Below are positions 1 through 64,000 of a DNA stretch of 64,000 nt, piece by piece. Source of the stretch: a bacterium (GTDB lineage: Bacteria; Patescibacteriota; Minisyncoccia; UBA6257; GWB1-50-10). A program made the translations under genes and the position numbers. Numbering within the stretch: position 1 is the stretch's first letter; every line of letters starts with the position of its first letter. The DNA is taken from positions 5,347 through 69,346 of the forward strand of contig JAKAGX010000001.1 of assembly GCA_021825465.1 (NCBI GenBank), in the 5' to 3' direction. Under the pieces are notes generated by a model. The model was not told the DNA's origin. It saw only the letters and a list, made by a program, of their open reading frames with translations, and ran no database searches.

Positions 1-1
1 C

Positions 2-220
2 TTGACCGAAGAAATACCGGATTTCACCTTCGTCCCCGTCATGTCGGATACGGAAGGGCATATCACCGACCAAACCGTCAGGAAGCACATCGAACATGTC
101 GACGGCCCCGTTTATTACCTTGCAGGACCCCCGGCGATGGTCGCCGCCATGCGGGAAATGCTCGCTGGAATGGGCATTTCCGAAGATGACATTCGATTCG
201 AGGAATTCGCCGGCTACTAG
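2..220 (+). CDS. Partial CDS (C-terminus only): FAD/NAD(P)-binding oxidoreductase, ferredoxin-reductase-like
   Basis: The ORF runs off the window start. The C-terminal motif 'VYYLAGPPAMVAAMREMLAGMGISEDDIRFEEF' resembles the NAD-binding C-terminus of FNR-family reductases. Confidence 0.5.
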   Translation: MTEEIPDFTFVPVMSDTEGHITDQTVRKHIEHVDGPVYYLAGPPAMVAAMREMLAGMGISEDDIRFEEFAGY

Positions 221-229
221 AGTTAACAA

Positions 230-365
230 AATTTTAATTTCAAAATCTTAAATTCTAAATAAATTCCAATGTTCCAAATTCAAAATACTAAACCCGCGCG
301 TTTCGGTCATTATGATTTTTGATTTCGGTATTGTTTAGGATTTAGTGCTTAGGATTTAGAGTTTC
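230..365. promoter_or_regulatory. AT-rich intergenic island with short repeats upstream of nth
   Basis: It contains 'aaattccaatgttccaaattcaaaatactaaa' and about 2.5 direct copies of 'taggatttag'. A similar motif lies at 63793-63825. Confidence 0.4.
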
Positions 366-375
366 GACTAAATTT

Positions 376-1041
376 ATGACTTCAGAGCAACTAAAAATAA
401 GAAAGGTGCGGGCAAAGAAGATTGCTCTCGTCCTCGCAAAGCTTTTCCCGAAAGCCTCGATCGCCCTCACATACCGCACCAACTGGGAACTTTTGGTTGC
501 CGTCGAACTCTCGGCCCAGTGCACGGATAAGAAAGTAAACGAGGTGACAAAGGAGCTCTTCAAAAAATACCGGACGCTCGACGACTACGTACGGGCAAAA
601 CCGAGCGAATTCGAACAAGATATCCGCGCGACCGGCTTTTACCGCAATAAAGCGAGGAACGTCCTCGCAGCGGCGAAGATCGTGAAAGAAAAATTCCACG
701 GGAAGATCCCGCGGACCATGGAAGAAATCCTCACCATTCCCGGCGTCGCGCGGAAGACGGCGAACGTCGTCCTCGGGAACGCGTACGGCGTCGTGGAAGG
801 GATCGCCGTCGACACCCACGTGCGGCGGCTCGCCTTGAAGCTCGGCCTCACCGACCACGACGATCCCGTGAAGATCGAACGGGATCTCATGGAGATCTTC
901 CCGAAGAAAGACTGGTTCAAGCTTACGTACTGGCTCATTGAATACGGACGGCACGTGTGCCCCGCGCGCCCGCACGATTGCGCGAATCATCCGCTGACGA
1001 AGATTTACCCGCCAGCCGCACATATTTGGCCGAAACATTGA
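376..1041 (+). CDS. nth: Endonuclease III (HhH-GPD DNA glycosylase)
   Basis: It carries the HhH-GPD signature 'LVAVELSAQCTDKKVN ... IPGVARKTANVVLGNAYG ... VDTHVRRL'. The length is typical for Nth. The C-terminus has only two of the four canonical Fe-S cysteines (C-x6-C, then none). Confidence 0.85.
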   Translation: MTSEQLKIRKVRAKKIALVLAKLFPKASIALTYRTNWELLVAVELSAQCTDKKVNEVTKELFKKYRTLDDYVRAKPSEFEQDIRATGFYRNKARNVLAAAKIVKEKFHGKIPRTMEEILTIPGVARKTANVVLGNAYGVVEGIAVDTHVRRLALKLGLTDHDDPVKIERDLMEIFPKKDWFKLTYWLIEYGRHVCPARPHDCANHPLTKIYPPAAHIWPKH

Positions 1042-1046
1042 GCGTC

Positions 1047-1080
1047 GGATGCCTTATCCTGCTCGCAAGCTAAGGCATCC
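1047..1080. terminator. 10 bp perfect hairpin between convergent genes nth(+) and the hypothetical(-)
   Basis: ggatgcctta (1047-1056) pairs with taaggcatcc (1071-1080) around a 14 nt loop. It lies between the stop of nth (1041) and the stop of the minus gene (1099). There is no strong U-tract. Confidence 0.35.
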
Positions 1081-1098
1081 TCCTCATTGATAGGTAAA

Positions 1099-1671
1099 TC
1101 AGTACGCCTTCTGGGTGATGTTCTCGCATCCCGGAGGGATGATGCACCGCGTTCCGACGTCCGGCCCCGGCATGCAGTTCACCCACTCCGGGCAGCTCGA
1201 AAGCGCTTTCGTACTCGATTCGTCGATGAGCGAAACGACATTCACCGCTCCGCCGCTCTCGATCCCGTCGACCGTCACCCGATCGCCGGCGGCGAGGCTC
1301 GCTTCGACACAAGGAGAAACTTTACCGTTCAACGTGCATGAACTCGAAGCGTCGAACGACAATGCGGCGGCCGCTGCCGGATTCCCCGGCCTTTCATACG
1401 CAAGATACCAAACGCCCGGCGCGAAGCCCGGATTGTCCTTTATTAAATTCCCCATGGCGGAAAATGCGACGGTCGACGTCGCTGCAGGTGCCGCAGGCTC
1501 GCCGCATCCCGATACCGGCATCGGCGCCGATGGATGTCCGTGCTGAACCCACTGACCATTGACGCAAAGCCATGCGTCTTCGCCGCCTCCAATGAGCCTT
1601 CCGACGGCCGCCACGACGGCAACGAGAAACAAAATGCTCCCGAAAAGCAAGACCCCCTTTTTCTTTTGCAT
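1099..1671 (-). CDS. Hypothetical membrane-anchored/secreted Cys-containing protein
   Basis: The 190 aa ORF has an N-terminal hydrophobic segment 'LLFGSILFLVAVVAAVG' and no recognisable catalytic motif. Confidence 0.45.
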   Translation of the reverse strand: MQKKKGVLLFGSILFLVAVVAAVGRLIGGGEDAWLCVNGQWVQHGHPSAPMPVSGCGEPAAPAATSTVAFSAMGNLIKDNPGFAPGVWYLAYERPGNPAAAAALSFDASSSCTLNGKVSPCVEASLAAGDRVTVDGIESGGAVNVVSLIDESSTKALSSCPEWVNCMPGPDVGTRCIIPPGCENITQKAY

Positions 1672-1678
1672 ATTTCAA

Positions 1679-3598
1679 CTATACCACAGTCGCCTTGAGC
1701 TTCGTCTTCAAAAAATAGATCTGAAAAACGTTCACGACGGGGAAAAAGTCCGTCACGAAATTGTAGGCAGCGGCGCCCGTCGGACCCAAGACGCCGCCGA
1801 AAACCAAGACCAAGCCGAGCGCGTTCGTGACCCCCCAAATCCAGAAATTGTTGTTGATGATCCGCATCGATTTTTTGCTCAAAAACATGAGCTCGGGGAT
1901 CTTTTTCACGCTGTCGTGCATCAAGGCGATGTCGGCCGCTTCGATCGCCGCATCCGACCCGATCGCGCCCATCGCGATCGATACGTCCGCAAGCGCCAAG
2001 GCCGCCGCGTCGTTCACGCCGTCCCCCATCATGGCGAGATCGCCGGGATATTTTTTCTTGATCTCTTTCAAGATCCGAAGCTTGTCTTCCGGCTTCAAAT
2101 TGGCGTGGTACTCGTCGAGGCCGACTTCATCCGAAACCTTCTTTGCCACGCGCTCGTTGTCGCCTGTCAGCATCACCCAGCGTTCCGCCCCAAGCCTCCT
2201 CGTTTCGGCAACAGCGACGCGCGCAAGCGGTCGAATTTCATCCTCCAAAACCATGAGGCCGATAAGCCGTCCGCCGGAACCGAAGGCCGTCAAGCTGTAT
2301 CCCTTCATTTCCAAATCGTCGATCCTCTTCTTTTCCTCTTCCGTGAACTTTATGCCATTCGATTCCAGAAACGATATCTTCCCGGCGCAGTAGTTTGTGC
2401 CGTCTTTCGTGACGGCAATGCCGTCCCCCGGCGTCTCATGGAACTCGTCGGGGGCCGGAAAAGAGACCTGTTTTTCTTTCAAAAACCGCAGCATCGCGAG
2501 GCTCACCGGATGGCGCGAGTTTGTCTGGCATGTTCCCACGAGCTTCAAAAAATCATTCTCGGAAATATCGCCGAACCGTACGATATCGACGACGTGCGCC
2601 ATGCCTTTCGTGAGCGTGCCCGTTTTATCGGTCACGAAGACCTTCAACCTCTTGATCCGTTCAAAGATCGCAGCTCCCTTCACGATGACGCCTTCTTTGC
2701 CTGCTTTTGCGATCGCGATCGTGAAGCCAAGAGGCACCGCGACCGCAATGTCGTCGGCACACGTCACGAGGAGAACGGAAAGAACGAGATTCAAGTCGCC
2801 GGAAGCAACATACAAAATGAACGAACCTACAAGGGAAAGAATGATGTAATACGTACTGAACCGGTCGGCGATCCGCTCGATCGACGTCTTCGCGCGCGAG
2901 GCCTCATCGACAAGCGCGATCATCTTTGCAAGCGTCGTGTCGGCGCCGACCCTTTCGGCCCGCACAAGAAGCGATCCGGAATCGTTCAAAGTGGAGCTCC
3001 AAACCTTGTCCCCTTCTTTTTTCGTCACGTGTTCGCTCTCTCCCGTCAAGGTCGACTGGTCGATGCTCGCCTGGCCCTGCACCACGATGCCGTCGACCGG
3101 GATCCGTTCGCCCGCTTCGACGACCACAAGGTCGCCGATCTTCACTCGGTCGAGCGGGACATCTTCGAGCTTTTCACCGATCTTTATTTTCACCCGTTCG
3201 GGGCGAAGCTTCATAAGCCGCTCGATGACATGCTTCGTCCGGACTTCCGTGAAATTGTCGAAAAGGCGGGCGGAAGCGAGCATCAAGTTGATAAAGGCGG
3301 CCGAAAGCCACTCGCCCTTGATGAAGGTGAAGGCGAGCGCGATCGAAGCCAAAAGATCTATCGTGATCTTCCGGCGCCAGATCGCCTTTGCTGCGCTCCA
3401 TGCGACCGGCAGAACGCCCGCGATGGAAACGATGACCAAGATGTTGTTTTCAAGGGCCGGAGAAAAGAATTTCAGCCATGCCGAAAGAAGCGCTACAACC
3501 AAAACGGCGATGAGCGCTTCGTTGAAGGCGATGTTCCAGCGAAGATCCCCTTTTTCCTGTTCCTTATTTTTTTCTTTATCTTTTCTTTCCTGCAACAA
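1679..3598 (-). CDS. P-type ATPase, P1B-like (heavy-metal translocating) lacking N-terminal metal-binding domain
   Basis: It has the TGES motif, the DKTGTLT phosphorylation motif and the GDGVNDAAALALADVSIAMG hinge. The topology is about 8 TM. The canonical TM6 'CPC' position reads 'CAD' (VLLVTCADDIAV). Confidence 0.85.
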   Translation of the reverse strand: MLQERKDKEKNKEQEKGDLRWNIAFNEALIAVLVVALLSAWLKFFSPALENNILVIVSIAGVLPVAWSAAKAIWRRKITIDLLASIALAFTFIKGEWLSAAFINLMLASARLFDNFTEVRTKHVIERLMKLRPERVKIKIGEKLEDVPLDRVKIGDLVVVEAGERIPVDGIVVQGQASIDQSTLTGESEHVTKKEGDKVWSSTLNDSGSLLVRAERVGADTTLAKMIALVDEASRAKTSIERIADRFSTYYIILSLVGSFILYVASGDLNLVLSVLLVTCADDIAVAVPLGFTIAIAKAGKEGVIVKGAAIFERIKRLKVFVTDKTGTLTKGMAHVVDIVRFGDISENDFLKLVGTCQTNSRHPVSLAMLRFLKEKQVSFPAPDEFHETPGDGIAVTKDGTNYCAGKISFLESNGIKFTEEEKKRIDDLEMKGYSLTAFGSGGRLIGLMVLEDEIRPLARVAVAETRRLGAERWVMLTGDNERVAKKVSDEVGLDEYHANLKPEDKLRILKEIKKKYPGDLAMMGDGVNDAAALALADVSIAMGAIGSDAAIEAADIALMHDSVKKIPELMFLSKKSMRIINNNFWIWGVTNALGLVLVFGGVLGPTGAAAYNFVTDFFPVVNVFQIYFLKTKLKATVV

Positions 3599-3611
3599 TC
3601 AAATTCTACCA

Positions 3612-3652
3612 TACCAAAAGGAAAACGGCTGTCATCGCGCGTATGACAGCCG
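3612..3652 (-). terminator. Intrinsic terminator candidate (minus strand) after the small ORF 3671..3958
   Basis: A 10 bp perfect stem, cggctgtcat/atgacagccg (3626-3652), has a 7 nt loop. On the minus strand it is followed by UUUUCCUUUUGG. Confidence 0.45.
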
Positions 3653-3670
3653 CAGGTTTTGGGGGAAATC

Positions 3671-3958
3671 CTACCCCCCGAGGTTTCCGAGATTCCAGAG
3701 CTCGTCCGAATCCATCGATCCGATTGGAATGCCAACCGGGTAACAATCTCCGACGCCGGCCGTTACAGGGATGGTAACTCCCTTGAAAATGAGAATTTCT
3801 CCCTTCTGGAGCGAGCCATGGTACTTGCTCATGCACACACCGCAAAGAACTCCGATCTTTTCATTGTTCTTCTGAAGAACATACACCGTTTCCCCATTCT
3901 TAACGAGACCACGGTGTGCAACGCAATGCACGAGCGTTTCCATCTCAACTTGATCCAT
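3671..3958 (-). CDS. Hypothetical small Cys-containing protein
   Basis: The 95 aa ORF contains 'HCVAH ... CGVC ... GDCYP' cysteines and has no recognised family. Confidence 0.35.
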   Translation of the reverse strand: MDQVEMETLVHCVAHRGLVKNGETVYVLQKNNEKIGVLCGVCMSKYHGSLQKGEILIFKGVTIPVTAGVGDCYPVGIPIGSMDSDELWNLGNLGG

Positions 3959-4067
3959 ATTGATGCCTCTCTTTTTTGAGTGATCAGATAATGGAAGATA
4001 GCAAAAAGAACAAAAACTCTATGGTTTTCAATATACCAGAAAATTGACAAAATGTCAATCCTCCAGC

Positions 4068-6467
4068 TTATTTGCTGAGCTTCAAGATTGTTTTCACCAC
4101 CGTGTCAGGATTCAACGAAATGCTCTCGATCCCCTCCTTCATAAGGAACGCGGCGAACTCCGGATAGTCGGACGGCGCTTGGCCGCAAATGCCGATGTAC
4201 TTTCCGCGTTTTTTGCACGTCCGGATGACGCTTCGGATCAAGGTTTTCACCGATTCATCGTTCTCGTTCGTGATGCTCCGGATCCGATCGTTCCCGTCGC
4301 GGTCGATGCCGACCGTGAGCTGCGTCAAATCGTTCGATCCGATCGACATGCCGTCAAAAACGTCGAGGAATTTGTCCGCGAGGACCACGTTCGACGGGAT
4401 CTCGCACATGACGTAGATCCGCAAGGCCTTGTCCTTTTTCCTCGAGAGGCCGTTCTTTTCCATGACCTCCACCACCCTCTTCCCTTCGTCGGCGGTCCGG
4501 CAGAACGGGATCATCGGCACGACGTTCGTGAGCCCCATTTCTTCGCGCACTTTTTTCATCGCCTTCACTTCGAGCGCAAAGGCGGGCGCGAACGCCGGAT
4601 GATAGTACCGCGAAGCGCCGCGCCATCCGATCATCGGATTTTCTTCCTTCGGTTCATACGCATCGCCCCCGAGAAGCGCCCGATATTCATTCGTTTTGAA
4701 ATCGGAAAAGCGGACGATCACATCCAGCGGATGGAACGCCGCGGCGATCTTTGCGATGCCGTAAGCCAATTTATCGACGTAAAATTGCTCTTTATTGTTC
4801 CAACCGCGCGTCTTTTCGTCAATCGCCCGCGCAAGTTTTTTGTTTTTCTTCGCGATCTTTCCGTATTCGATCAAGGCCATCGGATGCACCCCGATGTCCC
4901 CCGCAATGATGAATTCTTCGCGCGCAAGGCCGACGCCCTTCGTCGGCAGGAACGATTTTTCGAACGCCGAATCGGGCGTTGCAATGTTCACCATGATCTT
5001 CACCTTCGGCTTTGGCAATCTCCGAACGTCCCGCTCTTCCACCTTGAATTTCAGCTGGCCCGCAAGAACCAAACCTTCCGTGCCCGTCGTGTCGACGGTT
5101 ATCACATCTCCCGTTTTCAAAACGCGCGTCGCGTTTTCCGTCCCCACGACGCACGGGATGCCGAGTTCGCGCGAAACGATCGCGGCATGGCTCGTTCGTC
5201 CGCCTTTATTCGTCACGATCGCCGAGGCGATCTTCATGATCGGCTCCCAATCCGGATCGGTCATATCGGTCACGAGAACCTCGCCCGCTTTGAAACTTCC
5301 GATGTTTTTCGCGTTCAAAATGATCCGCGCAGTGCCCGTCGCGATCTTCGAGCCGACCGAATACCCTTTCGCGAGCACTTTGCCGTTTCCGATCCGTTCG
5401 TATTCCTTGAGCTTTGAAAAATCACGGCTTGCCTGCACGGTCTCGGGGCGCGATTGGACGATAAAAAGCTCGCCGCTCCGGCCGTCTTTGGCCCATTCCA
5501 TATCCATCGGCGTCCATTTGCGGTCCTTCTTCGAATAATGCTCCTCGATCAAAACGCCCCAGCGGGCGAGTTCCAATACCTCCTTTTCCGAAAGGACGAA
5601 GGTTTCTTTTTCTTTTTCGCTCGTCGGAACGATCTTCGTCGTCTTGATGCCCCGGCCGACCGAATAGATCATCTTCCGGTTTTTCACGCCGAGCTTCCGG
5701 TCGATGATCGCCTTTTTTCCCGTCCGAAGGGACGGTTTGAAAACCAAAAATTCGTCCGGCGTCACCTCCCCTTGCACGATCATTTCCCCAAGCCCCCACG
5801 AGCCGTTGATCAAAACGACATTCTTGAACCCCGACTCGGTATCGATGCTGAACATGACGCCCGAGCAGCCGAGGTCCGACCGCACCATTTTTTGAACGCC
5901 CGCCGAGAGCGCCACTTTCATGTGATCGAATCCTTTGTCCGCCCGGTACGAGATCGCCCGGTCGGTGAAGAGCGATGCAAAATCCGCTTGGACCGCTTCA
6001 AGAAGTTCGTCGACGCCCCGGATATTCAAATATGTTTCATGTTCGCCGGCAAAGCTCGCCCCCGGCAAGTCCTCCGCCGTCGCCGATGACCGAACTGCAA
6101 CATCCGCATTCCGGCCGTATATCTTTTCAAGCTGGATGTAGTTCCGCACGATGATCTGTTTCAGGTCGGCAGGCATTTTCGCCGCCCGGATCACTTTCCG
6201 AATTTCCTCGCCGCGCTTCGCGAGATCTTTCAGGTTTTTCGTATCGAGGCCTTTCAGGGCCTTCTTGATGAACTTGTCGAGGCCGGTCTTCTTCATGAAG
6301 TGGCGGTAGGCCTCCGCTGTAACAACGAAACCATTCGGTACCCGGACCCCCTGCGGTTCGAGATACTTGATCATTTCGCCCAAAGAGGCGTTCTTGCCGC
6401 CGACGAGCGGTACATCTTTGATGGTGATGTCCTTGTACCAGAGGACGAGTTTTTTATTTTTATTCAT
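4068..6467 (-). CDS. ppsA: Phosphoenolpyruvate synthase (pyruvate, water dikinase)
   Basis: It has the PEP-utilising phospho-histidine motif 'GGRTSHAAIVSRELGIPCVVG', an N-terminal ATP-grasp region and a C-terminal PEP-binding TIM domain. The ORF track extends to 6578 with a basic, low-quality N-terminus. The internal start 'MNKNKKLVLWYKDI' at 6467 fits PpsA N-termini better. Confidence 0.88.
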   Translation of the reverse strand: MNKNKKLVLWYKDITIKDVPLVGGKNASLGEMIKYLEPQGVRVPNGFVVTAEAYRHFMKKTGLDKFIKKALKGLDTKNLKDLAKRGEEIRKVIRAAKMPADLKQIIVRNYIQLEKIYGRNADVAVRSSATAEDLPGASFAGEHETYLNIRGVDELLEAVQADFASLFTDRAISYRADKGFDHMKVALSAGVQKMVRSDLGCSGVMFSIDTESGFKNVVLINGSWGLGEMIVQGEVTPDEFLVFKPSLRTGKKAIIDRKLGVKNRKMIYSVGRGIKTTKIVPTSEKEKETFVLSEKEVLELARWGVLIEEHYSKKDRKWTPMDMEWAKDGRSGELFIVQSRPETVQASRDFSKLKEYERIGNGKVLAKGYSVGSKIATGTARIILNAKNIGSFKAGEVLVTDMTDPDWEPIMKIASAIVTNKGGRTSHAAIVSRELGIPCVVGTENATRVLKTGDVITVDTTGTEGLVLAGQLKFKVEERDVRRLPKPKVKIMVNIATPDSAFEKSFLPTKGVGLAREEFIIAGDIGVHPMALIEYGKIAKKNKKLARAIDEKTRGWNNKEQFYVDKLAYGIAKIAAAFHPLDVIVRFSDFKTNEYRALLGGDAYEPKEENPMIGWRGASRYYHPAFAPAFALEVKAMKKVREEMGLTNVVPMIPFCRTADEGKRVVEVMEKNGLSRKKDKALRIYVMCEIPSNVVLADKFLDVFDGMSIGSNDLTQLTVGIDRDGNDRIRSITNENDESVKTLIRSVIRTCKKRGKYIGICGQAPSDYPEFAAFLMKEGIESISLNPDTVVKTILKLSK

Positions 6468-7752
6468 AACGCAATGCAATGACGAGGTCCGATACATTCG
6501 AACCCGTATCTCCCGTCTCGATGGAATCCCCCGCTTTCTCAAAAAACGCCGCCGAGTCGTTGTTCTCCAAAAATTCACCCGCCTCCAAACCGAGCTCTTC
6601 GGCTTTTTCCTTCGTCATTATATCACAGAACGCACCCGCGTATCCCCCTTGGTTGTCGTGCCCGTCCGAATCGAACGAAAGGACGAGTGTTTTTTCCGAA
6701 ATCCCGCCAAGGGCCCCCAAAACAAGTTCCTGATTTCGGCCGCCTCTTCCCGATTTCTTGACGGTCACTGTCGTTTCACCGCCGTAAAGGCGCACCGTTT
6801 TTGGGGGTAACCCCGCGGTATCGCCTGCTATTTTCCGCCCGACATCCCGCGCTTCACCGGAGAGTGTCGCCGTTACAACCTCCGCCTCGAAACCGAGAGT
6901 ATCCGCCTTTTCTTTCATCGCCCCGAGAGCGGTTGCATTAGAGATAAAAAGGATGTTTTTTACTTTCTCGAAATATTTGTCTTCCTTCGGGGTTTTCAAC
7001 GGCTCTATTTTCAAACCGGTGCTCTTCTCGAGATCGTACTTCGCGACGATCGTCTTCGCCTCATCGACCGTCGTCGCGTCTTTCACCGTCGGGCCCGAAG
7101 CAATGAACCCGAGATTGTCCCCCGGCACGTCCGAAAAGATCAAGGCGACGGACGATGCCGGATATGCGTATTCCGCCAAACGGCCGCCGCGCGCCAATGA
7201 CAAATGCTTCCGGAGCGTATTGATCTCCTCAATCGTCGCCCCTTTTTCGAAGAGAACCTTCAATATCTCGGCCTCCTCGGCACATACCATGTTCTGCGGC
7301 TGGCACAGGAGCGTCGAACCGCCGCCGGAAATGACGAAGACAACAAAATCTTTTTCCGTAAGCGACGAAAGCAAGCGGATGATCTCGCTCGTTGCATCGA
7401 CATTCGCTTCCGTCGGGAAAGGATGCGTGCCGGAATATGCCTTGATCTTCTTCAAGACCCCCCGGTGCACATCCAAAACAATGCCGCCGGAGAGCCGATC
7501 GCCGAGGACGTTTTCAAGCGCCCTTCCGGCCTCGAGCGAACATTTGCCAACGCCCACGACGAAAATCCGATCGAAATTCCCGACATCGAACGAACGATCG
7601 TCGATTTTCAACGTATCGTCTTTCAGCGACACCCGCGATTGGATCGCTTGCTCGGTATCGATTGCAAACAATCCCGCCTCGACAATTTCCAAGGCGGCTT
7701 TCCTCGCCGGCGTCACGGCAATCGCATCAAAATTCTTTATTTTCCCTCCCAT
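6460..7752 (-). CDS. Glycerate 2-kinase, MOFRL family
   Basis: Motifs typical of MOFRL glycerate kinases are present: 'VFVISGGGSTLL', 'EEINTLRKHLSLARGGRLA', 'GGETTVTVKKSGRGGRNQELVL' and 'TGDTGSNVSDL'. Confidence 0.8.
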   Translation of the reverse strand: MGGKIKNFDAIAVTPARKAALEIVEAGLFAIDTEQAIQSRVSLKDDTLKIDDRSFDVGNFDRIFVVGVGKCSLEAGRALENVLGDRLSGGIVLDVHRGVLKKIKAYSGTHPFPTEANVDATSEIIRLLSSLTEKDFVVFVISGGGSTLLCQPQNMVCAEEAEILKVLFEKGATIEEINTLRKHLSLARGGRLAEYAYPASSVALIFSDVPGDNLGFIASGPTVKDATTVDEAKTIVAKYDLEKSTGLKIEPLKTPKEDKYFEKVKNILFISNATALGAMKEKADTLGFEAEVVTATLSGEARDVGRKIAGDTAGLPPKTVRLYGGETTVTVKKSGRGGRNQELVLGALGGISEKTLVLSFDSDGHDNQGGYAGAFCDIMTKEKAEELGLEAGEFLENNDSAAFFEKAGDSIETGDTGSNVSDLVIALRYE

Positions 7753-7772
7753 TGCCCACCATTATAGCCCTT

Positions 7773-8159
7773 TCATTCGGGCAACGCACATCCGCTCGCC
7801 GTACTCAAAGTTTCGAGCGTTTGCGTCCCCACAAGACGAGCACCGCTCGGTTCGATCCACGTCGGCACCGCATCAACGCCGTCGGCCGTACATTTCTGCG
7901 CATTTTCCGAGCATTCAATATAGTCCACATATTTGAAGGAGTCGCCGAAAAGCTGTTTTTCGGCCTGACAGTGCGGGCAAGAATAAAGCCCGTACATCAC
8001 GAAACCCTTGTTCGCAAGGCATTTTGCGAACGAATCGAGCGAGGCTGACGAAGATCCGTCTATTTTCGGCCGAAAAGCAAAATATCCGGCCGCACCAGCG
8101 ACAACAACAATCAAAACGACGAGAACAAGCGTATATGATTTTGTTTTATTGAGTTTCAT
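7773..8159 (-). CDS. Membrane-anchored thioredoxin-fold protein (CPHC active site)
   Basis: It has an N-terminal TM helix and the motif 'YGLYSCPHCQAEKQLFG', a CxxC thioredoxin/DsbA-like signature. It sits next to CcdA. Confidence 0.6.
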   Translation of the reverse strand: MKLNKTKSYTLVLVVLIVVVAGAAGYFAFRPKIDGSSSASLDSFAKCLANKGFVMYGLYSCPHCQAEKQLFGDSFKYVDYIECSENAQKCTADGVDAVPTWIEPSGARLVGTQTLETLSTASGCALPE

Positions 8160-8188
8160 ATTTTTCCCTTTCCTATTTTCCGATTTTG

Positions 8189-8259
8189 GGCCCTCGGGAG
8201 CCCTTTGGCTTCCCGAGGGCCAGTGACCATGGAGGCGCTTAAAGCGCCCCCATGGTCAC
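8189..8259. repeat. Two adjacent perfect hairpins (11 bp and 10+5 bp stems)
   Basis: Hairpin 1 is ggccctcggga/tcccgagggcc at 8189-8221. Hairpin 2 is gtgaccatgg-a-ggcgc-ttaaa-gcgcc-cc-catggtcac at 8223-8259. It overlaps the stop codon of ORF 8256..8765. Confidence 0.5.
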
Positions 8260-8765
8260 TCCTCGCAACAGTTGATGAGCTCCGTCATAATGCTCTCGAA
8301 ATCGAGCGGCTTTCCCTCTTCTTTCGCTTTCTTGATGTTCGAAGCATCGACAAGCTTCAAGCGGAGCGCCCAAAAGAGCGAGTAGAGCTTGAAGGCCGAA
8401 TCGTATGCTTGCTTCGCTTCTTCCCGGCGCTCAGAAGCATCGAGCTTGGTTCCCACCTCGATCAAGCGCATCGTGGAAGCCAAAAGGTGCTTTGAAATGC
8501 ACCACGTTTCGCCTTCGTTCACGGGCATCAGTTTCGCAAGCAAGTCCTTCCGGACGCTTCGTACTTCCTCCAAAAGATCAAGATAGCCGTCTTCTTTGGT
8601 CTTTTCGGCCGTGAAGAAGAAATGCTCCTCCAAGCTCACGAGATTCATGACGCCGATCGAAAGATCTTCGTCCGTCGAAAGATCAAGCTTGTGCTCGAGG
8701 TGAGCTTTTTTGATCTTCTCCAAAAGCTCTTCCCATTTTTTTCTTTTTGATTCATCCATGTTCAT
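8256..8765 (-). CDS. Hypothetical protein
   Basis: The 169 aa ORF is acidic and helical-looking with no recognised motif. Confidence 0.4.
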   Translation of the reverse strand: MNMDESKRKKWEELLEKIKKAHLEHKLDLSTDEDLSIGVMNLVSLEEHFFFTAEKTKEDGYLDLLEEVRSVRKDLLAKLMPVNEGETWCISKHLLASTMRLIEVGTKLDASERREEAKQAYDSAFKLYSLFWALRLKLVDASNIKKAKEEGKPLDFESIMTELINCCEE

Positions 8766-8767
8766 GT

Positions 8768-9514
8768 TTATGAGAAGAAGATGACAACGGCGGCGAGCGC
8801 GATCATGATCGTTCCCACGACGATCCGCGTCGCGCGGCCGTTTTCCCTTCTTGCTTTGTCGACCTTTTCCAAAACTTCTTTCTTGCTCGCAACGGCCAAA
8901 ACCACCGCGAGCGGCACAATAAAGATCAGGTTATAAAGGATCAAGTATCCAAGGCCCGCAAACTCCGTCGCCCGATCGTGCAAGAGCCCCAGAACGAAAA
9001 GATACGGGCCTCCGACACACGGGAACTCAAAAAGGCCGACCAGAATGCCAAGTACAAAGGATGCGACAAGCGATCCCCTTTCGATAAAACGGGCAAGCGT
9101 CCGATGCGTCGACTCCGGCATCTTGAGGCGGATGGGAAACTTCGGGAACATGCCGTCCGCGATCTCGATCGCACCGAACGCGACGAGGATAACGGCAACG
9201 ATCTTCGACAAGAAATCCGGAATGCCAAAGAGCGTCAAGGCGCCGAGGACGCCGAGTCCTATCAATACATACGTCGAGAATATTCCGAATATGTAAAGAC
9301 CGCCTGCCGCAAGAACATCAACGCGCTCGCGTCCTAAACCGAAGAGAAAAGTGATCGTAAGAAAGAGAACCGAGAAGGCGCACGGATTCAAACTGTCGAC
9401 GAACGCGGAACCCACGAGAAGCGGCACAAAACTGCCCGTCCAAAAGAAAGACCCCACGAGGAGCGCGCACGCAACGACTAAAAACACCAATAACCCTTTT
9501 TTCATTGAACCCAC
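8768..9514 (-). CDS. ccdA: Cytochrome c biogenesis/thiol-disulfide transporter CcdA (DsbD-like TM domain)
   Basis: It has about 6 TM and the conserved 'LNPCAFSVLF' cysteine motif of the CcdA/DsbD family. It is 2 nt downstream of 8256..8765 and near the thioredoxin-like gene. Confidence 0.75.
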   Translation of the reverse strand: MGSMKKGLLVFLVVACALLVGSFFWTGSFVPLLVGSAFVDSLNPCAFSVLFLTITFLFGLGRERVDVLAAGGLYIFGIFSTYVLIGLGVLGALTLFGIPDFLSKIVAVILVAFGAIEIADGMFPKFPIRLKMPESTHRTLARFIERGSLVASFVLGILVGLFEFPCVGGPYLFVLGLLHDRATEFAGLGYLILYNLIFIVPLAVVLAVASKKEVLEKVDKARRENGRATRIVVGTIMIALAAVVIFFS

Positions 9515-9550
9515 AAAAAATAAACCGACCTTGAACTACAAGAATCCGAT

Positions 9551-9904
9551 CTATTTTGTGGGGCTCGCTTCGTGAAGCGAAAACCAGAACGTTATTTTTT
9601 TGAAGACGAGATTGGAAAGTTCCTCGATCTCAGCAGTCGTGGAAACCGCCGCCGATCCGTCCCCAACCGGCAATCCGATAATAAGCGCCGTCCCGAACGC
9701 AAGAAGAAGGATGACAATGACCGCAAATGCGGAACCGGCAAGCGTCCCATTCCCCGAAGATGCGGACGACGCAAAAACGCCGTTCGTCAAAGGACAAGCG
9801 AAACCGCAGGAAGAGCTCCCCCCGAGCACCTTAAAATTCAAAAATCCAAAGACCGCCGATCCGAGGAACAGCACCGAAAGGATTATGGCGGCGGTTTTGA
9901 ACAT
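9551..9904 (-). CDS. Hypothetical small membrane protein
   Basis: It has two hydrophobic helices and a Ser/Gly-rich loop containing 'CGFAC'. The start at the internal Met (MFKTAAII) is chosen over the longer track ORF. Confidence 0.3.
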   Translation of the reverse strand: MFKTAAIILSVLFLGSAVFGFLNFKVLGGSSSCGFACPLTNGVFASSASSGNGTLAGSAFAVIVILLLAFGTALIIGLPVGDGSAAVSTTAEIEELSNLVFKKITFWFSLHEASPTK

Positions 9905-10083
9905 AGTTTCAAACAAAAATCCCGTTCTTGGAATTATTCCCGGTTCGTACCAGGTGGGTCTTCTAAGTTCGACCCTTAAGAAAATTTTGAAAATTCTCTG
10001 TCGAGCCGAATCAAGTTGAAGTCCCAATGTAATTGAATAATCCGGAATTCACATTGAACGGGACATTCATATTATACCACGAT

Positions 10084-11160
10084 CTAAAGATCGAGCACCT
10101 TGACTACTTGATGTAAGAATGACACAACGACGGGGGCCGGAAGCAAGCTCACAGAAGGCTTGCCGTTATCGTCCGGAACCACCCATGGCTCCTCGATAAC
10201 ATTCACTTCTTTCTTCGCGGGATCCCATTCATAGCGGTAGCCGGGCGTTACCTCATAATCATCGACATATTCCTTTGCAACGTCCGCCGGGATCGAATTC
10301 CGAAGGTAGATCTTCGGCACGCCTTCAAGCTTCACAAGCGTCCGCATAACGGCATCATCCACCTCGATACGGTCTCGGATCGCTTCGATGCCGAGTTCAT
10401 CCCCTTCTTTCGGGACCATGCGCTTCCCGCCGCACGCCGGGTTATCGCAAATGAGATAAAACTTCTTTTCAGCTTCGTCATATTCCACCTTCTTTGTTCT
10501 TAAGAGCCGCAGGTTCCTCGGCGTATGGCACACGGGACAAACGACGCGGTACTTCATCCGCTCGTCGATGATCGGCTCCGGCAGATCGATGAACGCCAAA
10601 AAGTCCGGATCGTCGCGGTATCCCATCAGTTCGCGGAAGTACAAGGAGTACGAAACTTGATCCAAGCTCCGGGGAAAACCATCCACGAAGATCGCTTTGT
10701 GCTCGCTCTTTGCGATCTCCCGCTCCACAAGAGCAAGGATGAATTCGGTCGGCAAAAGCGAGGAGGTCGATCGCCCCGACAAAGCGTTGAACGCTTCATC
10801 GAGCGACATCGTTCCCCGATACTTTTCTTTCAAATAATCCGCCAATTCCTCTTTTTTCGCCGGGTCTTCCATATCCTCGTGCGCGGCGCGCACGATATCG
10901 CCGACCGACACGTGGCGCAAATGCTCGGAACCGACGGCTTCCATAAAAAGCTTCGAGTAGGTCCCCTTTCCCGAGTTTTTCTTCCCGAGAAGAATGCCGA
11001 GGAATGAATTTCCCCCGTCCAAGTATGCCTTGATCCTTTCGATTTGCGGGCCTGCCTTCAGCGCAAAATATTTTTTCCGTTCGACCGGATCATCCAGCGC
11101 GAATGTTTGGCTTGCTCCTTCGACCTTCGTCTTGAACAATGGGAACTCGAAATCTTTCAT
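10084..11160 (-). CDS. Adenylate-kinase-family protein with N- and C-terminal extensions
   Basis: It has the P-loop 'GKKNSGKGTYSKLF', the 'VDGFPRSLDQ' motif (AK 'DGFPR') and a zinc LID 'CPVC ... CDNPAC'. Confidence 0.55.
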   Translation of the reverse strand: MKDFEFPLFKTKVEGASQTFALDDPVERKKYFALKAGPQIERIKAYLDGGNSFLGILLGKKNSGKGTYSKLFMEAVGSEHLRHVSVGDIVRAAHEDMEDPAKKEELADYLKEKYRGTMSLDEAFNALSGRSTSSLLPTEFILALVEREIAKSEHKAIFVDGFPRSLDQVSYSLYFRELMGYRDDPDFLAFIDLPEPIIDERMKYRVVCPVCHTPRNLRLLRTKKVEYDEAEKKFYLICDNPACGGKRMVPKEGDELGIEAIRDRIEVDDAVMRTLVKLEGVPKIYLRNSIPADVAKEYVDDYEVTPGYRYEWDPAKKEVNVIEEPWVVPDDNGKPSVSLLPAPVVVSFLHQVVKVLDL

Positions 11161-11172
11161 GGTTTTGTTTTT

Positions 11173-12588
11173 TTATTTCTTTTTATTTTTTTCTTCGACG
11201 CTTATGTGCAGCTCTTTCAATTGGTCTTTTGAAACTTCCGACGGCGCATCCATCATAAGGTCTTTGCCGTCGCCGGTCTTCGGGAACGCGATGACCTCGC
11301 GGATGTTCGGCTCTTCCTGGAGGATCGCGATCAATCGATCGAGGCCCGAAGCGATGCCGCCGTGGGGCGGAACGCCGTATGAGAATGCTTCGAGGAGGTG
11401 GCCGAACTTTTCCCGTACGTCCTCCGGTTTGTTCCCCATAGCCTCAAAGACGGCCGCGAGGAGCTCGGGATCCGTCGTCCGGATGCTGCCGCCCGCGATC
11501 TCGTAGCCGTTCAAAACGAGGTCGTACTGGAGCGCGGTGATCTTTTCGGGAGCCTCCTTGAAAAGCTTCATGAATTCATCCTTGTCCTTCACGTCGGGCT
11601 TCGTGAACGGATGGTGCACCGCATCCCACCGATGCTCCGTTTCTTTCCACTCGAACATCGGAAAATTCACGACGAACGCAAAAGCAAGCTCGTTCGGATC
11701 TTCTTTGTTGTCGCGGAGATCCGGCTTGTCGGAATTGTATTTCGCCATCACGTCGGCGTAGTTCAAGCGCGGGAAGGGAGATTTTTGTATCCTCTTTCCG
11801 GGATACAATTCTTTTACCATCTTTGTGTACAGACCTTCAATGAGCCCCAAAACTTCATCCTGCGACGTGAAGCTCATTTCGACGTCAAGCTGCGTGAATT
11901 CAGGCTGCCGGTCGCCCCGCGTGTCTTCGTCCCGGAAGCATCGTGCGATTTGAAAATACTTTTCAAGGCCCGCGACCATTAAAAGCTGCTTGTACTGCTG
12001 GGGCGACTGCGGGAGCGCATAAAACTTACCCGGATAGAGGCGGCTCGGGATCAAGTAGTCCCGCGCTCCTTCCGGCGTCGACTTGCCGATATCAGGCGTT
12101 TCGACTTCAACGAAATCGCGTTCGGAAAGGTAATCGCGGATGAATTTATTGATCTTTGCGCGCATCACGAGATTTTGGCGCATGCGCGGACGGCGCAGAT
12201 CAAGGTAGCGGTATTTCATCCTCGTTTCCTCCCCGATCTCCCGTCCGTCCGACGTGAGGTCAAAGGGCGGCGTCTTCGCCTCTGAAACGATCTCGAGCCC
12301 CGTCGCTTGGAGCTCGTGGTAGCCGCTTTCGATCTTCGGGTTTTCCATGCCCGCCGGGCGCTTTCCGACAGTCCCCCTTACCGTCACGACCCATTCGGGC
12401 CTTAACTTTTCCGCGAGAGCATGAAGCTCTTTATTGCCCGGCGTAAAGACGACTTGGGCCACCCCCGTCCGGTCTCGGAGGTCGATGAAGATGAGTTTTC
12501 CGTGGTCACGCCGCACATCAACCCACCCCGTGAGCGCGGCCTCCTTTCCCTCATGATCCTTGATATCTCTCGATAAAACCCTATCCAT
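11173..12588 (-). CDS. aspS: Aspartate--tRNA ligase, short form lacking GAD domain
   Basis: Class IIb motifs are present: 'RYLDLR', 'FQIARCFRDEDTRGDRQPEFTQLDVE', 'GYEIAGGSIR' and 'PPHGGIASGLDRL'. It is 471 aa, against about 590 aa for typical bacterial AspRS. Confidence 0.85.
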   Translation of the reverse strand: MDRVLSRDIKDHEGKEAALTGWVDVRRDHGKLIFIDLRDRTGVAQVVFTPGNKELHALAEKLRPEWVVTVRGTVGKRPAGMENPKIESGYHELQATGLEIVSEAKTPPFDLTSDGREIGEETRMKYRYLDLRRPRMRQNLVMRAKINKFIRDYLSERDFVEVETPDIGKSTPEGARDYLIPSRLYPGKFYALPQSPQQYKQLLMVAGLEKYFQIARCFRDEDTRGDRQPEFTQLDVEMSFTSQDEVLGLIEGLYTKMVKELYPGKRIQKSPFPRLNYADVMAKYNSDKPDLRDNKEDPNELAFAFVVNFPMFEWKETEHRWDAVHHPFTKPDVKDKDEFMKLFKEAPEKITALQYDLVLNGYEIAGGSIRTTDPELLAAVFEAMGNKPEDVREKFGHLLEAFSYGVPPHGGIASGLDRLIAILQEEPNIREVIAFPKTGDGKDLMMDAPSEVSKDQLKELHISVEEKNKKK

Positions 12589-12611
12589 TGAGAGAAATTG
12601 TACCCGAAAAT

Positions 12612-13556
12612 CTACTGCACCGCAAACACGCCGATGTTTCCGGCGGCGGTTTTTTCCACTTTAACGATCCCCTTTTCGTCGGTCCGAAAAACCCGTACAC
12701 CGACCGCACCGAGTGCGGATACCGTCTCCGCCGACGGATGTCCGTAGGAATTTTTTCCGACTTCGATCACTGCAATGCTCGGAGAAACTATGCTGAAGAA
12801 TCTTTTCGACAACGACCCCCTCGAACCGTGATGAGCGACCTTCAAAACATCTACGCGACCGATGCGTCCGGCAAGCATTTCTTCGATCTTCAAACTCGCA
12901 TCGCTCATAAAGGCCGATTTTATATCTTCCGCATCGACCTCAATAACGATCGCCGAATCGTTCAGATCGCCTCCGGCAAGAAGCGCCTTATTGGGCGAAA
13001 GAACGCGAATTTCCGTTTTACCGACCATCATCCGGTCGCCTTCCGCAACGACGAGCGAAGCGACATTCTCTTCGTTTAAAATTTTTTTGAAAGCCTCGAA
13101 CGTTTCCGTCCCGCCGCTGACGCCGTTCCATAGAAATAAACCGACGCGATAGTTCTTTACGACATCCATAAGCCCGCCGAAATGATCGAATTCGGCATGC
13201 GTCATGATGACGACATCGAGAGAGCGATCAAGAGGGGGAAGGATCGCATCCAGCGATTCCAAAACCGCGGAGTTCGCCGGACCGCCGTCGATCAAAATCT
13301 TCGCTCCGCTCGCCGTCACAATAAGCTCGCTGTCCCCTTCGCCGACCGGCAGGAAATATTCGGCAAACGAACCTTCCCCGCCGACCGCACCGAAAGAAAA
13401 GATGCCGATCGCGCCGATAACCAAAAGAAGGGGCAGGAGCTTTTTAAAATGCCCGTCGACGAAGCCGGCGACGACCTTCAGTTCCTTTGCGCAATCCTTT
13501 TCTTTTTCCATACGATGAATGCAATGAGGCAGCCGTAATACGCCGCCGTAAGCCAT
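12612..13556 (-). CDS. ComEC/Rec2-type metallo-beta-lactamase domain protein (separate ORF)
   Basis: MBL motifs are 'LIVTASGAKILIDGG' and 'VVIMTHAEFDHFGG'. It has an N-terminal TM anchor. It overlaps the 3' end of the ComEC membrane-domain ORF by 79 nt in another frame. Confidence 0.7.
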   Translation of the reverse strand: MAYGGVLRLPHCIHRMEKEKDCAKELKVVAGFVDGHFKKLLPLLLVIGAIGIFSFGAVGGEGSFAEYFLPVGEGDSELIVTASGAKILIDGGPANSAVLESLDAILPPLDRSLDVVIMTHAEFDHFGGLMDVVKNYRVGLFLWNGVSGGTETFEAFKKILNEENVASLVVAEGDRMMVGKTEIRVLSPNKALLAGGDLNDSAIVIEVDAEDIKSAFMSDASLKIEEMLAGRIGRVDVLKVAHHGSRGSLSKRFFSIVSPSIAVIEVGKNSYGHPSAETVSALGAVGVRVFRTDEKGIVKVEKTAAGNIGVFAVQ

Positions 13557-14893
13557 AGACTGAACGGCAGTCGGACCATGGCATGCAACCCGCCAAAAAA
13601 TTCGATGGTTGCCGTCTCGAATTTAAGAAGCGGGAATGCAAGAAACGACACGCCGAGAGCGATCGTCTGCGACACGAATCCGAGGAGCGCTTCCGCAAAT
13701 CCGAATGCCATGGTCGCCGGTATCAAGCTTAAAACGAGGACGTTCGAAACGAGGGACAGCGGCGAAATCGACCCGAAATGCGCCGCAATGATCGGAAGAA
13801 CCGCCGCTTGGTCAGCAAACGTCGACGATACATTACCCTTCCAATCCATGAAACTCTTACCGGGTGACGGCCTCACATACATGATGCCGAGGAAGGCCGC
13901 GAACGACAGTTCAAAGCCGACGTCGAAAACGAGGAGTTTCGGGTTCGCGATCAACATAAAAAATGCGGCAAGCATAATGACGTTCCGCGAATCGAAGAAG
14001 CGGCCGCTCTCGGTCGCGAAGAGGACGAGGAACCCCATGATGGCCGCACGAACGACCGATGCTTCCGCTCCGGTCATAACGACAAAAAGAAAAATGGCGA
14101 ACGAGGTGGCGCCAAATGCCCATGGCCGCGGCAAAAAGAGCAAAAAGACGGCCATTGCGCCGATCACGACGAGCGATACGTTGTAACCCGAGAGCGCCAC
14201 AAGGTGCGTTGTGCCGCTCGATTGCATGGCGGCAGTGAAATCTTCCGAAAAACCGCCGCGGTAGCCGAGGAGGAGGCCGGACATGAACGCGCTTTCTTTT
14301 TCCGGCAGCGTTCTTTTGAACGTATCGATCACCCGATCTCTCACCCCGAACAAGAAACGGCGCAATCCGCCGCCGACAGACATCGAAACGATCTCCGGAA
14401 AATCCGATGTCCCGACAATCCCTTCTTTTGCGAGGTAATCGGCGTACCCGCCCGACGGCGGACGCTCCACCGTCCCTTTCAGCGTCAAAACGTCGCCGAC
14501 GGAGACCGATACATATCTCCGGAGCGTTATGAGTATTTTTCCGCCGCAGTCGAGACCGATCACGGCTTTCGTTGATGAATAATCCGATGTTTCCACGTCG
14601 ACGACCTTTCCTCCAAAGGTGCCGCCCGCGCCGCATGCAACGGCCGCCGTCGCTCTCAAATTCATGTCGAATGCTTCCGCATAAAACGCCCCGCCGAAGA
14701 CAACGGGAGAAAGAAAAAGAAAAACCAGATATTTCTTTTCTTGTTTCCAAAAGAAAAGTGCAGCGGATGTGATGGCTGAAAAAATGATGACGGCCAAAAT
14801 GATCCAGCCGGCATGGATACTTGCAAGGAAAATGCCGAAAATAAAAAACGCGATCCCGAAGAAAAGGACGTTGTACGCCGGCATTTCCCTCAT
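13478..14893 (-). CDS. comEC: ComEC/Rec2 DNA internalisation competence protein, membrane (competence) domain
   Basis: It is polytopic with 'LVALSGYNVSLV ... FLFVVMTGAEASVVRAAIMG', characteristic of the ComEC competence domain. Confidence 0.75.
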   Translation of the reverse strand: MREMPAYNVLFFGIAFFIFGIFLASIHAGWIILAVIIFSAITSAALFFWKQEKKYLVFLFLSPVVFGGAFYAEAFDMNLRATAAVACGAGGTFGGKVVDVETSDYSSTKAVIGLDCGGKILITLRRYVSVSVGDVLTLKGTVERPPSGGYADYLAKEGIVGTSDFPEIVSMSVGGGLRRFLFGVRDRVIDTFKRTLPEKESAFMSGLLLGYRGGFSEDFTAAMQSSGTTHLVALSGYNVSLVVIGAMAVFLLFLPRPWAFGATSFAIFLFVVMTGAEASVVRAAIMGFLVLFATESGRFFDSRNVIMLAAFFMLIANPKLLVFDVGFELSFAAFLGIMYVRPSPGKSFMDWKGNVSSTFADQAAVLPIIAAHFGSISPLSLVSNVLVLSLIPATMAFGFAEALLGFVSQTIALGVSFLAFPLLKFETATIEFFGGLHAMVRLPFSLWLTAAYYGCLIAFIVWKKKRIAQRN

Positions 14894-15036
14894 TATAGAG
14901 TTAAAAAGCTCTTTTCCTTTCCATACTTATCCCCCAAAACCTTGGCCCCCCGGTCTCCCTCAAAAATTCGAGGAGAGCGGGGGGCCTGCAATTTTTGAAG
15001 GAGAGCGGGGGGCGGAAGTCGGTGGGGGCGGAAAAC

Positions 15037-16236
15037 TCAGGCGATCACGCCGCCGCCGAGGAGTTCACCCTTTTTCGAATAGAAGACGGCAGACTGGCCC
15101 GGCGCGACAAATTTAACCGGATCGTCGAAGACGATCTTAAAATCCTTTCCCTCTTTCTCGAGGCGAGCCTTCGCGAGCGGCTGCCGGTAGCGCACTCTCG
15201 CATAAACTATCGATTCTCCGTTATCCATTATCCGCTCCACCGTATTCACCTGGCGGAGATTCATCTCTTTTTTGAAAAGTGCCGGATTGTCGTCCCCTTC
15301 CGCGACGATGAGCGTGTTCGTTTTCAAATCCTTTCCCGCAACGTAGTACGGTTTATGATCGGGATTTTTTACCTTCAAATCGACGCCAAGATGCCGCTGG
15401 CCGATGGTATAGAAATAAATCCCTTCGTGCTGACCCACGACATCACCTTCGGTCGTGAGGATTTCGCCCGGCTTTTCCGGCAAATACTGTTTTAAAAAAT
15501 CCTCAAGGTCCACCTGGCCCAAGAAACAAATTCCCTGCGAGTCCTTTTTCTCCGCCGTCGGGAGCCCCGCCTTCCGCGCAATTTCACGCACCTCGAGTTT
15601 TGTATGCCCGCCGATCGGAAACAAACAATATTTGAGCTGCTCCGGCGTCAATGTCCACAAAAAATACGACTGATCCTTATTTTTATCCTTCGCTTCCATC
15701 AGAGAATAATTTACGAGCTTCCCCCCACGTTCCGAGCGGAACGTCTCGGAGGCGCGGGCGGCTTGGTCTCCGGAGGAGCGAACGCGCCGAGAGTCGAGGC
15801 TGCTTTTTTCCGCTGGAGAAAAAAGACGGCCGGTTCCGCGAGAAATGCGGCGGGAAGCGAGTCGTACGTAGTGTCCGGTCGCGATGTAATCCGCCCCCGC
15901 TGCGAGCGCTTTCTCGAGGAACAAGCCGAATTTGATATCCTTGTTGCACATGACGTCGGGATTCGGCGTAATGCCGTCGCGATAGGCGGAAACCATGTAA
16001 TCCACGACGTTTTCTTTGTATTCCCGCTCCATGTCGAACACATAGAACGGGATACCGAGGTGTTCGGCAGCCCGCCGGGCGTCCAGGGCATCGCGTTCCG
16101 CGCAACCATCCACGTTGTACCCGCGGATATAGACGCCTGTCACTTCGCAGCCTTGCCTTTTCAGCAAATACGCGGCAACCGACGAATCCACTCCACCGGA
16201 CATTCCAACAAATACTTTATTCTTTGACTTGGCCAT
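15037..16236 (-). CDS. mnmA: tRNA 2-thiouridine(34) synthase MnmA with ~50 aa Ser/Arg-rich insertion
   Basis: It has the PP-loop 'VGMSGGVDSSVAAYLL', 'ATGHYVR' and 'KDQSYFLW'. There is an insertion between 'ATGHYVRL' and 'KDQSYFLW' relative to canonical MnmA. Confidence 0.85.
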   Translation of the reverse strand: MAKSKNKVFVGMSGGVDSSVAAYLLKRQGCEVTGVYIRGYNVDGCAERDALDARRAAEHLGIPFYVFDMEREYKENVVDYMVSAYRDGITPNPDVMCNKDIKFGLFLEKALAAGADYIATGHYVRLASRRISRGTGRLFSPAEKSSLDSRRVRSSGDQAARASETFRSERGGKLVNYSLMEAKDKNKDQSYFLWTLTPEQLKYCLFPIGGHTKLEVREIARKAGLPTAEKKDSQGICFLGQVDLEDFLKQYLPEKPGEILTTEGDVVGQHEGIYFYTIGQRHLGVDLKVKNPDHKPYYVAGKDLKTNTLIVAEGDDNPALFKKEMNLRQVNTVERIMDNGESIVYARVRYRQPLAKARLEKEGKDFKIVFDDPVKFVAPGQSAVFYSKKGELLGGGVIA

Positions 16237-16263
16237 GAAATTGGTCTAAAATGGGTTTTTGTT

Positions 16264-16830
16264 ATGGCACGGTTATCCTACAACGAACTCAAAGTCGGCA
16301 CAATCTTCGTGAAAGACGGATCCCCTTACAAGGTCCTCGATTCGGCATTCGTCCGCATGCAACAGCGGAAACCCGTCATGCAACTCAAGATCGAAAACCT
16401 CGTGAGCGGCAAGGTGCAGGAATATGCAGCTCACCAAAACGAGGAATTCGAAGAAGCGGAGATCGAAGTGATGCCGGTCGTCTTTATCTATCAAAACCGT
16501 GGCGAATATTGGTTCAATGAAAAGGGCAATCCGAAAAACCGATTTCAACTGAAGGACGACATTTTGGGACAAGCGGCCCAATTCTTGAAGGCAAATACGG
16601 AACTCACCGCTTATAAATTCGACGGAAAGATCATCAACATCGAACTGCCGATCAAAATGGATCTCAAGGTGACCGAAGCGCCGCCCGCCATCAAGGGCAA
16701 TACCGCGCAAGGCGGCACCAAAACGGTAACCCTCGAAACCGGCGCAAAAGTGAACGTTCCCCTTTTCGTGGAGGAAGACGACACCGTGAAGGTCAACACG
16801 CAAACCGGCGAATATATCGAACGGCTTTAA
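16264..16830 (+). CDS. efp: Elongation factor P
   Basis: The 188 aa ORF has the three-domain EF-P pattern, including 'KVGTIFVKDGSPYKVL' and 'KTVTLETGAKVNVPLFVEEDDTVKVNT'. Confidence 0.9.
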   Translation: MARLSYNELKVGTIFVKDGSPYKVLDSAFVRMQQRKPVMQLKIENLVSGKVQEYAAHQNEEFEEAEIEVMPVVFIYQNRGEYWFNEKGNPKNRFQLKDDILGQAAQFLKANTELTAYKFDGKIINIELPIKMDLKVTEAPPAIKGNTAQGGTKTVTLETGAKVNVPLFVEEDDTVKVNTQTGEYIERL

Positions 16831-18551
16831 GAACCGAGGTTCTTTAAAGACTCCTTGAGCGACTCGCGGAGCGATTCGATGTCGTGATTCCCCTCTTTGG
16901 GCCCTTTTGCCGATTTCGTCTCTTCTTTCAAATCCGCAAGTGAAATGGTTCCGGTATCCGGAGGCGTTTCCGCCGCTTCATCCCCGCCCACAATGGTCTG
17001 TTTTCTGGTGTTCACGGGTTTCTGCACCGGCTGCCGCCTGAAATTCTTCAAAAAAGGACGTCTTCGCTCGTAATGGCCGTTATGACCCGGATGGTTCTGC
17101 GTGCTCGGCACATTCGCCGCGGGCGATCCTCCTTTTTGATCTTCTTGGAATTCTATCCCAAGCTTCGCAAGATCCGAGAATCTTGAGGCAGTTTCTTTTT
17201 CTTCATGCCGGTGCTCGAACTTCCGTTCCGCCGCCTCATCTTCCTTCGGACCCATGATGCCGCTCCATCGATTGATCTCCTCCTCCACGGCCCACCGCGG
17301 ACGGGCATAGATCCTTCGCGAAGTCTCGATGATCTTTTCGGCGATCGCCGGAGACGATTCCAAATTGAACGGCGGCAAGGTCGTCGCCGAGAACGGGCGC
17401 GACGTGACGCCGTCCACCAAAAGCTTCAAATAAACGTGATAGTTGGGCAAATTCACGAGATCTTGCGCCATAAACTCGGGCTCGAACTCTTTTTCCAAAA
17501 ATTCCGCGTCGGCAGCTCCGACCCGGAACGATATCATGGTGCCGACGTTGCCGAACACAGCATCGCGGACCTTCGTTGAAACGTCCGTCACGAGCTGTCC
17601 CACATACTGATGAGCGAGAACGAGGTCCAACCGGTACTTCCGCGCTTCGGAGAGGATGTTCGCGAACGAATCGGTGGCAAAATTTTGGAATTCGTCGACG
17701 TAAAGGTAAAAGTCGACGCGTTCATCTTCCGGAATCCTCACCCGTTCCATCGCGGCAAGCTGCATCTTCGTGATGAGCATGGACCCTAAAAGCGCCGAAT
17801 TGTCTTCGCCGATCCTCCCTTTCGATACGTTCACGAGGAAGATCTTCCCCGTATTCATGATCTCGAAGATGTCGATCGTACTTTTTGATTGACCGACGAT
17901 ATTCCGGACGAGCGCAGTCGAAAGGAACTGGCCGACTTTGTTCTGGATCGGCGCGATGGCTTCGTTCCGGAACTGGTCGCGCCATTCCTCGAACTCGTTC
18001 ACCCAAAAGGCTTTCACGACCGGATCCTTGATATTGTCCACGATCTTTTGCCGGTATTCTTTGTCGACCAAAATGCGCGTGATGCCGAGCAAGGTTGTCC
18101 CGGGCGTATCGAGGAGCGCGAGGATGGCATTATTCAAAATGTATTCCATTCTCGCCGACCAAACGTTCGACCAAATCTTCGTGAAAATTCCCATGAGGCC
18201 CGACGCGACCAAGTGTTTGTACTTCGGATCGGGCAGCTCCAAAACATTGAAGCCGATGTGAAAATCGGTATCGGCCGGATTGAAGTAAATGACGTCCTGC
18301 AGCCGTTCCTCGGGGATCTTTTCAAGGAGACCTTCGACAAGTTCGCCGTGAGGGTCGACGACGCACAATCCTTCGCCGTTCGCAATATCCTGCACGATCA
18401 AGTTATTGAGCATCGCCGTTTTGCCGGTACCCGTCTTTCCGATCACATACATGTGCTGACGCCGGTCGCGGCGCTTGATGCCGAAAAGCTTGTTCGAGTT
18501 CCGGAAATCAACTCTCCCGAAGTATGCTACGTCTTTGTCGTTCTCGGCCAT
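16827..18551 (-). CDS. Type IV secretion/conjugation coupling-protein-like ATPase (TraD/VirD4/TrwB-like, DNA-binding-domain containing), copy 1
   Basis: It has the Walker A motif 'YVIGKTGTGKT', the Walker B-like motif 'FYLYVDEFQNF' and 'LVLAHQYVGQL'. It is a paralog of 52033..53487. Confidence 0.6.
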   Translation of the reverse strand: MAENDKDVAYFGRVDFRNSNKLFGIKRRDRRQHMYVIGKTGTGKTAMLNNLIVQDIANGEGLCVVDPHGELVEGLLEKIPEERLQDVIYFNPADTDFHIGFNVLELPDPKYKHLVASGLMGIFTKIWSNVWSARMEYILNNAILALLDTPGTTLLGITRILVDKEYRQKIVDNIKDPVVKAFWVNEFEEWRDQFRNEAIAPIQNKVGQFLSTALVRNIVGQSKSTIDIFEIMNTGKIFLVNVSKGRIGEDNSALLGSMLITKMQLAAMERVRIPEDERVDFYLYVDEFQNFATDSFANILSEARKYRLDLVLAHQYVGQLVTDVSTKVRDAVFGNVGTMISFRVGAADAEFLEKEFEPEFMAQDLVNLPNYHVYLKLLVDGVTSRPFSATTLPPFNLESSPAIAEKIIETSRRIYARPRWAVEEEINRWSGIMGPKEDEAAERKFEHRHEEKETASRFSDLAKLGIEFQEDQKGGSPAANVPSTQNHPGHNGHYERRRPFLKNFRRQPVQKPVNTRKQTIVGGDEAAETPPDTGTISLADLKEETKSAKGPKEGNHDIESLRESLKESLKNLGS

Positions 18552-18563
18552 GGTAGTTACATT

Positions 18564-19820
18564 TTACAGTAAATTTTTATACTTCTCCAACAACTCTTCC
18601 GTCACGCCGTTCCGAAGACAAATATCCCGGTAAAGATGTGCCGAAGGGCGCATTTTTCTTTCGAGGGTTTTATAATCAACTTCGATAAGGCCAAATCGCG
18701 GCCAAAAACCTTCCCCCCACTCGAAATTATCCAAAAGAGACCAGTGGAGGTACCCTCTCACATCCACCCCGTTTTCGATTGCTCGATGGACCCGCTTCAA
18801 GGTTTCTACAATAAACCACGGCCGCTTAACATCCCCCTCGTCGGCCAAGCCGTTTTCCGTGATATAGATCGGCTTCCCGAACCGCTTGAGATCCATGAGT
18901 ACATGCTCCATCGACTCCGGATAAAGCTCCCACCCCAGATCTGAAAGGATTCGATTCTTCCGGTTCTTCCACCAGTGATCCATTTTATGGTGGAAGTAAT
19001 GGTTCAAACCGATGAAATCCTGATAATTGGCAATTCGGCCCAGGAAGTAGAAATTCCACCACCAGTCTGCAACCGCCTTAAAAATGTGCCCCGTAAAACT
19101 CCTCCGCGAAGCTTCGAAGTGCATGTTATGCGAAGCAATACCGATTTGCGCTTCCGGCGATATTCTTTTAATGACGTGGTACGCCGCAATGTGAGCTTTT
19201 ATGAGATTATGAAAAACTTTCAAATACGCGGAAGGGTTCATCTTCTGAGGCGGCCATTCTCCAATCAAAAAAGATTCGGCGCTGTAGACCTGCGGCTCAT
19301 TCAGCGTTATCCAAAACCGCACGTCGTGGCTCAACGCTGTAACCACTCGATCCGCATACCGCGCAAAATACTTCGGCATATGCTTCGATTCCCATCCCCC
19401 CTTGTCTCGGAGCCAGAGCGGGATCGGCCAATGCCAGATCGTGACGAACGGCTCAAGGCCGTTCGTCCGCGCCGAGCGAATGACATCCTGATAGTGTTGT
19501 ATTTCCCGCTCGTCGAATTTTCCTTCTTCCGGCTCGATACGCGACCATTCGAGCGAGAAACGCGTGGCATTGTGTCCCATTTCTTTTGCCATCTTGAAGT
19601 CGTCGTCAAACCGGTGATAATTGTCCGCCGCCATGCCGGAAATGAAATTATCCTCCCCGAATTTTTCGATCAGCTTTAGCTTTCTCAGGTGTTTCAGCCG
19701 CTTCTCCGACTTTTCCCACTCGCTCCAGTCATTCACCGTGCTGCCTTCAACTTGATGCGCCGCCGTGGAAGCGCCCCAGAAAAACCCTTTCGGGAAAATG
19801 AAACTATTTTGCTCTTTCAT
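18564..19820 (-). CDS. GH1 beta-glucosidase
   Basis: It has the GH1 N-terminal signature 'FPKGFFWGASTAAHQVEG', the nucleophile motif 'ITENG' and the acid/base motif 'TLNEP'. Confidence 0.85.
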   Translation of the reverse strand: MKEQNSFIFPKGFFWGASTAAHQVEGSTVNDWSEWEKSEKRLKHLRKLKLIEKFGEDNFISGMAADNYHRFDDDFKMAKEMGHNATRFSLEWSRIEPEEGKFDEREIQHYQDVIRSARTNGLEPFVTIWHWPIPLWLRDKGGWESKHMPKYFARYADRVVTALSHDVRFWITLNEPQVYSAESFLIGEWPPQKMNPSAYLKVFHNLIKAHIAAYHVIKRISPEAQIGIASHNMHFEASRRSFTGHIFKAVADWWWNFYFLGRIANYQDFIGLNHYFHHKMDHWWKNRKNRILSDLGWELYPESMEHVLMDLKRFGKPIYITENGLADEGDVKRPWFIVETLKRVHRAIENGVDVRGYLHWSLLDNFEWGEGFWPRFGLIEVDYKTLERKMRPSAHLYRDICLRNGVTEELLEKYKNLL

Positions 19821-20818
19821 TGTTGTAAAAGTTGTTTACCTAAATCCCAAAAACTCGGATCGCCGTGGATCTTTCTCCAATACCACCACTCCGATCCCCA
19901 GAGATAGATGGGCGAAAGGCCGGTCCGTTCGGCAAACTGGAAATTATCGCGGAGCGTCGTCGTCGAGAAATCCGACGTTTGCGCATTCATGCTCTCATAG
20001 GCCAAAGGTGCGCCGTTCAAGGACCACGGTTCGGCTTGCAGTTCCGAAATGAAGACGTTCGAAACGCCCGTCAATTCCTTCACCACAGCTGCCTTCAGAG
20101 CATAAAAAGCCGGCGGAATGAAGAAGTAATGGAATGCGCCGATCGTCGGCGCCGAAACGACGCGGTACAGCGTCGTCCCGAAGACGTTCACGTGCGATGC
20201 CGGGGCGAACCACCACCCCAGCTCCCCGCTGTCGGTCGTCAAAACGGGCCGCGTCGGGTCGAGTTTGTGAACGAGCGCGATCTCCTCATTAAAAAGATTT
20301 TGGCTGAACGGCGGACAGTTGCCGAACACCCCAAGATACGGTTCGTTCTCGATCTGCCATGCTTTGATCGCCGAATACGACTTGTAATGTTCGATCACGT
20401 GCGTGAGATATGAAAGAAGCGCCTGATCGTAACCGTTCGAACCGGGTGCCGGGGCCCAATTCGGAATATGGCATTCAGGCCATCGCGGCACGCGCTCCCC
20501 GACCGCAAGGATAACGTTTTTCCCTTTCGCTTCCGCAAGATTCATTTCCCAATCCAAATCGGAAAAGTCATACGAGCCCTCGCGCGGTTCGAGGTACTGC
20601 CAATATGCCATAAGAAGGAGGTTTTGCGGATTCAAATCATTCACGATCGATCCATAGGCGGCTTTCCAATCGAGCCCCAGCCCTTCTTTTGCGTAGAGTT
20701 CACTGAACGAAAGGCCCGTTTCGGGATGACCGTTCCCAAAGCTCAAGAGAAAACTCCCGAGATACAGGGAAAAAAGAACGGCAACGATCGCCCCGGCGAT
20801 TCTCAAAAACTTCTTCAT
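19817..20818 (-). CDS. Clan GH-A glycoside hydrolase (GH5-like), signal/anchor at N-terminus
   Basis: It carries 'WQIENEP' (the NEP acid/base motif) and has a TIM-barrel-length sequence with an N-terminal hydrophobic segment. The start was moved to 'MKKFLRIAG'. Confidence 0.5.
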   Translation of the reverse strand: MKKFLRIAGAIVAVLFSLYLGSFLLSFGNGHPETGLSFSELYAKEGLGLDWKAAYGSIVNDLNPQNLLLMAYWQYLEPREGSYDFSDLDWEMNLAEAKGKNVILAVGERVPRWPECHIPNWAPAPGSNGYDQALLSYLTHVIEHYKSYSAIKAWQIENEPYLGVFGNCPPFSQNLFNEEIALVHKLDPTRPVLTTDSGELGWWFAPASHVNVFGTTLYRVVSAPTIGAFHYFFIPPAFYALKAAVVKELTGVSNVFISELQAEPWSLNGAPLAYESMNAQTSDFSTTTLRDNFQFAERTGLSPIYLWGSEWWYWRKIHGDPSFWDLGKQLLQQ

Positions 20819-20819
20819 A

Positions 20820-21722
20820 CTACAGGAAAAGCACGGCAACGCCAGCCGTTATAAGGACAATCGAAATGACCTTTTGACGCACGATTCCCGGCCTTAAGGG
20901 CTCCTTGAGAAGTTTTGGATATTTTTTCGAAAGGAAAACAATGAATCCGAAAAGGAACGCATACTGGATCCCCGAGAGCGCGTTCACCAGGGACACCGGA
21001 CCCAGGGAAAACGCATAGTTCACCAAAACGAACGAAAGAAGCGCCGCGATTTGGCCGGCAATGAAAATGAAGTCGGTCTTCACGTTCGATTTTTTGAACG
21101 ATTTGAAAATATTCCGTCGCGGGACTTTCGGGAAAAGTAAGAATGCCGCACCGAGGACGGCACCGAACCCCCGCCACATGAAACCGTTGATAAAGGTGTC
21201 GTTATTGAAAACGAATTTCATCAAAACCTGCGACGCGCCGAAGAGGACCGCCGCAAGGATCGAACCCAAAAAGAGCCTTGCGCCCATGTGCGCCAAGCGT
21301 TCTTTCAAGGACTCTTCGTGGGACACGATGAATCCGCCGATGACGATGAGGGCGAAGCCGATCAATTGATCCGTGTTCAGAAATTCGCCGAGCGCGAAGA
21401 AAGCCATCAAAAAGACGAAGATCGGCGTCATGCCCCCCGTCAAAGGAACCACTTGGGACGCTTCTTCGCGCGCAAGCAGCTTATAGAGAATGAGGAGCGC
21501 ATAGACATATGTCACGCCCGATGCGAGAGCTGCGAGGACGACGGCGACCGACGGCGCAAAAAAACTGAACGGCAAAAGAACGACGGTCAAGGCGCCGAGG
21601 ATGTTCACAAAAAACGTGTAAACCCACGGATCGGGGATGAGATCTTTCAGCATCACCTTCGAAACCACGAACGATATGGCGTTCAAAAAATACGCGACGA
21701 GACCGATGTAAAGCCAGTTCAT
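20820..21722 (-). CDS. EamA/DMT-family transporter
   Basis: It has about 10 TM with duplicated EamA-like halves. Confidence 0.65.
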   Translation of the reverse strand: MNWLYIGLVAYFLNAISFVVSKVMLKDLIPDPWVYTFFVNILGALTVVLLPFSFFAPSVAVVLAALASGVTYVYALLILYKLLAREEASQVVPLTGGMTPIFVFLMAFFALGEFLNTDQLIGFALIVIGGFIVSHEESLKERLAHMGARLFLGSILAAVLFGASQVLMKFVFNNDTFINGFMWRGFGAVLGAAFLLFPKVPRRNIFKSFKKSNVKTDFIFIAGQIAALLSFVLVNYAFSLGPVSLVNALSGIQYAFLFGFIVFLSKKYPKLLKEPLRPGIVRQKVISIVLITAGVAVLFL

Positions 21723-23026
21723 CCCTTTTTCTTTTCGATCAACTTTTCGATGTTATACGCTCCCATTTTTTCCGCTTCCAAAAATCCGTGCATGGCAGCC
21801 TCCGCGAACCACCCGTCCTTCACGTAATCAAAGAGCCACTCGTGGGTATATTCCGGATCGTATTGGTCCATGCCGGCGCCGACTTTAAAAAGCCATTCCC
21901 GATTGAAATCTTCCTGCGAACCGATGGGCGGCGCAATGATGATCGGCAATCCCAAGCCGCAATAAAACGAAAGTTCCGACGGCTTCGTCCAAAGAATATC
22001 CGTTACGCGGAGCATTTTATTGAATTTCTCGAAGTAATCGGGAATGCCGATGGCCCACAGGATCTCGGCCCCGTCGTCGAACGGCTCCCTGAATCCGAGT
22101 TTTTTGAGCTCGTCCGCAAAATAATTCATCGCCGTTCGGTGAGTGCCGGCAGAAAGGACGACCTTCACTTTCTTTGCCCTGATATCATCCTGCAAACTTT
22201 TTACGATCGCGATACCGATCTCTTTTTGTGCCCCCGCTCCGCCGATCGAAAACATGAGCGTGAGCGGGCGTCCGGCTTCCTTCGGCAGTGCACCGAAGTT
22301 TTCCTTGATAACGGGACCATACTCGCTTGCATACCGCCCCCTCGGGTCGAGGTTCACGAGCCGCGGACCCATGTCTTTCCGCAACGTTTTCATTCCCGGT
22401 CCGCCGATGTTCTCTTTCGGAAGCGGATACCCGGTCAAATGGATGTTCCCTTCTTTGATGCCGTAGAGTTTCAACCGCTCAAAGACCCGATCGGTCGAAG
22501 CACAGTAATGGATCCTTGTCTTTTCAGGATTCAAAGGAGCCCAACTCCGAGCGACGTCGGCATCGGCTGTCACACAGTAAATGTCGCCGGGATAACGCCA
22601 TTCTTCGGCCATGAACGCCGTCGTAAAGAATGTGGTGATGAGCGGGATCTTCCCCTTGGATAACCGCTCAATGATGTCTCTCCCCCATCCGCGCCGAATG
22701 AGGCGGTATTCTTGCCGCAAAGTCCCGGTCGGACGCGAAAGATCGCGTTTCGGGTAAAAGTTCAAAATGCGCTGAAAGCGATCATATAAATAGAAAACGG
22801 CAGATCCCACAAGCGGCACCCGTTTGAAGCGGGAAATAAATTCATAAAAATGCGACGTACTGGACCAAATCTCCCGGTCGTCCGTCGGGATCCCCTCATA
22901 ATCGTTTGCATTGATCACTTTCCCGTCGGGAGAGAGATCCCTCAACGGGAAGGCCGTCCGCTGATGGCCGTATCCCATGGAAACCGCGATGACCCATGCC
23001 TTCCCCTTCGGAGCATCTTTCGCCAT
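21719..23026 (-). CDS. GT-B glycosyltransferase, GT28 / MGDG-synthase-like
   Basis: The N-terminal 'VIAVSMGYGHQRTA' is G-loop-like. The C-terminal 'DILWTKPSELSFYCGLGLPIIIAPPIGSQEDFNREWLFKVGAG' matches the Glyco_tran_28_C pattern. Confidence 0.6.
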   Translation of the reverse strand: MAKDAPKGKAWVIAVSMGYGHQRTAFPLRDLSPDGKVINANDYEGIPTDDREIWSSTSHFYEFISRFKRVPLVGSAVFYLYDRFQRILNFYPKRDLSRPTGTLRQEYRLIRRGWGRDIIERLSKGKIPLITTFFTTAFMAEEWRYPGDIYCVTADADVARSWAPLNPEKTRIHYCASTDRVFERLKLYGIKEGNIHLTGYPLPKENIGGPGMKTLRKDMGPRLVNLDPRGRYASEYGPVIKENFGALPKEAGRPLTLMFSIGGAGAQKEIGIAIVKSLQDDIRAKKVKVVLSAGTHRTAMNYFADELKKLGFREPFDDGAEILWAIGIPDYFEKFNKMLRVTDILWTKPSELSFYCGLGLPIIIAPPIGSQEDFNREWLFKVGAGMDQYDPEYTHEWLFDYVKDGWFAEAAMHGFLEAEKMGAYNIEKLIEKKKG

Positions 23027-23042
23027 ATGAAGTTATTATAAA

Positions 23043-24494
23043 TCACTGACGCAAAAACTGAAGGAGAAGCGGAACCGGAGATCCGGTTGCGCCTTTTGAT
23101 AGATAGTCGCCGTCGATCGAAGTCATTCTGGGCGCCATGTCGATGTGCACCCACGAGACTCCTTTGGCGAATTGCCACAGGAAGGCGGCGGCAGTGATCG
23201 CCCCGCCATAACGGGTCTTTGCATCGTTCGCCACATCGCCGAACGTTCCCTTGATATCGTCTTCATATTCTTCCCAGAGCGGAAGCGGCCATACATAATC
23301 GCCTGACAATTCTCCGCTTTCGACGATCCGTTCTTGCGTTTTCCCGTCCGTCGCAAAAATCGCCGATGCACGCTGGCCGAGTGCAACCATCGCGGCGCCG
23401 GTCAAAGTCGCAATATCAACGACGAGTTCGGGATCATACCGCTTTGCGTAATGGAGCGCGTCCGAAAGGATCACCCGGCCTTCCGCATCGGTATTCAAAA
23501 CTTCGATGGTCTTTCCCGACATCGTTTTCAAAAGATCGCCCGGCCGATAGCTCGAACCGGACGGCATGTTTTCCACAGCCGGCACGAGGCCGATGATGTT
23601 CTTTTTCAGCTTCAACCGCGCCGCCGCCGCGATCGTATGGATCACCGCCGCACCGCCCGACATATCCATGTGCATCTCATAAATGCCGCTCGAAGGCTTC
23701 AAATTCAATCCACCGCTGTCGAACGTGACGCCTTTTCCGACCAAAACAATCGGCTTCCCTTTCCCGCCCTTCACATACTCCATGATGATGAATTTCGGTT
23801 TCTCGGACGAACCGCGCGCGACGCCGAGAACGCCGCCCATCTTCAATTTCTTGATCTCGCCTTCCTGGAGCACCTTTACCTTGAAACCGGATCTCTTTCC
23901 TGCAGCGATCGCGGCTTGAGCTAAGACCGTCGGCGTCATATCGCCGCCCGGCGTGTTTGAGAGCTCCCTCGTTCCGTTCGTCTCTTCCCCGATGATCGTT
24001 CCTTCCTTCAACTGCTTCTCAATATCCGCTACGATCCGCCCCTTACCCGCGTATATCAGTATCTCATGAACGAAGTTCCATCCGCCCTTCGGCTGCGTTT
24101 TGTATTTTACGAATTCGAAATTCGCCATCTCAAATTCCATGGCGGCAACCCGCGGCATGACGGCATCGAATTCCTTTTCACCCGTCCGGAAATCATCGAT
24201 ATACACGACTATGCTCTTCAACCTATTCGCTTTGGCTATCGCAACAATCTTCCGCATAAGGAGCATCGATTTCCGGTGGTTGAATTTTTCCGGAACCTTG
24301 GCGAAGAGCATCTTTCTGCCTCCCGGCAGCGGGACAACGCGTTCCCCCTCTTTCGGGTTCTTTTCAATGCTCCTCACATACTCCTTTTCCTTGGCGCTCA
24401 ACATGCCAAAAAACGGATGTTTTTCGACATCTTGGCGTATCGCAAAAACCACATCGACGTTCTGCGGAATTTTTTCAGTTTGTTTGATGGTCAT
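23043..24494 (-). CDS. pepA: Leucyl aminopeptidase (M17)
   Basis: It has the signature 'VLNTDAEGRVILSDAL' and the metal ligands 'TLTGAAMVALG'. Its 5' leader carries the same 24 nt motif found between array paralogs. Confidence 0.85.
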   Translation of the reverse strand: MTIKQTEKIPQNVDVVFAIRQDVEKHPFFGMLSAKEKEYVRSIEKNPKEGERVVPLPGGRKMLFAKVPEKFNHRKSMLLMRKIVAIAKANRLKSIVVYIDDFRTGEKEFDAVMPRVAAMEFEMANFEFVKYKTQPKGGWNFVHEILIYAGKGRIVADIEKQLKEGTIIGEETNGTRELSNTPGGDMTPTVLAQAAIAAGKRSGFKVKVLQEGEIKKLKMGGVLGVARGSSEKPKFIIMEYVKGGKGKPIVLVGKGVTFDSGGLNLKPSSGIYEMHMDMSGGAAVIHTIAAAARLKLKKNIIGLVPAVENMPSGSSYRPGDLLKTMSGKTIEVLNTDAEGRVILSDALHYAKRYDPELVVDIATLTGAAMVALGQRASAIFATDGKTQERIVESGELSGDYVWPLPLWEEYEDDIKGTFGDVANDAKTRYGGAITAAAFLWQFAKGVSWVHIDMAPRMTSIDGDYLSKGATGSPVPLLLQFLRQ

Positions 24495-24521
24495 ACTAAC
24501 TACTATATACCAAATACTCGT

Positions 24522-26303
24522 CTAAGCCACCTCCTTCTGGTAGCATTCCTCGCAATACACGATCTCGGAGCGATCGGGCGAATAGGTCGTCTCGAATTCG
24601 TTCGGACAATGCTCCGCGCCGTGGACATGGGATGCGGTATTGCGGTAGACGCCGTTCACGCTCGCCGATCCTCCGCACTGGCACTTTCCTTTCCAAAGCT
24701 TCAACGGATTTCTCTGGCTCAAGCGCTCGTAGTGCCGGCAATTCGAACAAAGGTGCGGCAGAGGCAGGTTGAATTTTCGGTAGAAGCCCAACTCGGCGGG
24801 GGTCACTTTGAAAGCCGTCGCACATTGATCGTTGCATTTCCCGCCGTGAGCGCAGCTTATGACCTCATTCAAGATCGAATCTTTTACTTCCGCTATCGTA
24901 TCGGGCAAATCATCCGATCTCAAGGTCACGGTGTATTGCTTTTCGGACGATTCGCGCCATTTATATCCCAGTTTCATCGCCTCATCGTGACTCAAGGGGT
25001 GAAGCTCGGCCGCCACCGTCTCGTTGTACGAGAAAGGTGATATTTCCGAGGGGAAAAATTCGCCATAGCCGTACTTCCTGCCGCCTTTGTCCATATACGG
25101 CATATCATCCATATGTTTCCGTATTTGCGGAATGAGCTTTTCATACTCCTCTTTTTCATATTGTTTGTTCAAGATGCAGTACTGCTTATTCCTCAATCCT
25201 ACGCATCCGAAGAGGTTCGACGAATCGTGGCAATTATATGAATAAAGCGTGTCGCGGCAAGAGCGCACGAAGCGCGAATAATAAATCCCGCTTCCCGGAT
25301 AAACAGTCGACGAGTCTACCACCCGTTCGGTGTTCAAACCCGAATGGTCGCAATCGAAGCAATCTTTCACTTCGGAATAAATAAGCCAAAGGTAACTTGA
25401 ATCTTCCGCTCCGCCGAATACGCTGAACGAGCGACGGCAATTTTTAGCGCCTTCGAGGTCGTCTCCGCTCGAATTGACGCTTCGGATGACCTTCGCGAAT
25501 CTCCTGGGATATTTCAACGATTCGCTCCGGAATCGTTCTTTCATTTTTGAAAGCGACCGGTACCCCCGGGGCATCAATTCCTTGACCTTTTCCTCGTACT
25601 CATCTTTCGAATATTCCTTGTTGAAAATGCAATACGACTTGTTGTTCAAATTCGTGCACCCGAAACAATGGTGGCAGTTGCGGCAGTTGAACAAAAACGC
25701 GCTGTCGTAGCAACCTTCGCAATATCTGCTCCACAACAACCGACTGGAAGAAATGCAATCGACGGTCTCGTAATTGAATTCGCTTTTTGAAATCCAATAG
25801 CAATCCATGCATTCTTTGCAATTGAAGATGAAAGCGGAGTACAGCGAGTTTTCATTGAAATCCCCGCCGATCACGAGATAGCAATCCTTATTGCCTTCGG
25901 TGATGCTGCAGTATTCGCTCCGCACGCCTCGCTGGTTCATAAGCGCCACATCCGGAACCTCTTGCCAGAGATCGCGCAGCTGCTCAAAGAAGTTTCGGGA
26001 AAAATTGTAATTCCTGCCGTACACCATCGGATCCCATGAATCTCCCCACCAGAACGCTTGATCGTAAATACGCTGCGGATTGTCCGGGGAAAAAAGCGAG
26101 AGGATCGTTTCGTTGTGCCCCGGCGCATCGCACGTTTTCCAATAAAGGATGCGCTCGTTCCGGAAGGTCATTCTCCGCTCGAGCCGGCAATCCGGACAAA
26201 AGGTCGGCGGAGGAACTTGCATCTTTTCATAAAAAGCGAAATCCTCGGCATAAACCATGAATTCCTTTTTGCAGTTTTGGCATTGCCGAATTTCCGAAGT
26301 CAT
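24522..26303 (-). CDS. Cys-rich zinc-ribbon repeat protein, array paralog 1 of 13 (3'-most; uncharacterised family)
   Basis: The 593 aa ORF starts with the N-terminal 'CQNCKKEF ... FYEKMQVPPPTFCPDCR'. It has duplicated 'LNNKSYCIFNKEYSKDEYE' and 'LRNKQYCILNKQYEKEEYEKL' modules. The C-terminus reads 'FYRKFNLPLPHLCSNCRHYERL ... CPNEFETTYSPDRSEIVYCEECYQKEVA'. There is no signal peptide. Confidence 0.85.
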   Translation of the reverse strand: MTSEIRQCQNCKKEFMVYAEDFAFYEKMQVPPPTFCPDCRLERRMTFRNERILYWKTCDAPGHNETILSLFSPDNPQRIYDQAFWWGDSWDPMVYGRNYNFSRNFFEQLRDLWQEVPDVALMNQRGVRSEYCSITEGNKDCYLVIGGDFNENSLYSAFIFNCKECMDCYWISKSEFNYETVDCISSSRLLWSRYCEGCYDSAFLFNCRNCHHCFGCTNLNNKSYCIFNKEYSKDEYEEKVKELMPRGYRSLSKMKERFRSESLKYPRRFAKVIRSVNSSGDDLEGAKNCRRSFSVFGGAEDSSYLWLIYSEVKDCFDCDHSGLNTERVVDSSTVYPGSGIYYSRFVRSCRDTLYSYNCHDSSNLFGCVGLRNKQYCILNKQYEKEEYEKLIPQIRKHMDDMPYMDKGGRKYGYGEFFPSEISPFSYNETVAAELHPLSHDEAMKLGYKWRESSEKQYTVTLRSDDLPDTIAEVKDSILNEVISCAHGGKCNDQCATAFKVTPAELGFYRKFNLPLPHLCSNCRHYERLSQRNPLKLWKGKCQCGGSASVNGVYRNTASHVHGAEHCPNEFETTYSPDRSEIVYCEECYQKEVA

Positions 26304-26312
26304 ATGTTTATT

Positions 26313-28055
26313 TTACACCACCTCCGCGTTATAGCACTCTTCGCAGTAGACCGTTTCTGGCCGCTCGGGAGCGAATGCCGTCTCGAACTCGTTCGGGCAT
26401 TTCCCCCTGCCGTGGAAGTGGGTCGATGTATCGCACATGCAGGAGCGATGCCAAAGCCTGAGGGGCGTCCCCTGCTTCAGACGCTCGTAGTGCCGGCAGT
26501 TCGGGCAGAGATGCGGAAGCGGCAAATCCATCCTCCTCAAGAACTGCAACTCCGGAGCGATGATCCTGAACGCGCCTGTGCATTGCTCGCCGCACTTCCC
26601 TCCGTGAGGGCATTCGATGGTCTGATCCAGAATGTCGTCTTTTACGCCCTCAATATCATCGGGTAATTTGTCCGCTTTCACCGAAATCGCATAATCCTTT
26701 GCCGTTTCATTTCTCCAGGGATACTTCTCTTCCGCCGCTTGTTCCGCCGTCAGCGGGAAATACTCCTCAGCGATCGTCTCGTTGTACGCGAAGGGAGAGA
26801 TCTCGATCGGGAAGAACTCGCCGTATTTATATATTCTCCCCTTCTCGTCCGTATACGGCATCTCGCCCATCTGTTTCTTGATCTTCGGGAGAAGCGCTTC
26901 GTATTCCTCTTTCGAGTACTGCTTGTTCAGAATACAAAAATCTTTTTTCCTCACTCCGACGCACCCGAAAAGGTTGGATCCTCCCCGACAGTAATCCGAA
27001 TACTCTACGTTCACGATGTTTTCGTAGGTATTGGAGGAAAAGAAATTGCGGGAATCGTGATAAGCGACATTGACCCCCTCATAGCTCAGCTCCCCGCCGT
27101 CTCCCGCGCCGTGGAGATCCATGCAGTCCTTGATCTTCAGCGCCTGCGTGCAATACCGCAGGTTTTCGCATTCATCGATGTTGAACGACTTGAAAATATT
27201 CTTGGAATTGATGATGTGGTTGCCGCTCACGTTCACAACCTTACTCGTGAACGCAAACCTTTGGATGGAGCGTTTCTTTAATTCGATAAATTCGCTCTTA
27301 AGCGACTCAATAACCCTTGCACTTCCTAATCCCATTTCCCGCATCTTCCTTTCGTACTCCTCCTTGGTCAGCTGTTCGCCTCGGAATACATAGGACTTGT
27401 TTCTCAAATTGGATCCCATGAAACAGCTCTTGCATCCCGCGCAGTTGTACAGAAAATAAGAATCCATGCAGTCGCGGCAATTTTGCAGATAAGCGGAGTG
27501 GACCGCGTGATTGGTGTCCATGGATTCATAGCAGAACTCGGAATCCGTAACGACGTTCGAATCGAAAACGTCGCGATCGTGGAATGCCTTGTGGCTATAG
27601 GCGATATTCTCGGAATAGAAGGTCGATGGTGCCATGTAAACGTCCTTCGAGAGCCATGTGAAATTCGAATACGGTGCGTTCTGATTTTGAAGGCTCTCCA
27701 AGGCCAGACGGGGAACTTCCGCTAAAAGTTTTCGGAATTGTTCAAAGAACGGCTTCGAAAAATCGTACTCGCGGCCGTACGACATGACATCCCACGTATC
27801 CGAGAACCAACAATCATAGCAGTAAACTTTGAACGGCCTCTCTCCGGAATACATCGAGATGATGGATTTGCCGCAAAGATCGCACGTATCCTTGTACAAA
27901 CTGCGCTCGTTCCGAAACGACATCCGCCGCTGCCGCCGGCATTCCGGGCACCAGGTTGGCGGAGGAACGTTGATCCGTTCGTAGAAACTAAAATCCCCAG
28001 GCTCAACGACGAACTCCTTCTTGCAGTTTTGACAGATCTTTGTTTCAGCGTTCAT
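26313..28055 (-). CDS. Cys-rich zinc-ribbon repeat protein, array paralog 2
   Basis: The 580 aa ORF has the same architecture. Its start overlaps the stop of paralog 3 in an ATGA arrangement. Confidence 0.85.
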   Translation of the reverse strand: MNAETKICQNCKKEFVVEPGDFSFYERINVPPPTWCPECRRQRRMSFRNERSLYKDTCDLCGKSIISMYSGERPFKVYCYDCWFSDTWDVMSYGREYDFSKPFFEQFRKLLAEVPRLALESLQNQNAPYSNFTWLSKDVYMAPSTFYSENIAYSHKAFHDRDVFDSNVVTDSEFCYESMDTNHAVHSAYLQNCRDCMDSYFLYNCAGCKSCFMGSNLRNKSYVFRGEQLTKEEYERKMREMGLGSARVIESLKSEFIELKKRSIQRFAFTSKVVNVSGNHIINSKNIFKSFNIDECENLRYCTQALKIKDCMDLHGAGDGGELSYEGVNVAYHDSRNFFSSNTYENIVNVEYSDYCRGGSNLFGCVGVRKKDFCILNKQYSKEEYEALLPKIKKQMGEMPYTDEKGRIYKYGEFFPIEISPFAYNETIAEEYFPLTAEQAAEEKYPWRNETAKDYAISVKADKLPDDIEGVKDDILDQTIECPHGGKCGEQCTGAFRIIAPELQFLRRMDLPLPHLCPNCRHYERLKQGTPLRLWHRSCMCDTSTHFHGRGKCPNEFETAFAPERPETVYCEECYNAEVV

Positions 28056-29863
28056 ACAACTTCACTGTTATAGCAGGATTCGCAGTACACGATCTCTTTT
28101 CTCTCCGGCGCATACGGCGTCTCAAATTCACTCGGGCAACGATCGTTACCGTGAGTATGCTTGGAGAGGTTGGTATAAATGCCATTCTCTGATCTTTCGC
28201 CGACACATTGACACCGACGATGCCAGAGCTTGAGCGGCTTCCGCTGCTCTAAACGCTTAGCATGGCGACAGCTGAAGCAGAGGTGCGGCAATGGCAACCC
28301 CATCCGCCGGTAGAATGAGAGTTCCTGCGGGATGATCCTGAACGCCGCTGTGCACTGCTCGTTGCACTCCCCCCGGTGCGCACATTCGATGATCTCATCC
28401 ACGATCGAATCCTTCGCGTCATCTATGCTGTCGGGTGTATCGGCCTCCTTCATCGTCACCTGGTATTTTTTTTCTTCCGGCTCTTTCCACTTGAATCCGC
28501 GGCTCAGAGCGTCACTTTCATTCAACGGAAAATATTCTTGTGCGATCGTCTCATTGTAGACGAAGGGGCTAAGTTCCGGCGGGAAGAACTCGCCGTATTT
28601 ATAGATCCTCTCTTTCGAGTCAACATAGGGCATCTCGTTCATCTGCTCAACGATCCGGGGAATCAACTCTTCATATTCTTCTTTCGAGTACTGCTTGTTC
28701 AAAATGCAGTATTGTTTGTTCCGGAGACCCGCACACCCGAAGAGATTCGAGGAATCATAGCAGTTCTCCGAATAGGCCACATTGGCGTTGTTCCAGCTCA
28801 CATACGCAAATTTAGTGGAGGAATTAATGGCTCCGCCGATGATCTCATAAGAGAAAAACAAATTCCCTCCCACTTGCATGCAATCATAGTCGTTCTCGGC
28901 ATTCCATCCGCAAATGGTCAAATATTTGCCGTGTGAAGCCCCCACCCCTCCGCCGAATTCCGCGGAACTCGACGATCCGATGAAAAAACACATCCTCAGG
29001 TCATTGGAATTCTCAATGTCGTTCCCCGTCACGTTCTCGGATTTTGTGATGTGAGCGAATTTCATCGGCTGTGAGAGGATAAATGCCTTGAATTTTCCTT
29101 TGTATTCCTCAAGGATCTTGTACGATTTTAAATCGACTTCCGAGAATCTCCTTTCATATTCCTCCTTGGTGAGCTGCTCGTTGAACCAGCAGTATTGTTT
29201 GTTCCGAAGGCCCGCACACCCGAAGCAGTTCGAACATCCCCGGCAGTCATAAAGGAACCATGAGTTGAGACAATTGTCGCAATAGCGGCCGAAAGCAACG
29301 TGATATGATTTTGTGCTGTCCAGGAGTTCATAGCACTTTTCGCTTTCGTTTATGAAAAAGGTATCCACGCTGTCCTTGCTGTAGAGAGCGGTATTGGTAT
29401 ACATGACGTCTTCGCTGTTGTATCCGCCGATCTCCATATAGCAATTCTTGTGATTACTGACATTGTTGCAGTACTCGCTCCCGACGGAGTTCCGGTTCAT
29501 CATACTGATGCGCGGCACTTTGAGCATCAAATCGTGAAACTGCTCGAAGAAGGGCCTGGAAAAATCGTAATCCCGCCCGAAATCCATCGGATTCCAGCCG
29601 TCGGACCACCAAAATTTCGCATCATAGACCGTGAACGGCGAATTGTTCGGATAGAGGGAAATGATGTCCTCCGCATGCCCCGGGGCGCCACACTTTCGTT
29701 TGTAGAGCATCTTTTCGTTCCGCCACGTCATTCTTCTCATTGACCGGCATTCCGGGCACCACGTGGGCGGTGGGACCTGTATCCTCTCGTAGAATGCGAA
29801 ATCCTCCGGATCAATCACGAATTCCTCTTTGCAGTTTTGGCAGGTTCTGGTTTCTTGTTTCAT
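28052..29863 (-). CDS. Cys-rich zinc-ribbon repeat protein, array paralog 3
   Basis: The 603 aa ORF has the same architecture. It has ATGA overlaps with both neighbours. Confidence 0.85.
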   Translation of the reverse strand: MKQETRTCQNCKEEFVIDPEDFAFYERIQVPPPTWCPECRSMRRMTWRNEKMLYKRKCGAPGHAEDIISLYPNNSPFTVYDAKFWWSDGWNPMDFGRDYDFSRPFFEQFHDLMLKVPRISMMNRNSVGSEYCNNVSNHKNCYMEIGGYNSEDVMYTNTALYSKDSVDTFFINESEKCYELLDSTKSYHVAFGRYCDNCLNSWFLYDCRGCSNCFGCAGLRNKQYCWFNEQLTKEEYERRFSEVDLKSYKILEEYKGKFKAFILSQPMKFAHITKSENVTGNDIENSNDLRMCFFIGSSSSAEFGGGVGASHGKYLTICGWNAENDYDCMQVGGNLFFSYEIIGGAINSSTKFAYVSWNNANVAYSENCYDSSNLFGCAGLRNKQYCILNKQYSKEEYEELIPRIVEQMNEMPYVDSKERIYKYGEFFPPELSPFVYNETIAQEYFPLNESDALSRGFKWKEPEEKKYQVTMKEADTPDSIDDAKDSIVDEIIECAHRGECNEQCTAAFRIIPQELSFYRRMGLPLPHLCFSCRHAKRLEQRKPLKLWHRRCQCVGERSENGIYTNLSKHTHGNDRCPSEFETPYAPERKEIVYCESCYNSEVV

Positions 29864-31581
29864 ACAATCTCTGCATTAAAACACTGCTCGCAATAGATGA
29901 CTTCTTTTCTCTCCGGCGCGTACGAGGTTTCGAACTCGTTAGAGCATCTTCCCTCTCCGTGGAAATGGGTTTTCTTGTCGCACATGCACGAGCGATGGTA
30001 GAGCTTCGGGGGGTTGACGCTCCGAAACCGCTCCCCGTGGCGGCACTCAAAGCACTTGCGGGGCAGGGCCGCATTTATCTTTTTCAAAAAATCGTATTCT
30101 TTCCCAATGATCTGGTACGGCTTACCACACGAGGAACACTCAATGATTTCTCTCGTAATTGAGTCCGGCGTTTCCTTGATATCATCCGGCAGCTCGCCCG
30201 CTTTCTTGGTAATCGTGTGGCGCGGAGCATCCGCCTCGCGCCATGCAAAACCGCTCTCGGATGCTCTTTCCCTCGTGAGCGGGAAATAATCGTTCGCCAC
30301 CGTCTCGTTGTAGGCAAAAGGTGAAAGCTCAGTCGGAAAAAATTCACCGTAGCCGTACGTTCTCCCTCTCCCGTCCACGTACGGTACTTTCCCCATCTGC
30401 TCGATGATCTTCGGAATTAATGTTTTGTACTCTTCTTTGGAATACTGCTTGTTCAGGACGCAGTATTCCCGATTCCGGAGACCGATGCAACCGAAGAGAT
30501 TACTCGAGCCGTGACAATTCAAAGCATAACGGGCATCATTGGTACCGTAGACCGATCCCACAAAGTATTGTCGAGACGCCTCGACGCCGGAATCGAAGCC
30601 CTCATAGAGCAGCTCGCAATTTCCCCCCACGCCATAGCCGTCGTACGTATCAGTGGCAGAAAGGGCATTGGTGAGATATTTGCAGTCCTTCACGTTGCCG
30701 TACGAATCAAAACAAAAGCGCGAATCGGCGACATTATACAGCCGGTCGCCGGTCACATTGTTACAACTCACGAATGTCGCGTATTTCCTGATGGCGCCGA
30801 GCTTAAGGACCTCGAATTTTTTCTTCGTCTCCTCAAGCTGCCGGAAACTTCCCAAGTCGATCGCCGCCACTCTTTTCCCGTACTCCTCCCTGCTCAACTG
30901 CTCATTGAAGAAGCAGTAGGACTTATTCCGCAAATTCGTACACCCGAAGCAATCCGTGCATCCCTTGCAACCGAAGAGGAACCAAGAATCGGCGCAACCT
31001 TCCGATTCGGAGGAAAAGTGGACGTTAAACAGTTTGCTGCTCCCGACATCATATGAACACAGGCTGCAATTATTGATCGCAAAGGCGTCAACGATATCTT
31101 TTGACGCGTTGCAACGGGAGGCATAGCACACATTTTCGCCGTCCCACGATGCCGAGACGAGGTACGCATCTTTATACTCGCCGACATAATTCACATAACT
31201 GGAGTTCACTGTCCGCGCATTGAAGACCGCCGGCATCGGCACTTTCTTCAGAAGCTCCGCGAACTGCCCGAAGAATGGCCTCGAAAAATCATAGTCAGCA
31301 CCGAAAGCGAGCGGATCCCATGCGTCGCTCCACCAATAATCCCGATCGTATACCGTTATGCCCGAATCGGGCGCAAAACAGGAGATAACCGCCTTCCCCG
31401 TCGCCGCACATTTATTCCTGAAGAGCGTCCGTTCGTTCCGCCAGGCAAACCGACGCTGCATCCGGCATTCCGGGCACCAGGTTGGCGGTGGGACCTGTAT
31501 CCTCTCGTAGAATGCGAAATCCTCCGGTTCGATCGTGAACTCCTTCTTGCAGTTCTGGCACCGTCGCGTTTCCGAGGTCAT
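29860..31581 (-). CDS. Cys-rich zinc-ribbon repeat protein, array paralog 4
   Basis: The 573 aa ORF has the same N- and C-terminal signatures. It is preceded by the 114 nt structured intergenic element. Confidence 0.85.
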   Translation of the reverse strand: MTSETRRCQNCKKEFTIEPEDFAFYERIQVPPPTWCPECRMQRRFAWRNERTLFRNKCAATGKAVISCFAPDSGITVYDRDYWWSDAWDPLAFGADYDFSRPFFGQFAELLKKVPMPAVFNARTVNSSYVNYVGEYKDAYLVSASWDGENVCYASRCNASKDIVDAFAINNCSLCSYDVGSSKLFNVHFSSESEGCADSWFLFGCKGCTDCFGCTNLRNKSYCFFNEQLSREEYGKRVAAIDLGSFRQLEETKKKFEVLKLGAIRKYATFVSCNNVTGDRLYNVADSRFCFDSYGNVKDCKYLTNALSATDTYDGYGVGGNCELLYEGFDSGVEASRQYFVGSVYGTNDARYALNCHGSSNLFGCIGLRNREYCVLNKQYSKEEYKTLIPKIIEQMGKVPYVDGRGRTYGYGEFFPTELSPFAYNETVANDYFPLTRERASESGFAWREADAPRHTITKKAGELPDDIKETPDSITREIIECSSCGKPYQIIGKEYDFLKKINAALPRKCFECRHGERFRSVNPPKLYHRSCMCDKKTHFHGEGRCSNEFETSYAPERKEVIYCEQCFNAEIV

Positions 31582-31619
31582 ATATCTATATTACCTTAAA
31601 ACAATCCCCAAGGGAGTAA

Positions 31620-31689
31620 GCCGGATACTCCCGCGAAGGCTAAGAGCTTTAGCGTCGCCCCGGAGGGAGCCTCTGCGGGGGTATCCGGC
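31620..31689. repeat. Structured intergenic repeat element, copy A (long hairpin with conserved loop)
   Basis: The outer stem gccggatactcccgc/gcgggggtatccggc is 15 bp with one G-U pair. The loop contains the conserved 'cgcgaaggctaaga ... ccccggag ... agcct' and an inner hairpin gctaa-gagct-ttagc. Confidence 0.55.
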
Positions 31690-31695
31690 GAACTC

Positions 31696-33462
31696 CTATA
31701 CTATCTCCTTTTGGTAGCATTCCTCACAGTAGATGAGATCGGGGCGGTCAGGCGCATAAGGCGTCATTACTCTATTCCCACAGGGACTATTTCCATGATC
31801 GTGGAGAACCGTATTCTTATAGCCGTTCTTCGCCGGTCCGCCGCCTTGGCACTCGCATGTCCGCTCAAAAAGCCGCCGCGGGAGGAGCTTCCGCATCCTC
31901 GCTTTGTGCCGCTCGAGGGGAGACAGTCGCGGGATCGGCAATCCCCGCCTCCGATAGAATTGGAGTTCCATCGGGATCACTCGGTATGGCTTCCCCGACG
32001 CTTCGCATTTCAGTATCTTTTCCACGATGTCGTCTTTCACGTCTTTGATATCGTCCGGTATCGCGTAATCGGAAATTCGAATGCCGGAATCGGCCTCGTA
32101 GTCGCTCCATGGATACCCTTTTGCTTCCGCCTCGCTCTTCGAGAGCGGGTAGTAGTCCATGGCAGCCGTTTCATTGTAACCGTAGGGTGAAAGCTCGATT
32201 GGGAAGAATTCGCCGTAGCGATATACTCGTCCGTTCGCGCCGGCATACGGCATCTCATCCATGTGTTTTCTGATCTTCTGAACCAATGCCTCGTACTCCT
32301 CCTTTGGATACTGTTTGTTCAGGATGCAGTATTCACCGTTCCGGAGATTGGCGCACCCGAAGCAATTCTTGCTATCGATGACCGAGTAGCAGTACTCGAC
32401 GTCAGAGGAATGAATTTTTCGCAACGGGTCGCCGCTCATACAAAAGTTCAGGAATTTCGAGTTATACACTCCCCCGCCGCTTGCGGACTCATAGGTCAAT
32501 TCGGATGCACCATGGGCGCTCTCGTCATAGCTGTCCTTGATCCAGCCTGCGATATAAAGGTACTTTGAATCCTCCACTTCTTCGCCGTTCCAACAATCCT
32601 TGGCGTTTTTTGAATTCGAAAGATAGTTCCCCGTCGAATTCACTGATTTGAAAACGCTTGCGAACCGGTGCGGCATTGTGAACCAGAACTTTTCCGATCG
32701 CTCTCTCAGTTCGCTGAATCCCTTCCACGACCCGAGCGGATTCTCGGCGATGAATTTTTGATACTCTTCTTTCGTGTGTTCCTCGTTGAAAATGCAGTAT
32801 TGCTTGTTCCGGAGGCCGGCTGAGCCGAAGCAGTCATGGCAGTTCCGGCAGTCGAAACAAAAGGTCAGATTTTGGGAATCGAAACAATCGACGGAACCGG
32901 TAACGGCATAACAGCGCTCGCAATCAACGTTTCCATACCCCAATTCACTGTTCAGAAACCACCAGTTATCAAAACTGTCTTTAGAATACAGATCGTACGT
33001 ATTGTATGCCGAATCCTCGTTGTAGTGGCCGCCGACATTCAGGTAGCAGTTCTTGTCATCGGTTTCCTGGTTCACCCAGTCGCTATTTACCGTGTTGAGA
33101 TTCAGGATGGAAACATGCGGCGTCGCATACAAAAGTTCCTTGAACTGCTCGAAGAACGGCTTCGAAAAGTCGTACTCGCGGCCGTATTGCTTACCGTTCC
33201 ATCTGTCGGACCACCAACACTCTTTGCAGTACGCCGGGTACGGCTTGTCCGGTGAAACGCGCGAAACGACCTCTTTGCCGCAGAGATCGCACTTCCGCTT
33301 GGAGAGTGCGCGCTCGTTCCGCCAAGCGATCCGCCTTTCTTCCCGGCATTCGGGGCAAAATGTCGGCGGCGGAACCTTGATCTTCTCGTAGAATGCGAAA
33401 TCCTCAGGCTCGATGGTGAATTCCTTTTTACAGTTCTGACACTGTCGAGTTTCTAAACCCAT
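31696..33462 (-). CDS. Cys-rich zinc-ribbon repeat protein, array paralog 5
   Basis: The 588 aa ORF has the same architecture. Confidence 0.85.
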   Translation of the reverse strand: MGLETRQCQNCKKEFTIEPEDFAFYEKIKVPPPTFCPECREERRIAWRNERALSKRKCDLCGKEVVSRVSPDKPYPAYCKECWWSDRWNGKQYGREYDFSKPFFEQFKELLYATPHVSILNLNTVNSDWVNQETDDKNCYLNVGGHYNEDSAYNTYDLYSKDSFDNWWFLNSELGYGNVDCERCYAVTGSVDCFDSQNLTFCFDCRNCHDCFGSAGLRNKQYCIFNEEHTKEEYQKFIAENPLGSWKGFSELRERSEKFWFTMPHRFASVFKSVNSTGNYLSNSKNAKDCWNGEEVEDSKYLYIAGWIKDSYDESAHGASELTYESASGGGVYNSKFLNFCMSGDPLRKIHSSDVEYCYSVIDSKNCFGCANLRNGEYCILNKQYPKEEYEALVQKIRKHMDEMPYAGANGRVYRYGEFFPIELSPYGYNETAAMDYYPLSKSEAEAKGYPWSDYEADSGIRISDYAIPDDIKDVKDDIVEKILKCEASGKPYRVIPMELQFYRRRGLPIPRLSPLERHKARMRKLLPRRLFERTCECQGGGPAKNGYKNTVLHDHGNSPCGNRVMTPYAPDRPDLIYCEECYQKEIV

Positions 33463-33528
33463 ACTCTTATTCTATATCAGTTCCCAGCTTTAGCGAGCGG
33501 GGCGCCTACCGGTGCCCCGCCCGCATAG

Positions 33529-35313
33529 TCATACTTTCTCTTGCTGATAACACTCGGCACAGTAAATGATGTCCGGTTTCTCCGGAGAGAACGATGTTTC
33601 AAACTCGTTCGGGCAATGACCTTCGCCGTGGGCATGTTTTGAGAGGTTCGTATAAGTGCCGTTTTCCGACTTCGCTCCGCCACACTGGCATTTCCGATGC
33701 CACAGCTTGAATGGATTCCTTAATTTCAGGCGATTGGCGTTCCTACAGTTGGGACAAAGACGGGGCAAGGCCAAATTAAACTTGCGGTAAAAATCCAATT
33801 CATCCGCGATGATCTTGAAAGCCCCGGTACACTGATCGGTGCACTCTCCCTTATGTGCACAGCCGATCACTTCTTTCAAAATATCGTCAGCGACATCTTT
33901 GACATGGTCGGGCAGGTTCTCCGCTTCCACCGTGACAGTATGTTCTTTCTTTCCCAATTCCTTCCAGGGGTATTTTTGGACAGCCGCTTCCTCCTTTTTC
34001 AAGGGGAAATATTCCTCGGCAATCGTCTCGTTGTATGCGAAGGGCGAGATTTCACAGGGGAAAAATTCGCCATAAGCGTATTTTCTGCCGGCGGCATCGA
34101 CGTACGGCATGGCATTCATGTGCTCGACGATCTTCGGGACGAGGGCTTCATACTCTTCTTTGGAATATTGCTTGTTCAGAATGCAATATTCCCGGTTTCG
34201 AAGACCGACGCATCCGAAGAGATGAGAGGAAAAATGGCAACAGTAAGCATACTCCACATCATGATTGCCGTGAGCATAGACGGTGAATTTGTAGCGTGCA
34301 GCATTGATCCCCGAGTCAACGCCTTCATACAAAAGTTCGCCAATGCCGCCAAAACCGTACCCATCGTACGAATCCTTGAGGCCCTGGGCATGGATCGCAT
34401 ATTTTGAATCCTCGGTTTCGCCGTAACCGTCAAAGCAGAATTTGCAGTTTTTTGCATCGCCGACCTGGTCGCCCGTCGTGTCGACCGAACGGATGAGCGA
34501 CGCAAATTCCCGCGGGAATTTTCTGTCGAATTCGTCGAATTCTTTCTTGAATGCTTGGAGATTTTTATAACTTCCGAAATCGTATTTTACCCGTTCTTTT
34601 TGATACTCATCCTTCGAGTAAGGCTTGTTGAAAATATGATATCTCTTGTTCCTTAAATTGACGCACCCCAGCGATTCATTCACATTGGTGCAATGCCGCA
34701 AGAATGCCGAATCCATGCTCTCCCCCGCATCGAACGAGAAAAACACGCGATTGATATTGTCGCAGAGCGTATCATCGTAGCAAAGTTCGCATTTCAAGAC
34801 ATTGTAGAGATCCATCGAATCCTTTCCTTCCATAATGCCGCTTGAAAAAGAAACGTTTTCATTCATATATGACGCATAAAGGAGATAACAATCCTTGCAG
34901 TCGGCATTGTGGTTCCCGTAATCGCTCCGCGTAACGTTCGTATTCGCGAGATTCGGCAACGGCGCTCGGTGCAAGAGATCTCGGTACTGCTCGAAGAACG
35001 GCTTCGAAAAGTCATACTCGCGGCCCGATGCAAGATTGTCCCATTTGTCGCTCCACCAATAATCCCGGTCATAGACGACCATGTTGCTTTCGGGCGAAAA
35101 CATCGTGAGAAATTCCTTTCCCGTCGCCGCACACTTTCCTTTATAAAGGGTCCGTTCGTTTCTCCATATAAATCTCCTCTGCATCCTGCAATCCGGGCAA
35201 AATGTCGGCGGCGGGACCCGGATCTTCTCGTAAAACGCAAAATCGTCGGACTCGACCGTGAATTCCTTCTTACAATTCTGACATTGCCTTTTTTCCCTTT
35301 CTGTCATGCTCAT
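33529..35313 (-). CDS. Cys-rich zinc-ribbon repeat protein, array paralog 6
   Basis: The 594 aa ORF has the same architecture. Confidence 0.85.
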   Translation of the reverse strand: MSMTEREKRQCQNCKKEFTVESDDFAFYEKIRVPPPTFCPDCRMQRRFIWRNERTLYKGKCAATGKEFLTMFSPESNMVVYDRDYWWSDKWDNLASGREYDFSKPFFEQYRDLLHRAPLPNLANTNVTRSDYGNHNADCKDCYLLYASYMNENVSFSSGIMEGKDSMDLYNVLKCELCYDDTLCDNINRVFFSFDAGESMDSAFLRHCTNVNESLGCVNLRNKRYHIFNKPYSKDEYQKERVKYDFGSYKNLQAFKKEFDEFDRKFPREFASLIRSVDTTGDQVGDAKNCKFCFDGYGETEDSKYAIHAQGLKDSYDGYGFGGIGELLYEGVDSGINAARYKFTVYAHGNHDVEYAYCCHFSSHLFGCVGLRNREYCILNKQYSKEEYEALVPKIVEHMNAMPYVDAAGRKYAYGEFFPCEISPFAYNETIAEEYFPLKKEEAAVQKYPWKELGKKEHTVTVEAENLPDHVKDVADDILKEVIGCAHKGECTDQCTGAFKIIADELDFYRKFNLALPRLCPNCRNANRLKLRNPFKLWHRKCQCGGAKSENGTYTNLSKHAHGEGHCPNEFETSFSPEKPDIIYCAECYQQEKV

Positions 35314-35315
35314 TA

Positions 35316-36977
35316 CTATAATACCCTATCTTGATAACATTCTTCGCAGACGATTTTCTGATATCCCCACTCCGGCGGATAGTAATGGATGATCGGCCTC
35401 GAGCAGAAAAAGCACATTCCTTCATACGGCGTCGTGACCGTCAGGGGTTTCATGCGCTCCAGGTTGCGCCGATCTGGATGGCGGCTCGGCAAAGGTATGC
35501 CCTGTTCTTTATAAAACGCAAGTTCCTGAGGCGCTATGTTGAACCGCCATTTAGTTTCGGGGCAAACGATCGCTTGCTTCGAAAAATCGTTGTCGACGCC
35601 GTCAATGACATCCGGAACCTCATCGCCCGATATACCTTCATAGGCCTGGTCTTGAATGTCTTCCCACAAGCCGCCTTTTTCCTCTATGGATTCGCGCGTC
35701 TCGGGGAAATACATTTGCCCGGTCGACAGGTTGTATCCGCAGTAAGCCAGCGAATATGGGAAGAACGTCCCCCACGTTCCGTCGGCGGTCATTCGGTCTT
35801 TGATCTTTTTTACAAGATCGTTGTATTCCGACTCCGAATACTGCTTGTTCAAAATACAGTACTTCTTCTTCCGCAAGCCGACGCATCCGAAACAGTACTC
35901 GCATTCTTCGCAATATTCGAGGTAGGCGCTGTAGCGGCAATTGCCGCACCGGGACGTGGCAACGGTCCCATAATTATATCCATCCATCATGCTCAAAGCC
36001 GCGTTCTCGGCGATGGTGCCTGCCGCATGGACAACCTCGCGCTGTTCGTAGCCGCGAAGGAGATAGTAGCCATTCTCGGACTTTTGGGCGAAGTACGATT
36101 CTTTGCAATTCTTGCATTCTTCAAGGAAATTCCCGGTTGAATCGACAACTTTGAGGTTGCGGTCCGCCTTATGAATGACCTCGCGGGCGACGACATCGGC
36201 AAATTCCTTCTTCAATCGCTCGACCTCCCGCCTTGAGTTCAAGCGATACTCTTTCATCTTCTCAAAATATCCCTCCTTGGAATACTGCTTGTTCAGGATG
36301 CAGTATTGTTTATTCCTCAAATTCCAGCACATAAAGCAGTTCTTCACGTTCCGGCAATCATAGAGAAACGCGCTGTCCATACTGTCGCGCGCATCGAAGG
36401 AATGTCGGACCTTGTACGACTTGAAGCAATAGGTGCAATCATACGAACGCTCAACATCGAAGCAGAAGGTGAGATCCGTTGAATTTTTGCAATTCACCGT
36501 ACGGTAGGCATAGTTCACTTCTTCGCAGTCGAGCATCGATCGGCAGAGGTAGCAATTCTTGCAGCTCCAGGCATCGTCGCTCCAATCGCAATTCGTGCTC
36601 ATGGTCCCCGACCGGTGGGGATGCGGCGTTTTTCGCTGGACTTCCGCATACTGCTCGAAGAACGGCCGTGAGAAGTCATACGATCTGCCGTATTGCAACG
36701 GATCCCACACGTCCGACATCCACTCGTCGTAATCGTAGAGCGGGAAGGGCGTTTTTTCCGAGAACGTCGTGATGATGGTTTTCCCGGAGAGTGCCGACGT
36801 CGTTTTGCGGAATTTGCCGAAAACCCAGAAAGCCGTAAGGTTCTTCCAAATGCAAACATGACATTCCTGGGGCACCGGGATCCCGGTTTTTTCATAGAGA
36901 ACAAGACTGTCCGGCGGAACCGAGAATTCCTTTCTACACGTCTTACATATTTTTGTTTCTTCCCCTCCCATACTCAA
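35316..36977 (-). CDS. Cys-rich zinc-ribbon repeat protein, array paralog 7 (divergent member)
   Basis: The 553 aa ORF has a degenerate N-terminus, 'CKTCRKEF ... YEKTGIPVPQECHVC'. It keeps the central 'NLRNKQYCILNKQYSKEGY' and 'GLRKKKYCILNKQYSESEYNDL' modules. The C-terminus is truncated. Confidence 0.8.
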   Translation of the reverse strand: MSMGGEETKICKTCRKEFSVPPDSLVLYEKTGIPVPQECHVCIWKNLTAFWVFGKFRKTTSALSGKTIITTFSEKTPFPLYDYDEWMSDVWDPLQYGRSYDFSRPFFEQYAEVQRKTPHPHRSGTMSTNCDWSDDAWSCKNCYLCRSMLDCEEVNYAYRTVNCKNSTDLTFCFDVERSYDCTYCFKSYKVRHSFDARDSMDSAFLYDCRNVKNCFMCWNLRNKQYCILNKQYSKEGYFEKMKEYRLNSRREVERLKKEFADVVAREVIHKADRNLKVVDSTGNFLEECKNCKESYFAQKSENGYYLLRGYEQREVVHAAGTIAENAALSMMDGYNYGTVATSRCGNCRYSAYLEYCEECEYCFGCVGLRKKKYCILNKQYSESEYNDLVKKIKDRMTADGTWGTFFPYSLAYCGYNLSTGQMYFPETRESIEEKGGLWEDIQDQAYEGISGDEVPDVIDGVDNDFSKQAIVCPETKWRFNIAPQELAFYKEQGIPLPSRHPDRRNLERMKPLTVTTPYEGMCFFCSRPIIHYYPPEWGYQKIVCEECYQDRVL

Positions 36978-36995
36978 TACTATATACCAAATATC

Positions 36996-38759
36996 TTATA
37001 CTATCTCTTTCTGGTAGCACTCCTCGCAATACACGATTTCCGGCTTCTCCGGAGCGTACGAGGTTTCAAATTCCTTGGAACATTTTCTCGAATGACCGTG
37101 GCTTTGGTTGTCACACATACACCCGCGGTGCCAGAGCTTCATGGGCGTTCGTTTCTTGAGACGTCCGTAGTGCCGGCAATTCGGGCAAAGCGTCGGGAGC
37201 GGAATATTCATTTTTTTATAGAACGCGAGTTCTTCCGGCGTGATGCGGAATGCTTCCGTGCATTGCTCTTCGCATTTCCCTTCGTGTGCACAACCGATCG
37301 TTTCTTTTACGACATCGTCCGAAACAATGCGGATGGTATCGGGCAAGTCGGTCGGTTTCAGGGTTATTCCATAATTCCGCGTTTCCGGATCGCGCCACTG
37401 GTACCCCATTGCCGTTGCTTTTTCTTTCGTCGAAGGGAAATACTCCTCGGCCACCGTCTCGTTGTATGCAAAAAGGGCGATTTCCGGCGGGAAAAACTCG
37501 CCGAAACCGTACCGCACTCCCCTTTTATCGACATACGGCATCTCGTCCATGTGTTTTTTAATTTTCGGGAGAAGTTCTTCATATTCCTCCTCCGAGTATT
37601 GCTTGTTCAAAATGCAATACTCCTTGTTCCGCATACCGTAGCAGCCAAACATATTATGCGACCCGTGCGTATGGACGCTCCACCACACGTCGCTCGAATC
37701 ATAGACCACGACACCGCCCACGATCCTCGACGAGCTGTTGATATCGACGCCTTCGTAGAGGAGTTCCGACTTCCAGCCGGCCCCCGGCCCGCAATCGTAT
37801 ATTCCCTTGCTTCCGAATCCGCTCCAGTTCACATACCGGCAATCTTCCGTGTTATCGCCCACGAAATCGAAGCAATCCCGGCAGTTCTTCGTATTCTGCA
37901 AATGATCGCCGGTCGAACCGACCGAATTCACGATGTCCGCATACTTATGGATCGCCTTCACATACACCTCATCCTGGAATTTCCGTCGGACTTCTTCGAG
38001 GGCCTTCCGGCTTCCAAGGTTCAGTTCCTTGACTCTCTTTTCGTATTCATCCTTCGATATCTGCTCATTGAAAATACAATATTGCTTATTTCTCAAATTC
38101 GCACATCCGATGCAGTCCCGGCAGTTCTTGCAGTTGTAAAGGAACCAGGAATCGCTGCAACCCTCGCAGTTCGAGGAATACAAGAGCCGGTACGAACCGC
38201 TGACGTACGAATCATCGTAGCAAAGCTCGCTGCCGTCGACGATATAGAGATCGAGCGAATCCTTGTCCTTCACCATACGGTTCGCATACATCACGTTCTC
38301 GTTCCATCCGCCGGCGGAAACGAGGTGACAGTTCTTGTTCCACGCGGCGGAGCTGCAATATTCGCTATTCACCGAATTCGTGTTCGAAAGCGCGATCAAG
38401 GGCACGCGGTGCAGGAGCTCCGCATACTGTTCGAAAAACGGCTTCGAGAAATCGTATTCCTTGCCGTATTGCATCGGATCCCATGCGTCGCTCCACCAAT
38501 ATTTTTGATCGTATACCGTATACGGTATATCTGCCGGATGAAGACTGATGACGTCTTCCGTATGTCCCGGCGCATTGCATTTCCGCTTATAGTACGTGCG
38601 CTCGTTCCGCCACACCATCCGCCGCGCGGCGCGGCATTCCGGACACCACGTGGGCGCCGGTACGCCGATCTGTCGGTAAAAATCAAGATCAGCGGGGTCG
38701 ATTTGAAACCCCCTTCCGCAATTCCTGCATATTCGGCCCTCTGAATTCATTGAGTTCAT
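36996..38759 (-). CDS. Cys-rich zinc-ribbon repeat protein, array paralog 8
   Basis: The 587 aa ORF has the same architecture. Its start codon is directly abutted by an upstream hairpin and U-tract. Confidence 0.85.
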   Translation of the reverse strand: MNSMNSEGRICRNCGRGFQIDPADLDFYRQIGVPAPTWCPECRAARRMVWRNERTYYKRKCNAPGHTEDVISLHPADIPYTVYDQKYWWSDAWDPMQYGKEYDFSKPFFEQYAELLHRVPLIALSNTNSVNSEYCSSAAWNKNCHLVSAGGWNENVMYANRMVKDKDSLDLYIVDGSELCYDDSYVSGSYRLLYSSNCEGCSDSWFLYNCKNCRDCIGCANLRNKQYCIFNEQISKDEYEKRVKELNLGSRKALEEVRRKFQDEVYVKAIHKYADIVNSVGSTGDHLQNTKNCRDCFDFVGDNTEDCRYVNWSGFGSKGIYDCGPGAGWKSELLYEGVDINSSSRIVGGVVVYDSSDVWWSVHTHGSHNMFGCYGMRNKEYCILNKQYSEEEYEELLPKIKKHMDEMPYVDKRGVRYGFGEFFPPEIALFAYNETVAEEYFPSTKEKATAMGYQWRDPETRNYGITLKPTDLPDTIRIVSDDVVKETIGCAHEGKCEEQCTEAFRITPEELAFYKKMNIPLPTLCPNCRHYGRLKKRTPMKLWHRGCMCDNQSHGHSRKCSKEFETSYAPEKPEIVYCEECYQKEIV

Positions 38760-38795
38760 TATAAAACAAATGCTCCGCGGTTAAACGCAGAGCAT
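38760..38795 (-). terminator. Intrinsic terminator candidate for the MFS/hypothetical island, abutting the start of paralog 8
   Basis: On the minus strand the stem AUGCUCUGCG-uuuaac-CGCGGAGCAU has one mismatch. It is followed by UUGUUUUAUAA and then immediately by the ATG at 38759. Confidence 0.45.
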
Positions 38796-38820
38796 CGAAA
38801 CAATCACAAACAGGAGGACG

Positions 38821-39264
38821 TCACATCTTCATGGAGCTGACAACGATGATCCCGCCGAGGATCGGATCTTCCTCTTCCTTGGATTCGAAAGAAATGATCT
38901 TCCAGTCCGATCGCAAGCTCAGATCGTCATATTCGGCATCGCCGAGTTCGGCGTGCACCGACGACCAAAACACCTTGCGAAGAATATCCGCCTTGTCCAT
39001 GAGAGCGCGGTAATCGCGGAAAACCTTCTCACACTCTTTTTCCATGCCATCGCCGCCGAAGAGGAACCGAGCGTGTTTCTGCTCATGATCCTTCTTCATC
39101 TTGCTTGCCTCTTTGGCAAGTTTGGCATGAAGAGAATAGGTCCGCTTCAAGTCGTCATTGACCTCTAGCATTACGCGACCTTCCGGGTAGGGACCTTCCG
39201 CTACCGGCTTCACGATTGTAGTATTGTCGATCTCCTTTTGGAGATCTTGGAGAAATGTGGTCAT
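38821..39264 (-). CDS. Hypothetical protein (island within array)
   Basis: The 147 aa ORF has no recognised motif. Confidence 0.45.
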   Translation of the reverse strand: MTTFLQDLQKEIDNTTIVKPVAEGPYPEGRVMLEVNDDLKRTYSLHAKLAKEASKMKKDHEQKHARFLFGGDGMEKECEKVFRDYRALMDKADILRKVFWSSVHAELGDAEYDDLSLRSDWKIISFESKEEEDPILGGIIVVSSMKM

Positions 39265-39331
39265 AAACCACCTCCTTGATTAGTGAAAAAATATGTTTAG
39301 TTACAGGACCATACTATAAGCTATTTTTACG

Positions 39332-40585
39332 TCATTTGTCAACCTCCGTCCGCCTCTTGCCGAAAAAGCGGACGTAGAGATACATATTTGCGGCCATAAC
39401 GGCGCCATACGCAAAAAACGGGATATCAAGGAGTGCTGCATCCATGAGATAGCCGGCGAGCCCCGTGCCGGCCGAGGATGCCGCAAGCCGCGCAACTTGG
39501 TTCACGCCGAGCGCGCGGCCCATTTCATCGCCATCCACCCGGCGCGTAAGTTCCGCCTGCTGGATCGGAAGCGCCATGATGCGGAGCGCCGGCCCAAAAA
39601 CGTACACGAAAACGGCAAAAGGCAGGAAACGAATGATCGGGAAAGCGACGAAGAGAGCCGTTCCGATCCCCCTGCTCCACACCATGCTTTTTACGAATCC
39701 GAGATGTTTTTCGAGAAGCGGCGCCGCGAGAATGGCAACGGACCCGACAACGCCCGAGAGAAAAGCGTATTCCGCCATTTGTGATTTTGGAATGTTATAA
39801 ACCAAAAGAAAGAACGGGATGAGGAACGGAACGATGAGGCCTTGCGAAAATCCGTTCAAAATGCCGGTCAAGGTGAATTTTCCGATGGTCGTTTTCGTCT
39901 TCAAAACGCGGAGCTTGCCCTTGGATTCCGTAACTTCGATGAACGGCAATGCAACGACACCCAATGCCGCGACAACGGTCGCAATGAGAAAAATATCTTG
40001 GACCGAGAAAACTTTCGCAAAGAGCGCGCCGACGGCCGCCACGATGCCCGAGAGGAAGGTAAAGAAGGAAAAGTATTTCGTCCGTTTTTCGCTCGGCGTG
40101 AGTTCCGTGATGACGGTGTTTTGGATCGGTTGGACCGCACCGCCGATGCCGCCGCCGGCCAAGGATCCCGTCGCGGAATACCCCCCCACCATCGCTGCAA
40201 GGAATACCACCCACAAACTCGATGAAAAATATACCAAGGCGGAGCTCACCGGCAGGAGGGCGCTTGCGATGAAAAGTGTCCCCCGCTTCCCCCACACGTC
40301 GGTCGTGATGCCGGCAAGGAAGCTCAAGACTGCCGTCGCGATCGTCGCCGCGACGTAAATAAGGCCGATCATCCCGGCGCTTTGATGAAGGTCGACCAAC
40401 ACGTAGTACGGAAATGCAATATTGATCATCCCGGCCGCAATGCTCCGGGTGATCCTTGAAACCATAATAAGGTAAATGCCTTTTTTCTTGGGCCTTAGTT
40501 CAGTTTCCACAGTAAGAACGATTATACCATACCGAGCGGAGTCGGGTGGTATAATAAGAATGATGAAAAGCCGCGAGAATGCCAT
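39332..40585 (-). CDS. MFS transporter
   Basis: It has about 12 TM and the MFS loop motif 'TDVWGKRG'. Confidence 0.7.
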   Translation of the reverse strand: MAFSRLFIILIIPPDSARYGIIVLTVETELRPKKKGIYLIMVSRITRSIAAGMINIAFPYYVLVDLHQSAGMIGLIYVAATIATAVLSFLAGITTDVWGKRGTLFIASALLPVSSALVYFSSSLWVVFLAAMVGGYSATGSLAGGGIGGAVQPIQNTVITELTPSEKRTKYFSFFTFLSGIVAAVGALFAKVFSVQDIFLIATVVAALGVVALPFIEVTESKGKLRVLKTKTTIGKFTLTGILNGFSQGLIVPFLIPFFLLVYNIPKSQMAEYAFLSGVVGSVAILAAPLLEKHLGFVKSMVWSRGIGTALFVAFPIIRFLPFAVFVYVFGPALRIMALPIQQAELTRRVDGDEMGRALGVNQVARLAASSAGTGLAGYLMDAALLDIPFFAYGAVMAANMYLYVRFFGKRRTEVDK

Positions 40586-40778
40586 TTACGACACCGCCAA
40601 ACTCGCCAAATTCTTCGGCGTGACCGAACGAACCGTTCTCGAATGGTGCCGGAGAGGAAAGCTTCCGGCTTTCAAGATCGGCAAACAATGGAGGGTGCGG
40701 GTTATCGATCTCCAAAAAATGATCGATCGCAAGGTGACGACCCGGCGAGATTCGCGCTATACCACTTCGCTGTTGTAG
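40560..40778 (+). CDS. Excisionase-family/MerR-like helix-turn-helix DNA-binding protein (small)
   Basis: The sequence 'IYDTAKLAKFFGVTERTVLEWCRRGKLPAFKIGKQWRVRVIDLQKMI' fits the excisionase-type HTH pattern. It is the only plus-strand ORF there. It overlaps the MFS 3' end and the start of paralog 9, so it is uncertain. Confidence 0.4.
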   Translation: MMKSRENAIYDTAKLAKFFGVTERTVLEWCRRGKLPAFKIGKQWRVRVIDLQKMIDRKVTTRRDSRYTTSLL

Positions 40779-42448
40779 CACTGTTCACAGTACACGATCT
40801 CGGGTCTCTCCGGAGAAAAGCTCGTCTCGAATTCATTGGGACACTTCCCCGAATGGCCGTGGTTCGGCCTGTCGCACATGCACGAACGATGCCAGAGCTT
40901 TACGGGATTTTTGAGCCTCAAACGATCCTTAAGCCGGCAGAAAAAACATTTCCGAGGAACCGGGATGCCGTTCCGCTTGTAGAATGCGAGTTCCTCGGCG
41001 AGGATCTTGTAATTCCTGCTGCATTCGGCGCAGGCAAGGATCTCATTCACGATCGAGTCCGGAACACCGGCGATCGCGTCGGGGATCTCCCGCATCGTTT
41101 CTTTCCCCGTCGTGAACTGAAGCTTGTCCTGCCACCGGTACCCCTCCGCGAGCGCTTCTTCTTTCATAAGCGGATAGCTATCTTCTGCCAGCGTTTCGTT
41201 GTATCCGAATGTCGAGAGCGATGCCGGAAAAAATTCCCCCCATTCCCCCTTCCTTTTCATATCCTCGACGATTTCCGTCTTGATTTTTTCATATTCCTCC
41301 CTCGAATATTGCTTGTTTAGGATGCAATACTTGGCACTTTTGAGCCCCACGCACCCGAAGAGTTCTTCCGACGATTGGCAGCTGTCGGAGTACCAGACAT
41401 TCCGATCCTTGTGGCAATACGAAGTGAAATGCGTATTATACGAGTTGTCCGGATTGATCCCTTCATAGCACAGTTCCTGCTCGCCGCCGCTTGCACAATC
41501 ATAGCTGTCTTTGATGGTGTCGCCGTTCTCGAAGAACTTCGAATCTTCAACGCGGACGGCATTCCAAGAATTCTTGGCGTTTTTGGAATTCACGAGATAG
41601 TTGCCGGTGCAGTTGACCGAGTTCATAAAATTCGCCGGACGGCGCGGAAATCCCAGAATAAAATCGAAGAATTCCTTCTTGGCCCGCTCCGATCCGCTCC
41701 ACGTATCGAGCTGGTACTCCCCGAGGATTTTCTCATATTCTTCCTTCGAATATTGCTGATTTTTCACACAGTACTTTTTATGACGGAGGCCGATCGACAT
41801 GAAACAGCTAGTGCAATCCTTGCAATCGTAGCAGAACGCGCAATCGATGAGCGATTCGGAATTGAAAACGAACCGGCACGAATTACTGTCCCCCACGTAG
41901 ATCGATTCGTAGATATTCCGCGCATTCGAAAAGACCGTCATCACGTCCACCATATCCTTCGCGTTCACCATATGGTAGCAGTAGAGGCAGTTTTCCACCT
42001 TCCATGAGTTCATGGTGAGATAGCAGTTTTTGCCGAGGGCGAAATAGTTCGTATATTCGCACCCGACGCTCGCGATGTTGTTGTCGTTCAGGATCGCGAG
42101 AGCCGGCACGGCATCGAGAAGCTTCCGATATTGTTCGAAAAACGGCCGTGAAGGATCATACTCACGCCCGTACTGCCCGGGGTCCCAGCCGTCGCCCCAC
42201 CAGCACTTGTTGCAATAGATCGGAACGGGTTTCTCCGGCGAGTAGATGGAGATGATCTTCCGGCCGCAGAGCCCGCATTCGCGGTTGTAGAAATTGTAGT
42301 CGTTCCGCCACGCGAGCCGCCGCTGTCGCCGGCAGTCAGGACAAAAAGTCGGCGCCGGCACCCCGATGCGGTTGTAAAAAGAAAAGTCGTCGGGTTCGAC
42401 GATGAAATCCCGATGACAATTTTGACAAACCTTCTTTTCGGAAAGCAT
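40757..42448 (-). CDS. Cys-rich zinc-ribbon repeat protein, array paralog 9
   Basis: The 563 aa ORF has the same architecture. It shares the 'gtaaaataaacATG' leader with paralog 1. Confidence 0.85.
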   Translation of the reverse strand: MLSEKKVCQNCHRDFIVEPDDFSFYNRIGVPAPTFCPDCRRQRRLAWRNDYNFYNRECGLCGRKIISIYSPEKPVPIYCNKCWWGDGWDPGQYGREYDPSRPFFEQYRKLLDAVPALAILNDNNIASVGCEYTNYFALGKNCYLTMNSWKVENCLYCYHMVNAKDMVDVMTVFSNARNIYESIYVGDSNSCRFVFNSESLIDCAFCYDCKDCTSCFMSIGLRHKKYCVKNQQYSKEEYEKILGEYQLDTWSGSERAKKEFFDFILGFPRRPANFMNSVNCTGNYLVNSKNAKNSWNAVRVEDSKFFENGDTIKDSYDCASGGEQELCYEGINPDNSYNTHFTSYCHKDRNVWYSDSCQSSEELFGCVGLKSAKYCILNKQYSREEYEKIKTEIVEDMKRKGEWGEFFPASLSTFGYNETLAEDSYPLMKEEALAEGYRWQDKLQFTTGKETMREIPDAIAGVPDSIVNEILACAECSRNYKILAEELAFYKRNGIPVPRKCFFCRLKDRLRLKNPVKLWHRSCMCDRPNHGHSGKCPNEFETSFSPERPEIVYCEQCYNSEVV

Positions 42449-42541
42449 ATGTTTATTTTACCCTAAATCACGATCCAAAACGAAAAGACGTTGAATTATT
42501 TTAATTTATCGATCGATCATCATTATGTCGAGTTATCCCCA

Positions 42542-42589
42542 AAATTTCGGTCCCCGAGGGGTTTTAAAGGAGAGAGGGAGCCGAAATTT
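42542..42589. promoter_or_regulatory. Imperfect inverted repeat in divergent intergenic region (possible operator)
   Basis: aaatttcggtcccc ... gggagccgaaattt has 12 of 14 bases complementary around a 20 nt spacer. A 10 bp perfect palindrome, atcgatcgat, lies at 42508-42517. The region is between the paralog 9 start and the plus gene at 42689. Confidence 0.35.
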
Positions 42590-42688
42590 GAAGTGCTACA
42601 TTTCCAACGATCGTATTTTTTGTGGCACTGAGATTGAGGGCTCATACCAGTAATTGAAAAATATCCAAAAGAGAAGGAAAATAATGGC

Positions 42689-43921
42689 ATGAACCCGGAA
42701 CGGATAACCCAGCCTATAGAAACCGAGAATAGGGAGGAACGAGAAAGAGAACTCGCCAAGCGGCTGACTGCCCTTGAGGTCCATTTTGCGAACGTACGGT
42801 ACCAGGATCAAGTTACCGAAAGAGAAAGGATCTATTCCGATTTCAGTGATTCACTTAATAAAAACACTCCCATCATAAGAAGGATGCTTAATAGATATTC
42901 CAATACCGTCCATGGAGATAAGGAGGAGAACCAGAAATTGAAATCATTCGCAACTTTTTTCCTCCACGAAGTTGATAGGATATATCAAGAAACGCCGAAT
43001 CGGGAACGGAGGGAGGAACTGATCACTCAGTATGTCTTCGATGCTTACGCCAATTTAAAAAAAGAAGAACCGAGCAAAATCGAAAGAATGATAGAAAAAG
43101 ACACAACCATCGGAGTTATAAAAGTGGAGCCCGGAACACACGAAAACCGCCGTATGGCGGAAGCGGGATTCGGCCCGGAGGAGGAATTCCTACCGATCCA
43201 CTTCCCCGCCTTCTACGAGAGCGGGCCGGAAAAATCGCTGCTTACAGAAATCAATGCGTCATTCACCCAACTTGCCGAAATAGTCCCACAAAAATATCCC
43301 GAAGCACGGGGAATCATCGGCGAATCGTGGCTCCTTTCCCTTCCCGCCGCAGAACGACTCGGATTCAAAAAGGTCATGACGCTCGAAAACCGGTTCGACG
43401 GCGACAGCCTCTGGTCCCAATTCATCGATCAAAACGGAAACATCAGCAAAAGCCGGTTCGATGAGTTCATGAGAACGGGCAAGCCGCCATATGCCGTGAC
43501 GCTCAGCTACATTCCCATCGAAGAATTCTTGAGCAAATACCTTCCGTCGGAGAAAAAAGGAGAGATACTGCTGAAGGAAATAGACCCGGAATGGAAAAAA
43601 GAAGACGCCCGAGAACTGGAAAAATACACGGACGAAGCTCACCGGCTAAGAAGCGACTGGGGAAACTTCGTTGAAGACAAGAATCTTTCTGTGGAAGAAT
43701 TCATGAAAACCTACCCCGCCATCGTGAGCATCATGACCAAAGCAGGTTGCTATGACGACCTCCTGAAGGTTCTCTCCGAGGCAAAAAACAGAAAACACAA
43801 TCTCCAAGAAATGGTGAAAATAATGCCTGCGGAAAGCGAAAGAATCGAGAGAGCGTACACGGAATACGTAAAGAATCTAAAAAGCAGAAAATACCGGGAC
43901 CGTAAGGTTTTTATAAAATAG
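42689..43921 (+). CDS. Hypothetical protein (plus-strand gene inside array region)
   Basis: The 410 aa ORF is charged and helical with no recognised motif. Confidence 0.5.
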   Translation: MNPERITQPIETENREERERELAKRLTALEVHFANVRYQDQVTERERIYSDFSDSLNKNTPIIRRMLNRYSNTVHGDKEENQKLKSFATFFLHEVDRIYQETPNRERREELITQYVFDAYANLKKEEPSKIERMIEKDTTIGVIKVEPGTHENRRMAEAGFGPEEEFLPIHFPAFYESGPEKSLLTEINASFTQLAEIVPQKYPEARGIIGESWLLSLPAAERLGFKKVMTLENRFDGDSLWSQFIDQNGNISKSRFDEFMRTGKPPYAVTLSYIPIEEFLSKYLPSEKKGEILLKEIDPEWKKEDARELEKYTDEAHRLRSDWGNFVEDKNLSVEEFMKTYPAIVSIMTKAGCYDDLLKVLSEAKNRKHNLQEMVKIMPAESERIERAYTEYVKNLKSRKYRDRKVFIK

Positions 43922-44549
43922 TCTTCAGCTCCGACAGACTATTTACCGTTTTCCAAGCAGTCTTTTCGAGTTCCTCCGAATCAGGTGATTTAAGAGCAAT
44001 GCCCCGCATTGTTTCAAAAAGACTTATATCATTCACGCTGTCGCCCACAGCAATACACTCCTCAGGTCTCAAATCCCGCTCATCGCAGAATTTCTCGAAC
44101 TGTTCCAGCTTCTTGACAGCTTGGTTTTTGAAATATTCGAAGTCAACCAACTTTCCATCTTTATCCCAAACGAGCGTAGCATTTGCGAAATAGCAATCAA
44201 TACCCAACTTCCTCGCCACGATCTCCGCAAAGAGGTCCGTGGAGCCAGTGATGAGACACGGCACAATCTTTCTCTCCTCCAAGCAACCGATGATTTCCTT
44301 CGCACCATCCGCAAGAGGAATATCGTCGTATAAAGATGTAAAGAATTCTTTATTATCCTTTTCTGTCCTTGCCCACATATCGAGCAGTTTGTGCTTTGAA
44401 TCTTCATAATCATCGCCGTCCCCATCCAGCATGTCGCGGTAAAACTGGCGGTGATCATCAACAGACGCGCCCATGGCCTCTGTGATCGCGATCCACGAAT
44501 TCCCCTTCACGAGCGTCCCGTCAATGTCAAAGATAACCGCTTTTATCAT
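43911..44549 (-). CDS. HAD-family hydrolase (phosphoserine-phosphatase-like)
   Basis: It has HAD motif I 'VIFDIDGTL' and motif IV 'AVGDSVNDISL'. The start was moved to the internal Met. It forms an ATGA overlap with the stop of paralog 10. Confidence 0.7.
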   Translation of the reverse strand: MIKAVIFDIDGTLVKGNSWIAITEAMGASVDDHRQFYRDMLDGDGDDYEDSKHKLLDMWARTEKDNKEFFTSLYDDIPLADGAKEIIGCLEERKIVPCLITGSTDLFAEIVARKLGIDCYFANATLVWDKDGKLVDFEYFKNQAVKKLEQFEKFCDERDLRPEECIAVGDSVNDISLFETMRGIALKSPDSEELEKTAWKTVNSLSELKTIL

Positions 44550-46246
44550 AAAACAATAGATTGATAGCACTTGTTGCAATAAACGATCGAGGCCTCCTTC
44601 TCGGGATACCGCGAAACGAACTGGATGCCGCACTTCGAGCAGGTGCGCGGATGCCGAGCCATATTTCCGAGCCACAGTTTGAATTTCTCATTGACGCGGC
44701 AGAAGGGACATTCACGGGGCAGCGGCAGGTCCATGTGGCGCAGGAACGAGAGTTCCGCAGGAATCAGTTTGAATCCCCGTCCGCATTTCGAGCAACCGAT
44801 AACCTCATTCAAAATACCATCCTTCGCATCCCGGATGTGGTCAGGCAGATCGGCGGCCGGAATCGTCGTTTGAAATTCACTCTTCGGCAGATTGCGCCAC
44901 TCATACCCCCTTTCTGCGGCTTTTTCTCTCGAGAGCGGGACAAAACAGTTGGCATCCGATTCGTTGTAGGCGTTCGGCGAAAGCTCGACGGGAAAAAACT
45001 CGCCATACCGGTATTCCCGCCCCTTCTTGTCCCGGTAAACATTCGCGTCCATATCCTTTTTGATCCGCTCGGCCAGTTTTTTATACTCTTCCTTCGGATA
45101 TTTCTTGTTCAAGATGCAATACTCCGCCTTCTTCATCCCGGCACAGCCGAAACAATGGGAACTCGAGGTAAGCGTTTTGCAGTATTCCAAATCTTCTCCC
45201 TTCATAACCTCCTGGCTGAATCTGATGTTCGAACTTTGATTGCCGACAACCGAAGCGTCATACGAAAGAGAAAGGTTTTCTCCCCAATAGGTTATGTCGT
45301 AGCTGTCCGCTATGCCGTCGGATACCATGCTCACGTACCGGCAGTTCTCGCCGTCATTCACCTGGAACGAATCTTTGACGTTCTTGGAATCATAAATGTG
45401 CGCTCCCCAGCAATCGACGTTCCGGTCGCCGAATTCCGCTTTCGGAATCTGCGTCGCCCAAAACGCTTCGGCTTCATGGAGCGCTCTTTGGTATCCCTCG
45501 TACGACCCCAGATCGTATTTCGCGATCTCTTTTTGATATTCTTCTTTCGAGTATTGCTTGTTCTTGATGCAATATTTCTTGTTCTTGACGCTCGCACACA
45601 TACGGCAATCCTGGCAATTCGAAGCATCTTTCATGAAAGCGCAGTTCAAGAGTTCCACGGCGTAGTTCCGGAGGCCGATCCCGCGATTGCATCTCCATGC
45701 ATGCATCGAATCATAGAGCCATTCCGAATTGAGGCAGAGAGTGCAATCCCAAACGGATTTATCATGTTCCACATAAAACCCGTATGCGGAGTCCTCGACG
45801 TAATTCGCCTGGTAGAGAAGATAGCAATTTTTGAGATTCGCGGCATTGCTCGTATAGGGGGAATCCTTCGATGTCTGGATGTCGACGGATAACCCCAAAA
45901 GCGGCACTTTGTGCATCAAGTCGTCGAACTGTTCAAGAAACGGCCGAGAAGGATCATATTCCCTCCCCTCCGCATACTGGTCCCATCCGTCACCCCACCA
46001 GCATTCGGGACAATAAACAACATAGGGCGCATCGGGCGCATACACCGAGATCACGTTTTTCTTGCAAAGATCGCACCTCCGTTTGAAGAGATTGAAGGTA
46101 TTGAACCATGCGAGCCGCCTTTCGAGCCGACACTCGGGGCAAAAGGTCGGCGGCGGGACTTGGATTCGCTCATAGAACGAGAAATCCTCGGGTTCGATGG
46201 TGAACTCCTTTTTGCAGTTTTGGCAGGTTTTGATTTCAGTATTCAT
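44546..46246 (-). CDS. Cys-rich zinc-ribbon repeat protein, array paralog 10 (C-terminal variant subfamily)
   Basis: The 566 aa ORF has the canonical N-terminus. Its C-terminus differs, 'CPFCRVNEKFKLW ... CSKCGIQF ... YCNKCYQSIVL', and is shared with paralog 13. Confidence 0.85.
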   Translation of the reverse strand: MNTEIKTCQNCKKEFTIEPEDFSFYERIQVPPPTFCPECRLERRLAWFNTFNLFKRRCDLCKKNVISVYAPDAPYVVYCPECWWGDGWDQYAEGREYDPSRPFLEQFDDLMHKVPLLGLSVDIQTSKDSPYTSNAANLKNCYLLYQANYVEDSAYGFYVEHDKSVWDCTLCLNSEWLYDSMHAWRCNRGIGLRNYAVELLNCAFMKDASNCQDCRMCASVKNKKYCIKNKQYSKEEYQKEIAKYDLGSYEGYQRALHEAEAFWATQIPKAEFGDRNVDCWGAHIYDSKNVKDSFQVNDGENCRYVSMVSDGIADSYDITYWGENLSLSYDASVVGNQSSNIRFSQEVMKGEDLEYCKTLTSSSHCFGCAGMKKAEYCILNKKYPKEEYKKLAERIKKDMDANVYRDKKGREYRYGEFFPVELSPNAYNESDANCFVPLSREKAAERGYEWRNLPKSEFQTTIPAADLPDHIRDAKDGILNEVIGCSKCGRGFKLIPAELSFLRHMDLPLPRECPFCRVNEKFKLWLGNMARHPRTCSKCGIQFVSRYPEKEASIVYCNKCYQSIVL

Positions 46247-47988
46247 GCCACTTCGCTGTTATAGCACTGTTCGCAGTACACGATCTCGGGGCGATCCGGC
46301 GCATACGAGGTTTCGAATTCATTCGAACATCTCCCCTCCGGATGATGCGTATGTTCTCCGGAATTTTTATATATCTTGTAATCACACATGCACTGTCGCG
46401 CATAGAGCTGGACCTTGTTCCTTTGCGATATTCGAGCCGCATGACGGCAGTCCACGCATGTCCTCGGCAACGGGATCCCTTCGGCGCGCAGAAAGTCGAG
46501 TTCCGGACGGATGATCCGGTAGGCGCGCTTGCACCTCTCGCATGAAATGATCTTCGAAAGAATATCATCTTGAACGTCGCGGATGGAATCGGGAAGCTCG
46601 GACGCATTCATACTCGTTTCGTATTCCTTGCTTTCCGGATCATCCCACGCGTATCCTTTCGCGAGCGCTTCTTCTTTGGTAAGCGGAAAGTGATCAAATA
46701 CTAACGAGGAGTTGTAGCCGAAGGGGGCGTGCTCGATCGGGAAGAATTCGCCGTAGCGATAGATAATTCCCTCCGTATTTACATAGGGATCCTCGTCCAT
46801 GTGTTTTCTGATCTTCTGAACCAATGCCTCATACTCCTCCTTTGGATACTGCTTGTTCAGGATGCAGTATTGTTTATTCCTCAAGCCCACGCATCCGAAG
46901 CAGTTCGAGGAATTTTTCATGAACATGCAATATTCAAGATCCGAATTTTCCGGCCAACACTCCACGCAAAATTTAAGGCGGGAAATATCCCCTCCGCAGA
47001 TCGATGTTTCGTAACAAAGATCCGTGTTCTTTCCCCAAATCGAAACATCCATAGAATCTTTGGTGGACGGCTCGTTTAGATCTTGGCAATGACGGAGATC
47101 TTCCCCTCCCCGTATGAGGTAACCGCGGTAAACATTTTTGGAATTGGAGATGTATTCACCGAGAACATTCGCATTGTTCGTCCCGGTCATATATCGTACG
47201 GGAGAACCAAGCCAGAATTTTTTGACTCTATTCTTCATCTCCGACACCGAAGTCCATTTATCCAAGCGGAGCCGATCGATTCTCTTCTGATACTCTTTTT
47301 TGGACAATTTCTCGTTAAAGAAGCAATAGCTTTGATTCCTTAAATTGACACACCCGAAGCAATTGATGCATCCCCGGCAGTTCCGGGAGAACCAAACGCC
47401 GGTGCAATCCTCGCACTGGGAGGAAAAATGGGTCTGATGGCAAGACGTATGCCAGAAGGATTCATAGCACCGCTCGCATTTTTTCACGTGGGAGCTTTCA
47501 AAACAGTCCCTCGAGAAATCCACTTGGTTGCCATAGGCGCAGTTTTCCGCTCCCGAACAGTTGAAGACCAGGTAGCAATCCTTCGACCAGCCGATATTCG
47601 CGGTAAAATCCGAGCGCACATTCGACTCCGTAGATCGTGGTACCCGCGGCACGGCCTGCGCAAGTTCATATATCTGTTCAAAAAAGGTCTTATGTTCGTC
47701 GATATCTCTGCCATACTGGAGAGCGTCCCAGTCATCTTCACGCCATTCATCTTCGTCATACAGGGTTACTTTAGACCCTTTAGAGTAGAGAGCGAGGATC
47801 CGCTTGCCTGATTTAACGCTCGTATTCCAAAAAATCTTCCGCTCGTTGCGATACGCAAGCCGCCGCTGGAATCGACACAGCGGGCACCATGTCGGCGGCG
47901 GGACTTGGATTCGCTCATAGAACGAGAAATCCTCCGGTTCGATGGCAAATTCCTCATGGCAATTCTGGCAGGTATGGGTTTCAGACAT
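46243..47988 (-). CDS. Cys-rich zinc-ribbon repeat protein, array paralog 11
   Basis: The 581 aa ORF has the canonical ends. It has an ATGA overlap with paralog 10. Confidence 0.85.
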   Translation of the reverse strand: MSETHTCQNCHEEFAIEPEDFSFYERIQVPPPTWCPLCRFQRRLAYRNERKIFWNTSVKSGKRILALYSKGSKVTLYDEDEWREDDWDALQYGRDIDEHKTFFEQIYELAQAVPRVPRSTESNVRSDFTANIGWSKDCYLVFNCSGAENCAYGNQVDFSRDCFESSHVKKCERCYESFWHTSCHQTHFSSQCEDCTGVWFSRNCRGCINCFGCVNLRNQSYCFFNEKLSKKEYQKRIDRLRLDKWTSVSEMKNRVKKFWLGSPVRYMTGTNNANVLGEYISNSKNVYRGYLIRGGEDLRHCQDLNEPSTKDSMDVSIWGKNTDLCYETSICGGDISRLKFCVECWPENSDLEYCMFMKNSSNCFGCVGLRNKQYCILNKQYPKEEYEALVQKIRKHMDEDPYVNTEGIIYRYGEFFPIEHAPFGYNSSLVFDHFPLTKEEALAKGYAWDDPESKEYETSMNASELPDSIRDVQDDILSKIISCERCKRAYRIIRPELDFLRAEGIPLPRTCVDCRHAARISQRNKVQLYARQCMCDYKIYKNSGEHTHHPEGRCSNEFETSYAPDRPEIVYCEQCYNSEVA

Positions 47989-48012
47989 ACTAAATACTAT
48001 ATACCAAATACT

Positions 48013-49713
48013 TCATACTATCTCCTTCTGATAACATCCTTCACAATAAATGATCTCCTTGTTTTCCGGAGAAAAACTCGTCTCGAACTCGTTCGGGCAC
48101 CGGCCGGAATGATCATGTCCGGTTTTATCGCACATGCAATTGCGGTGCCATGTCTTGTTCGGCCCGCGCGCCGCGAACCGCCGTTCGTGCCGGCAATCCG
48201 GGCACTCGCGCGGGAGCGGGATCTCCAGGTGTTTGTAAAACTCGAATTCGCTCGGGATGATGCGGAAATTTTTCTTGCATTTCGTGCACGCGAAGATCTC
48301 TTTCGGCACGTCGATACCTCCGATGTCGCGGATCGAATCGGGTATCTTGTCCCACGGCATCGTTTCCTTGCCGTAGGTCCCCCGCGGATGGTCCTCCCAC
48401 TTGAATCCCTGCCGTAGCGCTTCTTCTTTCGTGAGCGGAAACTGGCCCTCTGCGGCCGTCTCGTTGTATCCGAAGGCACTGACGGATGCCGGGAAGAATT
48501 CGCCGTAGATCCCCTCCTCCCTCATTTTCGCGATGATCTCCTTCCGCAATGTTCCGTACTCTTCGGGCGAATATTGCTTATTCAGGATGCAGTAATTCTG
48601 CTTTCGGAGACCCGTGCACCCGAAGCAGTTCGTGCAGTTGAAGCAGTAGAAAGAATAGTCCATGAAACTCGACGACCAGCAGACGGCGGTGGCAACATAA
48701 TGCGAGACGTCGATGCCGGCATTGATCGAATTGTAGACCAGCTCCGCGCTTCTGCCCGCCGTGTCGGCATCGACGCAATCTTTCGCGTTCCGCCAGATAT
48801 GGACGCCGTATTTACTGTCCTCGGAATCGTAGCAGTGGAAGCATGACTTGCAATTCTTCGCGTCTTCGATGTAGTTCCCCGAAGAGCCGGGCGAGTTGTA
48901 GACTTGAGCGAACCGGCGCGGCTCCCCCATCGCGAAATCCTCGAATTTCTTTTTGAATGCCTCGAGGCCGCTCCACGTATCGAACTGCGCTTCTTCGAGG
49001 AACTTTTCGTAATCTTCTTTCGAAACCGGCTTGTTGAAAATGTGGTACTGCTTATTGAACAGATTGACGCAACCCACGCAATTCGAGCAGCCGCGGCAAT
49101 CAAGGAGAAAATACCCGTCGTGCGAATCGTGGCATCCTTTGCTCCAAAACAAACGATACGAGTTGTAGCAGTCGTCGCTCTCGTACGAAAGTTCCGTCTT
49201 GCTCGCGAAGGACGTATCGACGCAATCCTTGCACTCTTGGATCCAGTAGCAGTGGGTACATCCCTCGTTGTTCGACGACTCCACGAGCATATAGCAATTC
49301 TTGTTGTCGGCCGATATGTTCACATACTCGGAGTTGACGCTCCGCTCGTGCATCAGACCGACCTTCGGCACTTTGTTCCAAAGTTCGGCGAACTGATTTA
49401 AGAACGGCTTTGCGGGGTCGTACTCAATACCGAGATCGCGACCATCCCAGCCGTCGGAAAACCAGCAATCGTGGCACCACACCGCGTACGGTTTATTCGG
49501 ACTGTACATCGAGATGCCATCCTTGCCGCATTTGTCGCACTTCCGGGAATAGAACGAGCGTTCATTTCTGAACGCCAATCTTCTTTGTGCGCGGCACGCC
49601 GGGCACAGCCTGGGCGAAAGAACGCCCATCTTTTCGTAAAAACCAAAATCCTCCGGTTCGATGGCAAATTCCTCATGGCAATTCTGACAAGTTCTGGTTT
49701 CGGTTTTAGTCAT
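48013..49713 (-). CDS. Cys-rich zinc-ribbon repeat protein, array paralog 12
   Basis: The 566 aa ORF has the canonical ends. Confidence 0.85.
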   Translation of the reverse strand: MTKTETRTCQNCHEEFAIEPEDFGFYEKMGVLSPRLCPACRAQRRLAFRNERSFYSRKCDKCGKDGISMYSPNKPYAVWCHDCWFSDGWDGRDLGIEYDPAKPFLNQFAELWNKVPKVGLMHERSVNSEYVNISADNKNCYMLVESSNNEGCTHCYWIQECKDCVDTSFASKTELSYESDDCYNSYRLFWSKGCHDSHDGYFLLDCRGCSNCVGCVNLFNKQYHIFNKPVSKEDYEKFLEEAQFDTWSGLEAFKKKFEDFAMGEPRRFAQVYNSPGSSGNYIEDAKNCKSCFHCYDSEDSKYGVHIWRNAKDCVDADTAGRSAELVYNSINAGIDVSHYVATAVCWSSSFMDYSFYCFNCTNCFGCTGLRKQNYCILNKQYSPEEYGTLRKEIIAKMREEGIYGEFFPASVSAFGYNETAAEGQFPLTKEEALRQGFKWEDHPRGTYGKETMPWDKIPDSIRDIGGIDVPKEIFACTKCKKNFRIIPSEFEFYKHLEIPLPRECPDCRHERRFAARGPNKTWHRNCMCDKTGHDHSGRCPNEFETSFSPENKEIIYCEGCYQKEIV

Positions 49714-49742
49714 TGGGTCATTCGTATATTGAAAATTGATAT

Positions 49743-51449
49743 CTATGCCGTCAATTCACTGTAGCATTTCTTGCAAAGGATGTTTTGGGCATCGTGATTA
49801 CTGATCGATGTCATAAATTCGGCCCCACACTTCGAACACGCTCTCTTTTCCATCTTCAAGTTATCGACCCATATATCGATCTTCTTATTGATCCTGCAAA
49901 AAGGACATTCGCGGGGCAACGGATAATTCATCTTCCGAAGGAACTCCAATTCATCCCTTGTTATTCTGAACCCCCGGCCGCATCGAGCGCAACCGATGAT
50001 CTCGCTTAAAATTGAATCCGGCGCATCCTTGATATGATCCGGCAGATCGGCGGCTTTTTTCGTCACCTCGTATTCTTTTTTTTCAAAAGCACGCCATCCG
50101 TAGCCTTCGTCGCGCGCATCGCGCTCGGTCATCGGAAAAAAATTTTGAGCCAACGTCTCGTTATATGCGAACGTGCTCATTTCGATCGGGAAGAATTCCC
50201 CATATCGATACACCCTGCCCTTCCGATCGGTGTACGGCATGTCCATCATATGTTGGCGTATTTTCGGAACGAGAGCATCGTATTCCTCGGGGGTATATTG
50301 CTTGTTTAAAATGCAATACTGCCCCTTTTTAAGGGAAATGGATCCGAAGACATGTGCCCCGCCGTAAATGAGAAATGAATATTCGGAGTCGACCAAATTC
50401 AATCCCGACCCATAATTGAATTTCACTTCGCTCGCGTTTTCACCGACATTCGGCGAATCGTAGGAAAGCGTGAGATTATTTCCCCAGCTTGTAATGTCGT
50501 AGCAATCTTTCGTTCCCGGAAGGTAGAGCATCGCGAGATACTTTGAATTTTCTGCGCCCAAAACTTCGTAGCATTCCTTGCAATTCCGCGATTGGAACAC
50601 GTTGTTCCCCGTGCAGTTTTCGGTAAATTCATCGAAGACCGGCTTCGGCGGGAACTTTTTCCAATGCTCTTCGGCAAGCTTCTGGATCTCTTGATACTCG
50701 CGATACGACCCGAGGTCCCATCTTTTGATCTCTTTGAAATATTCTTCTTTTGAATACGGCTTGTTGAAAATATAGTATTTTTTATTCCTTAAATTGACCG
50801 AAGCGAAACAATTTTGGCATCCCCACGAATATTTCAAGAAGTATGAATCGATCGACTCCGTTACTTGCCCTCGAAGGCCGGCACATCGGGTGCATCGGTA
50901 TGTATGCATCGAATCGTAGCAAAGCTCCGAATTCATGATGAGCGATGAGTCGAAGACCGACCTGCTCTCTGTGACGTAAAAGCCGTACGCGGAATCCTCG
51001 TCGAAATCGGCGTGAAAGAGCATATAGACATTCTTGTTATTGCCGCTCAAGTGTGAATACGGCGAGGTCTTCAGGGTCATAAAATCCGTCGAGAGCGCCG
51101 GAAGCGGGGCTTCGCGCACAAGGTCCTTGAATTGTTCGAAGAAGGGCCGCGAAAAATCGTAATCGCGGCCGTAATCGCGGGGATCCCACGTATCACTGAA
51201 CCAGCAAGGCAAACAAAAAACCCGGTAGGGTGCGTCAGGCGCGTAAACAGAAATAGTATCCTTGCTGCACAAGTCGCACTTCCGCTTATAGAGGTTGATG
51301 ACATTCATAAACGCCAAGCGCCGCTTTTCGCGGCACTCGGGACAAAACGTCGGCGGAGGGACTTTTATCCTCTCATAAAAAGCGAGATCCTCAGGCTCAA
51401 TGACAAATTCGCGGCGGCAGTTCTGGCAAACTTCTTTCCGGGGACCCAT
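49743..51449 (-). CDS. Cys-rich zinc-ribbon repeat protein, array paralog 13 (5'-most; C-terminal variant subfamily)
   Basis: The 568 aa ORF has the canonical N-terminus and the variant C-terminus 'CPFCRINKKIDIW ... CSKCGAEF ... CKKCYSELTA'. Confidence 0.85.
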   Translation of the reverse strand: MGPRKEVCQNCRREFVIEPEDLAFYERIKVPPPTFCPECREKRRLAFMNVINLYKRKCDLCSKDTISVYAPDAPYRVFCLPCWFSDTWDPRDYGRDYDFSRPFFEQFKDLVREAPLPALSTDFMTLKTSPYSHLSGNNKNVYMLFHADFDEDSAYGFYVTESRSVFDSSLIMNSELCYDSMHTYRCTRCAGLRGQVTESIDSYFLKYSWGCQNCFASVNLRNKKYYIFNKPYSKEEYFKEIKRWDLGSYREYQEIQKLAEEHWKKFPPKPVFDEFTENCTGNNVFQSRNCKECYEVLGAENSKYLAMLYLPGTKDCYDITSWGNNLTLSYDSPNVGENASEVKFNYGSGLNLVDSEYSFLIYGGAHVFGSISLKKGQYCILNKQYTPEEYDALVPKIRQHMMDMPYTDRKGRVYRYGEFFPIEMSTFAYNETLAQNFFPMTERDARDEGYGWRAFEKKEYEVTKKAADLPDHIKDAPDSILSEIIGCARCGRGFRITRDELEFLRKMNYPLPRECPFCRINKKIDIWVDNLKMEKRACSKCGAEFMTSISNHDAQNILCKKCYSELTA

Positions 51450-51451
51450 AG

Positions 51452-51640
51452 CTACTCCGCGTCGTCGCCTTCCTCTTCTACATTAATATGATTCTCGGTA
51501 AGGAGCCCGGCTTCCTTCAGTTTTTTCTGCTGCATTTTGAAAATCCTCTTGCATCGAGCGGTCAAAATCAAACCTCTCACGATCTTGTACGCGAGAAAAA
51601 GAATGACTAATCCTATTACGATGTACCAAAAAACATTCAT
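51452..51640 (-). CDS. Small single-TM protein, first gene of the array operon
   Basis: The 62 aa ORF has the TM helix 'VFWYIVIGLVILFLAY' followed by a basic and then acidic tail. Its stop is 2 nt before the ATG of paralog 13. Confidence 0.5.
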   Translation of the reverse strand: MNVFWYIVIGLVILFLAYKIVRGLILTARCKRIFKMQQKKLKEAGLLTENHINVEEEGDDAE

Positions 51641-51649
51641 CGTGAAAGT

Positions 51650-51678
51650 ATTATATCACAAATATGATGAAAAATCAA
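51650..51678 (-). promoter_or_regulatory. Sigma70-like promoter (TTGATT-17-TATAAT), near-leaderless for the 51640 start
   Basis: On the minus strand the -35 is ttgatt (51673-51678), the spacer is 17 nt and the -10 is tataat (51650-51655). The ATG is 9 nt downstream of the -10. Confidence 0.55.
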
Positions 51679-51689
51679 GATTTCTTTTC

Positions 51690-51995
51690 CTATCCCACAA
51701 CTGTCGTCATCCATTCCTTATATGCCCTATTGACGCGTCGAACATCCACGACCGCAACAAGCGGCGTTGAATAGGAATGGTTTTGCTGGATGAGATCTTC
51801 GACATCCTGCACCTTCGACTCATTGGTCTTGATGAGAAGCGCATACTCGTTCTCGCACTTCATTTTCCCCTCCCAGGTATAGCACGATTCGATCGGCCAC
51901 GTGTTGACGCACGCGGCGATCTTCCGCTCGACAATGAGCTTTGCAAGCTTTCTGGCTTCCTCAACACCTTCACAGGTTGAATAAATGAAAACCAT
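51690..51995 (-). CDS. cutA: Divalent-cation tolerance protein CutA
   Basis: The 101 aa ORF contains 'ERKIAACVN ... YTWEGK' and is typical of CutA1. Confidence 0.75.
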   Translation of the reverse strand: MVFIYSTCEGVEEARKLAKLIVERKIAACVNTWPIESCYTWEGKMKCENEYALLIKTNESKVQDVEDLIQQNHSYSTPLVAVVDVRRVNRAYKEWMTTVVG

Positions 51996-52032
51996 AACGT
52001 TATTTTATTTTCGACCTTTCCTCGAGATGGAT

Positions 52033-53487
52033 TTATACCAAAGGTTCGGGAGTCTGATTGTCTTCCGCCGGCTTCCCCGTGATAGCCGCCTTTTCTTGAG
52101 CGCTCCGCCAAATGCCTGCTTCTTCCTCGGCGATAAGTTTTTTCGCAGCATCTGCCGAAATGGAATATTTTTCGCGCGAACGCTTGATGATCTCGTCCTT
52201 GAACGAGGGATGGGTCGGCGGCAAAACGCGCAACGTTTCCGCCGAGAATGGATCGTAGGTTTCGCCGTCGATCGTCATTTTGATGTAAATTTGGCCCATG
52301 CCGAGATTGATCATATCCTTCACGTCGAAAACCGGCGCCATTTCCGGCTTCAGCTTTACTGCATCTTCGCCGCCGACGCGGAAAATAATGATGGTTCCGG
52401 TATTCCCCAAAACGGCGGCTTGCACCTTCGGCAGCAGCTGTCCGACGTACTGGTGGGCAACGGTAAGGCAAAGGCCGTACTTCCTGGCTTCCGACAAAAG
52501 GTTTTCGAACGTATCGGTCACGAGGTTCTGAAACTCATCGACATACAGATAAAAATCGTTCCGCTCGGCTTGCGGCAAGGTTGCCCGCGCCATGCCCGCT
52601 TGCTTGATCTTCGTAATGAACATCGATCCGAAGAAGCTTGAATTTTCTTCGCCGATCTTCCCTTTCGAGAGATTGATAAGAATGATCTTTTTGTCGTTCA
52701 TCAGCTTCTCGAGATCGATCTTGTTCTCCTTTTGGCCGAAGATGTTCCGGAGCATCGGATTCGAAAGGAATTGGCCGAGTTTGTTCACCAAAGGAATGAT
52801 GGCTTCCGTATCGAATTTCTCCGACCAGTCGGCGAACTCGATGGCCCAGAAGCGTTTCACCATGTCGTCTTCGATGTACTCCACAACCTTTTGCCGGTAG
52901 TTTCGGTCGGAAAGCATCGAAATCATGCCGCGCATCGTGGCATGCGGATAATCGAGGAGCGCAAGGCATGTGAATCGGAACACGTGCTCCAAGCGGGGCG
53001 TCCAGTTCGCGCCGAACTGTTTTTCCATGACCTCGATCAAACCTTGCGTCAGCTGATGCTTGAACGAAGGATCGATGTTTGCCAAGGGATTGAACGATGC
53101 CGGATACTCGATATCCGAAGGGTCGATGATGCACACATCGTCGATGCGGTTTTCGGGAATGGACGGGAGGATGTCGTCGATGGTATCGCCGTGCGGATCG
53201 ATCAAGCAAAGGCCGTACCCATACTCAATGTCCTGCCTGACCAAAAGTTCCATCAGCTTCGATTTACCGACGCCGCTTTTGCCGATGATGTAGGTATGCC
53301 GGCGGCGGTCGACCCGTTTCAGGCCGAAAATGAACTTCTTTTCCTCAAGAGCAGCGACGTAGTTCGTGCGGCCGATATATGAAATTTCGGACGGCGAAAC
53401 TTTCCCGTAAACCGGCAATTGCGGCGGCGGGGGCGCATACTTGATGATTTGGAGCCTTGTTTGTCTTTGTTGCTGTGGTTGCGGCAT
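52033..53487 (-). CDS. Type IV coupling-protein-like ATPase (TraD/VirD4-like), copy 2
   Basis: It has 'YIIGKSGVGKS', 'FYLYVDEFQNL' and 'LTVAHQYVGQL'. It is collinear with copy 1 at 16827..18551. Confidence 0.6.
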   Translation of the reverse strand: MPQPQQQRQTRLQIIKYAPPPPQLPVYGKVSPSEISYIGRTNYVAALEEKKFIFGLKRVDRRRHTYIIGKSGVGKSKLMELLVRQDIEYGYGLCLIDPHGDTIDDILPSIPENRIDDVCIIDPSDIEYPASFNPLANIDPSFKHQLTQGLIEVMEKQFGANWTPRLEHVFRFTCLALLDYPHATMRGMISMLSDRNYRQKVVEYIEDDMVKRFWAIEFADWSEKFDTEAIIPLVNKLGQFLSNPMLRNIFGQKENKIDLEKLMNDKKIILINLSKGKIGEENSSFFGSMFITKIKQAGMARATLPQAERNDFYLYVDEFQNLVTDTFENLLSEARKYGLCLTVAHQYVGQLLPKVQAAVLGNTGTIIIFRVGGEDAVKLKPEMAPVFDVKDMINLGMGQIYIKMTIDGETYDPFSAETLRVLPPTHPSFKDEIIKRSREKYSISADAAKKLIAEEEAGIWRSAQEKAAITGKPAEDNQTPEPLV

Positions 53488-53496
53488 GAATATTCG

Positions 53497-54036
53497 TTAT
53501 TTCAGGGCCCGTATCGTTCTTAAAAACGACTCGTAAACGCGGAGCATTTCTTCCGCTTCTTCCTTCTTCAATTCGAAGCCCGGCGTATGCACCAATTCGT
53601 TCCGGAGCTTGTGCGCCCGCCACAGGTCCTCGATTTGATTGAAATCGTCGTAGGTGAAGTGTTGCAACCGATCGGCCATATGTTCCCCCGGGAGTCCCAT
53701 TTGTTTCAGTGCGGAATCGACGAGATTGTCGGCCGATATGACGGCGAGCATGAGCGATTGCGCTTTTCCTTCCCGCGCTTTTTCTTCGATGCCGGACCAA
53801 TGCGCCGCAAAGTTCGCCGTATTGAAGGAAAAAGGTTTTGCTTCCGCCCCCGATCCTTCCTTCTTGCCTTCAATCCCTTCTTCCTCGAACTCCCCTTCAA
53901 TGGGCGGGCGGATCTCCCACCCCTTTGCGAAATAAATTATCGCCGCCACGAAAAGGATCGCATCCAAAACGATGAACGCGATGCGGAAACCGCCATAGAG
54001 CCCTTCCCAATTGATCGCTTCAAAAAAATGGATCAT
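53497..54036 (-). CDS. Hypothetical membrane protein
   Basis: It has an N-terminal TM 'FRIAFIVLDAILFVAAIIYF'. It is 9 nt upstream of the ATPase. Confidence 0.45.
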   Translation of the reverse strand: MIHFFEAINWEGLYGGFRIAFIVLDAILFVAAIIYFAKGWEIRPPIEGEFEEEGIEGKKEGSGAEAKPFSFNTANFAAHWSGIEEKAREGKAQSLMLAVISADNLVDSALKQMGLPGEHMADRLQHFTYDDFNQIEDLWRAHKLRNELVHTPGFELKKEEAEEMLRVYESFLRTIRALK

Positions 54037-54039
54037 TGA

Positions 54040-55467
54040 TTACTTATACCGCTCTATTTCTTCGTCGGCGCCGAAGATGGCGAGCCCTGCCGGCGGGCCC
54101 GTCTTTCTGCTTTCAAGATGTCTCAAATGCGGTTCCGTGAGAACGATGGACGTTGGGATATGAAAGAGCGTCGCGATGCACTTCGTATTCATAAGGAAAT
54201 TTCTCGATGCGTTCCAGTTGAAGAAATATGAGGTCATGACGCGACCCACCAGGCTCTCGGGAGGAATTTCTCGCTCTTTATAATCAAAGAGGATGCGGGC
54301 TTTGCGGTATTCGCCGCGCGTCTTGGGAAAAATGTACGGGCTGCTCCAAAGCTTCGTACGCGTCGAGACATTGTAGTTTTGCGTAAAACCGTTCATATCA
54401 AGCGCCGCATATTGGCTGAAGGCGCCGATCAAACCTCGCCGCGGATAGCTGTCCGTAAAGGTGGCGCGCGGCGAAATGTACACGAAGCGCGCCAATGTTT
54501 CGAAGGCCGGCTTCGAGAGATTTTCCTCGACGGCTTTCAAAATTTCCGTTTGGCGGGGGCTCCGCATCGTGAACATGCTGAATTCCCCTTCGCCGGGGTT
54601 TATTTCCGTTTTCGTTCTTTTCGACTGCTGCCGCAGCTCTTCCAATTCCCCCTTCGAATCATCGAGCCACTTGTCGTGATTGGTCATCGGGTCCTTTCCG
54701 GTCGGCGCGATCAAAAGCTGGATCCCCACGAACTCATCCTTCATGAGCTTTCCCATGACCTCGAGGAAAGATGAAATGGGATCGAATCTTTTTTCTTCGT
54801 CGGGGCTCGCTTCGAAATCGGCATACGTTTTAATGGGGTACAATTCTTCCTTTTGGAGAAGCATTTCCGTCCCCCACAGATCGAATCCTTCTTCGTACAT
54901 CGACGTAACGCTCTTCGGAAGCCTGTCAATATAGTCGGGCACTTCGATGATATCGATATCCGGATAATACGAGAAGAACGACGCTTCAACCAGATTTTTC
55001 AAGCCGGCGTAAATGCGGATATAAAAATGAATTTCTCCTCCGAAACTCGCCATTTCGAGCGAAAACCACCGCGTCACTTCTCCTTCGATGTATTTTTCCT
55101 TGAAATCGGACGGTGCGTTCCGGAGCGCATGGATCGCCGTCAAGACCTGCTCCATCGCCTGAGGGCTTTTTTGAATGTTCCGGGGAACTCGAAGCTCCAA
55201 AAGGACCCACTTCAAAGACTTTTTATACATCTCCCGCTTGTAATGGAGCCACAATTCCTTGAATAGATTGAAGAGAATGATGAAAACCCACAGCCACCAC
55301 GTATATTCGAGAAAATACAAAAAAGCCCTCCAAATGGACGAGGGGCCGGTGAAGGGCACCAAAAAAGATCCAATGAGCCCGGCAACAAAAATAGCAAGCC
55401 AGATCTCCCACGTCGAGAAGAGATCCTTCAGGATGTCGCCAAAACCGCCAACAATATCTTTCAGCAT
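54040..55467 (-). CDS. Hypothetical membrane protein (2 N-terminal TM + large soluble domain)
   Basis: The 475 aa ORF has two N-terminal TM helices. It is in an operon with the ATPase. Confidence 0.5.
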   Translation of the reverse strand: MLKDIVGGFGDILKDLFSTWEIWLAIFVAGLIGSFLVPFTGPSSIWRAFLYFLEYTWWLWVFIILFNLFKELWLHYKREMYKKSLKWVLLELRVPRNIQKSPQAMEQVLTAIHALRNAPSDFKEKYIEGEVTRWFSLEMASFGGEIHFYIRIYAGLKNLVEASFFSYYPDIDIIEVPDYIDRLPKSVTSMYEEGFDLWGTEMLLQKEELYPIKTYADFEASPDEEKRFDPISSFLEVMGKLMKDEFVGIQLLIAPTGKDPMTNHDKWLDDSKGELEELRQQSKRTKTEINPGEGEFSMFTMRSPRQTEILKAVEENLSKPAFETLARFVYISPRATFTDSYPRRGLIGAFSQYAALDMNGFTQNYNVSTRTKLWSSPYIFPKTRGEYRKARILFDYKEREIPPESLVGRVMTSYFFNWNASRNFLMNTKCIATLFHIPTSIVLTEPHLRHLESRKTGPPAGLAIFGADEEIERYK

Positions 55468-55505
55468 TCCCTTACGGGAATTATACTACGTTCCGAGCCG
55501 GCTTT

Positions 55506-56522
55506 CTACGCCTCCCGAACGGAGAACCTGCCGTCATCGAGCTTCTTAAAATGATTCTTATTTTGCAGATTCAAGATAACCGTGTTTTCCTTCACCAACC
55601 GCTGTGCCTTCACGAGTTCAATGATCTTGTCCACCTTTTGAGGCCCGTTCTTCTTCAAAAGATCCACCAGAACGTCTTTCACCGTTCCCGGCTCGAAGCC
55701 GTGCTCACGAAGCGCGTACATTCCCCTTCCGACCAAAACGAATCGATGATCTTTGATGAGTTCGTTGTGCACCGTTTGAACATGCGGAACTTTTTTGTCC
55801 AATCCGTATTTATACGAGTACTTGGCGATGTCCGTGAAGTGGAGCGGCGCTCCATGTTTCCTTAATACCAAGTAGACCCTGTCGCGGATCGTTTTCGGTT
55901 CTATTTCCGGCCAGTTTTTAAGGCCGAAGTCTCCGAAGATGTTCGTCCCGAAGTGCTTCGGGATCGAGAGGAAATGGCATGATGCAAGATCCTTGCACTG
56001 GCCGAGGTACGACTTGCTCGTCAAGATCGCCGTTTTTTCTTTCGTGGTCAAAAACTTCGTCATACCGTTCACGAACTCGAGGAATTTCTTCCGCGCATCG
56101 TTCGTTGCATACCAGTAAGCGTTCATTTTGTCGTCTTCCTTGGCATACATCGGTTCGTTGGAGACCAACAAAACGAAGCGCACTTTTTCTTTCGCGTTCT
56201 TTGTCTTTGCATCGATCTTCAGGCCGTAAAGGACGTCGTTCAAGAAATCTTCGTCCAGTTTCACGCCACCCGCCGAAAGGAGGTGTTTTTTCGCAAAATC
56301 GACGATTTCCTTTCCATCCGTCTTCGTCTTTTCCCGGATCTTCTTCAATGCTTGTTCTTCGATTTGCCGTACCCGTTCCCGCGTAATGCCTATTTCATCG
56401 CCGATCTCTTGGAGCGTTTCCGTTTTTCCGTTCTTCAAACCGAACCGGCCGACAACGATCCGCCGCTGTTTGGGTGGTAGAGTCAAAAGAATATCGTCAA
56501 TGATGGCATTCACGTTTTTCAT
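55506..56522 (-). CDS. Sigma-70 region-4 (HTH) domain protein with unknown C-terminal domain
   Basis: The N-terminal 'LPPKQRRIVVGRFGLKNGKTETLQEIGDEIGITRERVRQIEEQALKKIRE' is a close match to sigma70 region 4.2. Regions 2 and 3 are absent. Confidence 0.65.
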   Translation of the reverse strand: MKNVNAIIDDILLTLPPKQRRIVVGRFGLKNGKTETLQEIGDEIGITRERVRQIEEQALKKIREKTKTDGKEIVDFAKKHLLSAGGVKLDEDFLNDVLYGLKIDAKTKNAKEKVRFVLLVSNEPMYAKEDDKMNAYWYATNDARKKFLEFVNGMTKFLTTKEKTAILTSKSYLGQCKDLASCHFLSIPKHFGTNIFGDFGLKNWPEIEPKTIRDRVYLVLRKHGAPLHFTDIAKYSYKYGLDKKVPHVQTVHNELIKDHRFVLVGRGMYALREHGFEPGTVKDVLVDLLKKNGPQKVDKIIELVKAQRLVKENTVILNLQNKNHFKKLDDGRFSVREA

Positions 56523-56539
56523 GAATTTATCGTAAAATC

Positions 56540-56568
56540 ATTCTACCACAAGGTTAAAAAGTAGTCAA
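56540..56568 (-). promoter_or_regulatory. Sigma70-like promoter TTGACT-17-TAGAAT upstream of 55506..56522
   Basis: On the minus strand the -35 is ttgact (56563-56568), the spacer is 17 nt and the -10 is tagaat (56540-56545). The ATG is 17 nt downstream. Confidence 0.55.
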
Positions 56569-57477
56569 CTAGTCCTTCTTCTGCCACAGATACAGGAGCG
56601 GGCTCGCAACAAATATGGAAGAATAGGTTCCAAAAATAGTGCCGATCAGTATCGTAAGGATGAAATAAAAGAGGGATTGCGGGCCGAATACGAGGAGTGC
56701 AACGAGGACCAAGACGAGCGTGAAGGACGTATTCACAGACCTCGCAAATGTCTCGCGGACGCTGTAGTCGATGACCTCCGCAAGCGATGTCTTCTTTCCC
56801 CGGGCAACCAAGAGATTTTCCCGAATTCGGTCGAAGACGACGATGGTATCGTGAACGGAAAAGCCCATGATGACCAAAAGCGCCACGATGAAATTGGTAT
56901 CTATTTCAATGCCCTTGAAAAATCCGAGAAGCGCCAAAAAACCCGCCGGGATCGAAACGTCGTGAACGAGCGTCGCAAGCGTTATCAGTCCGTATTTCCA
57001 CGACTTGACCGGCTCCGAAACTTTCCGGAAGGCGTACGCGATGTAGAGGGAAATGCCGATCAAAACGAGGATGATGGCGGTCATTGATTTGTGCGCCAGC
57101 TCGCTCCCCACCGTGGGGCCGATGCTCGAAAAATTCTCGTCGTTGAAGCTTCCGATCTTCGTCTTCAGGGCGTCGGCATACTGTTGATGGCTTGCTTCGC
57201 TCATCTCCGGCGTTTCGATATCGAACTGATTCGGACCGAGGCTCCTCACCGTCAATTCCGAAAGACCCGCGGACGAAAGCACCGATTGCACCTCGGAAAC
57301 CGAAACGTTTCCGCTTGTGAACGCAACTTGCCATTCGGTCCCCCCCGAAAGATCGATTCCCGGCTTCAAGCCGAGGAAAATGACGCACAGCCAACTTGCA
57401 AGGACAATGACCGCCGCGAACGACAAATAGTATTTCCTGTTTTCTACGACGTTCAAAAATTTCATTTTGGTGTTCAT
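56569..57477 (-). CDS. secF: Protein translocase subunit SecF
   Basis: It has 6 TM and matches the SecF pattern. It overlaps secD by 4 nt. Confidence 0.8.
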   Translation of the reverse strand: MNTKMKFLNVVENRKYYLSFAAVIVLASWLCVIFLGLKPGIDLSGGTEWQVAFTSGNVSVSEVQSVLSSAGLSELTVRSLGPNQFDIETPEMSEASHQQYADALKTKIGSFNDENFSSIGPTVGSELAHKSMTAIILVLIGISLYIAYAFRKVSEPVKSWKYGLITLATLVHDVSIPAGFLALLGFFKGIEIDTNFIVALLVIMGFSVHDTIVVFDRIRENLLVARGKKTSLAEVIDYSVRETFARSVNTSFTLVLVLVALLVFGPQSLFYFILTILIGTIFGTYSSIFVASPLLYLWQKKD

Positions 57478-58778
57478 GCCAGTTGTTTCTTTTCGCGGCT
57501 TTCAAAAACCCTGAGGAGCGTTCGCGTGGTGGTTATGGCGGAAAACAAGCTCACGAGGACCCCGATAAAAAGAGACAAAGCGAAGCCCTGCACGAAACTC
57601 GACGTAAAATAGTAAAGGACTGCCGACGTAATGAGAGTCGACACGTTCGAATCCCGAATGGATGTCCATGCCCGCTTGAATCCTTCCTCGACCGCGGAAG
57701 CATGGCTCAAACCGCGCTGGAGCTCCTCCTTCGTCCGTTCAAAAACCAAAACATTCGCATCGACGGCCATGCCGATGGACAAGATAAAACCGGCGATCCC
57801 CGACAGCGTCATCGTAACCGGCACGATCTTGAAGATGGCGAGCGTGATCGCAATATAAATAAGAAGCGCTACCGAAGCAAAGATGCCGAGTTTCTTGTAA
57901 TAAATGAGCATGAAGACCATGACCGCCAAGGTTCCCACGATGCCTGCCAAGATAGCCGTGTCGAGCGCATTTTTACCGAAATTGGAACTTATCGTTTGCT
58001 GATTCACGAGCGTGATCGGAGCCGGAAGAGCGCCGGCATTGAACCGCTCAACGAGCGTTTGAGCGGTTTGGACCGTGAAGTTTCCCGTTATTTCGGCTTT
58101 TCCGCCGGTTATCGTCTCCTGGACCACCGGCATTTCGATCAACTGATCGTCCAAAAATATCGCAATGGGCTTTCCGACATTCTTTGAGGTCAAATCCTGG
58201 AACAGCGTTGCGCCTTCAGAATTGAATTCGATGTCCACTTGGGGCTGATTGGTCACCGAATTGAAAGACATTTGAGCTCCGACGACATACCTGCCATTCA
58301 AACCGGTCGGAATGAATGCGAGATTTTGGCCGGCAAGGGTCGACGTCGAAGAAGTCGAGAGCGCAGCAGTCGACGTAGCCGGGATCTCTTGAACCTCCCG
58401 AAAATCCAAAAACGGCGTTGCGCCGATCTCTTTGATGGCTTGATTGACATCCTTCACGCCCGCAAGCTCCACGACCAGCCGCTCATTGCTCCCTACGGTC
58501 TCGATGTAAACCTTTGGTTCGGAAACGCCGAAGAGGTTCACCCTCTTTTCAATGACATCGCGAAGGCCGTTCACAACGGACTGTTCGTCCGCCGCCGGAA
58601 CTTTCGAGAGATCGATGTTGTACGTCAAAACGCTCCCTCCCGCCAAATCCAGACCGAGATTCCAGGGCCGGAAGTTCGAGATCGTCCCCCACAGCGGCTG
58701 ATAATCAAAAATGCCGGCAACGACTGCGATGGCCACAATGATGAAAAGCAGCGTTTTTGGTTTCAGTTTCTGAAACAT
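57474..58778 (-). CDS. secD: Protein translocase subunit SecD
   Basis: It has an N-terminal TM, a periplasmic domain and a C-terminal 6-TM bundle including 'LSGIAGFILSIGMAVDANVLVFER'. Confidence 0.8.
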   Translation of the reverse strand: MFQKLKPKTLLFIIVAIAVVAGIFDYQPLWGTISNFRPWNLGLDLAGGSVLTYNIDLSKVPAADEQSVVNGLRDVIEKRVNLFGVSEPKVYIETVGSNERLVVELAGVKDVNQAIKEIGATPFLDFREVQEIPATSTAALSTSSTSTLAGQNLAFIPTGLNGRYVVGAQMSFNSVTNQPQVDIEFNSEGATLFQDLTSKNVGKPIAIFLDDQLIEMPVVQETITGGKAEITGNFTVQTAQTLVERFNAGALPAPITLVNQQTISSNFGKNALDTAILAGIVGTLAVMVFMLIYYKKLGIFASVALLIYIAITLAIFKIVPVTMTLSGIAGFILSIGMAVDANVLVFERTKEELQRGLSHASAVEEGFKRAWTSIRDSNVSTLITSAVLYYFTSSFVQGFALSLFIGVLVSLFSAITTTRTLLRVFESREKKQLA

Positions 58779-58803
58779 CGGATATAGTTTATAATGAAAG
58801 CGA

Positions 58804-59826
58804 ATGAAAAATCAACTGGTGACCCTCGTACTTTCCGAGGTTCCCAAGGCGGTGAGGGGGAAGGTTTTTAAATCCGAGACGCAAAAAAGCTCTCCGCACT
58901 ATTTCCCCTCGTCCGTTCCCCATTTGGTGACCGTCGGCGAAGAAAAGAAGAAGATCGACGGGAGCGAAGTAACCTTTTCGATCCTCGGCTATATCCCCTA
59001 CATTCTCGTCATTCAAGCATCGATCGAGCTCAAAAACATCTTCGATCGCGAGCAAACGAGCGATTGGGAAAAGAGGTTGTACGAGGAAAGCTACACGATC
59101 GTCAAAAAGTGGGGCGGCAGCGAAGACATGAGCGAAATGTATTCGATCTTCGAGATCTCGGGATACGTCGGCGATCCGGAACAATTCCTCGTCCATGCCT
59201 CGACGATGGCCTCGCTCCTCAAATCGGAAACCATCAGCCTCGACCCGAAAGAGGTGGAGTACACTCTTTCCGCGCAAATCAAATACGCCAAACACGACCT
59301 CTCGATCATCGACTGGGACGGCGCGTTCCTTTTTGACGTCGAAGGCGACTTCGGCTTGGCCGTGGAACTTTTAATGCTCGCCAATCTCCAGCTCCTCCGC
59401 CACCGCATCCTCGACAAACGGTTGGACAACCAGCTTTTGAACATCCAAGACATCATGAAAAAACTCGGCGAAAAGAAATGGTTCTCCTCAACGAAGGCCG
59501 TTTCCGACGCAGCAAAGGATATCCTCGATCGGCGGCTGACATGGATTTCGGCATTCGAGTCGCTCGAACGGGACATCAAGCTCATCGGCGAGTGGTACTC
59601 GGCGCGATTTTACGACCTTGCAAGCCGCAAGCTTAAGTTGAGCGATTGGCGGACGGACGTCAAGGAAAAACTGGACTCGCTCGAGGATATTTATTCCTCC
59701 CTTGTGGAAAATTTCTCGGTTTCAGCAAAAGATCGAGCCGAATGGGTGGAACTCATCGCATGGTTCGTGCTCCAGGTCGGCTGGTTCATCCTCATCATTC
59801 TCGAGTTCCTCTACTTTACGAAATAA
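58804..59826 (+). CDS. Hypothetical protein with C-terminal TM helix (possibly DUF155/RMD1-like)
   Basis: The 340 aa ORF is soluble except for the C-terminal hydrophobic 'LIAWFVLQVGWFILIILEFLYF'. The family assignment is weak. Confidence 0.4.
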   Translation: MKNQLVTLVLSEVPKAVRGKVFKSETQKSSPHYFPSSVPHLVTVGEEKKKIDGSEVTFSILGYIPYILVIQASIELKNIFDREQTSDWEKRLYEESYTIVKKWGGSEDMSEMYSIFEISGYVGDPEQFLVHASTMASLLKSETISLDPKEVEYTLSAQIKYAKHDLSIIDWDGAFLFDVEGDFGLAVELLMLANLQLLRHRILDKRLDNQLLNIQDIMKKLGEKKWFSSTKAVSDAAKDILDRRLTWISAFESLERDIKLIGEWYSARFYDLASRKLKLSDWRTDVKEKLDSLEDIYSSLVENFSVSAKDRAEWVELIAWFVLQVGWFILIILEFLYFTK

Positions 59827-59885
59827 GCAGATTATATAGTAGTTACAATCTATCTCTGCCGCATATCTACGTATATCCGCTCTAT

Positions 59886-60767
59886 CTAAAAAACCTTCAC
59901 GAAGCGGAGCGGGTCGACGGAGACGCCGTTCACCTTGATCGAGATATGGAGATGATCGCCGGTCGAGAGTCCCGTGTCACCCACAAGGCCGATGACCGTC
60001 CCCTTCTTCACTTCTTGCCCTACGCTCGCCACGATCTTCGAAAGGTGCAGATACATCGAATAGATCCCCTCGCCGTGATCGACGACAACCATATTGCCGT
60101 ACGAGACCGTCGATGTCGCGAATCGTACAATGCCTGCTTGCATCGCGCCGACGGCGCTCCCGGCGGGCGATGCAAAGTCGGTACCAAGATGCCAAAATTC
60201 TTGGCTCCCCATCTTTCGCAAGATTCCGTACCAGTCGGTGATGTGCGTGTTATTCAAAAGAGGCAACCCGAACGCGCCGGTGATATACGACTGCGGCGTC
60301 ACGGCATTCAAGATCTTGTCGAGCGTCGCATTTTCGTCATTCAAGCTTTGAACGAGTTCGGTCGGCGTCATGCCGATTTGCGGCGGAACGGCGAAGGTTT
60401 CCACCGTTATTTTTTTCTTTAAAACATCGATCCACTTTACCCTTGTCGCACCGTCCGCGAACGCAAGCGTTATTTTTTGCCAACCGGTTTGCGCCGTGAC
60501 CTTCAGCCCGACCGCCGCAATGTACCTTCCTCCGTACGGAAAGAAGTTCGCCGTTTCGCCCCCGAGCGTGGCGGTTTGCGGCGCGCTTGCGCTTCCCGAA
60601 ACCGTGATCCGTACCGTATCGCCTTGGACAGGATACATATTGGAAACGGAGATCGAAAGGACCGCAGCAGAAGAAAAAGAGGCAAGGGAAATGCCCGAAA
60701 TGAACAGTATGCAAAAGATGGTCTTTTTCATTGGTCTTCTACTTATTATAACGGCCGAGGGCGGCAA
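59886..60767 (-). CDS. M23-family metallopeptidase
   Basis: It has 'HLGTDFASPAGSAVGAMQAG', 'VVVDHGEGIYSMYLHLS' and 'GDTGLSTGDHLHISI', the HxxxD and HxH motifs. Confidence 0.8.
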   Translation of the reverse strand: MPPSAVIISRRPMKKTIFCILFISGISLASFSSAAVLSISVSNMYPVQGDTVRITVSGSASAPQTATLGGETANFFPYGGRYIAAVGLKVTAQTGWQKITLAFADGATRVKWIDVLKKKITVETFAVPPQIGMTPTELVQSLNDENATLDKILNAVTPQSYITGAFGLPLLNNTHITDWYGILRKMGSQEFWHLGTDFASPAGSAVGAMQAGIVRFATSTVSYGNMVVVDHGEGIYSMYLHLSKIVASVGQEVKKGTVIGLVGDTGLSTGDHLHISIKVNGVSVDPLRFVKVF

Positions 60768-62037
60768 AAGTTTCTTCCTTCAATTCTTTCAATGTCCCTT
60801 CCATGATCGCCTCCCTGATCTTCGCCATAAGGTCGTTGAAAAACCAAACATTGTGGATCGTTGCCAGCCTCCCTGCTTCTTGATCCTTTGCCTTGAAAAG
60901 ATCGTGCAACTCCTTGCGAGAAATTTCCCGCAAGCAGACGGGGCACGAACAATCGTTTTCGATCTTTCCTTTATCTTCCGCATACTTTCCTTTTCGAACA
61001 TCGAAACGACCCCGCTTCGTCCAGAGAGATCCGTGGCGCGCCTCTCTTGTCGGTATCACGCAATCGAATGTGTCGATCCCCCGTTCGACGCCCGCAAAGA
61101 TATCCTCGATGCGCCCGATGCCCAAGAGATGGCGCGGACGCCCTTCGGGGAGAAGCGGCGTCACCCAGTCGAGAACATCGAGCATTTCTTCCTTGCCGAA
61201 CGATCCGCCGATGCCGAAACCATCGAATGCCATCGATCCCACGATCCGCGCGCTTTCTTCCCGCAGGTCCTTGAACTCACCTCCTTGGACGATACCGTAG
61301 AGCGCTTGATCTTCCCGCTTTTTCGCCGCAAGCGACCGCAGGGCCCACCGATGCGTCCGCGCCATGCTTCCTTTCGTATACTCGTAATCGTTCAAAGGCG
61401 ACGTACATTCGTCGAACGCGAAGATGATATCGGCACCGAGCTTCTCCTGAATGTGCATCGAGATCTCCGGGTTCAGGAACCGCTCTTCTCCATCGTAAAA
61501 ATAGACCCCTTCTTCGGTTATCTTTACCAAGTTCCTATCGCTTCTTCCCGAATGCACGTTATCTCTCGTCGCCGGTTGTTCTTCGGCTCCAGCGGCCGAA
61601 GCCAACCTGCGCTCTCGCGCCGTCGAATCCGCTTCGCGAATACCAAGCTCGACGGTGCTCCGAGAGCCGCCTCGAGACAACGTGCTTTCGGGAAACCTCT
61701 GCGCTATCTTTCCGATTTTGTGTTCCCGGCCGAAACCGAAGCTGAAAACCTGGAAACCCCCGCTGTCGGTCATGAGGGGTCCCTGCCATTTCATCTTTTT
61801 ATGAAGGCCTTTGAAGGTTTCCAATTCATCGCCTAAATCCTTCCACATATGATACGTGTTCACGATGACGATCTCGGTTTTCGTTTCCGCGATATCCTCC
61901 GGTGCAAGCGTCCGGACGGCAGCATTCGTCCCGACCATGGTATAGGCGGGCGTTTCAACGGTGCCGTGGGGCGTTTCAATGACGCCCACTCGAGCGCGCG
62001 AATCTTTATCTTTTTTTACAACTTTAAAACTAAACAT
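60739..62037 (-). CDS. tgt: Queuine tRNA-ribosyltransferase (tRNA-guanine transglycosylase) with ~70 aa Ser/Arg/Ala-rich insertion
   Basis: It has the nucleophile motif 'LMTDSGGFQVFS', the zinc site 'CSCPVC' and the N-terminal 'FKVVKKDKDSRARVGVIETPHGTVETPAYTMVGT'. The start was moved to the internal Met. Confidence 0.85.
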   Translation of the reverse strand: MFSFKVVKKDKDSRARVGVIETPHGTVETPAYTMVGTNAAVRTLAPEDIAETKTEIVIVNTYHMWKDLGDELETFKGLHKKMKWQGPLMTDSGGFQVFSFGFGREHKIGKIAQRFPESTLSRGGSRSTVELGIREADSTARERRLASAAGAEEQPATRDNVHSGRSDRNLVKITEEGVYFYDGEERFLNPEISMHIQEKLGADIIFAFDECTSPLNDYEYTKGSMARTHRWALRSLAAKKREDQALYGIVQGGEFKDLREESARIVGSMAFDGFGIGGSFGKEEMLDVLDWVTPLLPEGRPRHLLGIGRIEDIFAGVERGIDTFDCVIPTREARHGSLWTKRGRFDVRKGKYAEDKGKIENDCSCPVCLREISRKELHDLFKAKDQEAGRLATIHNVWFFNDLMAKIREAIMEGTLKELKEETFAALGRYNK

Positions 62038-62059
62038 AAAACTTCTTCGGCGCGATGAC

Positions 62060-62118
62060 GGCATTTCCGCGAAGGCTAAGACTTGAGCCTCCCCGGAGAC
62101 AGCCTGAGCGGGAATGCC
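62060..62118. repeat. Structured intergenic repeat element, copy B
   Basis: The outer stem ggcatttccgc/gcgggaatgcc has one G-U pair. Its sequence differs from copy A but complementarity is preserved. The same loop core 'cgcgaaggctaaga ... ccccggag ... agcct' is present. It lies between the tgt start and the FAD-oxidase stop. Confidence 0.55.
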
Positions 62119-62135
62119 GACCGAGCGCCGATCCC

Positions 62136-63779
62136 CTACTTCTTCATGTGCTCCGCTGCGTATTGGAGCGTATCCCCCACTTTCTTCCCCGGATTGAAAA
62201 TGCCATCCGGATCGAAGATCTTTTTCGTCTCTGTAAAGAGCGAAATGATCTTTTCACCGTACATTTCCTTGAGGTACGGCGTCCGGATGATCCCGTCGTT
62301 ATGCTCGGCAGTGATGGAACCGCCGTATTTGAAGATCAATTGATAGACCTGTTCCGTCACCTCCGGGATGATCTTCCGCGTTTCCGGATCGTCCATATGC
62401 ACGAGCGGGATGATGTGGAAATTCCCGTTCCCCGGGTGGCCGGCGATCGTATAGACCAGTTTGTCCTTGTATTTGTCGAGGATCGCGTTCACCTGCGGCA
62501 ATATTTCGGGCATATATTTCGGCTCGACAATGATGTCATCGATGAAGGCAGCGGCATCCATTCCCTTCACGTGGCTGTGGATCAAGGCGAAGCTTTGCCG
62601 GCGGATGGTCCAGTACTCTTCTGATTCGGCATCGCTCTTCACGTTCCGGACCAAGAGCTTGTATTTTGTGGCTGCCGCGACGATCTCCTGGGCTTTCCGC
62701 TCCAATTCTTTTTCGTCGTCGGCCGTTACGGAAACGAGAATGATCATTTTCGGCATTCCTCCGCTCCGGAGGAGCATCCCGATCTCGGGAATGAACTCGA
62801 ACATAAGCTTGAAAAGGCCGCCTTTCATGAGCTTCATCAGGGTCGGGAAAAAGCGGATCGCAAGACCCATCGTTTTGTCGTCGTACGATTCGATGCTTTC
62901 GGGTTTCAAGGCCAAAAGGTCGTTCACGAGATCCGGCACGGGATCGAGCGTCTTCGAAAAGATGACGACAAGCCGGGTGTATTTCGGCGCAGGGACCAAG
63001 CGGAGGCGAGCTGCCGTCAAAAGCCCGAAGGTCCCCTGCGACCCCACGATCACTTTCGTGATATCGAAGGTTTTTTTGTCCCACACGTTCCACAAATAGT
63101 AGCCGGCGGAGTTTTTGCTGACCTTCGGCTTCGCAGCCATAATCGTTTCATAGTTGTCGTTGATCAACTGATAGAGTTTCCGGTAAACATCGCCTTCGAA
63201 GCCTTGTTCCTTGAGCTTTGCTTCGAGTTTTTCCCCCGATAAAGGCTCGAGATAATGTTCTTTGCCGTCGGCGAGAACGATATGAAGGCCCTCGACGAAA
63301 TTTTCCGTTTTACCGTACTGCAGGGTCAGTTCGCCGCCGGAGTTGTTATTTACCATTCCTCCGAGTGCGCACAGGTCCTTCGATGCCGGATATGCCGGAT
63401 AAAGCAGATTTTTCGCCTTCAGCTCCCGCTCCAAATCGCGGAAGTAAACGCCGGGCTCCACGACGACATATCCTTCCTTTTCATTGATCTCTCGGACGTG
63501 GTTGAAATACTTCGTGAATTCGACGATGACCGATTCGTTCAAGGGCCCGCCTGACATATCGGTCCCTGCAGATCGGCCGGTCACGGATATTTTTTCGCCT
63601 GCCTTCTTTTTCGCTTCCGCGAATTGAACGAGCTTCTCGACATCTTCCTTGTCTTTCGGAAAAACGACGGTTTCCGGCCGTACGTTGAAGATCGAATAAT
63701 CATGACTGTAATCCGCCAAGGTTTTCTCGTCGTTTGCTACATCTCCCTTTACAATTTTTTTTAATTCATCTATGAGCAT
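62136..63779 (-). CDS. FAD-linked oxidase (GlcD/D-lactate dehydrogenase-like)
   Basis: The FAD_binding_4 motif is 'VTGRSAGTDMSGGPL'. The C-terminal 'GGSITAEHNDGIIRTPYL ... IFDPDGIFNPGK' is an FAD-oxidase_C signature. Confidence 0.75.
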   Translation of the reverse strand: MLIDELKKIVKGDVANDEKTLADYSHDYSIFNVRPETVVFPKDKEDVEKLVQFAEAKKKAGEKISVTGRSAGTDMSGGPLNESVIVEFTKYFNHVREINEKEGYVVVEPGVYFRDLERELKAKNLLYPAYPASKDLCALGGMVNNNSGGELTLQYGKTENFVEGLHIVLADGKEHYLEPLSGEKLEAKLKEQGFEGDVYRKLYQLINDNYETIMAAKPKVSKNSAGYYLWNVWDKKTFDITKVIVGSQGTFGLLTAARLRLVPAPKYTRLVVIFSKTLDPVPDLVNDLLALKPESIESYDDKTMGLAIRFFPTLMKLMKGGLFKLMFEFIPEIGMLLRSGGMPKMIILVSVTADDEKELERKAQEIVAAATKYKLLVRNVKSDAESEEYWTIRRQSFALIHSHVKGMDAAAFIDDIIVEPKYMPEILPQVNAILDKYKDKLVYTIAGHPGNGNFHIIPLVHMDDPETRKIIPEVTEQVYQLIFKYGGSITAEHNDGIIRTPYLKEMYGEKIISLFTETKKIFDPDGIFNPGKKVGDTLQYAAEHMKK

Positions 63780-63780
63780 A

Positions 63781-63900
63781 AAGATTTACAAAATTCCAAA
63801 ATCCAAATTTCAAATATCAAATCAAACCCAAATGACTGAATGTCAAAATGTTATCCGTTTTTGGCATTTGGATTTCATGCATTGATTTGGCATTTGTCAT
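63781..63900. promoter_or_regulatory. AT-rich intergenic island with short repeats upstream of the FAD-oxidase
   Basis: It contains 'aaaattccaaaatccaaatttcaaatatcaaa' and the direct repeats 'ttggcatttg ... ttggcatttg'. Confidence 0.4.
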
Positions 63901-64000
63901 TTGAACTTTGATATTAGATCCTTCAAATCCTTGACGACCTCTTCGGCATGAACCGCGGGATTCACATCCTTATAAATCTTTGCGATTTTTCCCTTCGGAT

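What the first reader, a model, noticed from the sequence alone, without database searches (positions are those of the whole stretch)
31582..31695. Structured intergenic repeat present twice with compensatory stem changes (candidate ncRNA or REP-like element)
The 114 nt gap between paralogs 5 and 4 contains a long hairpin at 31620-31689. Its 15 bp outer stem encloses a loop with the core 'cgcgaaggctaaga ... gcc ... ccccggag ... agcct ... gcggg' and an inner hairpin. A second copy at 62060-62118, in the tgt and FAD-oxidase intergenic region, has the identical loop core. Its outer-stem sequence is different but still fully complementary, ggcatttccgc/gcgggaatgcc versus ggatactcccgc/gcgggggtatcc. 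Covariation that preserves pairing is the hallmark of selection on RNA or DNA secondary structure. Both copies lie between co-directional minus-strand genes. They could be processing or attenuation sites, small ncRNAs or a palindromic repeat family.
Basis: seen in the sequence. Interest (0 to 1): 0.55.

Follow-up and report, generated by a model that had tools for sequence, protein, structure and literature searches.

The report
Hairpin repeat element of Patescibacteria
The two look-alike hairpins belong to a previously undescribed family of about 90-base insertion elements spread through tiny-genome (Patescibacteria) bacteria; they sit right after stop codons or in frame inside essential genes, and their tip sequence is kept almost unchanged at the DNA/RNA level, for a reason not yet known.

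Summary
Both window hairpins (31620-31689, 62059-62119) share a core, have different but complementary stems, and match no Rfam family.

They are two somewhat decayed members of a large family. I collected 88 distinct copies from Patescibacteria genomes and metagenomes, and none from viral contigs. Each copy has a variable 12-19 bp stem and a covarying 5-bp helix. Each also has a nearly invariant asymmetric apex, UAAGACUU-GGGCGUCGCCC-CGGAGAC.

Copies lie 0-6 nt after the stop codon of an opposite-strand gene, or in frame inside conserved genes (MnmA, UvrC, RecG, cysteine desulfurase).

Close relatives differ by presence or absence. One clean empty/filled pair shows an 8-bp target duplication, and both window copies carry similar flanking repeats.

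Inside mnmA the core's synonymous sites are frozen (0.16 bit) while flanking ones are saturated (1.37 and 0.84 bit). The few changes preserve the hairpin, not the protein.

Best reading: a mobile MITE/RPE-like palindromic element whose hairpin and apex are selected at nucleic-acid level. The enzyme that moves it, the strand that acts and any host function remain unknown. A free-standing ncRNA gene is not supported.

The parts
31596..31695 (+). Copy 1, the whole inserted segment (100 nt) between the two flanking direct repeats. It is diverged from the family consensus.
   Evidence: Covariance-model hit of 74.7 bits, E = 1.6e-20. Coordinates.
31620..31689 (+). Copy 1 hairpin proper. The stem is 31620-31635 with 31674-31689. 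The 5-bp helix AGGCT/AGCCT is 31637-31641 with 31668-31672. The apex is 31642-31667.
31586..31595 (+). Left flanking direct repeat of copy 1 (CTATATTACC).
   Evidence: It matches the right repeat at 8 of 10 positions. It is interpreted as a target-site duplication by analogy with the L027/window empty-site pair.
31696..31705 (+). Right flanking direct repeat of copy 1 (CTATACTATC). Its first three bases are the reverse complement of the stop codon of gene 31696-33462 (-).
62049..62137 (+). Copy 2, the whole inserted segment (89 nt). The apex is decayed, with a 3-nt deletion and a broken inner hairpin.
   Evidence: Covariance-model hit of 70.1 bits, E = 4.2e-19. Orthologues are L099 (canonical core) and L100 (same decay).
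62059..62119 (+). Copy 2 hairpin proper. The stem is 62059-62070 with 62108-62119. The 5-bp helix is 62073-62077 with 62101-62105. The apex is 62078-62100.
62041..62048 (+). Left flanking direct repeat of copy 2 (ACTTCTTC).
   Evidence: Exact 8-nt repeat. It is imperfect in orthologues L099 and L100.
62138..62145 (+). Right flanking direct repeat of copy 2 (ACTTCTTC). It starts at the last base of the reverse-complemented stop codon of the FAD-oxidase gene 62136-63779 (-).
26306..26322 (+). Empty site, with the junction at 26312|26313. The close relative JAMCYI01 (L027) has a 116-nt insertion here that contains the element, flanked by TTACACTA on both sides.
7766..7771 (-). Second empty site. 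JAMCYI01 (L016:7118-7201) carries the element here, and the flanks are 85-96% identical.
   Evidence: The boundaries are not clean.

Best explanation
The two hairpins are copies of a dispersed, non-coding, palindromic insertion element. Its behaviour resembles MITEs and Rickettsia palindromic elements (RPEs), and it is specific to Patescibacteria of the Parcubacteria/Paceibacteria type.

Shown:
- Architecture: an optional outer GC/GA.AG/GCC motif; a variable 12-19 bp stem; usually a tandem G.A 2x2 loop; a covarying 5-bp helix; and an almost invariant asymmetric apex, UAAGACUU-[4-bp hairpin]-CGGAGAC.
- Copies are gained or lost between genomes whose flanks are 85-96% identical.
- One insertion is bracketed by an 8-bp duplication of the target. 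Both window copies carry 8-10-nt flanking direct repeats whose right member begins at the stop codon.
- Retained copies sit directly after the stop codon of a gene on the opposite strand, or in frame in surface loops of conserved proteins, where they are translated.
- The hairpins and apex are conserved at nucleotide level even where that changes the protein.

Inferred:
- The element is inserted at a staggered cut by an unidentified trans-acting enzyme that recognises the conserved apex of the folded strand.
- In these gene-dense genomes only insertions at gene ends or in tolerant protein loops survive.
- The stems stay paired through G-U intermediates, or through template switching within the palindrome.

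In this window:
- Copy 1 enlarged a spacer of roughly 4 nt between two tandem paralogues to 114 nt. It must be read through by the operon transcript, because only about 30 nt separate it from the next start codon.
- Copy 2 is an old, decaying copy shared with relatives.
For: - Family size and distribution: 32 true hits in 12 Patescibacteria MAGs, 54 metagenome loci, 88 distinct copies by covariance model, none in viral contigs, and no Rfam family.
- Structure: 95.5% of pair cells are paired against 75.6% in shuffles and 32-49% when the partners are slid; 19 of 25 pairs show double changes; the 5-bp helix switches C-G to G-C (53 vs 33 copies). The inner hairpin covaries: GGGCGUCGCCC to GGGUGUCACCC (L033, L090), and GGGC/GCCC to GGCC/GGCC in type-B relatives.
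- Mobility: L027 vs window 26312|26313 shows a 116-nt insertion with TTACACTA on both sides and a single copy in the empty site. Two further sites differ between the window and JAMCYI01. UvrC carries the element in JAJYWR01 but not in JAMCYI01. L098 lacks copy 2 while L099 and L100 have it. Flanking repeats at both window copies.
- Context: 42 of 84 copies have an opposite-strand stop codon within 30 nt of the 3' side; 20 are in-gene antisense and 4-6 in-gene sense. The host genes have complete C-termini.
- Translation: the frame and the absence of stop codons are kept in 17 MnmA lineages, and all length differences are multiples of 3. The insert adds 18 aa at a beta-hairpin tip relative to PDB 2HMA.
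- Nucleotide-level selection: third-codon-position entropy is 0.16 bit in the nine core codons against 1.37 and 0.84 bit in adjacent conserved motifs. The rare core changes are hairpin-compensatory and change the amino acid.
- Stepwise change on the + strand: C-G, then U-G, then U-A across L099, L100 and the window.
Against: - No transposase or other partner was identified.
- The ends are not defined: there are no conserved terminal inverted repeats next to the flanking repeats, and the distance from repeat to hairpin differs among the three cases.
- Family-wide, exact flanking repeats of 7 nt or more are no commoner than in a shuffled-partner control (26 vs about 20 of 93). The target-duplication claim therefore rests on one verified pair plus the two window copies.
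- Most copies have unrelated stems (modal Hamming distance 12 of 16). Simple copy-and-paste from a few master copies does not predict this.
- A purely selfish element should decay once fixed. The mnmA copy has nevertheless kept its apex across lineages whose synonymous sites are saturated. This points to a host-level function, or to concerted evolution that I could not test.
- The strand that folds better is usually antisense to transcription (79 of 94 stems; G-U 133 vs 63). I cannot explain this.
- Most loci were fetched with exact-match patterns, which biases the collection towards intact cores.
Confidence: 0.55

Rival explanations
1. It is a host cis-acting RNA element at mRNA 3' ends. Read on the gene strand (the reverse complement), the hairpin directly after the stop codon would terminate transcription or protect the 3' end from exonucleases. 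The conserved apex would bind a conserved protein or RNase. In-gene copies would be tolerated by-products.
For: - In 42 of 84 copies the stop codon of the opposite-strand gene lies within 30 nt.
- Many copies have a run of A on their 5' side, giving GGCUCGCUUUU after the hairpin on the gene strand. The model consensus has A-rich 5' and U-rich 3' flanks, like a bidirectional terminator.
- At one orthologous convergent-gene site the window has a plain hairpin where JAMCYI01 has the element.
- The apex is under purifying selection.
Against: - The window copies have no U-tract within 8 nt, and no terminator consensus was found.
- Copy 1 lies about 30 nt upstream of the next cistron's start, so efficient termination there would silence that gene.
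- The gene-strand RNA folds worse: tandem U.C mismatches replace G.A, and C.A replaces U.G (79 of 94 stems favour the other strand).
- In-gene copies occur in both orientations, and the mnmA copy is conserved although no 3' end is needed there.
Confidence: 0.2
2. It is a family of small structured non-coding RNA genes transcribed from the + strand, antisense to the neighbouring genes. The apex would be a protein- or RNA-binding module and the stem a mere scaffold.
For: - The + strand is the better-folding strand: G-U 133 vs 63, and mean ddG -4.5 kcal/mol.
- On that strand there are two tandem G.A motifs in the stable CGAG context.
- One stem position shows 14 U-G and no C-A among 36 copies.
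- Covariation is strong.
- A/T-rich, -10-like sequences often precede the 5' end (impression only).
Against: - No promoter consensus at the window copies, and no terminator for such an RNA.
- Copies are embedded in frame in coding genes in both orientations.
- Copies are gained and lost between close relatives with flanking repeats.
- No Rfam relative. No expression data are available.
Confidence: 0.1
3. It is a DNA-level genomic signal, for example an uptake, recombination, repair or replication-associated site recognised as a folded single strand. Host selection would maintain it and place it wherever the dense genome tolerates it.
For: - The nucleotide sequence is conserved independently of reading frame and orientation.
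- About 12 of ~38 independent host loci are DNA replication or repair genes: UvrA, UvrB, UvrC, UvrD, RecG (twice), Nth, DnaE, LigA, RNase HII, SMC and a T4SS coupling protein. This recalls the reported bias of Neisseria and Haemophilus uptake sequences towards genome-maintenance genes (from my own knowledge; not checked here).
- Tandem G.A and G.T pairs are also stable in DNA hairpins (my own knowledge).
Against: - The few copies seen per MAG (at most 11 exact-pattern hits per genome; 2 in this 64-kb window) look too sparse for an uptake signal.
- The enrichment was not tested against a genome background.
- Rapid gain and loss between close relatives argues against an indispensable site.
- Orientation relative to GC skew is only weakly biased (52 vs 35).
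Confidence: 0.1
4. In-gene copies are removed from the mRNA by hairpin-triggered RNA excision and religation, or are bypassed by the ribosome. The apex would then be conserved because failed removal would inactivate the host gene, as with introns and inteins.
For: - The apex is strongly conserved inside an important gene.
- Precedents exist elsewhere: excision of inverted-repeat transposons from animal mRNAs (PMC12779559), and translational bypass of GC-rich hairpin inserts in yeast mitochondria (my own knowledge).
Against: - All seven independent in-gene contexts are in frame and free of stop codons.
- Length changes among 17 MnmA lineages are all multiples of 3.
- No out-of-frame split genes were seen: ORFs do not run into intergenic copies.
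- Most copies are intergenic, where no excision is needed.
Confidence: 0.05

Closest known systems
Rickettsia palindromic elements (RPE)
   Same: - Short (about 100-150 bp) palindromic repeats in a reduced-genome bacterium.
- Found in intergenic DNA, next to RNA genes and in frame inside conserved protein genes, where they add a surface peptide.
- The mobilising enzyme is unknown.
   Different: - No sequence relationship, and a different phylum.
- Here only the asymmetric apex is conserved while the arms differ between copies.
- The apex is under demonstrable nucleotide-level selection inside a coding gene.
- Intergenic copies show a strong orientation and position preference: antisense, directly after a stop codon.
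MITEs such as Correia/ERIC/BOX-type elements
   Same: - Non-coding, about 100 nt, hairpin-forming as RNA, dispersed and co-transcribed with neighbouring genes.
- Presence/absence polymorphism, and a target-site duplication in at least one case.
   Different: - MITEs are defined by conserved terminal inverted repeats matching a parent IS.
- Here the termini are not conserved, no parent IS is known, and the conserved part is internal.
REP/BIME elements with RAYT transposases
   Same: Extragenic palindromes at 3' ends of genes and between convergent genes, proposed to affect termination, mRNA stability and DNA topology.
   Different: - REPs are 20-40 nt, carry a GTAG or CGTC tag at one end, are sequence-conserved within a genome, occur in hundreds of copies and are strictly extragenic.
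- None of these features is met here.
Rho-independent (intrinsic) terminators
   Same: A GC-rich hairpin close to the stop codon. Many family members have flanking A and T runs.
   Different: - A 36-nt conserved apical module, 2x2 G.A loops, and occurrence inside coding sequence.
- The window copies lack a U-tract.
Integron attC sites
   Same: A folded single strand with variable sequence but conserved pairing, located between co-directional genes.
   Different: - attC sites conserve the ends (R''/R' boxes, GTTRRRY) and vary in the centre, which is the opposite of this element.
- No R boxes are present.

Membership tests
Any Rfam 15 RNA family | Covariance-model score at or near the family's gathering threshold | tested here: not met
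   No gathering-level hit in the window. E-value scans of both window copies, a consensus copy and a type-B copy returned only generic miRNA-precursor hairpin noise at 10-26 bits against thresholds of 50-100.
Rickettsia palindromic element-like (in-frame palindromic insertion element) | The same repeat occurs in intergenic DNA and in frame inside conserved protein-coding genes | tested here: met
   Found in MnmA (two sites), UvrC, RecG and cysteine desulfurase. The frame and open reading are preserved. The insert maps to a beta-hairpin tip relative to PDB 2HMA.
Rickettsia palindromic element-like (in-frame palindromic insertion element) | Sequence homology to RPE-1 to RPE-8 | not tested
   No RPE sequences were available in the tools. 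The GC-rich core and the Patescibacteria host make homology unlikely.
MITE | Target-site duplication flanking the element, with an empty site in a relative | tested here: inconclusive
   One verified case: TTACACTA, L027 vs window 26312|26313. Both window copies have 8-10-nt flanking repeats. The family-wide repeat excess is not significant.
MITE | Conserved terminal inverted repeats shared with an autonomous IS that encodes the transposase | tested here: not met
   The sequences adjacent to the flanking repeats differ among the three cases. Stems are mostly unrelated between copies. No parent IS was found in the loci held. One rve transposase gene neighbours a copy in L014 but shows no shared ends.
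REP/BIME | A 20-40-nt palindrome with a GTAG or CGTC tag at one end, strictly extragenic, with high copy number | tested here: not met
   The element is about 90 nt. There is no GTAG tag at the ends. It occurs inside genes. At most 11 exact-pattern hits per MAG.
Intrinsic terminator | A GC-rich stem followed within 0-2 nt by a U-tract on the transcribed strand | tested here: not met
   No terminator-like site at either window copy. Many other family members do have flanking A or T runs, so this fails for the window copies only.
Integron attC | R''(RYYYAAC) and R'(GTTRRRY) boxes at the ends of the folded strand | tested here: not met
   Neither motif occurs on either strand around either copy.
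tRNA-elbow-docking double T-loop module (RNase P J11/12-J12/13, T-box Stem I apex, L1 stalk) | Two T-loops with invariant AG..A and UG..A residues | tested here: not met
   The apex has UAAGA and AGACA (type A) or AGCGC (type B), which does not fit the consensus in PMC3664808. The word match to E. coli RNase P turned out to lie in P5/J5-15, not in the T-loop module (alignment). A CPR RNase P RNA from L054 has different sequences there.
Hammerhead ribozyme | A three-way junction with CUGAUGA and GAAA cores and a cleavage-site strand | tested here: not met
   A subfamily has cgcGAAG...CUGAUGAGcgg, but only two helices meet there. No Rfam hammerhead hit was obtained for the copies scanned; no copy of this subfamily was itself scanned against Rfam.

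The most novel reading that the evidence does not exclude
The invariant apex would not merely be a handle for a transposase. It would be a functional nucleic-acid module kept by host-level selection wherever it sits, including inside the reading frames of mnmA, uvrC and recG. In that reading it is a genome-wide cis signal read on the folded antisense strand. Candidates are a recognition site for a conserved Patescibacteria protein acting in DNA uptake, recombination or repair, or in RNA fate. The protein sequence would be sacrificed to keep the hairpin.
Probability: 0.2. Interest if true: 0.85.

Novelty: new variant of a known kind. Interest (0 to 1): 0.6.

Why it matters
- Patescibacteria make up a large share of bacterial diversity, have minimal genomes, and almost nothing is known about their mobile DNA or non-coding elements.
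- This family shows that even these genomes carry an active palindromic insertion element. It reshapes spacers between genes and adds peptides to core enzymes such as MnmA, UvrC and RecG. This may account for some of the lineage-specific inserts seen in their proteins; I tested this only in MnmA.
- The unusual conservation pattern gives a concrete handle for finding the unknown partner protein. The pattern is a frozen asymmetric apex on free-running stems, kept even at synonymous sites of a coding gene and at the expense of the amino-acid sequence.
- The same pattern offers a clean natural example of selection on nucleic-acid structure overriding protein-level selection.
- Practically, the covariance model marks these inserts for genome annotation. 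It would help avoid calling them ncRNA genes, or missing host genes as happened for the RNase P RNA in L036.

Tried and rejected
1. Known RNA families: Rfam at gathering and E-value thresholds on four representatives gave nothing but hairpin noise. ARAGORN found no tRNA or tmRNA.
2. RNase P specificity-domain / double T-loop mimicry. I recalled GGUAAGA...CCCGGAGCA from E. coli M1 RNA. The Rfam alignment and PMC3664808 showed that the second word belongs to P5/J5-15 and that the T-loop consensus (AG..A, UG..A) is not met. Dropped.
3. Hammerhead-like reading of the GAAG/CUGAUGAG subfamily: only a two-helix internal loop. Dropped.
4. Core inserted into the loop of a pre-existing terminator hairpin. 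At the orthologous site, window 1047-1080 has a plain hairpin, but its stem is unrelated to the element's stem in L016. Dropped.
5. Stem arms copied from the target: no similarity in UvrC. Dropped.
6. Copy 2 truncated the FAD-oxidase and created a new stop codon. Homologues all end at ...HMKx, so the C-terminus is native. Dropped.
7. Family-wide target-duplication statistic: not above control.
8. Sigma-70 promoter and intrinsic terminator scans at both copies: none found.
9. Viral contigs: no copy.
10. A peptide search for the element-encoded motif failed, probably because my query repeated its own words. One protein search was wasted.
11. attC boxes and GTAG tags: absent.
12. The larger insert in the window's own MnmA is not a dispersed repeat among the loci held.

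Full report
**1. The observation**

The sequence is as described.
- Copy 1 has a 16-bp stem (31620-31635 with 31674-31689) and an outer 6-bp helix.
- Copy 2 has a 12-bp stem (62059-62070 with 62108-62119).
- Both share CGCGAAGGCTAAGA, CCCCGGAG, AGCCT and GCGGG.
- The composite pattern occurs twice against 0.00 expected.
- Both strands fold far better than shuffles. For the + strand, copy 1 gives -55.6 kcal/mol (z = -5.6) and copy 2 gives -37.8 kcal/mol (z = -4.0).
- Each stem holds a U-G pair that would be a C-A mismatch on the other strand.
- The flanking genes are on the minus strand, as stated.
- There is no tRNA and no Rfam family at any threshold.

**2. It is a large family**

- A pattern scan of one genome per species returned 35 loci. 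Of these, 32 are real, all in Patescibacteria MAGs, with up to 11 per MAG.
- Between the fixed words, the free positions were invariant in 31 of 33 copies. The consensus 36-mer is AAGGCTAAGACTTGGGCGTCGCCCCGGAGACAGCCT, while every copy has a different stem.
- A second scan fixed the middle 21-mer instead and found 54 metagenome loci. In these the 5-bp helix covaries: AGGCU/AGCCU, AGGGU/ACCCU, GGGCU/AGCCC and others.
- Viral contigs held none.
- A covariance model built from the first alignment finds only the two copies in the window and 88 distinct copies overall.
- On those 88 copies, 95.5% of pair cells are paired, against 75.6% in shuffles and 32-49% for slid partners. Nineteen of 25 pairs show double-sided changes. 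This alignment is fitted to the model, so it leans towards the structure.
- The inner 4-bp hairpin covaries as well (L033, L090).
- A diverged 'type B' subfamily has the apex GGUAAGACUUGG(G/C)C.AGCG(C/G)CCCGGAGC on an A/U-rich lower helix.
- The invariant parts are therefore the two loop strands, UAAGACUU and CGGAG(A/C).
- The window copies score 70-75 bits against 85-105 bits for typical copies, so they are somewhat decayed.

**3. Where the copies sit**

- In the first set, the neighbour on the 3' side of the element was on the opposite strand in 29 of 34 cases. Its stop codon was typically 0-6 nt away.
- On 84 distinct copies with enough flank:
  - 42 have an opposite-strand stop codon within 30 nt of the 3' side;
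  - 14 have a same-strand stop codon at the 5' side;
  - 20 lie inside an ORF antisense, of which 17 are orthologous MnmA copies;
  - 4-6 lie inside an ORF in sense;
  - 11 are in other contexts.
- The abutting genes are ordinary housekeeping genes with complete C-termini, including UvrB, L11, Nth, PilB, RF, RNase J, YchF, RNase HII, UvrD, SMC and FtsX.
- In-gene copies are in frame in:
  - MnmA after ATGHYxR and again before RVRYRQP;
  - UvrC before RIEGYDISN;
  - RecG between the DEQH and SATPIPRT motifs;
  - a cysteine desulfurase.
- The same protein site can hold the element in either orientation and in different frames. There is therefore no common peptide.
- Relative to the solved MnmA structure 2HMA, the insert adds 18 residues at the tip of a beta-hairpin.
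- Among the 17 MnmA lineages with the insert no stop codon occurs, and all length differences are multiples of three. The insert is therefore translated.

**4. Gain and loss**

The window's genome is a close relative of MAG JAMCYI01, with flanks 85-96% identical.
- At window 26312|26313 the site is empty. JAMCYI01 (L027) has a 116-nt insertion that contains the element, with TTACACTA on both sides, while the window has one copy (TTACACCA).
- Two more sites differ between the two genomes. Window 7766-7771 is empty, and window 1047-1080 has an unrelated plain hairpin.
- UvrC carries the element in JAJYWR01 but has an unrelated 48-nt linker in JAMCYI01.
- Copy 1 is flanked by CTATATTACC and CTATACTATC. 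Copy 2 is flanked by ACTTCTTC on both sides.
- In all three cases the right-hand repeat starts at the reverse-complemented stop codon. That explains why the element abuts the stop.
- Caveat: across the family, exact flanking repeats are no commoner than in controls. The sequence between repeat and hairpin is not conserved.

**5. Orthologues of copy 2**

- L099 (88% protein identity) has the canonical core and the stem GGTACCTCCGC/GCGGAGGTGCC.
- L100 (96%) has the window's decayed core. Its 5' arm is GGCATTTCCGC against an unchanged 3' arm, which gives two U-G pairs.
- The window has the 3' arm GCGGGAATGCC, which restores U-A pairs.
- This is a direct stepwise series C-G, then U-G, then U-A, and it passes through wobble pairs on the + strand.
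- L098 (95%) has no element but carries a different AT-rich inverted-repeat spacer.

**6. Selection at nucleotide level**

- MnmA homologues were collected by protein similarity only. Sixteen of the 120 closest carry this insert.
- I fetched the DNA for eight of them.
- Across 17 lineages, third-codon-position entropy is 0.16 bit in the nine core codons (VSGATPKSY). It is 1.37 and 0.84 bit in the neighbouring conserved motifs GADYIATGHY and KDQSYFLW.
- The few core changes alter the protein while keeping the hairpin: GCG ACG to GTG ACA, which is GGGCGTCGCCC to GGGTGTCACCC in the element's orientation.
- Among the eight unbiased sequences, five have the exact 21-mer and three carry such changes.
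- The stems track the protein phylogeny, so the insert is inherited vertically. The apex is therefore constrained in place, or repeatedly homogenised.

**7. Which strand**

- The strand I call + (the window's + strand) folds better in 79 of 94 stems, with mean ddG -4.5 kcal/mol.
- G-U pairs number 133 on the + strand against 63 on the reverse strand.
- On the + strand the two 2x2 loops are tandem G.A in the CGAG context. On the gene strand they are U.C mismatches.
- Yet the + strand is usually antisense to the adjoining or host gene.
- No promoter or terminator consensus lies at the window copies.
- I cannot reconcile these facts. A selection filter against placing the stronger hairpin in the mRNA is one possibility.

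**8. Interpretation**

- The best-supported reading is a non-autonomous palindromic insertion element with RPE/MITE-like behaviour. Its folded apex is the recognised part, and only harmless insertions survive.
- The rivals are listed with their tests: a host 3'-end RNA element, a + strand ncRNA, a DNA-level signal, and RNA excision.
- The frozen apex inside mnmA is the main fact that a purely selfish model does not explain.
- Literature searches found no description of this element.

**9. Limits**

- Most loci were retrieved with exact patterns.
- No whole genomes, expression data or partner protein were available.
- Copy number per genome and orientation relative to replication are unmeasured. 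GC skew gives only 52 vs 35.

Noticed in passing
window 15690-15865 (inside mnmA, 15037-16236, minus strand): The window's own MnmA carries a different GC-rich insert of about 55 aa (RLASRRISRGTGRLF...SETFRSERGGKL) at the same beta-hairpin tip where other lineages carry the element. It folds into a branched hairpin and is shared with L039 and L045, but it is not repeated elsewhere in the loci held.
   Followed up: partly
MnmA homologues P0001-P0120: The tip of this MnmA beta-hairpin is an insertion hotspot in Patescibacteria. At least five unrelated insert types occur there: this element, the RLASRRIS type, K/N-rich types such as KIQNSKFKIQN, the SPEFPISNYQF...KIENLLKIKNYKL type, and the TSHWGIG...NPIGY type. 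Several look like translated palindromes.
   Followed up: no
L009:3117-3211, L088:12693-12785, L058:4709-4804 and 1985-2080, L043:5595-5689: These are a diverged 'type B' relative of the element. The loop strands are the same (UAAGACUU, CGGAGC), the inner hairpin has a 4-nt loop containing UAGC or AAGC, and the lower helix is A/U-rich (GAAAAAGUG/CACUUUUUC). They occur in the same genomes as type A.
   Followed up: partly
Host loci of about 38 independent copies: Roughly a third of the genes that carry or abut the element act in DNA replication or repair: UvrA, UvrB, UvrC, UvrD, RecG (twice), Nth, DnaE, LigA, RNase HII, SMC and a T4SS coupling protein. MnmA, a cysteine desulfurase and Tgt, all tRNA-modification enzymes, also appear. 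No background test was done.
   Followed up: no
L036:3900-3988 next to an RNase P RNA gene (about 3990-4370, minus strand) and tRNA 3763-3835: One copy sits between the terminator of the RNase P RNA gene and a tRNA gene, where relative L054 has a short spacer. In the same call, Rfam reported RNase P RNA in L054 but not in L036 at gathering score.
   Followed up: partly
window 1047-1080 and 14935-14995: These are plain GC-rich hairpins at gene ends. The first lies between convergent genes and has the tip GCGAGC. The second lies between mnmA (15037-16236) and the neighbouring gene 13478-14893, with a CGAA....UGAG loop. They resemble the element's stem without its apex. The first occupies the site where JAMCYI01 has the element.
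   Followed up: partly
L098:2148-2280: In a 95%-identical relative, the FAD-oxidase/tgt spacer holds a different AT-rich inverted-repeat sequence (AAATCCTAA...TTAGGATTT) instead of the element. This suggests that other palindromic insert families use the same kind of site.
   Followed up: no
window 28052-35313: The window contains a tandem array of paralogous genes of about 570-600 aa, rich in cysteine motifs (N-termini ...CQNCKKEFTIEPEDFAFYE...). Adjoining genes range from a 4-nt overlap to a 66-nt spacer, and the related junction at 26312 has an 11-nt spacer. Copy 1 is the only element in the array. JAMCYI01 has one at a different junction of the array.
   Followed up: partly
L095:689-777 and 1223-1311: One MnmA gene (P0017, 411 aa) carries two copies of the element, at site 1 and at site 2, both antisense.
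   Followed up: no

Follow-up and report, generated by a model that had tools for sequence, protein, structure and literature searches.

Where a tandem array of paralogous genes is interrupted by unrelated genes, the question arises whether the intervening genes were brought in by a mobile element or belong to the locus as old constituents. In the analyzed stretch of 64,000 nucleotides (the window), 13 minus-strand paralogs (W1 to W13) of 553-603 aa each form such an array, which spans positions 24522-51449. The products of about 570 aa look cytoplasmic and combine zinc ribbons with a beta-solenoid. Island 1 fills the gap between paralog 8 (36996-38759) and paralog 9 (W9, 40757-42448, minus strand) and contains a 147 aa ORF and an MFS transporter gene on the minus strand and an HTH_17 ORF on the plus strand. 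Island 2, between paralogs 9 and 10, consists of a 410 aa ORF on the plus strand and a HAD gene on the minus strand. The gene positions given for both islands in the initial annotation were found to be correct. Its description of the 410 aa gene as the only sizeable plus-strand gene holds for the gene itself but not for its sole status, as the HTH gene is a second real plus-strand gene; plus-strand ORFs larger than the 410 aa gene, such as that of 683 aa at 36693-38744, are located opposite conserved genes of the paralog array.

Since tandem paralogs are hard to assemble and paralog 9 is present as two ORFs in L003, the interruptions could be suspected to be an assembly artefact, i.e., misjoined repeats in a metagenome bin. 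Such an artefact is extremely improbable, because six independent assemblies of this organism from different samples all show one and the same gene order, the junction sequences are kept in other species, and the identity among the paralogs (30-50%) is far too low for assembly collapse. Non-orthologous paralog pairs are 30-57% identical, which means that the duplications are old. The W9 orthologue in L010 is broken into ORFs of 426 and 143 aa. In the window, W9 has a -10-like TAAAAT 6 nt upstream of its ATG, and because it is divergent from the 410 aa gene it would represent a transcription unit of its own.

Within island 1, the MFS transporter (39332-40465, minus strand, 377 aa, dN/dS about 0.07) was recognized by PF07690 (97 bits, E 1e-27), and its best NCBIfam matches are far under their cut-offs. 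The longest ORF begins at 40585, but the Pfam match (MFS_1) starts at residue 42 of that ORF, orthologues with 87-94% identity align from MVSR... (ATG 40465) and the 40 extra codons represent promoter DNA which is also found upstream of a PAP2 phosphatase gene in the related locus L017; the start is most likely 40465 rather than 40585. Of the two overlaps described for the HTH gene, the one with paralog 9 (22 bp, between both 3' ends) was confirmed, whereas the one with the MFS gene is only apparent and derives from the longest ORF start.

The HTH gene (40560-40778, plus strand) encodes an excisionase/MerR-like HTH_17 protein of 72 aa (PF12728, E 9e-15), which is 80-93% identical in relatives and shows dN/dS values of 0.03-0.2. 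Between the HTH and MFS genes lies a palindromic twin promoter and candidate operator (40521-40555, both strands) with two back-to-back TGGTATAAT boxes, 17 bp apart, of which the minus-strand box (40529-40521) faces the MFS gene and the plus-strand box (40547-40555) the HTH gene; the palindrome can be read as two extended -10 boxes in perfect inverted repetition. The HTH mRNA is probably leaderless, because ATG codons follow the -10 box after 4 and 7 nt. Five exact sites of TGNTATAAT were counted in the 64 kb (0.69 expected), all of them upstream of genes. Four loci share an invariant palindrome core, among them L017 with PAP2 facing instead of MFS, and the HTH gene is always accompanied by the palindrome. 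This invariance, the facing MFS or PAP2 genes and the low dN/dS fit the earlier suggestion of a local regulator: most likely, the HTH protein would bind the palindrome and repress both promoters. MFS transporter genes that diverge from the gene of a small DNA-binding protein at one short inverted-repeat region are also known from BmrR-bmr and TetR-tetA; in contrast to those regulators, the HTH protein has no ligand-binding domain and stands outside the TetR and full-length MerR families.

Like the small MerR-like or excisionase-type HTH proteins (Xis/AlpA/TorI and BldC of Streptomyces), the HTH protein consists of just one HTH_17 domain, about 70 aa long. The best PDB matches are weak and comprise 6ama/6amk, which we take to be BldC-DNA complexes, and the phage protein Gp37 (4j2n), presumably a phage Xis. 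Weak NCBIfam matches point to BldC and 'excise' (TIGR01764, 31.1 bits, cut-off 28.8), and PHROG excisionase families were matched at E 1e-8. With these matches, the varying module positions among relatives and the low GC3 of the HAD and 410 aa genes, the islands might be taken for remnants of an integrated mobile element, the HTH_17 protein being its excisionase (recombination directionality factor). We regard this as very unlikely. As already noted in the initial annotation, the window is free of integrases and transposases according to Pfam scans of the approximately 38 largest ORFs, and the gene tables of the related loci L010, L011, L017 and L018 contain no recombinase Pfam match. Searches for att-like flanking repeats around the islands and for tRNAs found none. 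GC3 and codon usage of island 1 are native, and its dS values versus L010 (0.64-0.82) lie inside the 0.35-1.1 range found for the flanks, which are vertically inherited. Unlike excisionases, the HTH protein is accompanied neither by a partner integrase nor by att sites; its gene is always tied to a -10-box palindrome that faces a transporter or phosphatase gene, an arrangement as expected for a repressor that acts locally and controls its own gene. The changing positions are explained by recombination inside the 3' codons of the paralogs. The earlier idea of inserted islands with past integration or excision is thus not borne out, also because both modules are present in relatives.

The third gene of island 1 (38821-39264, minus strand) encodes a soluble, acidic orphan protein of 147 aa (dN/dS 0.07-0.16), for which no match in Pfam, NCBIfam, PADLOC, PHROG and PDB, no hydrophobic segment and only four clusters among 5.8 billion proteins were found. 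It has its own promoter, leader and Shine-Dalgarno site (39271-39342, minus strand), with TTGACA-18-TATAGT at 39342-39313 (11 of 12 consensus matches) and AGGAGG at 39276-39271, which are kept in four loci irrespective of whether the upstream gene encodes MFS or PAP2. The gene is followed by a predicted intrinsic terminator (38759-38796, minus strand), composed of an 11-bp G+C-rich hairpin (38796-38769) and UUUGUUUUAU, with a folding energy of -19.2 kcal/mol (z -2.8). The terminator is likewise kept in four loci, where two base pairs of the stem have both partners exchanged and the stem core contains no broken pair, a covariation drawn from two independent sequence types only. Its tail contains TATAAT (38766-38761), 7 nt upstream of the second ATG (38750) of paralog 8. 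Island 1 (module B) may be regarded as a self-contained cassette, in which the HTH and MFS genes would be transcribed from opposite arms of the palindrome and the 147 aa gene from its own near-consensus promoter with its own Shine-Dalgarno site, and which the terminator would end just ahead of the next paralog's own start.

In island 2, the HAD-IB phosphatase (43911-44549, minus strand, 212 aa) exceeds the cut-off of TIGR01488 (72.2 bits, cut-off 45) and matches the phosphoserine phosphatase (PSP) of Methanocaldococcus jannaschii (PDB 1f5s, E 2e-13) across residues 3-180. All four catalytic motifs common to both enzymes are intact (D8xD10xT12, LITGS 99-103, K146/147, GDSVND 169-174), and the protein is predicted to be a catalytically competent small-molecule phosphomonoesterase. 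It differs from SerB, whose equivalog cut-off of 144 bits is not reached (62 bits), nor are those of ThrH and archaeal PSP-like proteins; unlike PSP genes, it is not placed in a serine pathway but stands as last cistron after two zinc-ribbon paralogs. The claimed ATGA stop/start overlap with paralog 10 (W10) is present at 44546-44549 on the minus strand (...GTT TTA TGA / ATG ATA AAA; HAD ATG 44549-44547, W10 TGA 44548-44546) and recurs in L011 (CTATGATC). From 16.8 to 51.4 kb, 21 junctions join genes of the same strand, and 6 of them are overlaps of 4 bp, including W11/W10, W4/W3 and W3/W2; such overlaps are therefore no peculiarity of the HAD gene. A TANNNT box ending 4-10 nt upstream of the ATG precedes 20 of the 33 starts that follow a gap, compared with 5% of all ATGs, and genes joined by overlaps have neither this box nor a Shine-Dalgarno site; for the HAD gene, too, neither a Shine-Dalgarno site nor a promoter box of its own was found.

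We propose W11-W10-HAD as a transcription unit (44546-48006, minus strand) with ATGA overlaps at both junctions, and the HAD gene is probably its last cistron. The only promoter box would be that of W11 (46243-47988, minus strand), a -10 box TGGTATATAGT at 48006-47996, 7 nt upstream of the ATG; as it directly precedes the ATG, the mRNA would be leaderless. At the ATGA overlaps, translation of W10 and HAD would probably start by termination-reinitiation, and transcription would then run into the convergent 410 aa gene, whose 3' end overlaps that of the HAD gene by 11 bp (43911-43921). Together with the missing own signals and the overlap kept in L011, where the HAD protein is 76% identical and both the ATGA junction and the 11-bp overlap are identical, this set-up fits the proposed translation of HAD along with paralog 10.

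The 410 aa gene (42689-43921, plus strand) encodes a clade-restricted protein with only seven known homologues, in which helical N- and C-terminal parts flank a central alpha/beta domain whose fold resembles that of GNAT proteins. A sequence-level match to GNAT acyl-CoA N-acyltransferases (e.g., TacT/KacT-type toxins, Naa50/60) was not found; the Q/RxxGxG/A acetyl-CoA loop is not recognizable by inspection, and the helical extensions are large and additional in comparison with these enzymes. Upstream lies a promoter-like site TTGAAA-17-GAAAAT (42654-42682, plus strand) which is kept in relatives: the 40 bp ahead of the ATG are conserved in L010 (22/22 identical at the TTGAAA end) and L011. The gene would be expressed from this conserved promoter of its own, convergent to HAD.

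Comparison with relatives allowed the history of both modules to be traced. W10 orthologues are 83% (L010), 77% (L011), 85% (L017) and 85% (L018) identical, and W13, W7, W1, W9, W8, W11, W12 and W6 have orthologues as well (78-92%). The gene orders are W10o-HAD-<410-<MGMT in L011, W13o-W1o-<HTH-MFS-144-W7o-W10o-<410-<MGMT in L010, W13o-W12o-W10o-<HTH-MFS-PAP2-145 in L018 and W11o-W10o-MFS-<HTH-PAP2-145-W8o in L017. The HTH/MFS/147 module thus recurs in three relatives beside different paralogs, with a PAP2 phosphatase gene following MFS in relatives, and the W10-HAD-410 module (module A) recurs in L011, which makes it ancestral because L011 is the outgroup by W10 identity. With respect to islands at identical positions in distant relatives, as considered in the initial annotation, both modules are retained, but they do not always adjoin the same paralogs. 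Each module includes a phosphatase gene, HAD in the window and PAP2 in relatives, next to a transporter, which could reflect a common function.

Whether the HAD protein, and possibly also the GNAT-like 410 aa protein, is a dedicated partner of W10, with a stoichiometry fixed by the ATGA coupling, is doubtful. The zinc-ribbon/beta-solenoid protein could, for example, handle a product, a cofactor or a modification that the HAD enzyme dephosphorylates, and the partnership would agree with overlaps (W10-HAD and HAD/410) kept despite saturated synonymous sites (dS 2.7), with a HAD gene lacking expression signals of its own, with a 410 aa gene adjoining the W10 orthologue even in the HAD-less L010 and with the second phosphatase type, PAP2, in the other module of relatives. 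Against it, HAD was not found beside the W10 orthologues on the fetched contigs of L010, L017 and L018, which are short and metagenomic, so that HAD, 410 or MGMT could lie elsewhere; in L010 just 14 nt separate W10o from the 410 aa gene, with a weak resemblance to the HAD ends. More distant W10-type orthologues (61-65% identity) stand as single genes, accompanied by neither HAD nor 410, and a scan of 185,579 species genomes yielded a close HAD relative only on the contig of L011. No relative of any island protein was found in 80 loci from other Parcubacteria in which the paralog family is represented (at 49 of them by two or more paralogs), homologues of the 410 aa protein are also encoded at the unrelated loci L007, L013 and L015, and 4-bp overlaps are usual in this genome. 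Since HAD is missing on the contigs of three relatives and island genes are missing in the 80 loci, the functional tie to the array is weak, and translation along with the array does not mean working with it. Module A would be the tail of the three-cistron unit, and HAD is most likely an operon passenger instead of a partner dedicated to the paralogs.

Purifying selection acts on every island gene (dN/dS 0.03-0.2). Among 36 genes tested, GC3 is lowest in the HAD and 410 aa genes (0.535 and 0.550, compared with 0.59-0.72), whose codon usage is also the most atypical among genes of at least 600 nt; module A may be of old foreign origin. Paralogs adjoining the HTH gene all end in ...SEVV, including the W10 orthologue of L018, whereas other W10-type proteins end in QSIVL. 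The array would evolve by duplication and homologous recombination between paralogs, breakpoints could fall in the conserved C-terminal YCxxCY codons, and such recombination would move, bracket or delete modules. As the comparison covers about five lineages, parsimony had to be used to order the rearrangements. In Patescibacteria, the VirB2 pilin arrays (PMC12102498) likewise consist of divergent tandem paralogs, sometimes split by unrelated genes, and close relatives differ in the number and order of the copies; the W array differs in that the repeated protein is a zinc-ribbon/beta-solenoid protein of about 570 aa and no pilin, and that the interrupting genes are conserved modules with their own promoters and terminator.

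The islands are genuine, and we consider it fairly likely that they represent old accessory modules in a locus specific to this clade, not mobile-element insertions, and that recombination between paralogs relocates or deletes them. The interrupted array is a real but largely ordinary finding.

The array lies on a chromosomal stretch of a member of the Patescibacteria (Parcubacteria-type) and is surrounded by housekeeping genes, among them those for PPDK, AsnRS, ComEC, MnmA, SecDF and TGT. It comprises 13 minus-strand genes (24522-51449; W1 to W13, numbered by coordinate) encoding zinc-ribbon/beta-solenoid proteins of 553-603 aa, which are 30-50% identical to each other. The gene order is identical in six independent assemblies, and the arrangement is therefore not an assembly artefact. 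The family counts over 5,700 members; neither a Pfam model nor a solved relative of it was found, the Pfam searches returned weak treble-clef zinc-finger matches at both ends of the paralogs, and a literature search yielded nothing on the family or on the two modules described below (HTH/MFS/147 and HAD/410). W10 (44546-46246) and W13 (49743-51449) form a distinct subfamily with 50% mutual identity and 34-41% identity to the remaining paralogs. It corresponds to the form of about 568 aa found at about 50% identity in other Parcubacteria, and the nearest W10-type homologues outside the clade are 61-65% identical and occur singly in their contigs. The remaining 11 paralogs look like a lineage-specific expansion.

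Signs of decay were observed in individual paralogs as well. The W9 orthologue is split into ORFs of 426 and 143 aa in the related metagenomic contig L010 (6089-7797), its counterpart in L003, from a variant strain of the window's organism, into 376 and 167 aa (8070-9760), and in the related contig L018 (7766-8215) an internal deletion leaves only 149 aa of the W7 orthologue. Long plus-strand ORFs run antisense to W8 (36693-38744, 683 aa) and W10 (44561-45892, 443 aa). Both are probably a codon-bias artefact; the former exceeds in length W8, the real gene it shadows, and such ORFs would mislead gene callers that favor the longest reading frame.

The initial description was largely correct: two groups of unrelated genes interrupt the array, and all five genes were found where the initial annotation had placed them. 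Island 1, between W8 and W9, consists of genes for a 72 aa HTH protein (HTH_17), an MFS transporter and a 147 aa protein, and island 2, between W9 and W10, of genes for a HAD phosphatase and a 410 aa protein. The view that these genes were inserted, with the HTH hinting at past integration or excision, is not supported. Pfam scans of about 38 of the largest ORFs of the window detected neither integrase nor transposase, as already noted initially, the genes listed for the four related loci gave no recombinase match in Pfam, and no tRNA is present in the window. Around both islands att-like repeats are lacking, the only exact repeat being a 16-nt one in the YCNKC codons of W9 and W10, and PADLOC and PHROGs revealed no defence-system or phage context past generic HTH and HAD matches. 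A genomic island or integrated element was rejected for want of a recombinase, tRNA or att boundary and because the composition of island 1 is native: its genes have typical GC3 and codon usage. Among 36 genes compared, the two with the lowest GC3 belong to module A (W10, HAD and 410): HAD with 0.535 and the 410 aa gene with 0.550, modestly below the 0.59-0.72 of the others. These two also show the most atypical codon usage among genes of 600 nt or more; the low GC3 leaves an old foreign origin of this module open.

The ratios of dN/dS (HTH 0.03-0.21, 147 aa gene 0.07-0.16, MFS about 0.07, HAD 0.055, 410 aa gene about 0.1) place all island genes under purifying selection, including the HTH ORF, for which a lack of conservation had initially been considered and which proved conserved. 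Between the window and L010, dS of module B (HTH, MFS and 147) is 0.64-0.82 and that of the flanks 0.35-1.1 (CutA1 0.39, W13 0.83, VirD4-like ATPase 1.1). Values within the flank range speak for vertical descent, and a recent exchange of module B, which would give dS below the flanks, was rejected since the values overlap.

For the comparison of gene orders, contigs bearing homologues of the 410 aa or the 147 aa gene were used, which gave the four related loci L010, L011, L017 and L018. Orthologues of the paralogs (suffix o) are 77-92% identical, against the paralog background of 30-57%. In the direction of array transcription, with "<" marking the opposite strand, the window reads VirD4-like, CutA1, 62aa, W13, W12, W11, W10, HAD, <410, W9, <HTH, MFS, 147, W8, W7 and so on to W1. 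L011 carries VirD4-like, CutA1, 78aa, W10o, HAD, <410, <MGMT, paralog; L010 carries W13o, W1o, <HTH, MFS, 144, W7o, W10o, <410, <MGMT, a 592-aa paralog and the split W9o. The order in L018 is W13o, W12o, W10o, <HTH, MFS, PAP2, 145 and the W7o fragment, and in L017 it is W11o, W10o, MFS, <HTH, PAP2, 145, W8o. This recurrence identifies both islands as conserved modules with differing neighbors. Conservation at identical positions, initially proposed as the mark of stable operon members, was thus found in part: the modules are conserved in the relatives, but their neighbors differ and their positions are not identical.

By W10 identity L011 is the outgroup. It shares the ATGA overlap of W10 and HAD as well as the 11-bp convergent overlap of HAD and the 410 aa gene, which indicates that W10-HAD-410 is ancestral and that HAD was lost later in L010. 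There, 14 nt lie between W10o and the 410 aa gene and weakly resemble both HAD ends; as a HAD deletion scar they are suggestive only. HAD is also missing at the W10-adjacent position in L017 and L018. All paralogs whose 3' end overlaps the HTH gene end in ...SEVV, the W10 orthologue of L018 included, and W10-type proteins otherwise end in QSIVL. The SEVV ends at the HTH gene locate the breakpoints of recombination in the YCxxCY codons, conserved at the C-terminus, and explain how HAD, 410 and W9 could be removed or bracketed. The exact 16-nt direct repeat AGCACTTGTTGCAATA, which represents YCNKC codons on the minus strand, occurs at 42202-42217 (5' part of W9) and 44566-44581 (3' end of W10). 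Its two copies enclose HAD, the 410 aa gene and the beginning of W9, and could be used as a deletion substrate. The loci thereby offer a clean example of paralog recombination moving and deleting intervening genes.

The HAD-IB phosphatase gene (43911-44549, minus strand) scores 72.2 bits with TIGR01488 (cut-off 45). Its four catalytic motifs, D8-I-D10-G-T12 (I), LITGS at 99-103 (II), K146/147 (III) and GDSVND at 169-174 (IV), are intact, as they are in the L011 orthologue. The protein resembles phosphoserine phosphatase and stays below every equivalog cut-off; an assignment as SerB is not supported, with a TIGR00338 score of 62.4 bits versus a cut-off of 144.15. The ATGA overlap between the W10 stop and the HAD start at 44546-44549 was confirmed (GTT TTA TGA over ATG ATA AAA), and neither a Shine-Dalgarno site nor a -10 box was found upstream of HAD. 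Overlaps of 4 bp are frequent in the window, occurring at six of 21 junctions, including W11/W10, W4/W3 and W3/W2, and the genes that follow them (W10, HAD, W3, W2) have neither TANNNT box nor Shine-Dalgarno site. The overlap, the lack of own signals and the conservation of the overlap support HAD as a cistron that would be translationally coupled to W10. The claim of a phosphatase co-translated with the array therefore stands at the level of sequence, but its functional link to the array is weak. In the most economical reading, W11, W10 and HAD would form one leaderless transcript, W10 and HAD as second and third cistrons would be translated by termination-reinitiation, and the transcript would end against the convergent 410 aa gene.

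A survey of other lineages covered 80 metagenomic loci carrying family members, 49 of them with two or more paralogs. Their 29 between-paralog gaps hold 49 unrelated ORFs, so interruption of such arrays by unrelated genes is common. Recurrent gap genes are those for a VirD4/TraG-like ATPase (five), ParE toxins (three), CutA1 (two) and assorted housekeeping genes. The toxin genes, of ParE/YafQ type, lie in three array gaps among the loci of other lineages (L093-L172). No relative of HAD, MFS, HTH, the 147 or 410 aa proteins or PAP2 was detected in the gaps or elsewhere in the 80 loci, and the W10-type orthologues at 61-65% identity have no HAD or 410 nearby. When species-representative genomes were scanned with HAD, the sole close relative was that on the L011 contig; the remaining matches reach at most 32% identity and derive from unrelated phyla. 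By sequence comparison, the particular island genes of the window are specific to its clade. HAD is probably not functionally tied to the array, and the apparent phosphatase-array link is probably incidental.

The 410 aa gene (42689-43921, plus strand) encodes a protein without a sequence match in Pfam, NCBIfam or PDB, and inspection of the loop 172-184 revealed no acetyl-CoA motif A. At the level of sequence, membership in the GNAT acyltransferases is therefore not supported. Its homologues form seven clusters among 5.8 billion proteins. A promoter-like sequence of its own is conserved; ahead of the start codon only the last ~40 bp are conserved. W9 diverges from the 410 aa gene, which splits the array into several transcription units. 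Directly upstream of the 410 aa gene, L010 (9636-9959) and L011 (538-867) carry an MGMT-like gene (DNA_binding_1), of which no remnant was found in the window (42449-42688). A further 410 aa copy, 76% identical, lies at an unrelated locus (L007, 10001-11221; DAIBZB010000001.1, 465 kb), with ftsA/ftsZ and a gene for ribonucleotide reductase nearby. The window protein shares its NCBI locus-tag prefix, M1413_, and both copies may therefore belong to one genome.

In island 1, the HTH gene (40560-40778, plus strand) matches PF12728 (E 9e-15, 55.1 bits, cut-off 27) and lies just above the "excise" cut-off (TIGR01764, 31.1 versus 28.8 bits). The domain fits an excisionase or recombination directionality factor, but this candidate was rejected as no integrase is nearby and no att-type repeats flank it. 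A MerR-family regulator was dismissed with 16.2 bits for PF00376 (cut-off 28.2) and a length of just 72 aa. The HTH ORF had been described as overlapping both neighbors; the overlap with W9 (22 bp, 3' end to 3' end) stood, but that with the MFS gene did not, because the MFS start is most likely at 40465. This start is favored by the MFS_1 match, which spans only residues 42-373 of the long ORF (PF07690, E 1e-27, 97.2 bits versus 33.4; no specific subfamily cut-off was reached), and by the orthologues, whose alignment begins at that Met. The 40 codons gained by the longer reading are promoter DNA, and in L017 the same DNA precedes a different gene.

Upstream of the HTH gene lies the invariant core ATTATACCA-N17-TGGTATAAT (40521-40555), which consists of two back-to-back extended -10 boxes in a perfect inverted repeat and is unchanged in all four loci, including L017 with PAP2 in place of the MFS gene. 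Exact TGNTATAAT sites occur five times in the 64 kb (0.69 expected), always upstream of genes. ATG codons of the HTH gene follow 4 and 7 nt past the -10 box, a distance implying that the mRNA is leaderless. The conserved twin-promoter palindrome lends sequence-level support to the initial alternative of a local regulator, and from the layout we infer that the HTH would act as a small repressor on both promoters.

The 147 aa ORF (38821-39264, minus strand; 144 or 145 aa in relatives) matches no family and has homologues in four clusters among 5.8 billion proteins. It is equipped with a separate promoter (TTGACA-18-TATAGT), a leader and the Shine-Dalgarno site AGGAGG, all conserved under either upstream gene, MFS or PAP2. 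The latter, encoding a PAP2-type membrane phosphatase, lies between the MFS gene and the 145 aa gene in L017 (6965-7675) and L018 (6557-7174); neither the window nor L010 carries it, and in both the stop codon of the MFS gene directly adjoins the 147 aa gene's promoter. On the 3' side a terminator follows, with an 11-bp G+C-rich stem and the U-tract UUUGUUUUAU; four loci retain the pairing in the core of the stem, and two base pairs show compensatory changes, in a comparison of two independent sequence types. Rfam returned no known RNA in the window or the island leaders. Twin promoter, separate 147 signals and terminator together make island 1 a self-contained cassette inside the array.

Putative leaderless starts extend across the window. 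Of 33 post-gap gene starts, 20 are preceded by a TANNNT box whose end lies 4-10 nt from the ATG, compared with 5% of all window ATGs, and few post-gap genes have a Shine-Dalgarno site. The arrangement TTTGGTATATAGTA-N6-ATG is common to W11 (47996-48006), W7 (36979-36989) and the M17 peptidase gene (24502-24512), and the 62 aa gene has a -10-like box at 51650-51658. The organism thus seems to use leaderless mRNAs for the most part, the promoter-less genes being served by 4-bp overlaps; this sequence evidence is a by-product of the analysis.

The VirD4/TraG-like ATPase is the commonest gene in array gaps. Often together with CutA1, it repeatedly accompanies the paralog family (in L122, L153 and L156, among others), and a paralog is found within 1.5 kb of it in 21 of the 80 loci and in 16 of the 39 loci of at least 10 kb. 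In the window, a copy flanks the array on either side, at 52033-53487 and 16827-18551. A far-reaching reading would make HTH, MFS and 147 a movable set of transcription signals, bounded on one side by the twin promoter and on the other by the terminator with a leaderless -10 box after it, which reprograms paralog expression by recombination. The cassette may relocate between paralog junctions via recombination in the YCxxCY codons, its position may determine how the 13 paralogs are grouped into transcripts, the paralogs could be the substrate or partner set of the VirD4-like ATPase, and HAD and PAP2 may supply the phosphatase step of the same process. Taken as a whole, we regard this reading as very improbable.

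The islands represent an ordinary, well-explained architecture, made up of known gene families and two clade-restricted orphans. What had been suspected to be an integration scar is the ordinary operon layout of a compact Patescibacteria genome; the finding is of value mainly because it clears this up. Three by-products outweigh the islands in usefulness, namely the example of paralog recombination, the sequence evidence for leaderless mRNAs and the link of the paralog family to the VirD4-like ATPase. For the paralog family, this repeated association is the best lead to its function, and a testable one.

Follow-up and report, generated by a model that had tools for sequence, protein, structure and literature searches.

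A predicted near-leaderless sigma-70-type promoter for a cutA-linked small membrane protein gene in a Patescibacteria genome

We analyzed a 64 kb stretch of DNA (the window) in which a gene for a 62-aa membrane protein lies on the minus strand between cutA and an array of 13 Cys-rich paralogs, p1 to p13. We consider it probable that this cutA-linked small gene is served by a near-leaderless sigma-70 promoter of its own, whose transcript would extend to p13 and probably through the gene for a HAD hydrolase, not into the rest of the array.

The promoter site and its conservation

The 49-nt intergenic region leading from cutA to the small ORF reads, on the minus strand, GAAAAGAAATC-TTGATT-TTTCATCATATTTGTGA-TATAAT-ACTTTCACG-ATG. 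Direct reading of the sequence places the -35 hexamer TTGATT at 51673-51678 and the -10 hexamer TATAAT at 51650-51655. Between them lies the 17-nt spacer TTTCATCATATTTGTGA (51656-51672), which terminates in an extended -10 TGn with its TG at 51658-51657. The 9 nt ACTTTCACG (51641-51649), a discriminator or 0-3 nt leader without Shine-Dalgarno (SD) motif, separate TATAAT from the small-gene ATG at 51640-51638. The first-pass annotation had described TTGATT-17 nt-TATAAT on the minus strand, 9 nt before the ATG at 51640, and all of these elements are found as described. Judged as a sigma-70-type promoter, the site matches the consensus at 10 of 12 positions and has the extended -10 TGn in addition.

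Generic promoter scans of the window show no enrichment, with 13 sites found against 16.3 ± 3.9 expected in one count and 9 against 16.0 ± 4.0 in a second, so that a promoter-like match alone means little. We then applied a strict criterion combining a TTG-containing -35 with at least 4/6 matches, a 16-18 nt spacer, a perfect TATAAT and TGn. The small-gene promoter is the sole site answering this description on both strands of the 64 kb, against an expectation of 0.025 per simulated window, and this supports the sigma-70-type reading that underlies the earlier prediction of a strong promoter. We regard the site as a good candidate for a strong native promoter. The 12-mer TTGATTTTTCAT, which is shared with the secD promoter, was tried as a motif family and rejected: its 15 matches with at most 3 mismatches compare with 11.7 expected and are attributed to chance. 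Searches of the whole window with Rfam at gathering thresholds and with tRNA scans found nothing.

Conservation is, in our judgment, a stronger argument for a real promoter than the scan statistics. Across the 29 nt from -35 to -10 there are no changes relative to two strains whose third-codon-position divergence is 0.06-0.39 in cutA, the small ORF and p13. In contrast, the flanking non-coding 20 nt (11 upstream and 9 downstream) hold 7 changes summed over the same two strain comparisons, a difference for which a hypergeometric estimate gives p ~0.001. We extended the comparison to six lineages (the window, L106, L024, L107, L110 and L113) with small proteins 33-94% identical. All share a block made of CTTGATTT, a spacer containing ATTTGT, then (GA/TG)TATAAT. 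TTGATT and the 17-nt spacing are invariant in the six, while TATAAT is kept in five and reads TATAAC in L024. Conversely, the six lineages show no relationship in the stretch that separates the cutA stop from the -35 or in the 8-14 nt leading from the -10 box to the ATG, and the nucleotides between -10 and ATG vary between strains as well (ACTTTCACG, ACTTTTACG and ACTCTTACG). Hexamers and spacing that are kept while the flanks diverge form the footprint expected of a working promoter. The site is thus predicted to function as a housekeeping-type promoter of the sigma-70 family; elements of this type are ordinary, and this one is well backed by comparison.

In its TTG-containing -35, 17-nt spacer, TGn and perfect TATAAT, the site resembles the extended -10 (TGnTATAAT) sigma-70/SigA promoters of E. 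coli and Gram-positives. Gram-positive promoters carry a TRTGn '-16' motif, and TGTGATATAAT in the window fits it. Unlike in sigma-70/SigA promoters, the start codon follows here after just 9 nt, so that essentially no 5' UTR is predicted, and the consensus itself comes from bacteria other than the uncultured Patescibacteria host.

Transcription starts at or near start codons

Bacterial transcription usually starts 7 ± 1 nt after the -10, at a purine that follows a pyrimidine. At the small gene a CA step is found 6-7 nt after the -10, and the ATG begins 9 nt past it; the usual rule therefore predicts a transcription start site (TSS) at A51643, with a 3-nt leader. The start could lie as far downstream as the A of the ATG (51640), for a leader of 0-3 nt overall. 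None of GGAG, GAGG and AGGA occurs in the 40 nt upstream of the small-gene ATG, and the five other lineages have no SD there either. With the TSS placed by this rule, 'almost leaderless' seems a fair description of the small-gene mRNA. Nevertheless, the ATG here follows the -10 by 9 nt where 6 nt is the mode, and it is preceded by G where T is usual, so that a 1-3 nt leader is predicted to be more likely than a strictly leaderless mRNA. Because the corresponding distance is 8-14 nt in the other lineages, the small gene is best called 'short-leadered', not uniformly leaderless. The earlier proposal of a leaderless mRNA is consequently supported in its near-leaderless form, which is consistent with the geometry, the absence of an SD and the pattern in the window and the clade; the strictly leaderless form is less likely, given the 9 nt and the G at -1.

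That pattern is widespread. Of 45 genes in the window, 16 carry a TANNNT that ends 6-9 nt ahead of the ATG, against a background of ~0.7 per position, and the -35 scores of the genes with such a box are mostly 3/6 or lower. To this we added a clade sample of 507 ORFs from 82 other Patescibacteria loci (L017-L096 and L099-L100), fetched via the paralog family. The TANNNT distances in this sample form a sharp peak at 6 nt from the ATG (74 sites against a background of 15.7, or 4.7-fold), the next best three-base pattern being enriched just 2.1-fold, and the same 507 ORFs show no SD-motif peak. At the 74 sites, -15 and -14 form the TG of TGn, -17 is T, -9/-8 are A, -35..-33 read T-T-(G/T) and -1 is T. 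Read as sequence signatures, these features are RNA polymerase contacts that would make the A of the ATG the TSS. The promoter-on-start-codon layout is, by the same token, predicted to be the usual one here and not special to the small gene.

GeneMarkS-2 defines leaderless 'group C' genomes by this geometry (PMC6028130). The units studied here resemble those of group C (Mycobacterium, Streptomyces, Deinococcus) in having a Pribnow box 6-8 nt from first-gene starts and in forming part of a dual system, with internal genes on SD motifs or overlaps, AUG starts and a weak -35 at most sites (PMC6028130). They differ from group C as defined there (PMC6028130) in belonging to a different clade, and the small gene, at 9 nt (8-14 nt in relatives), is likelier to have a 1-8 nt leader than none. 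Our search of the literature on leaderless or Shine-Dalgarno initiation in Patescibacteria, CPR, Saccharibacteria and Parcubacteria found no statement either way, which is no proof of novelty.

Elsewhere in the window (58776-58816), secD (ATG 58778, minus strand) and a plus-strand gene at 58804 stand back-to-back across a 25-nt divergent spacer. Their -10 boxes, TATAAT (+) and TATAAA (-), overlap, and the -35 of each gene falls within the first codons of the other. Such overlapping -10 boxes would be workable only without leaders.

The small membrane protein, cutA and paralog 13

The 62-aa ORF (51452-51640, minus strand) is, on comparative evidence, a real protein gene, because the changes in it are mostly at third positions and because homologues down to 33% identity are found after cutA. 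Substitutions between close strains number 6/1/15 at codon positions 1/2/3. An exhaustive HMMER search identified homologues at 59% (P0124), 55% (P0125), 51% (P0123) and 33% (P0126) identity, and placed the family, which is tiny, in four 50%-identity clusters among 1.8 billion representatives. The distant members surfaced in that search only: a word-indexed search returned relatives at 92% identity or more, a profile search added only the L024 protein, and a metagenome scan yielded one extra locus at 89% identity. Residues W5, R22, T27, C30, K40, K42 and G45 are invariant in the alignment. Comparison with Pfam and NCBIfam gave no match, hits with E up to 10 being only noise (Arm_vescicular, TMEM156, Vpu and DUF7190).

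Hydropathy reaches 2.41 (Kyte-Doolittle, 19-residue window) at residues 3-21, consistent with a transmembrane (TM) helix at about residues 4-26. Past this helix come 7 K/R, in a basic juxtamembrane helix with the invariant Cys30, and then 7 D/E in an acidic tail. AlphaFold, run on an alignment that excluded the L106 protein, models a single helix over residues 3-43 with pLDDT 85-90 in the membrane part and a disordered tail. Membrane insertion is predicted, and by the positive-inside rule we infer that the N-terminus is outside and the C-terminal tail cytoplasmic. The first-pass annotation had called a small single-TM membrane protein, and the single hydrophobic helix, the coding constraint and the distant homologues all bear this out.

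In L113 an IS3-family transposase pair (rve, HTH_Tnp_1; 4001-5184) directly follows the small gene and cuts it to 50 aa. In L024 (3593-3644) the small protein is called at 78 aa from a TTG that overlaps cutA, likely a mis-set start. A 6-bp 5' stem, ACGAUG/CAUCGU, appeared in the predicted fold of the small-ORF mRNA; its sequence is not kept in distant relatives and we treated it as chance.

Single-pass membrane proteins of <70 aa such as AcrZ and KdpF modulate larger partners in bacteria. The 62-aa protein is like them in its size, N-terminal TM helix, agreement with the positive-inside rule and unstructured tail. Unlike them, it is unrelated to any Pfam or NCBIfam family, and cutA is its only constant neighbor.

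The cutA gene (51690-51995, minus strand; CutA1 family, Pfam 1.1e-30) is the conserved upstream neighbor, and the order cutA, small gene holds in every lineage with the small gene. Family members share the order sigma-r4 protein, DUF8128, ~180-aa protein, VirD4/HerA-like ATPase, cutA and small gene, followed by a Cys-rich paralog or, in L113, by the transposase gene instead. Other relatives have a ~139-aa cytidylyltransferase-like gene in the small-gene slot, or nothing. As judged from gene order, the small protein is a lineage-restricted family always encoded after cutA, and its gene appears to go with cutA and with a promoter of its own rather than with the paralog array. No terminator was found between cutA and the small-gene promoter, and for this reason read-through transcripts from upstream probably also cover the small-gene region. 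In all relatives the DUF8128-ATPase-cutA cluster is headed by a conserved 338-aa protein (window 55506-56522) with an N-terminal sigma-70 region 4 only plus a weak HARE-HTH match.

On its other side the small gene meets p13 (49743-51449, minus strand), which encodes a Cys-rich protein of 568 aa without a hydrophobic segment. The small-ORF stop TAG (51454-51452) is followed by CT and the p13 ATG at 51449, exactly the 2-nt distance that had been proposed, and a GGAG Shine-Dalgarno for p13 (51455-51458, minus strand), kept in all close strains, sits inside the last small-ORF codons, 5 nt before that ATG. TAG-CT-ATG with GGAG 5 nt upstream is typical of translationally coupled pairs. Unlike coupling in general, however, that of the small gene with p13 is confined to a species group; relatives instead show distances of 8, 18 or ~100-170 nt, or else a distinct -10 box. 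Specifically, the gap is 8 nt in L106 and 18 nt in L110, the latter including its own TAGAAT-6-ATG; it is ~170 nt in L024 and ~100 nt in L107, both with GC-rich hairpins and a separate -10 box. The tight junction is therefore, as far as these lineages indicate, specific to the species group of the window. We also screened 128 paralog starts at 80 loci and saw no small hydrophobic ORF whose end lay within 80 nt upstream of them; the L024 case (170 nt) escaped this screen and was found by tblastn.

The L107 paralog that follows the small gene (4300-4335) has ACG at the position of its relatives' ATG, before T-T-S-E-T-K-Q-C-Q-N-C. This ACG sits exactly 6 nt past a TAGAAT box, and the gene caller started 26 codons late. 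It may reflect a pseudogene, a sequencing error or a non-AUG leaderless start.

Transcription units in the paralog array

Downstream of p13 come, all on the minus strand, p12 (48013-49713) after a 29-nt gap and with no clear -10; p11 (46243-47988) after a 24-nt gap and with a TATAGT of its own 7 nt ahead of the ATG; p10 (44546-46246), overlapping p11 by 4 nt; and the gene for the HAD hydrolase (43911-44549; 212 aa from its real start at 44549; Pfam 1e-20), overlapping p10 by 4 nt. Neither p10 nor HAD has a signal of its own. A convergent plus-strand gene of 410 aa (42689-43921), called in 17 independent contigs, overlaps the HAD end by 11 nt and is thus reached after only four paralogs (p13-p10) and HAD. 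No terminator was found after HAD, and the predicted end of the first unit there is set by the convergent gene alone. This first unit likely comprises the small ORF, p13, p12, p11, p10 and HAD, as predicted from the gene layout; its internal structure is uncertain, p12 having no clear -10 and p11 having one.

Further along, after p9, an MFS transporter gene and a gene of 147 aa also lie inside the array. The latter has a near-consensus leadered promoter, TTGACA-18-TATAGT (39342-39313), plus an AAGGAGG SD. A terminator-like hairpin at 38769-38796 (minus strand), with an 11-bp stem and a T-run, then TTTGTTTT, is the best-scoring site of the region (z = -2.46), and in L011 its stem is conserved with a changed loop. 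An internal hairpin had previously been placed at 38760-38795; the hairpin is present, the coordinates were off. Directly after it comes the p8 -10 box TATAAT (38758-38763, minus strand), 7 nt before the second p8 ATG (38750), which is the start used by gene callers (584 aa). TAnnnT boxes stand 6-7 nt before the ATG of cutA, p11, p9, p8, p7, p5, p4, p1 and pepA, the box of p9 being a TAAAAT at 6 nt after a 240-nt divergent spacer. For the gene after pepA the distance is 8 nt, and for p6, with TATTAT, it is 4 nt. No -10 box is found at the genes with 4-nt overlaps (p10, HAD, p3 and p2), nor at p13 and p12. GC-rich hairpins precede the -10 boxes of p5 and p4 (-30 and -52 kcal/mol).

Since the promoter-on-start-codon layout is the usual one, several independently promoted units are expected, and we predict at least three in the array, probably many more. 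The first-pass annotation had proposed that a single promoter may serve the 13 paralogs, HAD and pepA, in a 13-gene array following directly on the small gene. The array turns out to be interrupted by the 410-aa, MFS and 147-aa genes, and the predicted elements (the convergent gene at 42689-43921, the hairpin before p8, the internal -10 boxes and TTGACA-18-TATAGT) speak against a single promoter.

Several further observations concern the spacers and starts of the array. A ~24-nt spacer, TATTTGGTATATAGTAnTnAGT, is nearly identical before the ATG of p11, p7 and pepA (47989-48012, 36972-36995 and 24495-24521), and the spacers before p1 and p9 share GTAAAATAAACAT-ATG; it appears that duplication of the paralogs also copied the spacers with their promoters. 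GC-rich hairpins free of a U-tract lie just upstream of inter-paralog -10 boxes in the window (33463-33528 and 31582-31695, both copies containing GCTAAAGC), in L024 (3830-4000) and in L107 (4187-4300), and could represent terminators lacking the U-tract, processing sites or a family of repeats. Calling rules that take the first start codon have likely misplaced some starts, including that of the L024 small protein: the p7 start is probably ATG 36971 rather than TTG 36977, and that of p8 probably ATG 38750 rather than 38759, which falls inside TATAAT. The p13-to-MFS stretch varies among near-identical strains in paralog number and in the presence or absence of HAD and the 410-aa gene (42689-44549 against L003, L097, L011 and L104), some strains having an HTH_17 gene on the opposite strand in this stretch, and p9 of L105 is broken into pieces of 167 + 376 aa.

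The 13 paralogs (24522-51449) contain 26-38 Cys and no hydrophobic segment, with the same CxxC...F.I.P.D..FY motif at the N- and C-termini. No Pfam or NCBIfam model matched them. The family is Patescibacteria-wide, with E < 1e-50 for at least 7,124 proteins among the 8,000 scored candidates, all annotated as hypothetical. At the family loci L017-L096 its members are often in tandem and often adjoin a VirD4/HerA-like ATPase; the ATPase of L099, which has a zf_Tbcl_2 domain, overlaps its paralog neighbor.

The reading we favor would work as follows. A promoter with a -35, a 17-nt spacer and an extended -10 would start RNA 0-3 nt before the small-gene AUG, most likely at A51643. The mRNA would have no ribosome-binding leader, so the small gene would have to be translated in leaderless mode. 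As p13 starts after a gap of only 2 nt, with a GGAG in the last codons of the small ORF, it would be part of this transcript, which would probably continue through p12, p11, p10 and HAD. Ribosomes ending the small ORF, or binding GGAG, would initiate on p13. The later paralogs and pepA would be served by their own -10 boxes 6-7 nt from their starts, some of them after hairpins.

Alternatively, one promoter could transcribe the small gene, the 13 paralogs, HAD and pepA as a ~27 kb message, with hairpins that only modulate read-through. Nearly all genes from 51640 down to 21719 are indeed on the minus strand with short gaps, HAD is followed by no canonical terminator, and the array of strain L011 is free of opposite-strand genes. 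We find this model very hard to accept, however: the convergent 410-aa gene overlapping the HAD end is enough on its own for it to fail, and a T-run hairpin before p8, the TTGACA-18-TATAGT of the 147-aa gene and ten further genes with -10 boxes 6-8 nt before the ATG, in a signature that is promoter-like clade-wide, argue in the same direction. It is unlikely, too, that the 62-codon ORF is just a leader or upstream ORF that loads ribosomes onto p13 or attenuates and encodes no functional protein. Its protein-level conservation down to 33% identity with invariant residues argues against this, as do L024 and L107, where ~100-170 nt with a hairpin separate the small gene from a paralog that has its own -10, and L113, where a transposase gene and no paralog comes next. 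What speaks for a leader ORF is again the 2-nt gap and the GGAG, together with a terminator-like hairpin with a T-rich tail inside the ORF (51598-51573), although terminator-like matches are at chance level overall (31 against 22.9). A leader-peptide attenuator was rejected, since the mRNA fold is no better than shuffles (z = +0.70) and the ORF is conserved as protein.

Two other explanations bear on the motifs themselves. TTGATT...TATAAT could be a regulator-binding site or a 3' element of cutA, the small ORF being expressed by cutA read-through. The lack of a terminator between cutA and the small ORF would allow this, and the conserved spacer ATTTGT goes beyond the needs of a bare promoter; the 12-mer TTGATTTTTCAT, common to the secD upstream region, might point to a regulator as well, but in secD it is also at the -35 position with a -10 box 9 nt from the ATG, and so is promoter-like there too. 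With conservation concentrated in both hexamers at exactly 17-nt spacing, and a leadered transcript that would present the AUG without an SD, we rate this explanation as quite improbable. Finally, the TAnnnT boxes might be non-SD translation-initiation signals in the style of the GeneMarkS-2 'group B', in which case the array could still be polycistronic. Many of the boxes do lie in 9-27 nt spacers between co-directional genes, with -35 scores that in the window are mostly 3/6 or lower. The features that accompany the boxes (TGn at -15/-14, a T at -17, another at -1 and a TTG placed exactly 17 nt upstream) are nonetheless contacts of the polymerase and not of the ribosome; moreover, TANNNT is enriched 4.7-fold, compared with 2.1-fold for the next best pattern, keeps a sharp 6-nt spacing and is absent from 4-nt-overlap genes. 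This possibility seems unlikely to us. The near-leaderless promoter for the small gene, with further promoters inside the array, remains the reading that we prefer.

A wider proposal, which we put forward tentatively and as a prediction, is that leaderless expression is the default across Paceibacterota-type Patescibacteria and that the small protein is a dedicated membrane partner of the PII-like CutA trimer. If so, nearly every gene that is not coupled by overlap would have its own extended -10 exactly 6 nt before the AUG, with SD use marginal, and such -10 promoters would be present even within the 9-30 nt spacers of tandem arrays. The small protein would then be expressed from the one promoter of the region with a full -35.

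Taken together, our analysis suggests that the array should be viewed as short, separately promoted units of strain-variable content, not as a giant operon with a single switch, and the small ORF that leads it as a conserved gene linked to cutA, not to the array. It also provides a testable signature for mRNAs that start at the start codon in Patescibacteria: TnTGnTAwAAT, 6 nt and ATG, accompanied by a T at -1 and a TTG 17 nt upstream. This signature matters for gene-start calling, examples being p8 with its second ATG, p7 as called from a TTG and the L024 small protein as called at 78 aa, and for the design of expression tools in the few cultivable members and for translation with reduced ribosomes.
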